Source: Gemmata obscuriglobus
GTDB lineage: Bacteria > Planctomycetota > Planctomycetia > Gemmatales > Gemmataceae
NCBI RefSeq assembly: GCF_008065095.1
Contig: NZ_CP042911.1
Coordinates: 4,860,001 to 4,892,000 of the forward strand
Direction: 5' to 3'
Length of the DNA stretch: 32,000 nucleotides
The position numbers were made by a program, and so were the translations under genes. The notes beneath the pieces are model-generated. The model was not told the origin of the DNA, ran no database searches, and saw only the letters and a list, made by a program, of their open reading frames with translations. Below, piece after piece: positions 1-32,000 of the stretch. How positions within the stretch are numbered: position 1 is the first letter of the stretch; each line of letters begins with the position of its first letter.

Positions 1-3000
1 GCTCTTCTTTTTGCCGTAGGTCTGCTCCAGTGGCACCTCTTCACTGACCGACGCGAGGTCCGCGTCCACGTAGCGCTGGTATACGGTCTCCTTGGTCGGC
101 ACCTTAACCGAAGCGAACTTGAACGTCTTCGGGAGCTGAGTCCGGTCCTCGCGTCCCTTCAGCGTGAGCGTCCACACTTGCTCTGAAACTACCGCGTTGC
201 GGTCGCTGTCCTCATCGAACTTCTTCACGCCCAACCCGTTCGTTTCCGTCTTGGCCACCTCGAACCCCTCCGGGACATAGTCGCCCGCAAGTTCCGACCA
301 TTCCGGCACGAGCCCGACCCCCACCGCTTTCACCTCAAGCAACAGCACGCCCTTATCGGCCTGACGCTCGTCGAGCGTCTGCGTGACCGACAACTTCTCC
401 ACCGGACGCGGCTCGCCCAGTACAGTGCGCGCGCTGATCGGAACCGCCGGCGTCTCCACCGGCATCACGACGTAGCCCGACGTTTCCAGGAAGTCGAGGT
501 CCAACCGCAGCGGCGGGATCTTGTCCACCTGGGGGCCACGCGGCTTGAGCATGATGTATGCGTATGGGGTGTACCGCCACCCGAACTCGCCGGCGGCCGC
601 CCGCGACGTTACCTTTTCGTCCTGGAACGTCACCGACACCACCTCGAACTGCTCCTTGAGAGCGGTTCGCGCGGCGGACTCGAACCGGTCGCGGTAGTCC
701 GCGGTGGGGCGGCCGTAGTTGTAGGAGTAGGACATACTGTTCTGGTTCTGGAGGTACCGGCCGAACCCGCCCGACTCGCGTTCGATGTCGCGCGTGTGCT
801 TGAGGTTCACGAACAGCCCGAACGGGCGCCCGTGGCCCACCTCGCTCGACCCGTCGACCACCGCCTCCAGCTTGATCTCGGTGACGAGGTCCTTGTAGTA
901 ATCGAACACCTTCTTCGCCTCGGCCGCCTGCTTGTGATCCTCGACGATCTGGAACCCGGCCTTCAGGTAGTTGAACTTCACGTGCGGCTTGGCGCCGCTC
1001 ATCTTGATGAAGAGGTTGTTCGCGAACTTACCCATGTGCTTCTCGGCGAGGTCGCCGGGCAGCGCGAGCAGGGCCGCGCGGATGAGCGGTGGCTGGGTCC
1101 AGTCCGGCTGTTTCTCCTCCGAGATCATACCCAGATCGACGGCCCCGAGCCCCGCCGCGAACCACTGCTCGTATACAGACGTAGTATGCTCGTCCTCGGG
1201 TAGAGTGCGGACCGCCTTCGCGTACTCCTCCGCGGCTTGGCGGTACGTCTTGAGTGCGGCGGTGCGTTTCGCGGAGAAATCGGACGACTTGTTCAGCTCC
1301 TGGCGGAAGTTGATCTCGTCGTGCATCAGCCCCGCCCGGGCGGTGAGCAGCACCCAGTGGCCGGGGAACTTCTTCAGCCCATCGGTCACCACCGCTTGCG
1401 CCACCTCGTACCCGCGGAGCACCTCCGCCTCAATGTCCTTCTTCTTCCGTTTGGTCTTGTTCTGCTCCTGGTTCGCTGGCGACTTCCACAAACCAGCGAG
1501 GTTGGTGCGCATCTGATCGGCCAGGCCGGCAAGCGTCTTCGGCTTCAGCCCGCCGAGCGGCCCGAACACGGCCTCGATCGCCTCGGTGCGGTACACCTCG
1601 GCGGAGCTGTGGCACGCGGTGAACGCCCGCACCACGGCCTCGTCGTCGAGGTCGCCGGCGCCCCCGGGCAGCTTCTTGATGCGGGACACCCAGTCGGCCA
1701 GTTCCTTCAGGTTCCGCTCCTGCTTCGAGCGGGTCAGCGGAATGCTCTCGGCCCGCTGCTCGAAGGCAAAAAAGAACCACGAGTACCGGTTCTCGTTACG
1801 ACTCGCGTTCGGGTCGTGGTTCCGGGTCCACACCCGCAGGAACTCTTTCACCAGCCCCTTCGCCTCGGCGGGCTGGGCGGTGGCGAGTTGCTCAATGAGT
1901 GGGAACGCCTTGTCCTCCTCGTTCACCTTCAGGTGCAACCGGGCCACCGCCTCGGCGAGCTTGGGGCGCAGCGACTCGTCGACCGCGGCGAGCCACGCGG
2001 CGTCCGGGGCGGCTTTGATGACGTCCGCCACCAGAATCGGCCGCGGCATGTTCGGCTGCTGCATCATCATCATGCGCGACATCTGGTCGTCCTCGTCGCT
2101 CGCCGAGAAGAAGATGTTGCCGTAAATGTCGCGGCGGAGCCGGGAGCCCCCGGACGAGCGGTCGAACCGCTGGGAGAACTCGGCCTCCTTTTGCCACCCG
2201 AGCGCGAGCACAGTGAGCGCCGCCCTCCACTCCTTGGCCCGCCCCGGGGCCGCCTTCATCAGCGCCGCCACGGCCGTCTGCGACAGCTTGAGCGCGTTCA
2301 GCCGCTCCTCGATCGCGTGCGGCCGGGTGGACAGCCCGCGGGACACGAGGGTGCCCACCGACGCCAGGATCTCCTGCCCCCGCTCCGGGGCCTTGGTGAA
2401 GCTCGCGCCGAGCCACTCCTGACCGAGTTCGTCCTTCAGCCGCGGGGCCAGTTCGACGGCGCGGACGAGCGCCTCCTCCTTCTCCTCGGCCAGCCCGTCT
2501 GGTACGCCGAGCACGGCCTGCACGGCCGCCCACGCCCGCTCCAGATTACCCGTCTTGGCCTCTTTGGCGTTCAGCGCCAGGAAGTGCTGCGCGAGCAGGT
2601 TCAGCGCCTCAAGATCCTTGTCCTTCTGGGCCTGCTCGGGGGCCGGCAAGAAGTCGCCCGCGAACTCCGCCAGGCCGGCACCGGTGAGCAGCCTCGCCGC
2701 CTGCCGCTTGGTGAGCACCGCCTGGCCCGCGGGCTTCGCGCACTCGGCCTTGAGCCGCGCGACGGCGACCTCGGGCAGCGTGCCGCCGTTGACCGCTTCG
2801 CGGAAGATCGCGCCCAGCGCCGCCAGCGTCTCTTTCTCCTGCTTGGGCTTGGCCGGCGCCTTGCCCACCGGGGCGGCCGCCGCCAGTCCGAGCACGTCGT
2901 CGGCGGAGAACACATTCCGCTCGGCGAACTGCTGGCCTGGCCCCTGCATCATCTGCAGTTCCATTGGGTCGATGGCGCCCCCCGGGCGCCCCATTCCGGG

Positions 3001-3462
3001 CCGCCCTTGAAGGCTCATCAGCAACTGCTTGTACCCGGCTTCGCCCTCGTCCGCGGGCAGTGACACCAAATATGCCTTCACATCCGCCCATTTTCCGAGC
3101 GTGACGTTCTTTTGGAACGCGGCGATTTCTTTGTCGAGTGCCGCGGCTTGCTCCGCAGCCTTCGGGTCCGGCTCCTTCGCCTCAGGGCTCTTGGCGGCCG
3201 GTTCCTTTGGGGTGTCGTCTTTTTTCGGTTCCGGTTGAGGCGCCCACGCCTTCAAGATGCTGGACGGGCGGCGGTCAAAGCTCAGCGACTTGAGCCGCGA
3301 CATCCGTGGCGTTTCTTTGGGCTCTTCCTTTTTGGGCGCGCCGGGCGCGGTCGGTGTGGCGCCTTTGCCCGCTTCGTGGGGCGGCGGGGCCACCGGCAAC
3401 TGGGCGTAGGCGGTCATCCCGGCTGCGAGTGCGAGCAGGGTGAATGCGAACGTCTTCTTCAC
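1..3462 (-). CDS. Large secreted protein of unknown function (at least 1154 aa in window, C-terminus beyond left edge); terminal gene of the MoxR/VWA operon
   Basis: The minus frame is open from 3462 to position 1 with no stop, which explains its absence from the ORF track. GTG at 3460-3462 is preceded by GAGG, and the next in-frame upstream stop is the TGA of the preceding gene. The N-terminus VKKTFAFTLLALAAGMTAYAQ reads as a signal peptide. Third codon positions are strongly G/C and the composition is protein-like throughout. Listed + ORFs 796-1203, 971-1516 and 1237-3063 are antisense shadows. Confidence 0.8.
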   Translation of the reverse strand, partial: MKKTFAFTLLALAAGMTAYAQLPVAPPPHEAGKGATPTAPGAPKKEEPKETPRMSRLKSLSFDRRPSSILKAWAPQPEPKKDDTPKEPAAKSPEAKEPDPKAAEQAAALDKEIAAFQKNVTLGKWADVKAYLVSLPADEGEAGYKQLLMSLQGRPGMGRPGGAIDPMELQMMQGPGQQFAERNVFSADDVLGLAAAAPVGKAPAKPKQEKETLAALGAIFREAVNGGTLPEVAVARLKAECAKPAGQAVLTKRQAARLLTGAGLAEFAGDFLPAPEQAQKDKDLEALNLLAQHFLALNAKEAKTGNLERAWAAVQAVLGVPDGLAEEKEEALVRAVELAPRLKDELGQEWLGASFTKAPERGQEILASVGTLVSRGLSTRPHAIEERLNALKLSQTAVAALMKAAPGRAKEWRAALTVLALGWQKEAEFSQRFDRSSGGSRLRRDIYGNIFFSASDEDDQMSRMMMMQQPNMPRPILVADVIKAAPDAAWLAAVDESLRPKLAEAVARLHLKVNEEDKAFPLIEQLATAQPAEAKGLVKEFLRVWTRNHDPNASRNENRYSWFFFAFEQRAESIPLTRSKQERNLKELADWVSRIKKLPGGAGDLDDEAVVRAFTACHSSAEVYRTEAIEAVFGPLGGLKPKTLAGLADQMRTNLAGLWKSPANQEQNKTKRKKKDIEAEVLRGYEVAQAVVTDGLKKFPGHWVLLTARAGLMHDEINFRQELNKSSDFSAKRTAALKTYRQAAEEYAKAVRTLPEDEHTTSVYEQWFAAGLGAVDLGMISEEKQPDWTQPPLIRAALLALPGDLAEKHMGKFANNLFIKMSGAKPHVKFNYLKAGFQIVEDHKQAAEAKKVFDYYKDLVTEIKLEAVVDGSSEVGHGRPFGLFVNLKHTRDIERESGGFGRYLQNQNSMSYSYNYGRPTADYRDRFESAARTALKEQFEVVSVTFQDEKVTSRAAAGEFGWRYTPYAYIMLKPRGPQVDKIPPLRLDLDFLETSGYVVMPVETPAVPISARTVLGEPRPVEKLSVTQTLDERQADKGVLLLEVKAVGVGLVPEWSELAGDYVPEGFEVAKTETNGLGVKKFDEDSDRNAVVSEQVWTLTLKGREDRTQLPKTFKFASVKVPTKETVYQRYVDADLASVSEEVPLEQTYGKKKS

Positions 3463-3579
3463 AGGTGTGGCCTCGGCGCGAGGGACCGAATGTTGAGTCG
3501 ATCCGCCGGATGGGCGGACACAAAAGAGGTTCCGAAGATGAGAAGCGCGGGGCGGGCTCGGCCCACACCCCGCAGCAGA

Positions 3580-4296
3580 TCAGTGCCCGCTGTCGTCGAG
3601 GGGCGGCGCGCCGCCGGCGCTGCGGACGTCGTTCTTCTTGGGCGGCCCCTTGGCGACGCTGGGCTTGCGCCCCTTGCAGCTACAGCACCCCTTGCACTGC
3701 TTCGGCAGGTTCAGCCCCTGCAGCTCGGACAGCTCCATCCGGGCCAGCCGCACGGCCGACTCCAGGTCCTCGCGGTGCTTCGCCGCCGCGGCCCCGTCGC
3801 CCCGCTTGTCGGCCTGCTCGGCCAGCAGCCGGTAGCTCTGCCGCGCGGCCTCGATCTCCGGCTCCCACTCGTCCCGGGACAGCCCCTCGAGCCGCATCAG
3901 CCAGGTGGTGTAGTACTGGCTGTTGGCCTGCGCGGACCGGGCCTCGGCCAGCACCTTCGGGTCCGCCGCCGGGTCCGCCGCCATCTCGTCCACCAGCGTG
4001 CGGAGGTCACCGTGCGCCTCGGTCAGCTGCTGCGCGAGCATCTGTGCCTTGGCCTTCTCCAGCCGCAGCTTGCGGGCCTCGGCGGCGCGCCCGTCCGGCA
4101 GCGCCTTGAGCGCCTGGTCGAACGCCTCGACCGCCGTGGCATAGTCCTCGGCCGCCAACGCCTGTTCGGCGGACGCCACGTGCAGCGCCACCCGGTCGAG
4201 CTTGCGCCCGTCCACCCCCGGCCCGAACCAGTGCGCCACCGCGGCGCCCACGCCGAGCAGCAGCCACCCGGTCAACAGCAGAACGCGAAGCGCCAT
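3580..4296 (-). CDS. Membrane-anchored helical/TPR-like protein (BatC-like by position) with a Cys-cluster tail
   Basis: ATG at 4294-4296. N-terminal hydrophobic span LRVLLLTGWLLLGVGAAVA, then an Ala/Glu/Leu-rich helical repeat region. C-terminus contains CKGCCSCKG. Same strand as the VWA genes and directly downstream of them. Confidence 0.75.
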   Translation of the reverse strand: MALRVLLLTGWLLLGVGAAVAHWFGPGVDGRKLDRVALHVASAEQALAAEDYATAVEAFDQALKALPDGRAAEARKLRLEKAKAQMLAQQLTEAHGDLRTLVDEMAADPAADPKVLAEARSAQANSQYYTTWLMRLEGLSRDEWEPEIEAARQSYRLLAEQADKRGDGAAAAKHREDLESAVRLARMELSELQGLNLPKQCKGCCSCKGRKPSVAKGPPKKNDVRSAGGAPPLDDSGH

Positions 4297-4385
4297 CGAA
4301 CCGTCCTCCGCGAAGGGAACAGGAACCGAGCCTGCAAGCCAACCGTGCTCTGTGCGTCAACCCACACGAACCTGTCACTACAGGT

Positions 4386-5432
4386 TCACCGCCGCGGTCC
4401 GGAACCGCCCTCTGGCGTCGGGCGGCGACCGGGCTCCCAGCCGGTCCCAAACAGCATCAAAATCGCCGGAATGAGTGCCAGCGCCCCGGCCCCGGTCCCG
4501 ACGCACAACAGCGCGTACTCGCGGGCGGTCCACCGGTCCCCGGTTTTCGGCTTCGCGCGCTCGTCGATGCTCGACACGAGCGCCGTCGTCAGTTGCTTCT
4601 CGTTGCCGTCGTGGTACGTACCGTTCAGCCGTGTCGCCACCTGCCGAAGAGTGGAGGCGTCCTGGCGCGTGGTGTGCCCGCCGAGTGATTTCCCGACGGT
4701 CGGGTTGCCGACGCCCACCATCACCACGTTGCCCCCGATCGACGCCGGCATCTTCGGCATGCCGGTCGTCGGAACCGTGTCACCGTCCGTAACCACCATC
4801 AGCACCGCGCTCCCCGGGGGCCACGGCTTCGCCACCCTGGCGGCCTCCTCGAGCCCGGCGAACATGTTGGTCTCGCCCGGCTTGAACGCGTGTCGCATCG
4901 GCAGTTCGGTGAGGATGTTGCGGATCACCTCACGGTCGGTGGTATCGAGCACCACGGGTTTGGCCTCGGACGCCACCGCGATCACCGTCGTTTTGTACCG
5001 CTCGGCCTGCACGCGTTCGAAAAACGACTGGATCAGGTCGGCGGCACGCTCAGACCTCTTCTGCTTCCCGCCCCCACCGGCGTCCTCCACTTCCATGCTG
5101 CGCGAAACGTCCAGCACGAGCACGAGGTGCCGGTATTCGGACTCCTTGATCTCCCCCGGCTTGTGCGACTTCGGTTCGACCGTCAGCAGTACCGTGAGCC
5201 CCCACGCGACCGTAGCCAGCGCGAGCACCCGGAGCACCGGCGCGACGGCTGACAGAAACAGCCGGTCCCGGCGCGGACCGAACGCCAGCGCCGCGACCCG
5301 CCGCACCCGCAGGTAATGCAGCAGCTCCGCCGCGACCGCCACCACCACGACGATCGCAGCGATGACGAACCCCGCTGTGACGGCCGCGTTCAGCCCGGTC
5401 GCGGAAGTGGGGTCCAGTTTGGGAATTGGCAT
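4386..5432 (-). CDS. VWA-domain membrane protein (BatB-like)
   Basis: ATG at 5430-5432 shares one nucleotide with the upstream TGA (TGATG). Two N-terminal hydrophobic spans, the MIDAS-type motif VLVLDVSRSM, and a C-terminal hydrophobic span YALLCVGTGAGALALIPAILMLF. The part of the track ORF upstream of 5432 is Arg-rich junk. Confidence 0.85.
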   Translation of the reverse strand: MPIPKLDPTSATGLNAAVTAGFVIAAIVVVVAVAAELLHYLRVRRVAALAFGPRRDRLFLSAVAPVLRVLALATVAWGLTVLLTVEPKSHKPGEIKESEYRHLVLVLDVSRSMEVEDAGGGGKQKRSERAADLIQSFFERVQAERYKTTVIAVASEAKPVVLDTTDREVIRNILTELPMRHAFKPGETNMFAGLEEAARVAKPWPPGSAVLMVVTDGDTVPTTGMPKMPASIGGNVVMVGVGNPTVGKSLGGHTTRQDASTLRQVATRLNGTYHDGNEKQLTTALVSSIDERAKPKTGDRWTAREYALLCVGTGAGALALIPAILMLFGTGWEPGRRPTPEGGSGPRR

Positions 5433-6385
5433 CACCACGGCGTGTACCTCAGTCCGAACAGGCACAGTACGCCCAGCAGCAGCAGAGCCATCGCCACAAT
5501 CACGAACGGTTCGTAATAGTCGACCGTGTCCGCAATCGTCGGCTTGAGTTGGGCCTGCTTCATGGTGTCGATCTTCTTGAACACGGCGGGCAGCGCGTCC
5601 GGGTCGTCGGCACGGAACGCTTCGCCGCCGGTGAGCCGACAAATGTTGACGATCTCCGCTTGCGGCTCAAACCCACCTACGATGATACAAAACACCGCCA
5701 CCCCTTCGGCACTCAGGGTGCGAGCGATCTCTTCGTCGTTACCCGTGAGATCGTAACTGAACCCGTCGGTGATGAGGACGATCATTTTGTCGCCCTCGTC
5801 GCGGCGGCGCAGTTCCGTTTTGCACCCGTTCAGCGCCTTGGCGATCGCCGTACCGCCGAACGGCGGCGGCACCGTCTCCGGCCGCATGAACGGCGGCGAG
5901 CACCGGATCGCGGTCACGTCGGTGGTGAGCGGCACCCAGTGGACGAACGCGTCCCCGAAGAAGGTGAGCCCGAACGCGTCCCCCTTGCGGAAGTCCAGGA
6001 ACGTGTCGATCGCCTTCATGGAGGCGTCGTACCGGTTCCCGTCGCCGAACGGCGCCAGCATGCTGCCGGACACGTCCACGGCGAACTGGATGTTGGTGAG
6101 TGATCGCTTTTGCTGCGGCGGGCCGTTCCGCTGCGGGTTCGCGAGGATCAGCACCGCGACCGCCAGTAGCAGCGGCGGCACCGATTCCGCCAGCGTGATG
6201 AGCGTCCACACGAACCACCCACCGCGAGCGCGGGCACCGTCGAGCGGTAGCACGACCCGGCGGGTCGGGAGCAACCAACGGCCGGCCCACACCCACCCGA
6301 GCATGAGCGCAGGAACGACCAGCGCGACCAGCACCGGGACGTGCGCGAACTGCGGCCAGACGAGAGGAATTTCTTTGTAGTTCAC
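5432..6385 (-). CDS. VWA-domain membrane protein (BatA-like)
   Basis: GTG at 6383-6385 overlaps the upstream stop (GTGA, 4-nt overlap). N-terminus VNYKEIPLVWPQFAHVPVLVALVVPALML, a second TM span, MIDAS-type QFAVDVSGSM and a C-terminal TM span FVIVAMALLLLGVLCLF. Confidence 0.85.
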   Translation of the reverse strand: MNYKEIPLVWPQFAHVPVLVALVVPALMLGWVWAGRWLLPTRRVVLPLDGARARGGWFVWTLITLAESVPPLLLAVAVLILANPQRNGPPQQKRSLTNIQFAVDVSGSMLAPFGDGNRYDASMKAIDTFLDFRKGDAFGLTFFGDAFVHWVPLTTDVTAIRCSPPFMRPETVPPPFGGTAIAKALNGCKTELRRRDEGDKMIVLITDGFSYDLTGNDEEIARTLSAEGVAVFCIIVGGFEPQAEIVNICRLTGGEAFRADDPDALPAVFKKIDTMKQAQLKPTIADTVDYYEPFVIVAMALLLLGVLCLFGLRYTPW

Positions 6386-7233
6386 GCCGCGCCCCTCACT
6401 TCGAGATCGAGCGCTTCGGGGGGCAGATCGCGGTACGGGGCCAGCAACGCGGCCACATCGACCGGTTGCACCGGCCCGGGCCGGTGCAGCCACACCTCCA
6501 GTTGAGCGAGGAGCGGTGCGGCGTCGGGCTGTTTGCGCATCGCCTCGATCGCCTCACCCGGCTCCGCGCCTTCGAGTTTGAGCCGCTTCCGCCAGTACGC
6601 GAGCAGGGCCCGCTCCAAATCCGCCAGTTGCGCCCGCGAGAGAGTCCCCGCGGTCGCGCCCTCAACCAACGGCCGCAACCGCTCTGCGAGCGACACCGGA
6701 CGGCGGTCGGCGTCGGCGACCGCCCTCTTCCGTCGTGGGAAGAAGAACGATGCCACGACCGCGATCAGCCCCAGAGCCCACACCACGACAGCACCGATTG
6801 CGAGGAACCGGTAGCCGCCGAGACGCGAACCGGTGTCGATTTCGAGCTTGTTCGGCTGCACCTGTCCGGGCGGCAGCACCGGCTTCACCTGCACCGCGAT
6901 CGGCGGCAACTCGCCCAACGGCGATCCGTCCTTGCGCTTGAGGTACTGGCGCAGGTCGTGCGTGCCGGGCTCGAGGCCGAAGTACTCGATGTCGTAGCGG
7001 AACGCGGTGCCGTGAGGAAAAACGCGGACCACACGGACCACGGCCTTGGCCGTTCGGTCGGTGAGCGGCGCAGCCTCCAGTTCGGAACCGGGCAACACGA
7101 GGCCCTCGAGCGTTCCCGTCATGCCGACGGTGGTCTCGGTCTGTGCCCTGGCGCGATCGGCGGGCGCGAGCAGCGCAAGAACGCACGCGAGCGCCGCGGT
7201 ACGGAAGAGTTCGGCCGGACGGCGGTGTGTCAT
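6382..7233 (-). CDS. Single-pass membrane protein occupying the slot held by DUF4381 in Bat operons
   Basis: ATG at 7231-7233. Signal-like N-terminus AALACVLALLAPADRARAQ, an extracytoplasmic segment of about 110 aa, the TM span FLAIGAVVVWALGLIAVVASFFF, and a helical C-terminal tail. The DUF4381 relationship is inferred from position and topology only. Confidence 0.7.
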   Translation of the reverse strand: MTHRRPAELFRTAALACVLALLAPADRARAQTETTVGMTGTLEGLVLPGSELEAAPLTDRTAKAVVRVVRVFPHGTAFRYDIEYFGLEPGTHDLRQYLKRKDGSPLGELPPIAVQVKPVLPPGQVQPNKLEIDTGSRLGGYRFLAIGAVVVWALGLIAVVASFFFPRRKRAVADADRRPVSLAERLRPLVEGATAGTLSRAQLADLERALLAYWRKRLKLEGAEPGEAIEAMRKQPDAAPLLAQLEVWLHRPGPVQPVDVAALLAPYRDLPPEALDLEVRGAA

Positions 7234-7269
7234 TGCCCGTTTGCCTCACGCCTTCTGCTTGTGGTTCGC

Positions 7270-8130
7270 TCACCGCCGCCCGCGCCCGAGCACGTTGCGG
7301 CCGATCAAAAAGTTGCGCAGGTCCGCGACGAACGGTTGGTCCGTGCGCACCAACAAGTGGTCGACCCCGGCGCGTTTGAGTTGCCGGGCGGTGCGCTCGG
7401 CATCCACCCACCGGCGCGAGCCGCGGGTGACGAACACGCGCCCGGTCTCGGCCTCACCAGCCCGCAAAAATCCTGTACCCGGGACGCCCTCTTCGGCGGG
7501 GTCCTGGAGCTGAATCACGATCACGTCGTGCCGCTGCGCCATGAGCTTCAGCGCGGGCACCGCCGTCGGGTCGTGCAGGTCGCTGAGCGCGACCACCAGG
7601 CACCGGTTCGGCAGGGTCGGCGCCAACTCGGCGACCCGCCGGCCCAGCGTCGTGTGCTCGTCGTACCGGTACCGCCGGAACTCGTGCAGCCACCGCAGCA
7701 CAGCGGCCCGCGACAGGCTCGGCTCGAGCCGCACGTCCCGCCCGCCGACGCCGAGCACCCCGACCGGGCTGACCCGGTCCAGACACGCGAACGCCAGCGC
7801 GCCGGCGATGTGGACCGCGACCGCGTACTTGCTCCGCTTCACCGAACTCACGGTCATGGACGCCGAGGTGTCGAGCAGCAGGTAGCACGGAAGCTGCTTG
7901 GGCGCCTCGTACTCCTTGACGAACACCTTCCCCATGCGGGCCGTGATGCGCCAGTCGATGGACCGCACCGGGTCGCCCGGCTGGTACTGGCGCGACTGCG
8001 CGTACTCGATCCCGGAGCCCAGGAAGGGCGACCGGTCGGTGCCGTAGTTGAGCGCGTCGGCCAGCTTCTTGACCGCGATCACGAACTGGCGCGCGGTCAG
8101 GTGGTCGGCGGTGTCGAGCTGCCCGTCCAT
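7270..8130 (-). CDS. DUF58-family protein (VWA-like MoxR partner)
   Basis: ATG at 8128-8130, 3 nt after the MoxR stop. Contains the characteristic QYQPGDPVRSIDWRITARMGKVFVKEYE block and LLLDTSASM. Confidence 0.9.
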   Translation of the reverse strand: MDGQLDTADHLTARQFVIAVKKLADALNYGTDRSPFLGSGIEYAQSRQYQPGDPVRSIDWRITARMGKVFVKEYEAPKQLPCYLLLDTSASMTVSSVKRSKYAVAVHIAGALAFACLDRVSPVGVLGVGGRDVRLEPSLSRAAVLRWLHEFRRYRYDEHTTLGRRVAELAPTLPNRCLVVALSDLHDPTAVPALKLMAQRHDVIVIQLQDPAEEGVPGTGFLRAGEAETGRVFVTRGSRRWVDAERTARQLKRAGVDHLLVRTDQPFVADLRNFLIGRNVLGRGRR

Positions 8131-8133
8131 GTG

Positions 8134-9180
<1,047 letters not shown>

Positions 9181-9398
9181 CCGCAGCTCCCGTGGGTTCT
9201 TGGATCCAGACAGACGTCGCTGCCCCGCGACGGTTTCAGACAAAAGCGATACGCGGCCCGCAATCACGGAGCGGCCGGTCGGTTCGGTTGCAAAAAACGC
9301 AAGAGAGAATAACTGTATACACGAAGATAAACGCGACGCCAAGAGCGAACTGGATTTCGTCCGCTTTACCTCCAAGTGATCTCAACCTGCTAATACTT

Positions 9399-9439
9399 GG
9401 CGCCGTCGGTCGCTCGGCTTGGCGAATCGCGACGGCGCC
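9399..9439. other. Perfect 10-bp stem (ggcgccgtcg / cgacggcgcc) with a 21-nt loop in the non-coding island
   Basis: Direct reading: 9399-9408 is the exact reverse complement of 9430-9439. Function unknown. It lies about 220 nt upstream of the moxR start. Confidence 0.3.
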
Positions 9440-10442
9440 ACGGGGGGATCGCAGGACAACCGGCTCGCGCCGACACAGTAGACATCAAAATCAACTCCGA
9501 CACAACACCCCGAATGACCTTTGCGTGATCTCGCCGTTGTCACTCGCAAAAACGGCACACGCGGAATCGTGTTGCCAGACGAGCGCGAGCGCATTTCTTG
9601 CCCATACTCGGAGCGGTCAAAGCCCGTACACCGGGTACTTTTCCGCCTGAACGTTCCTGAGGTGAACCTTCACGGAGCCGCGACAAGCAGAATCCGCACC
9701 ACACGACTGACCAGACATTGACTTCCACTCCCAGGAACATAGCCACATTCTTGAATCAAAATGCCGCAACCTCCATCCCGACAGCAATTTGCAGCATCCG
9801 AGGCGAACACATTGAGCTGAATCCGAGTTGTCCTGGCAACCGCAACCGGGCACTCGTCTGGCCGTTTTTCGGGGTAGCAAACAACTAGCGAACTGGTAGC
9901 GGTTTGCCATCGGACTGGCAGCGAATGTCCAGTTGGCACCCCATCGGGTTCCTCCGTACTCCCGAGTTCTGCCGAGACAGCCCAAATTCCGGAGTCTAAA
10001 ACGATATCCTCACTGTAAGATTTATACACTACGTCATCGCGACCCACACTGGCTCGGTGCATTTGGAACTACCACCGCCCCCACACTGAACAGATGGCAA
10101 GAGCGTGTTCGGCCGCGCCATCAAACAACCGCCTGCACATTCGCAATGTGATTTTGTTGACCGGAGGGACTCTTCCACACCTTGGCCGAGCACAAACTTC
10201 TTTGATGAATGGCCGCGACTCACGTTCACAAAGCAAGTCGCGCCATTATTGCACACCAAAGCTAATCAATTAAATTTACATTATTTACGGCATTTTGGAG
10301 AGGTGATACACCAGTCGTTCACGAAAAACGTGACCTTTCTTTTTCACCGACCATTCATGATGTGGCTTTGCATCGTCTCGCGGGCGCGGCCATTGCTCCA
10401 TATCGCTTGTTTCGCTCGTGTTTCTTATCCGTGAGGGCATGT

Positions 10443-10815
10443 ATGAAGGGCTTTCTCCGATCCCGGCGTGCCGGCTTTACGCTCATTGAACTGTTGGTGG
10501 TTATTGCAATCATCGCCATCCTGATCGGTCTGCTCCTGCCGGCCGTTCAGAAGGTCCGCGAAGCCGCATCGCGCGGCGAAGTGTCAGAACAACTTGAAGC
10601 AAGTTGGGCTGGCGATGCACAACTTCCACGATGTCTATAACGGGTTCCCGGTGGAAGGGTCGACGCAGGGGGTAAGCTGGCCGATCCGCATCCTGCCGTA
10701 CATCGAGCAGGGTAACGTTTACAACTTGGTGTTCCCCCTGTTCCAGACCGCCATCAACACGGAGAAGACGGGTGGTGACGTTCTTTCCCTTCCGCCGGAA
10801 GTCTCGATGGGCTAG
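10443..10815 (+). pseudogene. DUF1559 / prepilin-type N-terminal methylation-domain protein, frameshifted and 3'-truncated by an IS
   Basis: [44 protein letters not shown] is the canonical type-IV-pilin-like leader of planctomycete DUF1559 proteins. The family-typical continuation [19 protein letters not shown]...[17 protein letters not shown] is in the +1 frame (track ORF 10594-10815). One extra nucleotide near 10575 (gcgcGgcg) separates the two frames. Family-like sequence stops at about 10768, where the IS1-like inverted repeat begins. Confidence 0.85.
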
Positions 10816-12048
10816 GATGATAGTACGCCCAGCCGAGTGCGGAGGGGTGTATGAGCGAGCGTAATTGGTCGACCTTCGCGTGCCCGAATCCGGCGTGCTC
10901 CGTGTACGGCCAGGTGGGTCAATCGAACCTGCGCCCGCACGGGTGGTCGAGCAAGCCGCGGGGCATCCGGTGCCTCCGTTGCACGGCCTGCGGGAAGAAC
11001 TTTTCGGAGCGCAAAGGGACGCCCCTGTTCGGCCTCCACATGAGCGACGAGAAGGCCCTGGACATCGCCCACCACTTGGTCGAGGGCAACGGCATGCGGC
11101 CCACGGGGCGCCTGTGCGGGGGCACCCTGAACACGGTGCTCCGGTTCGCCCGCAAGGCCGGGGACCACGCCCAACGGTTCCACGACCAGATGGTCCGGCA
11201 CGTCCAGCCGCAGCAGGTCCAAGCCGATGAGGCGTGGTCCTATGTGGGGAAAAAAAGACAAGAACTGTGATCCGGAGAACGCGGCCGATCGCCAACGCGG
11301 CAGTTGGTGGGACCACGTCATCCTGGACACCAGCAGCCGACTCATCGTGACCCTGGTGGTGGGGCGCCGGAACCTCGGAACGCTGGAATCGGCGTGGACC
11401 GACTTCGACGCGCGAACCGACGGCGGGTTGCCGGACCTGGTCACCACGGATGAGTACCCGGCGTATTCCACGGCCCTGCTCCGGACCTATGGGGTGCCCA
11501 AGGCCGCACTCGAATTGAGCGTCCGGGAGAAGAAGGCGTGTGACTTCGCGTCCCGGCCGGCGGTGTACTTCCCCGAGGAGATCAACCACGCGACGGTGCG
11601 CAAGGAGCGACAGGGCGGGCGCGTGGTGTCGATCGAGAAGCGGATCGTGCGGGGCACCCCGGAGGCCGTGGCCACGGCGCTGACGCGCGGATCGACACCA
11701 CCCACGATCAACGTGAGCTACGTGGAGCGGTGCCACGGCACCCAGCGGCACTTCAACGCCCGCAAGGCGCGCAAGGTGTACACGTTCTCCAAGGCGCTCG
11801 CGGTCACCTAGTTGTGCGTAGTGCGGTACAACTTCGGGTGGGCCGTCCGCACGCTCCGCCAGAAGACCCACGCGAACCCGCCTCGATACCGGCCCCGCAC
11901 CCCCGCGATGGTCGCCGGGATCACGGATCATCGATGGACGTTGGAAGAGATACTGACGCGACCATTGTTCCCGCCCAAGACCGCCGCAACAACGCAAACG
12001 CTCGCGAAAGCGGCTCTTGCAACGGAAGGTGAATGACGTCACCACCCG
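10769..12048 (+). mobile_element. IS1-family-like insertion sequence (about 1.28 kb), decayed
   Basis: Terminal inverted repeats: cgggtggtgacgt at 10769-10781 is the exact reverse complement of 12036-12048. The next 17 nt inward match at about 10 of 17 positions. The element encloses a zinc-finger plus DDE transposase. No target-site duplication is visible. Confidence 0.75.
10851..12036 (+). pseudogene. IS1-family transposase (InsA-like zinc finger plus InsB-like DDE) split by a +1 frame change and an in-frame TAG
   Basis: ORF1 (10851-11270) has CPNPAC...CLRCTACGKNF and ends ...QADEAWSYVGKKRQEL*. ORF2 (11227-11811) is in the +1 frame and continues ...GKKDKNCDPEN...VTTDEYPAY...VERCHGTQRHFNARKARKVYTFSK. 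The overlap contains an A7 run at 11250-11256. TAG at 11809-11811 is followed in the same frame by YNFGWAVRTL...TPAMVAGITDHRWTLEEIL (track ORF 11812-12036). Confidence 0.8.
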
Positions 12049-12303
12049 AACGCCCGACACGGCACGCGAAGCAGTAGGCGTTTCAGAAAACCCGCCGACT
12101 CAACGCACAGAACCACTCCGAGAAGTAAAATACGCACATCCGGTACGAACGCCTGCCACGAATTGGTGCCCGCGCAAGGCGTGGACGTATCGTCGTTTAC
12201 TGTGCACCGCGTTCACGTCTCTGGTGTCGCCCGTGGCCTGAACACGGGGCACCAAAGCGATAGGACGTGGCGCGAGTCGCCGTTTGTCTTCAAGGATCGC
12301 CGC

Positions 12304-15156
12304 GTGCGCCTGAGCCTCGTCGTTCTGATTTCGGCCGTTCTGTCTACCGGACCGGTGTATGGGGCGGACCCGGTGTGCGCCCTGCTGGACCCGGACAAGC
12401 ACCCGCGCGTGACCCTGTTGGAGGCCCGATTGCTCACGCAACCGGGCGCCACCTGGGTCGAGCGCACAGCGATCGATAAGGTGCTTAAGGAGCAGAAGCT
12501 TCAGGCCCTTCTTGCGCCACAAGGCGTCGGCGACCGGGTCCGGTTCGGCAAACTACTCAAAGCCGATTTGCTGGTCACCGTTCGACCGGTCACGGGGACC
12601 GGCGCAACCGCCCTCGAAGTGATCGTCAGCGAGACCGTGGGCGGGTTGCGGCTCGCGGCCAGCGCCGTGCCCGTAACCGGTGACGCCGATGCCGATGTTG
12701 CGGCGCTGCTCGCGGCGGTGCGGGCGGGCGTCGTGCGGCACGGCGAGAAGGTCACGCAGGTGGTGGCCGTTCCGCCGTTCGTCAGCAACGACCTGGAACA
12801 CACTCACGACCACATGCGCGGCGCACTGGCCAAACTGGCCGAGGCCGAAGCGCTCGGGCGGAAGGGCGTCGTGGTGGTGGAACTCGCCGAGGCCGAAGCG
12901 CTGGCGAAGGAGCTCGCCCTTGCGGCCCCGGGCACCAAACTCGAGCGCCCGGCCCCGGTCTACCTCTTGGGCGAGTACCGGCACCAGGGCCAGGGCAACG
13001 AACGGACGATCGCACTGAAGCTCCGCGCCGAGCGCGCCGGTAAACCGGTCGGCAAGTCGGAAACGTTCACGCTGAAGCGCGACGCGGTGGCGGCGGCCGT
13101 GCGCAAGTGGTCGGCGGGTGCGATCGACGCGGGGACCGACGGCCCCGGCCGACAGCCCGCCGCTCCCGCAGCCGAAGCCGCGCAGCTTGCGGCTCGCGCC
13201 AAAACGGCCCTCCGGCTCGGCTACTGGGAGGAGGCCGTCGCCCTAGCGGAAGCGGCGCTCCTCGTCGATCCGACGCAGATCGACCTCCACGTGTTTGTGA
13301 TGATCGCTCTCGGCGATCCGCTCCGCAAGATCCACTGGCACGAGCTGAGTTCCAGGACGGACGGCCTGAAGGCCTTTCGCCGGTTCCTGCTCCTGTACCG
13401 CCGCGGGCTCGAGCATTTGGAGGCGTTTATCGACGCCGGCGGCGACCCGTCTCGCCATACGATGCGGGGAACGGGAGTCGATCAGTTGTTCCTGTCGTAC
13501 TTCCGCGGTCAGGCCTACTACTTAAGAACCGAACTCGTCACGATGCACCTGCACGCCCCGGAGGGGCCGGCGCTACTTGAAGAGGCCCGGCAGTTCGAGC
13601 GCGCCTTGTTCGCCCGGCTTCTGAAAGCCCCTCAGGTCGCTAACGCGTCCCAGGACGTTCACCTGCAGTTCGTTGCCCCCCTCCTTCACAACCTGTCGGC
13701 CGCCGAGCAGTACGCCGTTGTCGAGCGCCTGCTCGCGGGCCTGCCCGACGCCCCCGCCTCGGCGGAAAAGGCGCGCTGGTACCTGATACTGGGGTTTGAT
13801 GCGTTCGACCAGCCCGAGCAGGGCCGGCCGGCGGTGTTCAGAACGGGGCCGGCTTACGAGGCGTTCAAATCTCGCGTCCTGAACGAGAAATTCCGGTTCG
13901 CGGCCGTGGCGAAAGACGAGCTGGCGCGCGCCGAAAAGCGAGAGGCGGATTCGAAGAAGTACCGGCCCCCTGCTCCAGCCACGACGAGCGCGAGAGACGT
14001 TCGCCTGACGGCTCTTAAACTGGAACTCCCGGTTCTCCCGAACCGGCCGGCGCGACCGCTCCTCGGGCTGGTGGCGGCCGGCCCGAATCTCGATGTGGCG
14101 TGGGACGGAATGGCCGTTTACGTCACGAAGGAGAAGGGGCAGTTCGAGCGACTGGCCCCATCCGCAACGTGGCCGAGCTTACCCGAGAGCGTTATTTTCG
14201 ACGGAAAGTACGTGTGGGCCTCGGGCATGGACGTGAACCCCAAGATCGGGGTCACCGGCTGGTTCTTGACGGCCACAGACCCAGTTGCGGGTAAGACCTG
14301 GAACCTGACGAAAACGGACGGGTTGCCCGCCCCACCCGCGCTGACCGAGGTTCAGTGGCGCAGTGAGCGCCCGCTGGCCATCGCGGCGCTGGGACCGGGG
14401 CGCGTGTGCGTTGCCGGCGCGGCAGGCCGCGCCTGGGTGGCGACGTTAACATTTAACCCCGCGACCGGCGGGACGGCTAAGGTGCTTCACGAAGCGCGAG
14501 AGGCTCCGGACCGGCTCGAGAAGGACCAGTGGAAAAAAACGAACGTGAAGTTCATGCCGGGGTCCGTCCGCGTCCTCACGGGCGCGTCCGCGGACGGCCA
14601 ACCGGTCACCCGCATCGTGGTGGGGCGGAGCATCGGCGACACCCCCGAGATCAGTGCGCGACCTCTGATCATTGATCCCGATCGAGCGACCACGGAAGTG
14701 GTACCCGACTTGCGAGTCCCGTCATTCGACCCGCGAGCCGGGAACCGCGGCAAAGGTCCTATGCTCAACGGAAAGCTGTTCTTTCAAGAACCGACCCTGT
14801 ACGGCGAGCAGCGGCTGATGCGGCTCACCGTTCCCGGTCCGGTGAGCGAAGTGGTCGCCACCGGTTTGCCGCGCAATGTTTGGTTCATTCACCCGGACGG
14901 CCAGCGGTTCCATGTGATCGAGCATGTGTTCATCCCCCCGCCTGCCGGCGCACAGGCCCCCGCACGCTGGACCTCCAACTGGTGGGTGGTGGAACCGGGA
15001 GCAACCCGCGCCCGGCTCGCCGCTTCGGGGCTGCCGCACATTAGCTGGGTCGGGACCAGTGCGCACTACGGGCTCGTTGCCCTGGGTGAGTCCGACGGCC
15101 CTGACCGCACAACGAACTTCTACAAGGTTGAGGTTGCCGCCCCGGCCGGTAAGTAA
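12304..15156 (+). CDS. Secreted 950-aa protein: two degenerate LpoB/CsgG/FlgO-like modules, a helical middle and a beta-rich C-terminal region; function unknown
   Basis: The track ORF 12163-15156 has no ATG before the signal peptide. GTG at 12304 gives (M)RLSLVVLISAVLSTGPVYG/ADP. The segment WVERTAIDKVLKEQKLQ...GKLLKADLLVTV resembles LVDRTDLKKTLEEQRLS...GQLIGARLIVTG of the kinase ectodomain. Strong GC3 codon bias throughout. Confidence 0.85.
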   Translation: MRLSLVVLISAVLSTGPVYGADPVCALLDPDKHPRVTLLEARLLTQPGATWVERTAIDKVLKEQKLQALLAPQGVGDRVRFGKLLKADLLVTVRPVTGTGATALEVIVSETVGGLRLAASAVPVTGDADADVAALLAAVRAGVVRHGEKVTQVVAVPPFVSNDLEHTHDHMRGALAKLAEAEALGRKGVVVVELAEAEALAKELALAAPGTKLERPAPVYLLGEYRHQGQGNERTIALKLRAERAGKPVGKSETFTLKRDAVAAAVRKWSAGAIDAGTDGPGRQPAAPAAEAAQLAARAKTALRLGYWEEAVALAEAALLVDPTQIDLHVFVMIALGDPLRKIHWHELSSRTDGLKAFRRFLLLYRRGLEHLEAFIDAGGDPSRHTMRGTGVDQLFLSYFRGQAYYLRTELVTMHLHAPEGPALLEEARQFERALFARLLKAPQVANASQDVHLQFVAPLLHNLSAAEQYAVVERLLAGLPDAPASAEKARWYLILGFDAFDQPEQGRPAVFRTGPAYEAFKSRVLNEKFRFAAVAKDELARAEKREADSKKYRPPAPATTSARDVRLTALKLELPVLPNRPARPLLGLVAAGPNLDVAWDGMAVYVTKEKGQFERLAPSATWPSLPESVIFDGKYVWASGMDVNPKIGVTGWFLTATDPVAGKTWNLTKTDGLPAPPALTEVQWRSERPLAIAALGPGRVCVAGAAGRAWVATLTFNPATGGTAKVLHEAREAPDRLEKDQWKKTNVKFMPGSVRVLTGASADGQPVTRIVVGRSIGDTPEISARPLIIDPDRATTEVVPDLRVPSFDPRAGNRGKGPMLNGKLFFQEPTLYGEQRLMRLTVPGPVSEVVATGLPRNVWFIHPDGQRFHVIEHVFIPPPAGAQAPARWTSNWWVVEPGATRARLAASGLPHISWVGTSAHYGLVALGESDGPDRTTNFYKVEVAAPAGK

Positions 15157-15244
15157 GCCGCTACCCTGGCACCTTTGCCAGGCCCCAGAGCCGGCCAACG
15201 CACTTGTAAGTTGAACCGGGAACGGGAAACCACCGAACTCAGTT

Positions 15245-15874
15245 ATGAACCCATCTCACGCGACGGGCGCGGACCCCGGGTCCACTCAGGCGGGCCTGAT
15301 CGCCGGCGTTCAGCAAGGCGACCCGAGCGCCTGGCGCCAGCTCACGGCCGTCTACGGCCCGCTCGTTTACGGATGGGCACGACGGGCCGGGCTCCACAAC
15401 GAGGACGCCGCCGACATCACGCAAGAGGTGTTCCGGTCGGTCGCCGCCCGCGCGTCGCGCTTCCAACACGGCCGCCCGGGCGACACCTTTCGCGGGTGGC
15501 TCTGGACCGTCACCCACAACAAGCTCCGCGACTTCTGGCGGCAGCGGGCCGTTCGCCCGCAAGCGGCCGGCGGGACCGACGCGCAGGACCGGTTACTGCT
15601 GATCGCCGAGAGCGGCTCCGACAGCCGGCCCGGGCTCGCGGCCGAATCGGAAGGGTTGCTCCGGCGGGCAATGGAACTGGTGCGGGCCGAGTTCGAGCCG
15701 CGGAGCTGGGACGCCTTCTGGCGCGCTGCCGTCGAGGGTCACCCCGGCGCGGACATCGCACGCGAGCTGGGGATGACCGTCAACGCCGTTTACATCGCCC
15801 GGTCCCGCATCCTGAACCGCCTCCGCGAGTTACTCGGCGAAGACTCCGCCGGAATCGGTGGGGCACCGCAGTGA
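15245..15874 (+). CDS. ECF-type sigma-70 family factor
   Basis: Region 2-like DAADITQEVFRSV...TFRGWLWTVTHNKLRDFWR and a region 4 helix-turn-helix GADIARELGMTVNAVYIARSRILNRLRE. About 209 aa, the usual ECF size. Confidence 0.9.
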   Translation: MNPSHATGADPGSTQAGLIAGVQQGDPSAWRQLTAVYGPLVYGWARRAGLHNEDAADITQEVFRSVAARASRFQHGRPGDTFRGWLWTVTHNKLRDFWRQRAVRPQAAGGTDAQDRLLLIAESGSDSRPGLAAESEGLLRRAMELVRAEFEPRSWDAFWRAAVEGHPGADIARELGMTVNAVYIARSRILNRLRELLGEDSAGIGGAPQ

Positions 15875-15980
15875 CGGACACTTCCGGCCGGAGTTATTAC
15901 GCTGCAAGAACGCGTGAAAGGTGAGGCCGTTATCTTGGTTGAGCGGTCACGGGAGCCGTACCTGTACCCCGGCAGCGATC

Positions 15981-18248
15981 ATGCGCCACGTTGCGATCAA
16001 CACCTGTTGCCCGGACCGCGAGATGTGGTCCAGCTTTTATGCGGGCATGGTGCCCGCCGGCGCGATCGACGGGCTCGTTGAACACCTGGACCACTGCCCG
16101 ACGTGTCAGGGCGTACTCCACGCCCTGGCCGGCGAGACGGTGGGGCAGGCCGACGCCCTGTTCGCGAACCTCCAAGGCACACCCGGCCAGGCGGACGCTT
16201 ACGAGGCCGAGGCGGAGTGCCGCCGGGCGGTGGAACGCGCCCAGTTGCTGGTTCCAGGGGAAGTGAGCGAGCCCGCCACCATAACGCTCCCGAGTCAACT
16301 AGGGGAATACCGGCTGCTCCGGCTGATCGGCCGCGGCGGCATGGGGAACGTGTACCGCGCCGTACATGTCCGGCTCGGTCGCGAGGTCGCACTCAAGGTC
16401 ATTCCACCGGAGCGGGTGCGGGACACGGCGCTGGCCCGGTTCCAGCGTGAGATGATCGCCCACGGGAAGCTCGACCACCCGAACGTCGTCCGAGCAACGG
16501 ACGCCGGAGAGGCGAACGGGACCGCGTTCCTGGTCATGGACCTGGTGGACGGGATCGACCTCGACGGGTTAGTCCGCGGCTGCGGCCCGCTACCGGTTGC
16601 GGACGCGTGCGCACTCGCGCGGCAGGCCGCGGCCGGGCTGCACCACTTGAGCGGTCACGGCCTCGTCCACCGCGACGTGAAGCCGTTGAACCTCATGCTC
16701 GACCGCGGGGGAACGGTCAAGGTGCTCGACCTGGGGCTCGCGGCCCGCACCGACCCGGCCCCCGTGGTAGCCGAGGCCAGTACGGCGGACACGGCGCTCA
16801 CCAGCGACGGACAAATTCTCGGCACGTTCGATTATTTGCCCCCAGAACAGGCGGCCCCGACCGGGACGGTCGACGCCCGGGCTGATGTGTACGGCCTGGG
16901 CTGCTCGTTGTACTTCCTGCTCACCGGCGCCGCCCCGTATGAAGGAACGGCGCACGCCACCCCGCGGAGCAAGGTTCTCGCCCACACCGTGGGGCCGGTG
17001 CCACAGGTCCGGAGCAGCCGCCCGGACGTGCCGGCGCCCCTCGCACGGGTTCTGTCGCGGATGCTGGCGAAAAACCCTGAACACCGGTTCCCGAGCGCCG
17101 ACGCTGCCGCCGAGGCGCTCGCGCCGTTCTGCGCGGGCGCCGATCCGGCGAGCCTCTTGCGCCGCGCGGGGTTCGAGCCGCTTCCGTCCGCCCCCCTTCC
17201 CTTACCGACCGCGGTCCGAGCCCCACGCGCCCGGCGGGCGTGGATCGCGGCCGGCGCGTTCGTCGCGCTTCTGCTCGCCGCCGGCACGCGTCAATGGCTA
17301 CCGTCCGCAACGGTCGCTCCCGCCGAGCCCCCGGCGCAACAAACCGAGCCGGCGAAACCGCCAGACCCGAAACGCGCCGCCGTTCGGGCCGTTCCGGTCG
17401 CGCTCTTGGGGTTCGACGAGCGCGGCGGGGCGGCCAGCGGGCTCGGCGGCGCCGTGAGCGACCTGCTGTTCGCAAAGCTGGTCGCGAAGCCCGGGTTTCA
17501 CCTCGTCGACCGCACGGACCTGAAGAAAACGCTTGAAGAGCAGCGGCTCAGCCTCTCGGGCGCGGTCAGCCCCACCGAGGCCGTCCGGGTCGGGCAGTTA
17601 ATCGGTGCCCGGCTGATCGTCACCGGCTCTGTGGTCCGGGCGGACGGGCGTCTTCACCTCGTTGCCAAGATCATCGGCACCGAGACCACACAGGTCACCG
17701 GGGCCGCTGTTGCGGGCGCGATCACCGAGGACCTGACGGCGCTCGTCGAGCGGTTGGCCGGCGCGGTCGAAGATGCGGTGAACCGGCACGGCGATCGGTT
17801 GCTCCCCGCGTCGGTTCCGGTCGCGGATCGGATCGCTGCGCTCAACAAACGGCTCGGGACCGCCCCCCGCCCGGGCGTCGGGGTGAGGACGACCGAGCGC
17901 GAGTTCGGGCTACCGGCCGCCGGCGCAGCGGCGCGAACGGAGATCACGAAATACGCAAAAGAAACGGGGTTCGAAGTAACGAGCCCGGACCGGGCGGCCG
18001 TGGTCATCACCGGCAATGCGTTCAGTGAGGTGATCGGCCGCGCCGAAGGCTTGGTGAGCGTGCGCGCGCGGGTGGAGCTGAAAGCAACGGACCGGAAAAC
18101 CGGCAAGATCCTGGCGGAGGACCGGCAAACTGCGATCGTGGTCGATTTGGCCGATTCGGTCGCCGCACACGCGGCGGTTCAAAGTGCCACCGCCGAACTC
18201 GTCGAGCGATTGCTACCCCGACTCGTCACCCCCGACCCGAAGCCGTAA
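15981..18248 (+). CDS. Membrane Ser/Thr protein kinase with an N-terminal anti-sigma-like zinc motif and a two-module extracytoplasmic domain
   Basis: ATG at 15981 (alternative GTG at 15921). HLDHCPTC (H-x3-C-x2-C) at 16083-16106. Hanks kinase motifs: GRGGMGNVY, VALKVI, HRDVKPLNLML, DLGLA, FDYLPPEQ. One TM span WIAAGAFVALLLAAG at about 17241-17290. The ectodomain from about 17391 begins VPVALLGFDERG. Confidence 0.9.
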   Translation: MRHVAINTCCPDREMWSSFYAGMVPAGAIDGLVEHLDHCPTCQGVLHALAGETVGQADALFANLQGTPGQADAYEAEAECRRAVERAQLLVPGEVSEPATITLPSQLGEYRLLRLIGRGGMGNVYRAVHVRLGREVALKVIPPERVRDTALARFQREMIAHGKLDHPNVVRATDAGEANGTAFLVMDLVDGIDLDGLVRGCGPLPVADACALARQAAAGLHHLSGHGLVHRDVKPLNLMLDRGGTVKVLDLGLAARTDPAPVVAEASTADTALTSDGQILGTFDYLPPEQAAPTGTVDARADVYGLGCSLYFLLTGAAPYEGTAHATPRSKVLAHTVGPVPQVRSSRPDVPAPLARVLSRMLAKNPEHRFPSADAAAEALAPFCAGADPASLLRRAGFEPLPSAPLPLPTAVRAPRARRAWIAAGAFVALLLAAGTRQWLPSATVAPAEPPAQQTEPAKPPDPKRAAVRAVPVALLGFDERGGAASGLGGAVSDLLFAKLVAKPGFHLVDRTDLKKTLEEQRLSLSGAVSPTEAVRVGQLIGARLIVTGSVVRADGRLHLVAKIIGTETTQVTGAAVAGAITEDLTALVERLAGAVEDAVNRHGDRLLPASVPVADRIAALNKRLGTAPRPGVGVRTTEREFGLPAAGAAARTEITKYAKETGFEVTSPDRAAVVITGNAFSEVIGRAEGLVSVRARVELKATDRKTGKILAEDRQTAIVVDLADSVAAHAAVQSATAELVERLLPRLVTPDPKP

Positions 18249-18334
18249 CGCCGAACCCGGACCGCGATTCTTATGCGCCCTCCTGAAGCACCCGTCCGGG
18301 GCGGGGAGGAACAACCCGAGTGGGAGACCGAACA

Positions 18335-19351
18335 ATGACGAGCGTGCGCATCGTGCTCGCGGTGTCTGCGGTGCTGGTGTGCGGCCTCCTCCCGGCCGCG
18401 GCCTTCGGTCACGGACCGGACAAGGTCAGCGACAAAGCCAAGGACAAGCAAACCAAAGGGGGTAAGGACAAACCCGTCCTTCCGGTGGCCCTGCTGGGCT
18501 TCGACGAGCGCGGCGCCGGCGCGAAGGGGCTCGGCCCAAAGGTCACGGACCTGTTGTTTCTGAAACTCGCGGCACGGACCGAGTTCTTTCTGGTGGACCG
18601 CGCGGACCTGAAGAAGGCGCTCGACGAGCAGGTGTTGAGCCTGACCGGTGCGGTCAAGGCCGACACGGCGGTGACGGTCGGACAACTCACCGGCGCCAAG
18701 TTGCTCATAACGGGGTCCGTGGTTCAGATCGACAAACGGGTCCACCTGATCGCCAAGGTCATCAGTTCCGAGACCGGCCGGGTGGTCGGTGCCTCCGCCG
18801 AGGGGACGCTCTCGGACGATCTTGAAGGGCTCGTAGCTCAACTTGCCAACGTGATCACCGGAGTGACAATCAAGCAACGCGACCGGCTTTTGCCCGCGCC
18901 GGTCCCGGTCGCGGACCGTACCGCCGCACTCAACCGCAAGCTCGGCAAAGCCGCCCGCCCCACGATCGCAGTGCGCGTGACCGAACGGCACGTCGGCCAA
19001 CCGACCGCGGACCCGGCCGCACAGACGGAAATCACCAAACGCGCCAGGGCTCTGGCGTTCGAGGTGATCGACTTGGACGCGGACGGCGAAAGTCGTGCGG
19101 ACGTGTTCGTCACGGGCGAAGGGCTCAGCGAGGCGGCCGGCCGAGTCGGGCCGCTGGTCAGTGTGCGGGCGCGCGTCGAATTAAAAGCGATCGATCGCCG
19201 AACCGGCAAAGTGCTCGCGGTGGACCGTCACACATCGGTCGTGGTCGATTCGTCCGAACAGATCGCGGGCAAGACCGCACTCCAAAGCGCGGCCGCACTC
19301 CTGGCAGAGCGTGTGCTGCCACAACTCGTTACGGTGGAAAAGAAAAAGTAA
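18335..19351 (+). CDS. Secreted paralogue of the kinase ectodomain
   Basis: ATG at 18335 is preceded by GGGAGA. Signal peptide MTSVRIVLAVSAVLVCGLLPAAAFG. The rest is colinear with kinase residues encoded from about 17391 to 18248, with shared blocks LPVALLGFDERG, LVDR-DLKK-L-EQ-LSL-GAV, DRLLPA-VPVADR-AALN and LVSVRARVELKA-DR-TGK-LA. Confidence 0.85.
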   Translation: MTSVRIVLAVSAVLVCGLLPAAAFGHGPDKVSDKAKDKQTKGGKDKPVLPVALLGFDERGAGAKGLGPKVTDLLFLKLAARTEFFLVDRADLKKALDEQVLSLTGAVKADTAVTVGQLTGAKLLITGSVVQIDKRVHLIAKVISSETGRVVGASAEGTLSDDLEGLVAQLANVITGVTIKQRDRLLPAPVPVADRTAALNRKLGKAARPTIAVRVTERHVGQPTADPAAQTEITKRARALAFEVIDLDADGESRADVFVTGEGLSEAAGRVGPLVSVRARVELKAIDRRTGKVLAVDRHTSVVVDSSEQIAGKTALQSAAALLAERVLPQLVTVEKKK

Positions 19352-19391
19352 CCGAGACCTGCGTACCAGCAGCATCCCATAAGCCGTAGGC

Positions 19392-19413
19392 GCCGCTCGG
19401 GACCAAGAGCGGC
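19392..19413. terminator. Candidate bidirectional terminator hairpin between convergent genes
   Basis: gccgctc (19392-19398) pairs with gagcggc (19407-19413) around an 8-nt loop. It sits in the 65-bp gap between the stops at 19351 (+) and 19417 (-). There is no U-tract, so the call is weak. Confidence 0.3.
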
Positions 19414-19416
19414 CGG

Positions 19417-22083
19417 TTAATCCGCACCGGCAACGGGTAGTGTGAACGCGAACGCGGCTCCGCCGCCGTCAGCCGGGCGGGCACTGAGGTGCCCGCCGTG
19501 TGCCTCGATGATGCTCCGGCTGATCGCCAACCCCAACCCGGTGCCTTGCTCCTTGGTTGTGTAAAACGGCTCGAACACCCGCTCCAGTTCGTCCGGGCGC
19601 AACCCCGTGCCGGTGTCCGCCACCTCCACCCGTACACCGTCCGGGGCGCGCCGGGTCGTAATCGCGACCATGCGCGCCCCGGGCGGCGTGCCGGTCAGCG
19701 CTTCGGTCGCGTTCCGCAGGAGGTTCAACAGCACCTGCTCGATCTGAATCCGGTCGGCCTGAACCGGCGGCAGCCCCGCCCCCAAGTCGAGGGTCACCGC
19801 AACATGATGGTGCCGCAGCTCCGGACCGGCCAGCGCGAGGGCGTCGCGCACGGGGTCGTTCAGCTCGGTCGTGGACCGGTGCGGTGCCCGCTTGCGCATG
19901 AAGTCCCGCAGCCGCCGGATGATGCGCGCGGCGCGCTCCGCCTGGGCCACCGTCAGGTCGAGTACGTCGGCCACTTCGGCCGTCGTGCCCGTGCCCCCGC
20001 GGAGCCGCAGCGCGCCGCCCCGACAGTAGTTGATCACCGCCGTGAGCGGCTGGTTCAGCTCGTGCGCCAGCACCGCCGCCATCTCACCGACCGCCACGCA
20101 CCGGGCCACGTGCGCCAGTTCCGCCTGGTGCTGGTGCAGTTGCTCCTCGGCCCGCCATTGCGCGGTGGTGTCCGTGAGCGACGCCACCACAGGGAACGGT
20201 GCGCCGGTCCCCGGAAGCGCGTGAGCGTTCACAACCAGACGAACCGGCTCACCGTCCCGACCGCCGTCCAGGACCAGAACCACCCCCACGCACACGCCCC
20301 CGCCCAGGCGCACGACCTCCCACGGCAGCAGGTCCGCAGCGACCGGCAGCCCGTCCGCGCCCCGAACGCGCCCGAGCGTGTTACCGGGGCGCGTGCCGAG
20401 CAACCGATCGGTCGTGCCGCCGAAGATCCGCGCCGCGCTCTCGTTGGCCTTCAGCACCCGCCCGCCCGCGTCCAGCAGTAACACCCCTTCGTGCAGCGCC
20501 GACAGGATCAGCCGGTTGCGCTCGGCGCTCTCGCGCAGCGCCCGCTCTTGCTGCTTGCGAGCAGTGATGAACTGCATTGCGGACATGACCAGGTCCGGGG
20601 GCACGAACGAGTACGACACGAGCACGTCACCGTCCGGCCCCGCCGGCCCGACCCAGTCCACCCCGGCCCACCGGGACTCGCACTCGAACGCGCTCCGCTC
20701 CCGCAGGCACCGCGCCACGCTTGCCCGGTGGTCCGGTTGGTTCCGGTGCAGTTCCGAGAGCCGGCGCCCGAGCACCCGCGTGATTCCCCCGGCGGTGAGC
20801 CGCCGGGCGGCCTCGTTGCAGTCGGCCAGCACGAAGTCCGCCCCGTCACCTCTCCAGCACGCGGTCGCCAGTGGCGAGTTCTGGAACAGGTCACGGAAGC
20901 GGGCCTCGCTCGCGCGCAACGCGTCCGCGGCCCGAACGCGGTCGGTTACGTCCCGGCCCACCGACTGGAACCCGGTCACCCGCCCGGCGTCATCAAAGAA
21001 TGCCCGGTTCGTCCACTCATGCCACCGCAGTTCGCCCCCGGCGCCGATTACCCGGTTTTCGACCGAGGCGACGGGACGCGTGGGCGTGAGCGCCGCGAGG
21101 TGCCGGGCGACGTACTCCCGCTCCGGTTCCGGGAGCAGTTCCCAGAACCGGCGCCCGAGTAGCTGTTCAGGGGTTCGGCCGAAGTACCGACAGTACGGGC
21201 CGTTAACGTACGTGAGGGTGCCATCCGGGAGGGTCCGACAGAGCAACTCTGTTTGGGCCTCGACGACGCCGCGGAACCGCTGTTCGCTCTCCGCCAGCGC
21301 CCGCTCGGCGGCGCGACGGGCGGTCACGTCGTGGTGAACCACGACCGCGCCGCCCGATTCGTTCGGGAGCGGCTTGACAACCGCCCGGTACCACCGCTCC
21401 GCTCCGCCGCTCGGGCACGGGTACTCGGCGGCGAAGCGGTCCGCCGTTCCGCTCAGCACCGCGGCCAACCCGCCGCACATCTCGGCCGCCCCTGCGGAGT
21501 TCGGCCCGGCCACCTGGCGGCACGCGTCCAGGTAGTTCGCCCCGACCGCACAGCGCTGAGCGGGGCACCCGGTCGCGCGGGCGCACTCCTCCCACCCCGC
21601 GCTCGTGGCAACAATCACCCCGGAGCGATCGACGACCGCGACCAGTTCGTCGAGCGCACCAACCACCGCCCGGCCCAGGGCCGTCTCTGTGCCCCGCGCG
21701 GGCGTAACGTGCTCCGCTCGAACCACTGCCAGCACCGCCCCGCCGTGGAACGGCCGGACCGCGACCTCAACGGGGAACTCCGTGCCGTCCTTGCGGCGCC
21801 CCCGGATGCCGGGGCGGCGGCACACGGCCTGAACGTTCTGATCGGTCGCACGCGCGAGCCGATGTCGCTCGTGGTCGCGCCGCGCGCGGTCGGGCACGAG
21901 GGCGTCGAGGTGAACGTCGCACAGTTCCCCGGGGCCGTACCCGAACAGCACCTCTGCGGGGCGGTTGGCGGAGCCGATCACGCCGTCAGGGCCAACGACC
22001 AGAACACCGTCGCTTAGCGCATCGAGCACGAGTTCCGCCGACGGCCGACCGGGGTTCGAGGGAAGGTGTGAGGTGTCTGACAT
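19417..22083 (-). CDS. Soluble multi-PAS sensor histidine kinase
   Basis: ATG at 22081-22083. H-box HELNQPLTAV, N-box LLNLLRNATEAL, G1 DTGTGL, G2 GTGLGLAISRSI. The roughly 600 aa upstream consist of repeated PAS-like segments (about five by eye). No hydrophobic span is seen. Confidence 0.9.
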   Translation of the reverse strand: MSDTSHLPSNPGRPSAELVLDALSDGVLVVGPDGVIGSANRPAEVLFGYGPGELCDVHLDALVPDRARRDHERHRLARATDQNVQAVCRRPGIRGRRKDGTEFPVEVAVRPFHGGAVLAVVRAEHVTPARGTETALGRAVVGALDELVAVVDRSGVIVATSAGWEECARATGCPAQRCAVGANYLDACRQVAGPNSAGAAEMCGGLAAVLSGTADRFAAEYPCPSGGAERWYRAVVKPLPNESGGAVVVHHDVTARRAAERALAESEQRFRGVVEAQTELLCRTLPDGTLTYVNGPYCRYFGRTPEQLLGRRFWELLPEPEREYVARHLAALTPTRPVASVENRVIGAGGELRWHEWTNRAFFDDAGRVTGFQSVGRDVTDRVRAADALRASEARFRDLFQNSPLATACWRGDGADFVLADCNEAARRLTAGGITRVLGRRLSELHRNQPDHRASVARCLRERSAFECESRWAGVDWVGPAGPDGDVLVSYSFVPPDLVMSAMQFITARKQQERALRESAERNRLILSALHEGVLLLDAGGRVLKANESAARIFGGTTDRLLGTRPGNTLGRVRGADGLPVAADLLPWEVVRLGGGVCVGVVLVLDGGRDGEPVRLVVNAHALPGTGAPFPVVASLTDTTAQWRAEEQLHQHQAELAHVARCVAVGEMAAVLAHELNQPLTAVINYCRGGALRLRGGTGTTAEVADVLDLTVAQAERAARIIRRLRDFMRKRAPHRSTTELNDPVRDALALAGPELRHHHVAVTLDLGAGLPPVQADRIQIEQVLLNLLRNATEALTGTPPGARMVAITTRRAPDGVRVEVADTGTGLRPDELERVFEPFYTTKEQGTGLGLAISRSIIEAHGGHLSARPADGGGAAFAFTLPVAGAD

Positions 22084-22807
22084 AGCGCGGGGAGGACCAC
22101 AAAGCGCGGCGCGTCACGTGATCGCGACCGAAATCGCAGATAGCACTGTCGAATGTCAGGGGGCGACTTGAATAGGAAAACGTGGGGCGGTGCCGAACCG
22201 CGACAATATGGGTATTGCCCAAGCTCGGCTCTAAACTCAATGGTATGACTTTCAGTCGGCCGGCGATAAGAGAAAGCGCGCTCGCCGCTGAAAGAATCCC
22301 ACGACGAGCGTTTCGACCGTTCCTTCGGGACGAATACCAACAACTCAACCTGGAAGTGACAGCCGACCTGCGGGGCGCTCTCGTTCTTGTTCGTCGCCGG
22401 TCCCCACTTGATCATCGCCTCGGTCCTTTTCCGACCCCGACCAGATCGTAAAGATCATTGTTATCGACAACATGCAACGGGCCTTCCGACACCTCTCGCT
22501 CTCATACTTCCTTTCAAGGCGTCGTCGGTTTGCAGCAGGGACGGCACCGGGTTACCGACGGCCGCTTGCAGTTTCACCGCACCCAGGGTGGGTGGGTGGG
22601 CCTTCCGTCACTTCGACCCGAGCGGACGACCACCCGGGCGCTGCAAGGTAGCGGTTATGCGCTCCAAACATGGCAGCGCCCGACGGGACAAGTCGCCGAA
22701 CCGGCCGGTTCAGTGTTTCTCCCGACGCGGGAGTAGTGTAAAGTGTAACTACCCACCCGCGCGCAACGCCGGTCGAAGCACGCACACTCGTGTCAGGTGC
22801 TCCCCGA

Positions 22808-23425
22808 ATGATGTCGGCCCCCCCGCCCGCCACAATCTTTGTGGTCGACGACGACCCCAACGTTCGAAACTCGCTGTCCTGGCTGTTCGCGTCCGTAAAC
22901 CTTCCGGTGCAGTCGTTCAACAGCGGCGAAGAGTTCTTGCGAGAGGTGGGTACGGAACAACCGGGGTGCGCGATTCTGGACCTGCGAATGCCGGGGTTGA
23001 GCGGGCTCGCGGTGCTCGAACAACTGGCGACCCGCGAGATCGGCCCGGCGGTCGTACTCACCACCGGCTTCGGGAGCGTGCCCACCACGGCCCGGGCCAT
23101 GCGGTCCGGGGCGGTTCACGTTCTTGAGAAGCCATACGACGACCAGGAGATGCTCGACACGGTTCACGAAGCGCTGCGGTTGGACGCCGAGAAGCGGACC
23201 CTGCGCGCACAGCGGATCGCGATTCAGGCCCGGTTGACCGCGCTCACCGCGCGCGAGCGCGAGGTGCTCGATCTCGTCGTCTCCGGGAAGGCGAACAAGG
23301 TCATCGCACGGGAACTGGCGGTGAGCGAGAAGAGCGTCGAGTTCCACCGCGGCAACATGATGCGCAAGCTCAAGGTCGACAACGTCGCCGAACTCGTCCG
23401 GCTCGTGCTCACTAGCGGCGCGTGA
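22808..23425 (+). CDS. FixJ/NarL-type response regulator (receiver plus LuxR-type HTH)
   Basis: Start at ATG 22808 (or 22811). Receiver domain IFVVDDDPNVR...DLRMPGLSG. HTH LTAREREVLDLVVSGKANKVIARELAVSEKSVEFHRGNMMRKL. Confidence 0.9.
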   Translation: MMSAPPPATIFVVDDDPNVRNSLSWLFASVNLPVQSFNSGEEFLREVGTEQPGCAILDLRMPGLSGLAVLEQLATREIGPAVVLTTGFGSVPTTARAMRSGAVHVLEKPYDDQEMLDTVHEALRLDAEKRTLRAQRIAIQARLTALTAREREVLDLVVSGKANKVIARELAVSEKSVEFHRGNMMRKLKVDNVAELVRLVLTSGA

Positions 23426-23504
23426 ACTCCCGGCCCTGGGCGGCGAGCGCGGACAAGCAGATCCTGCACACGATTGCCTTTTGAGTGTGGCTCGCTCGCT
23501 CCGA

Positions 23505-25031
23505 GGGTGTGATTTTTTGCCCCCGGCGTCCCCTCCCTTGCGCCCTCGCCGCCCCGCGGGTCACACGCCTTGTGGCTCGCGATTGTGTTCGCTTGCTTTT
23601 CGTGCGGCCTCGCGCAGGGTATCCGTCCATGGTCGCTGCGGGTGCTTGTGGGCGCACCGCCGGATGGTCTGGAACAAGTTGTGCACGAGCGCGTGGAGCA
23701 CCACCACGGCTCGCACCGCGACCAACCCGCGGACACGGAACTGGTACAACCCGCGGTTACGCATGCCGGCGTTCACCCACTCGGCGGCCGGCGCCCGCTC
23801 CTTGTAAATGGCCTGACCGTCCGGGGTCCCCATGCGCACCCGCAGGGCCTTCATCCCGGGTCCGTCCCTCCGCTTCGGGGCGCATGGGTCCCGGCCCGCC
23901 AACCGGTCCGCTCGGGCCCCTTTCGGGGGCATGAACACGGTGACCCCGCTCCGCGCCGCCCGCTCCACATCGGCCCCGCTCGCGAACCCGCCGTCCACCA
24001 GCGCCTCACCCGGCTTCCGCCCGTAGGTCGCTTCGACCCGGTCCAGCATCGGCCCCAGCAGCCCACCATCGGTTCCTTGATTGGTCACGTCTACCGCCAC
24101 GATGATCTTCTCGGCGGTGGTGGTCATCGCCGGCACGTTGTACGCCGGCCGGTACCCGCCATCGGGCATCTTCATGCGACGGCACGCGGGGTCGGTGGAC
24201 GACGCCCGGGGCGCGGACCGTACCGGGTCGGCGGCCGCTTTCGCCGCCGCCGGTGGGTTCCGTCGGAGCCGCGCCGCCCGCGCGCGCCAACTCGGCCGCG
24301 TCCTGTTGGGCCACCTTCAGCCGCTCGAGCTTCTCCCGCGCGTGCCGCTCCCGGGCGGCCCGGGAGCGGCACGCGGCGGTCCCCTTGGGCTGGTCCGGTT
24401 GGTCCTGGAGCAACCGCAGCGGCTCGGCCACCTCGCGCGGACATTGCTCCAACGATTCGAGCCGGTGGAACGAGCCGGCGCCGGCGTGGGCCCGCACCCG
24501 CATCCCGTCCTGGGCCACCCGCTTCAGGTGCACCAACTCGGCGTGCATCCGGATCGCCACGTGCTCGTGGAACAGGGCCTCCAATTCGGTTCCCGCGTGG
24601 GTGCGGAAGTTGGACAGCAGGTGGTAGTTGACCGTGACACCCCCGCACAACCAACGGAACCCCACATCCCGCACGCACAACCGGGCCAACCGGCGGGCCG
24701 ACCCGACCCCCTCGACCGTGGCGAACATCCACAGGGCCACCAGCAGCCGTGGGTCCGTCGCATTCCGCCCGGGGCGCCCTTCCACCGCGCGGATCGTGGC
24801 TACGAACCGATCCAGGTTCAGCGTCGTCACGTCGCTCCAGATCACCCGCACCGGGTCGTCCGCCGAAACCAACTTGTCAATCGTTAGCGACGCCACCGTC
24901 GCCGCCCGGTCCGGGGTTCGCAGTCGCGGCAACGCGTCCATCACAAGGTCCCAACAGCCCGCACCCCTGGAATCAACACTGCGACAATTATAGAGCCAAT
25001 AGATTAACCAGACGCCGGGAAAATCACAGCC
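23505..25031 (-). mobile_element. IS1182-family-like insertion sequence (about 1.5 kb)
   Basis: Imperfect terminal inverted repeats: gggtgtgattttttgcccccggcgtc (23505-23530) versus the reverse complement of 25011-25031, ggctgtgattttcccggcgtc. These match at 20 of 21 positions with a 5-nt indel. They enclose the transposase. Exact termini are uncertain. Confidence 0.65.
23561..24941 (-). pseudogene. IS1182-family DDE transposase, frameshifted
   Basis: N-terminal part starts at ATG 24939-24941: MDALPRLRTPDR...DPRLLVALWMFATVEGVGSARRLARLC...NYHLLSNFR. The C-terminal catalytic part KMPDGGYRPAYNV...IIVAVDVTNQGTDGG...ALVDGGFAS...AEWVNAGMRNRG...LVHNL is in the +1 frame (track ORF 23561-24175). The frame change lies between about 24180 and 24290. 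Confidence 0.8.
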
Positions 25032-25265
25032 TTTCCGCGAGTATTCCGATCCCGGCGTTGAGTGCCACGCACTTCCGGACCCCGGAGCCACCTCCGCACG
25101 GAGTGTCCGGACCGCAATCAAAAATGGTGGCAGAACGGGCCTCATACATGAGCCCACCTGCGGTGTCGCTGTCTTGACGAGCCGCGACCGCGAGGCTCAT
25201 GATCCCCCAGATCTTGCGTAGCGGGTGAGAATCGTTAGTCTTTGCTCGGCAAGAACTCGTGTCGA

Positions 25266-26684
25266 ATGGGGTTGAGAGGCGCGCGCGTGGATTCGTCATT
25301 CCAATCCCGCGCGCGTTTCGCGCGGGCTCATTTCGCCGGTGCCGAACTCGGGGACCGGCGCCGGTCCGCACGGCTCGTGGCCCTGGCCGAACTCGGGGAC
25401 CGGCCCCAAGGGACCCTCCCGAACAAGATCCCGGACCCGTACCAACTCGATGCCGCGTACCGGTTCTTTCGCACCGAGCAGGTCACACCCGATGCGATCC
25501 AACAGCCCCATCGGCACCACACTCGGGTCGAACTGGACCGGACCGAGGACGTGGTCCTCATCGCCCACGACGGCACGGAGCTCAACTTCACCGGCCTCGG
25601 TGTGCCGGAACTGGGCGTTCTGGCTGGCCCCAAGCAGCGCGGGTTCGTGGCCCACAACAGCTTGGCCGTCACCGCGTCCGGGCGCATCCTCGGGTTGTTG
25701 CACCAGATCCTGTTCACCCCTCGCAACGCATCCCGCAAGGCACCCAAGTCGGAGCGGCGGCACGACCCGCATAAGGCGAGCGTCCTGTGGCGCGACGCGT
25801 TAGAAGCGATCGGCCCGGCGCCGGCGGGCAAGCGGTGGGTGCATGTGGCCGACCGCGGGGCCGACGTGACCGAGTTCCGGGACTACGCGCACGAGAACCG
25901 GATGGAGTACGTGGTGCGGGTGAACCACAACCGCAATGTCACGGTGCTCGACGAGGCCGGCGAATGGACCGTGGCCAAGCTGCACGACACACTGCAATGC
26001 CAGCCCGCGTTGGGTCGGCGAACGCAGGAGGTGGGCACGCAGAAGGGCCGTACCGGTGGCACCGCAACGGTGGCCGTCCGCGCGCTCACGTTGTCCTTGA
26101 TCCCGCCCCGGCCGCCGCGCGGCCGGGCGCGCGGCGTGCCGTTGCTGGTAACGGCGATTCGCGTGTGGGAAGTGGACCCGCCCGCGGGCGAGAAGCCGTT
26201 GGAGTGGCTCCTGGTGACCAACGTGCCCGGTGCCGATGTGGCGAGCGCGTGGGCGCGTGCCGATTGGTACGCGAAGCGATGGAGGGTGGAGGAGTACCAC
26301 AAGAGCTTAAAAACGGGCCTGGGCCTGGAGGAGTTGCAACTGACCACGAAGGTCGGGTTGCAGAACGCGCTGTCGTTGCTGTCGGTGGTGGCGGTCGGGT
26401 TGGTGATGCTCCGGGAGTTGGCCCGTGACCCGGTCACCGCCGCACAACCGATCGACGGTTGGGTGCAGCGGTCCTGGGTCGAGGTGTTGTCGCAATGGCG
26501 GCACGACCACGGCGAGCAACTGGCAACGGTGAAGGACTGGGTGTGGGCGCTGGCGCGCCTGGGCGGGCACCAGAATGCCGCCCAACTCGGCCCACCCGGG
26601 TGGCACACGCTGCTCCGGGGGTGGCCCCAACTACAAGCCATGATTGACGGTTGGGAGATCCGCGGTAGTTGTGGGGGATCATGA
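25266..26684 (+). CDS. IS4-family (Tn5-like) DDE transposase, apparently intact
   Basis: ATG at 25266. Tn5-like N-terminus FAGAELGDRRRSARLV, D1 VLIAHDGTELNF, D2 WVHVADRGADVTEF, and a perfect Y-2-R-3-E-6-K signature YAKRWRVEEYHKSLKTG. Confidence 0.9.
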   Translation: MGLRGARVDSSFQSRARFARAHFAGAELGDRRRSARLVALAELGDRPQGTLPNKIPDPYQLDAAYRFFRTEQVTPDAIQQPHRHHTRVELDRTEDVVLIAHDGTELNFTGLGVPELGVLAGPKQRGFVAHNSLAVTASGRILGLLHQILFTPRNASRKAPKSERRHDPHKASVLWRDALEAIGPAPAGKRWVHVADRGADVTEFRDYAHENRMEYVVRVNHNRNVTVLDEAGEWTVAKLHDTLQCQPALGRRTQEVGTQKGRTGGTATVAVRALTLSLIPPRPPRGRARGVPLLVTAIRVWEVDPPAGEKPLEWLLVTNVPGADVASAWARADWYAKRWRVEEYHKSLKTGLGLEELQLTTKVGLQNALSLLSVVAVGLVMLRELARDPVTAAQPIDGWVQRSWVEVLSQWRHDHGEQLATVKDWVWALARLGGHQNAAQLGPPGWHTLLRGWPQLQAMIDGWEIRGSCGGS

Positions 26685-26748
26685 GGTGTCGGGGAGCGGG
26701 TACCGTTGCACCGCTCCCTGGCCAGTAGTTTCAAGGGGCTGGATATGC

Positions 26749-26806
26749 CGCATGGGAGTTCCTAAGTTCAAGGTTCTCAGGCACTTGAACGGGAAGCTCC
26801 CATGCG
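26749..26806 (+). promoter_or_regulatory. Strong stem-loop that sequesters the transposase start codon
   Basis: cgcatgggag (26749-26758) pairs perfectly with ctcccatgcg (26797-26806). Further pairs are ttcc/ggaa and gttcaag/cttgaac, giving about 21 bp in total around an 11-nt loop. The ATG at 26802-26804 lies in the 3' arm. Confidence 0.45.
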
Positions 26807-27804
26807 ACGCGGTTACTCTACGATCACCCCGGCGGTGGTCCATGCGTTGTCCCGGCGAACGTTCGCTCGGGCACTCGGTTGGACCGACTACAAGCAGTCG
26901 GTGACGCGCACCCAGTTGTTGGACCTGGTGCTGTTGATCGCGGGCACCACCCGCACCCTGTTCGCGGTGGTCACCCGGTACTTCGGGTTCTCCCACCAGA
27001 CCGCGCGACCGGCGGTGCGCGCGAACCTGGGCTCCCGGGACCAGCTGACGGCCCGGCTGGTGGATGCGCTCCGCGGCGTGGCACGGTTCACCCGCCGGGA
27101 CCGGACCCGCCGGTGGACGTGCGCCATCGACGTGCATTACGTGCCCTTTTAAGGGGGCCGCAGCACCCCGGGGATGATCGGCGGACCCAAGAAGGCCGGC
27201 ACCTCATTCTTCCATGCGTACGCCACCTGCGTTCTGATTCATAAGCGGCGGCAGTATACCGTCGGGCCGATGAGCGTAACGAAGGGCGCCAAGCCGCACC
27301 AGCAGGTGCAAACCCTTCTGGATCAAGTAGTTGCCCGCGGGCTCACGGTCCGCGGGGTGGTGCTCGACGCCGGGTTCGACAGCGGGGAAACGTTGCTGCT
27401 GTTGCAGCAACGGAACCTCAACTACACGGTGCCGATCCGCAAGAAGGGCAAAGGCACCAACCGCCGCAACGAATGCGACACCCAACCGTCGGGCACCATC
27501 ACCACGATGGAATGGGTGACCGAGAAGACCCGTCAGGCGGTGTCCACCCGGGTGTTGGTGTGGGAACGCACGGGCGAAGGGGCGGCCCGGGTGTACGCGT
27601 TCCGCGGGTGGGGCGATGCGACCGCCGTGTCCGAGGCGAACCGGGCTCGGCTGGGCCGCCGCCGGTACCGCGAGCGGTTCGAGATCGAGACCAGCTATCG
27701 ACAAAAGAATCAAGCTCGCGGGTGGACGACCCGCACCGACCCCGAGTACCGACGGCTGCTCGAAGGGGTGGCGTTGCTGTTGCGACAGGTGTGGGTGGCT
27801 CTCA
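26802..27804 (+). pseudogene. IS4-superfamily DDE transposase (family unresolved) with an in-frame TAA, interrupted by the IS5-like element
   Basis: Track ORFs 26802-27152 and 27174-27866 are in the same frame and separated only by TAA at 27150-27152 (...CAIDVHYVPF * GGRSTPGMIGGPKKAGTSFFHAYAT...). D2 VVLDAGFDSGETL. YREK-like RYRERFEIETSYRQK. Coding sense is lost at 27805, where the IS5-like inverted repeat starts. The 3' remainder lies in 28678-28824, but I could not resolve its frame. Confidence 0.75.
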
Positions 27805-28674
27805 GAGTGTGTTTTGAAACCGCTCTAGATTTTGAGCAGCAGATGGTCTACTCATGGCCGCCATGAGTAGGAAGCGATACCCGACGGATCTGACGGATGC
27901 GCAATGGGAGCAGTTGGACCGGCTGTTGCCGAAGCCCAAGTGCGGGACCGCCAAGGGTGGTCACCCGGTGGTGGTGGACCGGCGCGAGGTGGTGAACGCG
28001 ATCTTCTACCACCGGCGCGCGGGCGGGGCGTGGCGCATGCTCCCCCACGACTTCCCGGCGTGGCAAACGGTGTACGGCCTGTTCCGCGACTGGCGCCTCG
28101 CGGGCGCCTGGGATCAGGTGCATGCGGCGCTCCGCGAGGAGGTGCGCATCGAGGCCGGGTACCCCGCCACCCCGGAGACCTTGCGAGTCGACAGTCAGAC
28201 GGTCAAGATCACCCACCGCGGCGGCCCGAAGGGGTACGACGGGGGGAAAAAAGGTGAACGGCCGCAAGCCGTTCATCGGGGTCGATTCGCTCGGGTTGGT
28301 GTGGGCCCTGTCGGTGCTCACGGCCGACATCCAGGATCGGGACGGCGGGCGGTGGCTGCTGAGCGCGGTGCGGCACCGACTGCCGCGGGTGCGTGAGGTG
28401 ATCGCCGACAGCGGGTTCTCCAAGCGGTTCCAGCAGTTCGTCCGCAACGTGTGCCGATGGGCGGTGACCATCACCGCCAACGCCAAGGACGGGTTCAAGG
28501 TGCACACCCGGCGGTGGGTGGTGGAGCGCACGTTCGCTTGGTTCGTCCGGTACCGGCGGCTCATGGTCGATTACGAGTACCACACCGAAACCACCGAAGC
28601 CATGATCCAAGCCGCCATGATTCACCGCATGCTCCGCAAACTGCACCCCAACCCGTAGGTTTCAAAACACACTC
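27805..28674 (+). mobile_element. IS5-family (IS427-group-like) insertion sequence, 870 bp
   Basis: A perfect 16-bp inverted repeat: gagtgtgttttgaaac at 27805-27820 is the reverse complement of 28659-28674. It is flanked by a 3-bp direct repeat TCA (27802-27804 and 28675-28677). Confidence 0.9.
27863..28658 (+). CDS. IS5-family transposase encoded in two overlapping frames (+1 relationship)
   Basis: ORF1 MSRKRYPTDLTDAQWEQL...LRVDSQTVKITHRGGPKGYDGGKK. The expected continuation VNGRKPFIGVDSLG...VIADSGFS...RWVVERTFAWFVRYRRL is in the +1 frame (track ORF 28122-28658). The switch point is the G6A6 tract at 28241-28252. ATG at 27854 is an alternative start. Confidence 0.85.
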
Positions 28675-29020
28675 TCACCCTCCGGATCGCGCGCACAACG
28701 GCTCGCGCCGAGCGCGTGGGTGGCCGAGTTCCCGTTGGCCGAGATGCTCGACTGGCTCACACAACGCATCCACGCACGCGATGTATCACACTGCCGAACA
28801 AAACACTTACAACCACCGCAACCACTTGAAACTACTGTGGCGGTCGCGGCTCGTCAAGACAGCAGCAGTATTACCGGGTACGTGTATCAGGCCGTGACTT
28901 CACCCCGGCACATGTGATCCTCGCATTTACCAAGGTCTATTTCGACAGAACGTCCAAATTCCGAACGGATTTGAATGCAGTCCGAATGAGTGCCGTTTCG
29001 AGCTGAAAACCAAGAAGTAA

Positions 29021-30330
29021 GGGACTCGGCAAAAAATAACTATCCCAAGTCTCGTATCGTAGGATGACCTTCTCGGTGGTACCCGCAGGAGGTCGCTGTG
29101 ATTCCGTTCGGCGAGACACTCACGCCCGCGTTGATCGAGGCGGCGAACGATCTGCGCGGGGCGCAACGACGGTTGTTCATGGCCCGGGTGGTGCGTGCGT
29201 TGGGTCCCGGCGGTCAACGCCGAGCCGAAGAGGCGTTCGGGTGGAACCGGGTCACCATCCGCAAGGGCATGCGGGAACTGAACTCGGGCGTCGTGGCCCG
29301 CGACGCGTTCTCGGCGCGAGGCCGGCACCGTGCCGAGGACCGATTGCCCGACCTGCTGGCCGACATCCGGGACCTCGTCACCAGCCAGAGCCAGGCGGAC
29401 CCGCGGTTCCGCACCCTGCGCCTGTATACCCGGCTGACGGCCGAAGAAGTGCGGCGTCAGCTGGTCGCCACGAAGGGGTACCGCGCGGACCAGTTGCCCC
29501 AGGCGCGAACCCTCCGCACCAAGCTCAACGACCTCGGGTTCCACCCGACCAAGGTTCTCAAGTGCGTGCCCAAAAAAAGATCCCCCAGACCGATGCCATC
29601 TTCGCACGGCTGAAGGAGATCAACCCGCAGGCCGACGCTAGTGCCGACACGCTGCGGCTGTCGCTGGACGCGAAAGCCGGTGTTCAGGTGGGGGCGTACT
29701 CGCGCAAGGGCAAGAACCGAGTACGAACGAAGGCCGCGGACCACGACTTCCGGGCCGAAGAGGTCCTGACACCCTACGGGCTGTTGCTGCCGCGTGACAG
29801 CGACCTATGGCTGTACTTCACGACGTCGCGGGTGACGAGCGATTTCATCGTGGACATCCTGGACCGCTGGTGGGTACAGCACCAGCCGCGCTTCCCGCGG
29901 GTCCGGACACTGGTCATCAACCAAGACAACGGGCCGGAGAACAAAGGCCGGCGAACCCAGTTCCTCAAGAGGATGGTGGCCTTGGCGCGTCAGCGGAGGC
30001 GGCTCGTGCGGCTGGCGTATTACCCGCCCTACCACAGCAAGTACAACCCGATCGAGCACTGCTGGGGGGTACTCGAGAACCACTGGGGCGGAGATCTGTT
30101 AGACACCCGCGAAGCGGTCCTCGGGTTCGCCCGGTCGATGACCTGGGGCGGCAAGCATCCCACCGTTGAGGTACTGACCGATGCCTACCCGAAGGGCGTC
30201 CGCTTGACGAAAAAGGAAATGGCGCAGGTCGAAGACGAGGTTCATCGGCTACCGGATCTCAACGATTGGTTCGTGGACATCCCTGGCCACGAACTGCCTC
30301 CGTTGGGATAGTTATTTTTTGCCGAGTCCC
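29021..30330 (+). mobile_element. ISAzo13-family insertion sequence, 1310 bp, apparently intact
   Basis: A perfect 28-bp terminal inverted repeat: gggactcggcaaaaaataactatcccaa at 29021-29048 is the reverse complement of 30303-30330. It is flanked by TAA on both sides (29018-29020 and 30331-30333). Confidence 0.9.
29098..30311 (+). CDS. ISAzo13-family ('Rhodopirellula-type') DDE transposase with a -1 frame change at an A7G tract
   Basis: Frame A (29098-29613) ends ...KVLKCVPKK, and frame B continues KIPQTDAIFARLKEIN...LVINQDNGPEN...YYPPYHSKYNPIEHCWGVLENHW to 30311. Frame B is -1 relative to A. The overlap is ccc aaa aaa aga, with A7 at 29572-29578. Confidence 0.9.
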
Positions 30331-30333
30331 TAA

Positions 30334-30380
30334 AACGCACGTGGTGCGAGGCCATTGTTGCCCCGCACCACGTGTGCGTT
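30334..30380 (-). terminator. Stem-loop downstream of the TPR-like gene, abutting the ISAzo13 right end
   Basis: aacgcacgtggtgcg (30334-30348) pairs with cgcaccacgtgtgcgtt (30364-30380): 15 bp with a 2-nt bulge and a 15-nt loop. It lies about 110 nt past the stop of the minus-strand gene at 30492. There is no U-tract. Confidence 0.25.
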
Positions 30381-30491
30381 AGTGCCCGATTGTTACCTGC
30401 TACACGTTCGGAGAGTTGCGGAGCCGTCGAAAGTCACCGCAGCCGCTCGGACGGAAGAAGCCCACTGCTCACCCGAACGCTACAACCGGCG

Positions 30492-31301
30492 TCAGCCGTC
30501 GGCCTTTCCGCTGCGGAGCCGGGCGAAGTGCGGTCGCGGGAACGACACCACATCCGTTCGCACCGCAACATCATCCCGCTTCGGCCCGATCCCGCCAGCG
30601 ATCCGCACGAACGGTAAAAGCACACGGTCGCCGTCCCTGGCGAATTGCGCGTCCTGCGCGTGCCGTGTGTACTCGGAGGCTTTTTCCGCCTGCCGTTGTG
30701 CCTGTCGCGCCGTTTCGAACCGCACCCGTCCGAACAGCGAGGTGAGTTCCGCGCCCCCGGGGTTCAAGAAACTGGCCCGCTCCAGAACCTTGCGTGCCGC
30801 CGAAGGCCGGTTGGCCTCAAGCAACCCGCGCACCACAACACGGATCACCTCGATGTTCCCAGGCGTTTGGTCAGCCGCAGCCCTCATCTCCCGGGCGCCG
30901 CACTTCACCTTCCCGCACCGCACCGCAGCCCGCCCGAAGGCGGCGCGGAACGTGGCGTTGGTGCCGTCGAGCAGGGTCGCCTTGCGGTACGCCAGCATCG
31001 CCCGGCGGTCGCACCCGTCCGGATCTTCCTCCCATGCGCGGCCGGTGAGGTAGCAGGCGCGGGCGTCGCTCGCGTCAAGCGCGAGCACCGTCTTCAGGTG
31101 CCGCCGGGCCGCCACAAACCGTCCGCCATCGAGCGCCAGTTCCGCCGCCAGCTTGCTGCCGTCGCGGAGGATGTCGGCCGGCACATCCGGGCGCGCAAGA
31201 AGCCGGTCCAGTTGAGCGAGAGCGTCCGTCTTTCGCCCGCTGGTCGCGGTCGCGCGAATCGACTCCCAGCCGGTCTGGATCAGGGTGAGCGTCCTGCTCA
31301 T
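30492..31301 (-). CDS. TPR-like helical repeat protein, unknown function
   Basis: ATG at 31299-31301 is preceded by a strong AAGGAGG. Ala/Leu/Arg-rich repeated helical pairs. High GC3. Confidence 0.7.
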   Translation of the reverse strand: MSRTLTLIQTGWESIRATATSGRKTDALAQLDRLLARPDVPADILRDGSKLAAELALDGGRFVAARRHLKTVLALDASDARACYLTGRAWEEDPDGCDRRAMLAYRKATLLDGTNATFRAAFGRAAVRCGKVKCGAREMRAAADQTPGNIEVIRVVVRGLLEANRPSAARKVLERASFLNPGGAELTSLFGRVRFETARQAQRQAEKASEYTRHAQDAQFARDGDRVLLPFVRIAGGIGPKRDDVAVRTDVVSFPRPHFARLRSGKADG

Positions 31302-31552
31302 GCCGCTGCCTCCTTGCAGCTTCTTGCTGCGAGTAATCAGTGAGTGGTGGGAAGATATACCGGTCCGTACCGGGTGTGCAAGTACGAAATCGTATGCCGT
31401 TTATGCCGGAAAAATTAAGGAAAAAACTGTAGCCGCCGGCTTGACAGGGGTCCGAAATGAAGGGGTGAAGTTGGGGCTTCACAATCGCCGATTACGCTGC
31501 CACGGGGGCTCGTTCGCTCCCCTGTTCGGTGCGTTGCAACGGAGAAGCCGTC

Positions 31553-32000
31553 GTGGATTGGTCGCACTTCGGCATGGACCGCGCGCCGTTCCGCCCCGCG
31601 GTGGACCCCGCCGCCTACTTCGCGGCGCCGGGCCACGAGGCGGCCCTGGCGGGGCTGGTGGGTGCGTTCGCCCGGCGCGACCCGCTCGTCCTCATTGACG
31701 GCCCGTCCGGCGTCGGCAAGTCGCTCGTCACCCGCAAGTGGCTCGACGACCTGCTGCCCGACGTGCCCCGGGTGCTGATCCCGAACGCCCGCGCCGAGAA
31801 GCCGGCCGACCTGCTCCAAGCGGTCCTGTTCGACCTCGGGAAGCCGTACCAGGGGCTCACCGAACAGGAGCTCCGGCTCGCGGTGACCGGCCACCTGCTC
31901 GACGCCGCCGGGGGCGGGTTCCCGACGGTGCTCGTGATCGACGAGGCCCAGCACCTGAGCCACGCGGCCCTCGAGGAGCTGCGCCTGCTGGGCAACCTGG
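31553..32000 (+). CDS. ExeA/GspA-like AAA+ ATPase (5' part; continues beyond window)
   Basis: Open frame to the window end, so it is not in the ORF track. GTG at 31553 (alternatives GTG 31529, ATG 31574) gives VDWSHFGMDRAPF, matching the usual ExeA-type start. Walker A LIDGPSGVGKS and Walker B TVLVIDEAQHL. Confidence 0.85.
   Translation, partial: MDWSHFGMDRAPFRPAVDPAAYFAAPGHEAALAGLVGAFARRDPLVLIDGPSGVGKSLVTRKWLDDLLPDVPRVLIPNARAEKPADLLQAVLFDLGKPYQGLTEQELRLAVTGHLLDAAGGGFPTVLVIDEAQHLSHAALEELRLLGNL

Follow-up and report, generated by a model that had tools for sequence, protein, structure and literature searches.

At ECF43 loci, such as those encoding EcfP/PknT in Vibrio parahaemolyticus and EcfK/PknS in Xanthomonas citri, a transmembrane Hanks kinase lies beside an ECF sigma factor, as it does at the locus described here. 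Sigma factors of this group lack the acidic DAED motif, and a phospho-threonine there acts as the on switch (PMC8999054). Planctomycetes have kinase-linked groups ECF59, ECF61, ECF62 and ECF217 (Casas-Pastor et al. 2021; first described by Jogler et al. 2012), in which, again as here, an ECF sigma gene is found beside a Ser/Thr kinase gene and a separate anti-sigma gene is lacking (PMC7826278, PMC8999054). Compared by description, these groups are candidate relatives of the present locus. An initial annotation of the locus called the control mechanism of the class poorly defined, which is outdated for ECF43 given the work on EcfP/PknT and EcfK/PknS (PMC8999054, PMC13147305); the remark still applies to the planctomycete kinase-linked groups that retain the acidic motif.

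Layout of the locus

We analysed a 32,000-nucleotide stretch of the Gemmata obscuriglobus genome (the window) containing a block of four genes, all on the + strand and with a GC3 of 0.79–0.86 per gene. These are gene A (12304..15156; an ORF of 950 aa, GC3 0.80), an ECF sigma factor (15245..15874; 209 aa, with Pfam and TIGR02937 matches), a single-pass Hanks kinase, K (15981..18248; 755 aa, with Pkinase and CsgG matches) and gene D (18335..19351; 338 aa, with a signal peptide and a CsgG match). Open reading frames and domain searches thus confirmed the annotated order of secreted A, ECF sigma factor, Hanks kinase and secreted D, and HMM searches left all four domain assignments standing. The expectation that the four genes are conserved together held strictly for the sigma factor and kinase, but not for D and A-like genes, which are frequent rather than universal companions. 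Nine nucleotides past the A stop codon, a 7-bp hairpin begins that was read from the sequence (CCTGGCA-CCTT-TGCCAGG; 15165..15182, + strand). It is partly conserved in G. algarum, and inspection of the sequence found no T run at the hairpin.

The sigma factor retains its acidic motif

The sigma factor matched Sigma70_r2 (Pfam; E 4e-12) and TIGR02937 (sigma70-ECF; 60 bits, cut-off 43), with Sigma70_r4_2 (E 2e-5) falling slightly short of its cut-off. We aligned seven orthologues with E. coli RpoE and found that D54 and D57 of the acidic region-2.2 motif are retained, as in RpoE, which makes binding to core RNA polymerase likely. The alignment also showed that the protein is extended at its N-terminus by roughly 25 residues, among which Thr14 (PGST) is invariant, and that its GG[TS]DAQ linker is conserved and includes a conserved Ser/Thr. 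Because the acidic residues are retained, the sigma factor is not ECF43-like, and the ECF43 label it had been given fails: members of that group lack the motif (PMC8999054).

A zinc anti-sigma-like domain at the kinase N-terminus

K begins with a cytoplasmic, zinc-type anti-sigma-like domain, residues 1 to about 95 (15981..16265, + strand). Its putative zinc ligands are C10, H35, C39 and C42, with H35-x3-C39-x2-C42 forming the core motif and C10 lying 25 residues upstream. Across 48 family members C10, P11, G22, H35, C39, C42, D58 and L64 are invariant, and C80 is also conserved. The zf-HC2 profile (Pfam) matched 43 of the 48 members; the isolated K domain (E 0.0088) fell short of the cut-off. 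Among solved zinc anti-sigma domains, the family profile matched DdvA (2.5e-5), ChrR (8e-4), RslA (7e-3) and RsiW (0.011). The predicted structure is helical, with pLDDT above 90 at residues 11–50, and its best four Foldseek matches were anti-sigma domains, but weak ones (E >1), with RsiW, RslA and RseA as the nearest structural neighbours. The anti-sigma-type motif first noticed in the annotation was therefore borne out by the zf-HC2 and profile matches, and the K N-terminus is homologous to zinc anti-sigma domains. The domain would bind the sigma factor.

Behind it lies a Hanks-type Ser/Thr kinase domain (residues 110–373; 16308..17099, + strand; Pkinase E 1e-41). The GRGGMG, VALK, HRDVKPLN and DLG catalytic motifs are intact in K and in the full-length members of 22 orthologues, and this conservation suggests that the kinase is active; the sigma factor may be among its substrates. 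Residues 420–436 (17238..17288, + strand), the sole strongly hydrophobic stretch in K (Kyte–Doolittle 1.95 over 17 residues), form a transmembrane segment preceded on the cytoplasmic side by RAPRARR.

All nine loci with a K-type kinase, among which kinase identity ranges from 43 to 100%, have an ECF sigma gene immediately ahead of the kinase gene; this synteny backs a functional link between the paired proteins. Zinc-domain kinases with unrelated ectodomains show the same arrangement in three of four cases. Taken over the zinc-domain kinases examined, 12 of 13 are immediately preceded by a homologous ECF sigma gene, the window sigma factor being homologous to those beside the other kinases. 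One database protein is a fusion of sigma factor, zinc domain and kinase, all encoded by one ORF. The architecture had been regarded as unusual, which it is not for this phylum: the zinc domain is N-terminal in at least 130 representative clusters, most of them kinases that carry a wide variety of outer domains, so a zinc-domain kinase is not specific to the G. obscuriglobus locus.

These features can be read in the manner of ECF43, with phosphorylation making the sigma factor competent for RNA polymerase and the zinc domain serving non-inhibitory substrate docking or dimerization. Direct sigma phosphorylation is established for EcfP/PknT and EcfK/PknS (PMC8999054, PMC13147305), PknS likewise carries a helical stretch ahead of its kinase domain (about 81 residues, without an assigned function), and the intact kinase motifs of K, the invariant Thr14 and the conserved Ser/Thr of the GG[TS]DAQ linker are all compatible with it. 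So is one locus (L088) at which the sigma factor lacks the acidic residues, yet the kinase retains the zinc domain, which may therefore be a docking site and not an inhibitor. However, the window sigma factor and six orthologues keep D54 and D57, like RpoE, and are thus free of the defect that ECF43 members need phosphorylation to overcome (PMC8999054), and the N-terminal domain of K is homologous to true inhibitory anti-sigma domains. We consider this reading unlikely, if the strongest of the alternatives.

Some zinc anti-sigma factors, RsrA and ChrR among them, are redox-sensitive. The zinc domain of K might accordingly be a thiol or zinc switch, as in RsrA and RshA, from which the sigma factor is released when the cytoplasm comes under oxidative or thiol stress, leaving the kinase and ectodomain as a separate input or with other substrates. 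The C-x24-H-x3-C-x2-C arrangement, shared with zinc anti-sigma factors, and the extra conserved cysteine (C80) are in keeping with this. Most zinc anti-sigma domains, however, are not redox sensors, the strict fusion of this one to receptor kinases whose outer domains vary widely favours an extracytoplasmic input, and we found no pointer to a redox function at the locus; a redox switch is thus very doubtful.

The kinase ectodomain is related to gene D

The ectodomain of K (17388..18248, + strand) is a paralogue of D made up of two LpoB/PelC/CsgG-fold domains in tandem, and K matched the Pfam CsgG family past its cut-off (E 2.6e-9). The ORF of D opens at a GTG at 18320, and the ATG at 18335 is most likely its start. 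D has a predicted signal peptide and a CsgG match (E 2e-12), and an identical (100%) G. obscuriglobus database protein is named CsgG. An alignment of 40 family members (mean column identity 57%) showed no lipobox and no conserved cysteine in the signal peptide. The structure model of D (pLDDT 86.5) matched the LpoB C-domain (TM 0.72, E 1.4e-5) as well as CsgG, PelC and LptE; together with the Pfam match, this upholds the LpoB/CsgG-type fold suggested for the outer module. Only positions 35–105 of the 210 in the CsgG profile are matched, and the channel-forming part is thus absent. We confirmed 346 D relatives in genome contigs of Planctomycetota, Verrucomicrobiota, Lentisphaerae and Kiritimatiellia; the D family is conserved across the PVC superphylum.

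In the window, the K ectodomain and D are 54–57% identical in amino acids, with 54% in the alignment that spans 322 aa (E 3e-94), and 65% identical at the DNA level. At sister loci, DNA identity between ectodomain and adjacent D reaches 80% in L002, 89% in L004 and 98.8% in L006, over a tract that spans the whole mature D coding region through the stop codon, with amino-acid identities of 80% (L002) and 89% (L004). Kinase ectodomains of different loci are only 48–59% identical to one another in amino acids, and they were not monophyletic in a neighbour-joining tree. These comparisons show paralogy with concerted evolution. The kinase ectodomain is the derived copy and D the older gene. The description of D as a free copy of the kinase ectodomain thus had the history reversed, given that D is a PVC-wide gene.

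Sister-lineage similarity could instead stem from recent independent duplications, without selection for matching, with D and the ectodomain binding one small ligand or envelope polymer independently, or D acting as a decoy, as the initial annotation suggested. LpoB/PelC/LptE-type folds do bind varied envelope partners, and at L012 a different kinase independently gained a D-like domain, which indicates that fusion events recur. Yet the kinases are orthologous in their cytoplasmic parts, with sigma synteny conserved, while the ectodomains track the local D (80–99% DNA identity), and repeated homogenization accounts for the ectodomain–D tract better than repeated whole-gene replacement. We regard independent duplication as improbable, and likewise independent ligand binding or a decoy role.

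Genes A and X

Gene A begins with a signal-like hydrophobic segment and carries an LpoB/CsgG-like module at about residues 34–150 (12403–12753), a weakly TPR-like helical middle (weak TPR/BTAD matches) and a C-terminal domain at about 560–950; we found no PDB or NCBIfam match for A. Residues 38–150 are 37% identical to K 495–607 (E 2e-9). The proposal that one module is common to all three extracytoplasmic parts is therefore upheld for K–D and A–K, but not by direct comparison of A with D (E 0.5, not significant); A against Pfam CsgG gave E 0.27.

In 20 of 76 PVC loci, D is followed within 1 kb by A-like genes, and L002 has several A paralogues around its sigma–kinase pair. In 68 of 71 PVC genome loci, D is immediately preceded by another gene, X, which is present in other lineages and absent from the window locus. 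The X–D(–A) arrangement is conserved PVC-wide, and X–D operons come under ECF control in other ways as well: that of L071 has a classical sigma factor with a membrane zinc anti-sigma factor, and that of L012 has the different kinase fused to a D-like domain.

A conserved element in the sigma–kinase spacer

The spacer between the sigma and kinase genes contains a 19-nt element, TGAAAGGTGAGGCCGTTAT (15915..15933, + strand), which is a putative promoter or operator of the kinase and D genes. It matched once within the window (0.01 expected) and occurs in all seven other fetched loci with a K-type kinase; among the remaining 79 loci it was found in one, probably a chance match inside an ORF. In the window, L002 and L006, 47 nt separate the element from the kinase ATG that follows; in L004 and L044 it precedes the sigma ATG by 6–7 nt. 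Its two conserved parts are 7 nt apart, which is not normal −35/−10 geometry, and neither an Rfam match nor a stable RNA fold was found.

A proposed model for envelope surveillance

With moderate confidence, we propose an envelope-surveillance module in which the ectodomain mimics D, the zinc domain docks the sigma factor and the kinase frees or activates it. D and A, with X in other lineages, would constitute a monitored periplasmic or envelope system of PVC bacteria, and K would sense that system through its displayed copy of D. This copy may bind the partners of D or co-assemble with D, and so would report the state or stoichiometry of the system. The N-terminal zinc domain would hold the co-encoded sigma factor at the membrane until an ectodomain signal turned the kinase on, leading to phosphorylation of the sigma factor, the docking region or both, and so to its release or activation; Thr14 and the GG[TS]DAQ linker are candidate phosphosites. 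The freed sigma factor would transcribe its targets, possibly from the 19-nt element before the kinase and D genes. We infer the nature of the ectodomain signal and the sigma regulon in this model. There is a precedent in Mycobacterium tuberculosis, where PknB phosphorylates the zinc anti-sigma factor RshA and SigH is released (PMC8999054).

Counting against the surveillance model are the subthreshold zf-HC2 score of the isolated K domain, the weak structural matches, the retention of the zinc domain at L088 beside a sigma factor devoid of the acidic residues, and the spacing within the element. In the window, mimicry of D may be relaxed, given the 65% DNA identity and the absence of X. A sigma factor with a zinc-domain kinase bearing a D copy offers a testable idea of control for this class of sigma factor.

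Comparison with known systems

The published descriptions examined of the planctomycete kinase-linked ECF groups mention no anti-sigma-type kinase N-terminus or D-like ectodomain. From ECF43 the locus differs in the retention of D54 and D57 and in the zinc motif of K, none being reported in the description of PknS. D and the K ectodomain share their alpha/beta fold with the periplasmic lipoproteins LpoB, PelC, CsgG and LptE, whereas D consists of two tandem fold copies and has a signal peptide without a lipobox. Zinc class I anti-sigma factors (RsrA, ChrR, RslA, RsiW and DdvA) resemble the K domain in the H-x3-C-x2-C motif, a fourth ligand some 25 residues ahead of it, the helical bundle, profile similarity and a gene immediately 3′ of the cognate ECF sigma gene. 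The K domain differs in being fused to a kinase, with the sensory part beyond kinase and membrane, and its conserved second half (D58, L64, E77 and C80) lies outside the anti-sigma matches. In M. tuberculosis, PknB acting on RshA/SigH and RseA/SigE likewise provides a kinase that phosphorylates a zinc anti-sigma factor and so controls an ECF sigma factor (PMC8999054). There, kinase and anti-sigma factor are separate and the kinase has many substrates, whereas K would unite both in one polypeptide dedicated to one sigma factor.

Gene content and surroundings of the block

The block at 12304-19351 consists of four ORFs on the + strand, all with coding-type GC3 (0.79-0.86). The initial annotation had described these four genes correctly, but its interpretation of them held only in part. 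The first gene (12304-15156, +) encodes A, a 950-aa protein with a signal-like N-terminus; searches of Pfam, NCBIfam and PDB sequences gave nothing for its C-terminal two thirds. The gene for the 209-aa ECF sigma factor (15245-15874, +; Sigma70_r2, E = 4e-12) is followed by that of K (15981-18248, +), a 755-aa receptor Ser/Thr kinase. K has a Pkinase match at residues 110-373 (E = 1e-41), a single hydrophobic segment at residues 420-436 with RAPRARR just before it, and a C-terminal part that matched Pfam CsgG above the cut-off (E = 2.6e-9). The last gene (ATG 18335 to 19351, +) encodes D, a 338-aa protein with a signal peptide and a CsgG match of its own (E = 2e-12). The A/sigma, sigma/K and K/D spacers measure 88, 106 and 86 nt. 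For K and for D, databases contain a Gemmata obscuriglobus protein of 100% identity.

On the 5' side, a 1.28-kb insertion sequence (10769-12048) with 33-nt imperfect terminal inverted repeats ends 256 nt before A. Of its two ORFs, the one at 10851-11270 is InsA-like with a zinc-finger/HTH, and the other lies at 11227-11811; the gene it interrupts, at 10362-10815, is DUF1559/N_methyl prepilin-like. The insertion is missing from the syntenic locus of G. algarum (L007). The flanks on the two sides of the block also hold a MoxR AAA/DUF58/VWA operon (5432-9375, -), a histidine kinase with multiple PAS domains that is convergent with D (19417-22083, -), a LuxR-type response regulator (22790-23425, +) and two transposase genes (24006-26684). 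The MoxR operon, histidine kinase and response regulator are syntenic in G. algarum; none of the flanking genes recurs at more distant loci.

Pairing of sigma factor and kinase

We found an ECF sigma gene (198-218 aa) directly 5' of the K-type kinase, that is, Pkinase combined with a D-like ectodomain, at nine of nine loci including the window, among which kinase identity ranged from 43% to 100%. Three of four kinases that share the N-terminal zinc-type domain of K and have unrelated ectodomains also had a homologous 204-aa sigma gene directly 5'. In P0184, a 914-aa protein from a JGI metagenome, ECF sigma, zinc domain and kinase occupy one ORF; this single observation could reflect an assembly error, and the fusion, if real, supports an interaction between sigma and kinase. 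The Hanks motifs of K (GRGGMG, VALK, HRDVKPLN and DLG) are kept in its orthologues, with the Gly loop, VALK, HRDxKPxN and DLG present in every full-length one. Because these catalytic motifs are conserved, the K orthologues are predicted to be active, catalytically competent kinases.

The sigma factor retains the acidic motif of region 2.2

With 60.4 bits against a TIGR02937 cut-off of 42.9, the sigma factor belongs to the ECF (group 4) sigmas; its Sigma70_r4_2 score, 24.5 bits, lies slightly below the cut-off of 25.7, and it scored far under the cut-offs of the NCBIfam planctomycete sigma subfamilies. The initial annotation had placed it in ECF43. In that group the acidic DAED of region 2.2 is replaced by uncharged residues including a phospho-acceptor Thr (PMC8999054), and activation consists of a phospho-threonine set in region 2.2 by the partner kinase, as in EcfP/PknT and EcfK/PknS; ECF59 and the old ECF60 are similar, and other kinase-linked groups, in which the acidic motif is retained, may be controlled in another way (PMC8999054, PMC8103513, PMC13147305). 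The window pair resembles ECF43 in that a Ser/Thr kinase gene adjoins the sigma gene, K starting 106 nt 3' of it. However, region 2.2 of the window sigma reads EDAAD, and D54 and D57, the counterparts of the two acidic residues in the RpoE sequence D-V-P-D of E. coli, are invariant across seven orthologues, so the sigma is not ECF43-like. Judged from the orthologue alignment, phosphorylation could fall on Thr14, which is invariant and lies in a conserved PGST extension at the N-terminus, or on the GG[TS]DAQ linker.

This retention of D54 and D57 also bears on the main rival explanation, which is that the sigma factor is activated as in ECF43 and the zinc-type domain of the kinase serves for docking only. 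Some support for it comes from L088 (3161-7795), a locus where the sigma beside a WD40-type zinc-domain kinase reads VAAG at the position of the window's DAAD: this sigma lacks the acidic residues and its kinase still has the zinc domain. Sigmas with and without the acidic motif therefore both occur alongside zinc-domain kinases.

The N-terminal domain of K resembles zinc anti-sigma domains

The H-x3-C-x2-C motif that the initial annotation had pointed out at the N-terminus of K proved to be conserved. The putative zinc ligands are C10, H35, C39 and C42, the fourth ligand lying about 25 residues upstream of the motif, and all four are invariant in an alignment of 48 family members, together with P11, G22, D58 and L64. 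The spacing C/H-x24-H-x3-C-x2-C is that of ChrR and RsrA. Exhaustive HMMER searching with K residues 1-110 placed the domain in at least 130 representative clusters, nearly all of which have it at the N-terminus or close to it; unlike this search, a word-index protein search with the same residues gave no match. Kinases are numerous among the full-length proteins, and their C-terminal parts differ widely, with WD40, LRR and FGE-sulfatase domains among them.

A profile built from the 48-member alignment matched the solved zinc anti-sigma domains of DdvA (E = 2.5e-5), ChrR (8e-4), RslA (7e-3) and RsiW (0.011). Pfam zf-HC2 was matched by 43 of the 48 members, with a best E of 5.6e-10; the window domain alone gave 16.6 bits (E = 0.0088) against a cut-off of 22.2. 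The predicted model of the domain has helices at residues 13-20, 26-38, 40-55, 59-66 and 78-90, with pLDDT >90 at residues 11-50. Its top four Foldseek neighbours, weak at E = 1.5-4, were RsiW (two chains), RslA and RseA, all from structures solved with an ECF sigma or a domain of sigma bound. From these profile and fold comparisons we conclude that the N-terminal domain of K is probably homologous to the class I zinc anti-sigma domains, from which it differs by an extra conserved second half.

D belongs to an X-D(-A) unit spread across PVC bacteria

The initial annotation had also described an outer module common to A, K and D, which sequence comparison confirmed. The K ectodomain is 54% identical to D over 322 residues (E = 3e-94), and A residues 38-150 are 37% identical to K 495-607 (E = 2e-9); direct comparison of A with D was not significant. 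The AlphaFold2 prediction for D (pLDDT 86.5, pTM 0.78) has two alpha/beta domains in tandem and gave 68 PDB matches at E ≤ 0.001. The closest was the C-terminal domain of LpoB (TM 0.72, rmsd 2.3 Å over 115 columns, E = 1.4e-5), followed among the best neighbours by CsgG, PelC and LptE, which supports the proposed LpoB/CsgG-type fold at the superfamily level. D covers only positions 35-105 of the 210 of the CsgG profile, and the D family has no conserved lipobox Cys; D is thus not a CsgG orthologue. For lack of a conserved lipobox D was also rejected as a lipoprotein, and a curli channel was rejected because D has neither a full-length CsgG match including the transmembrane hairpin region nor a lipoprotein signal.

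D-like proteins of about 320 aa and about 50% identity occur in Planctomycetota, Verrucomicrobiota, Lentisphaerae and Kiritimatiellia; at least 346 were confirmed among the first 600 pattern matches. At 68 of the 71 genome loci with enough upstream sequence, the gene directly 5' of D is X; the other three loci are all kinase-linked. The X product is secreted, 335-360 aa long and without relatives in Pfam, NCBIfam or PDB sequences. The X-D pair was seen among loci L008-L086, with L003 (8978-10951) as an example. Genes with an A-type N-terminal module lie within 1 kb 3' of D at 20 of 76 loci, and in L002 five A-family paralogues surround a sigma-kinase-X-D core. Together, X-D synteny and the A-like genes after D define a conserved unit, X-D(-A). 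Only some Gemmata-like lineages have the sigma-kinase pair joined to it; G. obscuriglobus and G. algarum show the arrangement A-sigma-K-D, and X is absent from their locus. The initial annotation had taken D for a free copy of the kinase ectodomain, and the PVC-wide distribution of the D family reverses this relation: D is the old gene and the ectodomain of K the copy. The X-D(-A) unit has been placed under ECF control repeatedly, by different routes.

Three further loci have arrangements of their own; the first two are alternative ECF routes of this kind. In an unclassified bacterial MAG (L071, 5874-10864), X-D is immediately preceded by genes for a classical ECF sigma, a zinc anti-sigma of the membrane and a beta-propeller protein. 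At L012 (7201-15786), another kinase, with a different N-terminus and no zinc domain, has a D-like ectodomain fused to it. The gene for an ECF-like sigma lies upstream, X and an A-like gene follow, and a free D is lacking; D appears to have been recruited as a sensor independently here. In a Pirellulales MAG (L064, 8834-10894), X and D form one 687-aa ORF, either naturally fused or joined by an error of assembly.

Kinase sensor and D evolve in concert

We compared the last 290 residues of each kinase ectodomain with D of the same locus and found amino-acid identities of 57% in the window, 80% in L002 and 89% in L004; the corresponding DNA identities were 65%, 80% and 89%. In L006, a low-coverage long-read contig in which the kinase is frameshifted, DNA identity reached 98.8% over 883 nt (ectodomain 11435-12317, D 13562-14443), and the matching tract runs from just past the D signal peptide to the stop codon. 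D is a free gene a few kilobases 3' of the ectodomain DNA both there and in L004 (ectodomain 7716-8604, D 14090-14976). Between loci, kinase ectodomains shared only 48-59% amino-acid identity, and in a neighbour-joining tree they were dispersed among the free D proteins and formed no single clade.

Since the cytoplasmic halves of the kinases are orthologous and synteny is conserved, repeated homogenisation, whether by gene conversion or by selection for matching, is the simplest reading of the match between ectodomain and D. The identities in L004 and L006 suggest gene conversion between sensor and D. Such homogenisation argues for a sensor that has to stay D-like, which could be needed for co-assembly with D or for competition for its partners. 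PelC and CsgG, the folds of which are related to that of D, form rings, and this makes co-assembly conceivable. The window pair has diverged, so the matching constraint may be weaker in Gemmata.

A candidate regulatory element in the sigma-kinase spacer

The sigma-kinase spacer contains TGAAAGGT-N5/6-CGTTAT at 15915-15933, the one match in the window against 0.01 expected. This 19-20-nt element is present at all seven other K-type loci examined for it (L001, L002, L004, L005, L006, L007 and L044) and absent from the loci of zinc-domain kinases with other ectodomains. Among 79 other loci there was a single match, in L071, which lies out of register inside the anti-sigma ORF and is probably due to chance. 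Its distance to the kinase ATG is exactly 47 nt in the window, L002 and L006. In L004 and L044 it precedes the sigma ATG by 6-7 nt, a distance that would fit a -10-like CGTTAT and a leaderless sigma mRNA. Its conserved halves are only 7 nt apart and so do not form a normal -35/-10 pair. We rejected a standard ECF promoter on account of this 7-nt gap and because only four of seven loci have a GAAC-like -35 at a distance of 16-17 nt upstream of CGTTAT. An RNA element was rejected too (no Rfam match, fold z-score 0.42). We regard the element, which is confined to this orthologous group, as a candidate promoter or operator.

At 15165-15182, 9 nt past the A stop, lies a perfect hairpin of 7 bp; its loop has 4 nt, and there is no T run. 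The TGGCAC after that stop was discarded as a sigma-54 promoter because of its incorrect GG-GC spacing and because it is contained in this hairpin.

Proposed mechanism and comparison with known systems

We consider a receptor-kinase mechanism most likely. The D-like sensor of K would report on the X-D-A envelope system, the zinc anti-sigma-type domain would dock the co-encoded sigma factor, and kinase activity would then free or activate it. Built on the domain identities, synteny, homology, conserved catalytic motifs, paralogy and concerted evolution observed at these loci, the mechanism entails sigma binding, a phospho-target, a signal and a regulon, all of which we infer; for sigma binding, the synteny and the P0184 fusion, if real, give indirect support. 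In its strongest form the zinc domain of planctomycete receptor kinases would act as an anti-sigma domain in cis with the kinase, making such proteins 'kinase-coupled anti-sigma factors', and in the K subfamily the sensor would be a D mimic kept matched by gene conversion that monitors X-D-A assembly; we advance this version tentatively, with rather more doubt than confidence.

If true, its first part would explain how kinase-linked ECF groups with a retained acidic motif are controlled, a mechanism missing so far; current reviews describe these groups as having no anti-sigma factors. How these sigmas are controlled is an open question (PMC8999054), in bacteria with about 100 Ser/Thr kinases in Gemmataceae and an average of about 40 ECF sigmas per planctomycete genome (PMC11032199, PMC7826278). 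A conserved anti-sigma-type domain on the partner kinases offers a concrete mechanism, open to testing in many systems in parallel. The locus also points to a PVC-wide X-D(-A) operon, so far uncharacterised, and the continued match between a receptor's sensor and a free protein encoded next to it suggests that sensing works through mimicry or co-assembly.

The pairing of an ECF sigma with a kinase is a known class, so the finding is not categorically new. The literature searched contains no mention of zf-HC2 with planctomycete partner kinases, and within it an anti-sigma-type domain as a general feature of these kinases appears to be undescribed. The D-mimicking sensor matched to its neighbour and the PVC-wide X-D-A operon likewise appear to be undescribed. 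A parallel to the proposed mechanism is the action of M. tuberculosis PknB on the zinc anti-sigma RshA (PMC8999054), the logic of which would be the same, here combined in one polypeptide.

Follow-up and report, generated by a model that had tools for sequence, protein, structure and literature searches.

A two-domain module shared by a predicted secreted protein and the ectodomain of a kinase beside an ECF sigma factor gene in Gemmata obscuriglobus

The locus and its products

The window analysed in this study is a stretch of 32,000 nucleotides from the planctomycete Gemmata obscuriglobus. In this window, an ECF sigma factor gene is followed by a gene with anti-sigma-like, kinase, transmembrane and ectodomain parts, and then by the gene of a stand-alone paralogue of that ectodomain. 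The features are listed by position, strand, identity and basis of assignment.

12163 to 15156, plus strand: large secreted protein (BIG, 997-aa ORF); hhalign, clustering and Pfam
15245 to 15874, plus strand: ECF sigma factor, 209 aa; Pfam Sigma70_r2 and r4_2, TIGR02937
15981 to 18248, plus strand: hybrid kinase protein, 755 aa; Pfam Pkinase, translation and homologues
16083 to 16106, plus strand: H-x3-C-x2-C motif (HLDHCPTC) in the anti-sigma-like N-terminus of the kinase; 21 fused homologues
17229 to 17294, plus strand: predicted transmembrane helix of the kinase protein; translation and hydropathy
17391 to 18248, plus strand: kinase ectodomain, paralogue of the stand-alone protein; BLASTP, dN/dS and motif comparison
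18335 to 19351, plus strand: stand-alone secreted paralogue, 338 aa; translation, AF2, fold matches and homologues
about 18335 to 18409, plus strand: signal peptide of the stand-alone protein, with a Lys-rich linker next to it; translation
about 18479 to 18874, plus strand: domain 1 of the stand-alone protein; AF2 model and fold
about 18908 to 19327, plus strand: domain 2 of the stand-alone protein; AF2 model and fold

The sigma factor and kinase genes share a strand and are 106 bp apart, and the kinase and stand-alone genes are likewise on the same strand, separated by 86 bp without a strong terminator. A scan of the locus for promoters and terminators found no convincing site, and the intergenic regions, about 88% alike with those of G. 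algarum, are too similar for footprinting. The likely start of the kinase gene is ATG 15981, corresponding to the 755-aa protein on record. For the stand-alone gene it is ATG 18335, with GGGAGA 7 nt upstream. These two starts, and the ectodomain start at 17391, agree with the first-pass annotation of this DNA.

The sigma-2 motif of the sigma factor, which matches Sigma70_r2, r4_2 and TIGR02937, reads DAAD in the window and DA[A/S]D in six orthologues, and its two Asp residues are kept. Orthologues were found upstream of kinase-fused genes in L008, L026, L043, L044 and L048, and the sigma-kinase neighbourhood is kept in five other loci. From N- to C-terminus, the 755-aa protein consists of a zinc-motif anti-sigma-like region, a Hanks Ser/Thr kinase, one transmembrane helix, a Pro-rich linker and a double-domain ectodomain, an architecture common to 21 homologues. 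Its Pfam matches are Pkinase (E 1e-41) and a partial CsgG match. All catalytic elements of the kinase (PF00069) are present in the translation (GRGGMG, VALK, HRDVKPLN, DLG and PPE), so far as sequence can tell an apparently active kinase. HLDHCPTC occupies ORF residues 55-62, with an upstream Cys (in CCPD) 25 residues earlier. Among the 21 fused homologues, the H and both C of the motif are invariant and the upstream C is nearly invariant. The zf-HC2 profile (PF13490) is matched by 9 of these 21 (best 2.3e-5, above the cut-off in L026), and gave no match to the window protein at E <= 0.01. By these motifs the kinase N-terminus is a zinc-motif anti-sigma-like region, putatively of the ZAS type. 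The hydropathy maximum of the ORF lies at residue ~442. Because the positively charged RAPRARR precedes the predicted helix, the C-terminal domain would be placed outside the cytoplasmic membrane by the positive-inside rule.

BLASTP of the 775-aa ORF (15921-18248) against the 343-aa ORF (18320-19351) returned one colinear alignment (E 3e-94), pairing residues 459-774 of the kinase ORF with 23-342 of the other; 173 of 322 positions are identical (54%), with 8 gap positions. The domain proper is 57% identical across 286 aligned codons, and the Lys/Pro-rich linkers preceding the domains are not alignable between the two proteins. Judged by sequence, the kinase ectodomain and the downstream product are true paralogues. 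The first-pass annotation had described them as colinear over about 290 aa with about half of the positions identical, and the alignment bears this out; both peptide pairs that it quoted were found in the translations. Low-complexity similarity does not account for the match, which spans two folded domains with pLDDT mostly above 90. A six-frame protein search and a family HMM found exactly these two copies of the module in the 9.0-Mb genome.

At its N-terminus, the translated stand-alone protein has a signal peptide of the classical Sec kind that lacks a lipobox, in keeping with the secretion first proposed for it. The only Cys of the signal peptide is preceded by V-L-V, unlike [LVI][ASTVI][GAS]C; AAA/AFG sites of the SPase-I type come after it, and the homologues have no conserved Cys. 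Since the product of 18335-19351 combines a Sec signal peptide and the absence of a lipobox with purifying selection, it is predicted to be a real secreted protein.

Fold of the shared module

The AF2 model of the stand-alone protein (pLDDT 85) consists of two compact alpha/beta domains. Foldseek with this model retrieved LpoB, CsgG, TolB, PelC and LptE at E 1e-6 to 1e-4. By VIA, domain 1 matches an LPHT ring chain (Z 13.2), TolB (Z 13.2) and LpoB (Z 11.5), and domain 2 matches CsgG (Z 12.1) and PelC (Z 11.6). As modelled, the module is thus two tandem alpha/beta domains of the fold seen in LpoB, TolB-N, the periplasmic part of CsgG, PelC and LptE. Proteins of this fold often assemble into oligomeric rings, as do CsgG, PelC and TraT. 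LpoB, CsgG, PelC and LptE are outer-membrane lipoproteins, TolB being the exception. Both domains of the module share the fold of these proteins (Z 10-13), but the Gemmata module family differs from them in having no conserved lipobox and in being a tandem double domain.

Weak Pfam and NCBIfam matches of the module are to CsgG, LpoB, LptE and FlgO. Membership in the LpoB family was rejected: both profile scores fall below the cut-off (TIGR02722, 18.7 bits against 110.55; PF13036, 17.9 against 22.3), and the likeness is one of fold only (Z 11.5).

Distribution and evolution of the two forms

The stand-alone protein has more than 478 homologue clusters. Among 80 metagenome loci, 75 have the stand-alone form, 4 the fused form and 1 both; among genome loci, the stand-alone form occurs in 26 of 28. 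Within Gemmatales, about nine genomes have the stand-alone form only, six the fused form only and three both. In a single fusion, P0139, the module is placed behind a sigma-TM protein instead of a kinase. These sequence counts indicate that the stand-alone family is large, extends across Planctomycetota and relatives, and is the widespread form, with kinase fusions as a minority. Since most genomes have just one form, interaction between the forms cannot be the general function of the module.

The canonical operon comprises an ECF sigma factor, a single-pass anti-sigma-like protein, a secreted 350-aa protein (C3), the stand-alone protein (S) and secreted proteins of 1000-1400 aa that each carry one module together with TPR or beta-propellers. 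C3 is adjacent to the stand-alone gene in 73 of the 80 metagenome loci, and the sigma factor and the single-pass anti-sigma-like protein open the operon in about 30 of them. The 997-aa protein of the window, single-copy in its genome, clusters with the 1000-1400-aa neighbours of stand-alone genes, which in Pfam carry CsgG/FlgO plus TPR, WD40 or Kelch. Its residues about 84-196 are weakly related to domain 1 of the module (hhalign of A1 against the ORF, E 3e-4, 26% identity), and residues 293-383 give only a sub-threshold Pfam BTAD match. NCBIfam holds no family for this protein, for C3 or for C6. Relative to the canonical operon, the gene order in the window is rearranged and IS elements lie on its flanks. 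C3, elsewhere a near-universal neighbour, is absent from the window genome, so the way in which this locus works may differ from that of the canonical operon.

Fused ectodomains are polyphyletic and nested among local stand-alone sequences (delta lnL 297, p-AU 1e-48), in trees that are unrooted and in which the key node for the window lineage is a polytomy. A lineage-specific clade, as expected from lineage-specific duplication, was not rejected by the AU test (p 0.59). Independent grafts, gene conversion or repeated fission could each account for the polyphyly. Fused and stand-alone proteins of the same genome are 57, 58, 64, 65, 70, 82 and 84% identical, the shared-genome placing of P0007/P0128, P0008/P0126 and P0074/P0144 being putative, from protein-database records. 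Fused ectodomains of different lineages are 46-63% identical among themselves. The same-genome copies with 82-84% identity are those of G052 and a 10-Mb genome. In G052, a nucleotide identity of 79% is limited to an 865-bp domain segment, and each gene lies in its own canonical context. The greater likeness of same-genome pairs than of fused ectodomains across lineages suggests that duplication at the domain level, or gene conversion, happened repeatedly, and we infer that the module was repeatedly copied or converted between stand-alone and kinase genes.

The first-pass annotation had also read the pair as a tandem duplication in which just the sensing half was retained. A recent duplication by which the receptor shed this half is not supported: synonymous sites of the pair are saturated, the stand-alone form is widespread with a synteny of its own (C3-S-BIG), and the minority of fused forms is nested and polyphyletic. 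From these sequence comparisons, the reverse direction is therefore the likelier one, a module that stood alone having been grafted onto a zinc-motif-kinase scaffold.

For the window pair, recent gene conversion was rejected, as codon identity at conserved residues equals the expectation from codon usage (71 identical codons observed, 68.9 expected) and identical runs reach 16 nt at most. The side-by-side pair is also kept in G. algarum. Against that genome, dN/dS is 0.08-0.14 for the kinase ectodomain and 0.11-0.13 for the stand-alone protein, about 0.1 for both. By these measures the window pair is old, and both copies are under purifying selection. In the kinase copy, domain 1 is well conserved and domain 2 has lost ERHxG, DPAAQTE, GEGxSE and EQxAGK. 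The stand-alone copy of the window keeps all family-invariant positions; these positions were defined on stand-alone sequences, on which stand-alone copies score high by construction. Some fused proteins with no known stand-alone copy in the same genome are eroded too (38-39 of 47), and the trend of domain-2 erosion covers about five independent lineages. The window pair has probably been sub-functionalised.

A possible role in ECF signalling

The reading that we favour, and hold to be somewhat probable, is that the module serves an ECF signalling system as its periplasmic input, that it was repeatedly copied or converted, that the window pair is old and sub-functionalised, and that the secreted paralogue sets the activity of the kinase. 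The fusions would then act as Rosetta stones. Copying or conversion between genes would mean, most simply, that each product has to go on recognising the other or a partner common to both. The secreted paralogue, presumed to be co-transcribed with the sigma factor and the kinase, would bind the kinase ectodomain or share its periplasmic partner, for which the upstream 997-aa protein is a candidate. Kinase activity set in this way would free the sigma factor from the zinc-motif domain. The kinase copy would have kept domain 1, with the conserved surface motifs of domain 2 altered. Repeated homogenisation of a receptor ectodomain and its soluble paralogue would be a testable signature of co-function. 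The likeness of fused and stand-alone copies within a genome is, as a side observation, supportive of functional coupling.

A narrower proposal, possible but rather doubtful, is that the secreted paralogue and the kinase ectodomain form mixed oligomers, by analogy with the rings that this fold builds. How much of the secreted protein is present, or in which state, would then directly gate the anti-sigma/kinase hybrid, and recurrent gene conversion would keep the interface matched. If true, this would be a bacterial form of soluble-receptor-paralogue feedback, with concerted evolution across Planctomycetota and relatives.

The decoy or partner logic suggested at first is plausible. In its strict form, in which the secreted paralogue titrates the periplasmic ligand of the kinase ectodomain as a co-transcribed negative-feedback buffer, we regard it as unlikely. 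The common fold, the 57% identity, the almost complete conservation of domain 1 in both copies, the adjacency of the genes without a strong terminator and the similarity of same-genome pairs in several lineages are all what a competitor would show. However, the two copies are unlike in the family-invariant motifs of domain 2, so the predicted binding surfaces are not identical. Moreover, the stand-alone form occurs without any kinase copy in most genomes, and thus receptor buffering would not be its primary role.

It is likewise improbable that no signalling link exists, that the secreted protein is an envelope component working with the TPR and propeller proteins, perhaps as regulon output, and that the kinase ectodomain senses something else and is its neighbour by accident. 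The company of C3 and BIG rather than kinases in most loci fits such an account, as do the diverged domain 2 of the kinase copy and the rearranged, IS-flanked window locus without C3. It is countered by the sigma and anti-sigma-like genes that open canonical operons, by the fusion of the module to kinase or sigma-TM in independent proteins, and by the adjacency kept in G. algarum. The 82-84% same-genome identities are also hard to explain without function-tied selection or exchange.

That the stand-alone protein is a CsgG/HfaB-type outer-membrane channel, whose oligomers would form a pore for fibres of the curli or holdfast kind, is very improbable: the source names ('CsgG/HfaB family protein'), a Pfam CsgG match above the gathering score (PF03783, 47.1 bits against 20.8) and the closeness of domain 2 to CsgG suggest it, but in both proteins the match spans no more than positions 35-105 of the 210 in the profile, the signal peptide belongs to the SPase-I type and has no lipobox, LpoB, TolB-N and PelC are equally good structural matches, and no locus examined has csgE/F/A/B-like neighbours. 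Whole-chain alignments to CsgG have an rmsd of 7-10 A. The AF2 model, which is of a monomer only and from which refolding is possible, has no extended beta-hairpins and so differs from CsgG with its membrane hairpins. The names of the stand-alone proteins are likely mis-annotations, and these proteins are probably not curli channels.

Taking the favoured reading of the module as ECF input, several known systems can be compared. Planctomycetal kinase-linked ECF groups were reportedly defined by Jogler in 2012; Gemmata belongs to the phylum in which such pairs were first catalogued. ECF sigma factors with a neighbouring Ser/Thr kinase include EcfP-PknT of Vibrio parahaemolyticus and EcfK-PknS of Xanthomonas citri, and kinase-linked groups are ECF43, ECF59-62, ECF217, ECF267 and ECF283 (PMC7826278, PMC8103513). 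As in these two pairs, the Gemmata sigma gene lies directly upstream of a gene encoding a Hanks kinase that sits in the membrane and has an extracytoplasmic domain; the Gemmata ectodomain differs in having a secreted paralogue. In kinase-activated ECFs, the sigma-2 DAED motif is replaced by uncharged residues with phosphorylatable Ser/Thr (PMC8103513), and kinase-linked groups typically have no anti-sigma factors (PMC7826278). The Gemmata sigma factor, in contrast to EcfP with its phosphorylated uncharged motif, keeps the acidic DAAD, and the kinase itself bears a zinc-motif anti-sigma-like N-terminus. On both counts the Gemmata pair departs from a phospho-switch of the EcfP/ECF43 type, with which it shares the sigma-kinase adjacency. 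By its sequence, the hybrid would join sequestration (zinc motif) to phosphorylation (kinase), a departure from the published view of such groups as free of anti-sigma factors.

In the sigma-E system, RseB, whose fold is LolA-like, binds the periplasmic domain of the single-pass anti-sigma factor RseA. The canonical order of sigma factor, single-pass anti-sigma-like protein and secreted proteins resembles rpoE-rseA-rseB-rseC (PMC8103513), which suggests a soluble periplasmic protein modulating a transmembrane sigma regulator. The Gemmata module differs from RseB in fold and in being also fused to the regulator, and no components of a proteolytic cascade like that of sigma-E were seen at the loci. 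Sensor kinases with a free or fused periplasmic binding protein are known from LuxP-LuxQ, TorT-TorS and BvgS-type fused VFT proteins. The logic is the same, a periplasmic module being either soluble or fused to a transmembrane signalling protein, whereas the fold and the output (histidine kinases) are unrelated. To our knowledge, the soluble protein and the sensor domain of those systems are not usually side-by-side paralogues. Literature searches for CsgG with kinases in Planctomycetes, for zf-HC2 with Pkinase and for COG5616 found nothing relevant.

Most of what is known about kinase-linked ECFs, whose input signals are obscure, comes from genome context; the Gemmata case would add a periplasmic input module that is defined and foldable. 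Three wirings of it occur: the module stands free next to an anti-sigma-like protein, forms part of an anti-sigma/kinase hybrid, or is joined to a sigma-TM protein. These wirings would link the widespread, uncharacterised 'CsgG/HfaB family' protein to sigma-factor signalling. Other zinc-motif kinases of the window genome have ectodomains that are repeat proteins, matching dozens of loci.

Paralogous ORFs of the window locus

From 12.1 to 19.4 kb of the window, four ORFs are found, all co-oriented on the forward strand.

ORFs of the window locus
12163-15156, +, 997-aa ORF
15245-15874, +, ECF sigma factor with Sigma70_r2 and r4_2 domains
15921-18248, +, 775-aa ORF, kinase protein (likely start ATG 15981, giving 755 aa)
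18320-19351, +, 343-aa ORF, stand-alone protein (likely start ATG 18335, GGGAGA 7 nt upstream)

According to the first-pass annotation, the kinase ectodomain (17391-18248) and the neighbouring product (18335-19351) are colinear and about half identical. This was confirmed by BLASTP, which returned a single colinear alignment between the 775-aa and 343-aa ORFs (54% identity over 322 residues, E 3e-94), and the quoted peptides were found in both translations. Across the 286 codons of the folded domain, identity is 57%. When the complete 9.0-Mb genome was searched in six frames with a protein query and a family HMM, just these two copies of the module were found.

The dN of the pair is 0.34 and the dS about 1.06. 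Where both copies have the same residue, 71 codons match exactly compared to 68.9 expected from codon usage alone, and the longest run of identical nucleotides is 16 nt. The synonymous sites are randomised, and therefore no recent duplication or conversion occurred at the locus. The nearest relative, Gemmata algarum, carries both genes at 88% identity in the identical order, large protein, sigma factor, kinase, stand-alone protein. In comparison with it, the kinase ectodomain has a dN/dS of 0.08-0.14, the stand-alone protein one of 0.11-0.13 and the kinase domain one of 0.09-0.15; both window copies are kept by selection.

The stand-alone product starts with a Sec-type signal peptide (MTSVR, hydrophobic core, AAA/AFG) that lacks a lipobox; a Lys-rich linker then leads to the module. 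In an AlphaFold2 model built from 59 homologues (mean pLDDT 85), residues 54-185 and 197-336 form a tandem pair of alpha/beta domains. Foldseek matched the model to LpoB, CsgG, TolB, PelC and LptE (E 1e-6 to 1e-4). In an exhaustive VIA search, domain 1 scored Z 13.2 with an LPHT-ring chain, 13.2 with the TolB N-domain and 11.5 with LpoB; domain 2 scored 12.1 with CsgG, 11.6 with PelC and about 10 with LptE. The database name of the family, 'CsgG/HfaB family protein', denotes fold kinship rather than a curli channel: the Pfam CsgG match covers only positions 35-105 of the 210 in the profile, and for the LpoB equivalog the score is 18.7 bits, far below its cut-off of 110.

Two further features adjoin these genes. 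Directly past the stop of the 997-aa ORF lies an inverted repeat, CCCTGGCA...TGCCAGGG (15163-15183), a possible hairpin at which the transcript ends or is processed between the genes for the large protein and sigma; G. algarum retains the stem with a different loop, and a T-run after the repeat is absent. An 888-aa multi-PAS histidine kinase (PAS x4, HisKA, HATPase_c; 19417-22083, -) is convergent with the stand-alone gene at 65 bp, and no connection with the locus was seen.

Distribution and gene neighbourhoods

Stand-alone homologues form more than 478 clusters at 50-70% identity, chiefly in Planctomycetota, and similar clusters exist in Verrucomicrobiota and Lentisphaerota. By genome the family is patchy: 18 of the 267 Gemmatales species genomes have it, and so do 8 of 400 genomes sampled evenly across the phylum. 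According to ORF clustering and tblastn at 28 genome loci, 16 Gemmataceae loci and 80 metagenome loci, two modules recur.

Recurring gene orders and their components
Type A: ECF sigma, C6, C3, stand-alone protein, one to three large secreted proteins
Type B: window-type ECF sigma, zinc-motif/kinase/TM/ectodomain protein (fused form), C3, large protein
C6: about 288 aa, single-pass, no Pfam match
C3: about 350 aa, secreted, no Pfam match
Type A large proteins: 1000-1400 aa, secreted, CsgG/FlgO-like module with TPR, WD40 or Kelch

The 80 metagenome loci comprise 75 stand-alone (upstream sequence was long enough to exclude a kinase in 50 of the 75), 4 fused and 1 with both forms (L095), and C3 adjoins the module in 73. 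Among Gemmatales genomes, about 9 carry only the stand-alone form, 6 only the fused form and 3 both (the window genome, G. algarum and G052). C3 was not found in the window genome, even by profile HMM (best E 0.088), and the G. algarum locus likewise lacks it.

The 997-aa type of large protein is single-copy in the window genome, and its residues 84-196 show weak homology to domain 1 by hhalign (E 3e-4). At one locus (L036, G259:C393, 9587-17995), a pair of C3 and stand-alone genes is followed by three tandem paralogues 40-42% identical to the 997-aa protein; this large partner is prone to tandem amplification.

History of the free and fused forms

In domain trees (FastTree, 146 rows; IQ-TREE, 84 rows, with only complete fused proteins and stand-alone proteins bearing signal peptides), free and fused forms are interleaved. 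A single clade of fused ectodomains was rejected by the AU test (delta lnL 297, p 1e-48). The clearest evidence on duplication history is the identity matrix of pairs from one genome or contig.

Identity between fused and stand-alone forms
Window: 57%
G. algarum: 58%
P0128/P0007: 64%
L095: 65%
P0144/P0074: 70%
P0126/P0008: 82%
G052: 84%

Fused ectodomains from different lineages share just 46-63% identity. The two genes of G052 are separated by 10 kb, each in its own canonical context (sigma-kinase; C3 and stand-alone gene), and are 79% identical in nucleotides across exactly the 865-bp domain segment, with no identity in the flanks. Most simply, this pattern would reflect recurrent copying of the domain, or recurrent gene conversion, between stand-alone and kinase genes. 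By tblastn, the fused gene of G052 (L045, G052:C18:250000-269999, 6242-9331) has its sigma and kinase segments split over two frames, owing either to a frameshift in the gene or to indel errors in a long-read MAG; despite this, its ectodomain is 84% identical to the stand-alone copy.

The fused proteins of the window, G. algarum and P0128 form a clade with support of 99-100. The fused and stand-alone clades of the window lineage both branch from a polytomy of stand-alone sequences of Gemmata-like type. A tree that joins the two in one clade was not rejected (p 0.59), and therefore a lineage-specific event is possible. To this extent the earlier proposal of a tandem copy retaining only the sensing half stands; its direction is likelier the reverse, as distribution and nesting, the only evidence on this point, favour, without proving, transfer from the stand-alone to the fused form.

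The two domains have diverged unequally in the window's kinase copy. Among 89 positions invariant or nearly so in stand-alone proteins, and hence defined on stand-alone sequences, the window stand-alone copy keeps 87 and the kinase ectodomain 73, with 39 of 42 kept in domain 1 versus only 34 of 47 in domain 2. The domain 2 motifs ERHxG, DPAAQTE, GEGxSE and EQxAGK are changed in the window, G. algarum and P0128, and P0126 has domain 2 shortened by a 9-residue deletion. The motifs are intact in the majority of remaining fused proteins (median about 45 of the 47 positions); only about 5 independent lineages carry both forms for such comparison.

The kinase hybrid and its probable control of sigma

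The 755-aa protein bears CCPD...HLDHCPTC in its N-terminal region, continues with a Hanks kinase domain (Pkinase E 1e-41; Gly loop, VALK, HRD, DLG, PPE) and a single hydrophobic helix that follows RAPRARR, and ends in a Pro-rich linker and the ectodomain. The H-x3-C-x2-C motif is conserved in all 21 complete fused homologues and the upstream Cys is nearly invariant. Pfam zf-HC2, the anti-sigma zinc finger, is matched by 9 of the 21, and the window protein has no match at E <= 0.01. The window genome holds at least ten hybrids of zinc motif and kinase with other ectodomains, of repeat type. In at least nine further kinases, listed below, the motif precedes the kinase domain and the C-terminal parts are large and of repeat type; they are one paralogous family.

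Further genes with H-x3-C-x2-C and kinase domain, G000:C1 (window genome)
291263-293449
299736-302225
2580642-2584283
3143807-3147940
3555195-3557246
4329405-4332263
6351248-6353638
7486095-7489823
7549304-7552927

Since these hybrids carry other ectodomains, the zinc-motif, kinase and transmembrane part is a general scaffold for different sensor domains. StkP of Urbifossiella limnaea, a 517-aa kinase (P0150; L050, G250:C1:6850000-6868000, 9174-10646, minus), contains only domain 1 (111 aligned residues, 65-67% identity), and may be a truncated or single-domain variant.

The module has three settings: alone next to an anti-sigma-like protein, as part of the anti-sigma/kinase hybrid, and joined to a sigma factor with a transmembrane segment. 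The last setting is represented by P0139, a 624-aa metagenome protein: one polypeptide holds an ECF sigma, a hydrophobic stretch and this double-domain ectodomain, and would be a membrane-anchored sigma carrying its own sensor. We infer that the module serves an ECF system as its periplasmic input. In the EcfP-type switch, phosphorylation of an uncharged Ser/Thr motif permits core binding (PMC8103513). In contrast, the window sigma has an acidic DAAD, retained as DA[A/S]D in six orthologues, and therefore such a switch is not indicated. Sequestration of sigma by the zinc-motif domain, with release depending on the kinase, is more likely.

The putative partner role proposed earlier for the secreted paralogue would probably involve association with the kinase ectodomain or with the same periplasmic partner. 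That it is a pure decoy, or has no signalling role at all, are both live rivals to this partner role.

Kinase-linked ECF groups are already known (ECF43, 59-62, 217, 267 and 283), typically without anti-sigma factors (PMC7826278). A literature search found no paper tying a CsgG/LpoB-like domain, a kinase and an ECF sigma together in Planctomycetes.
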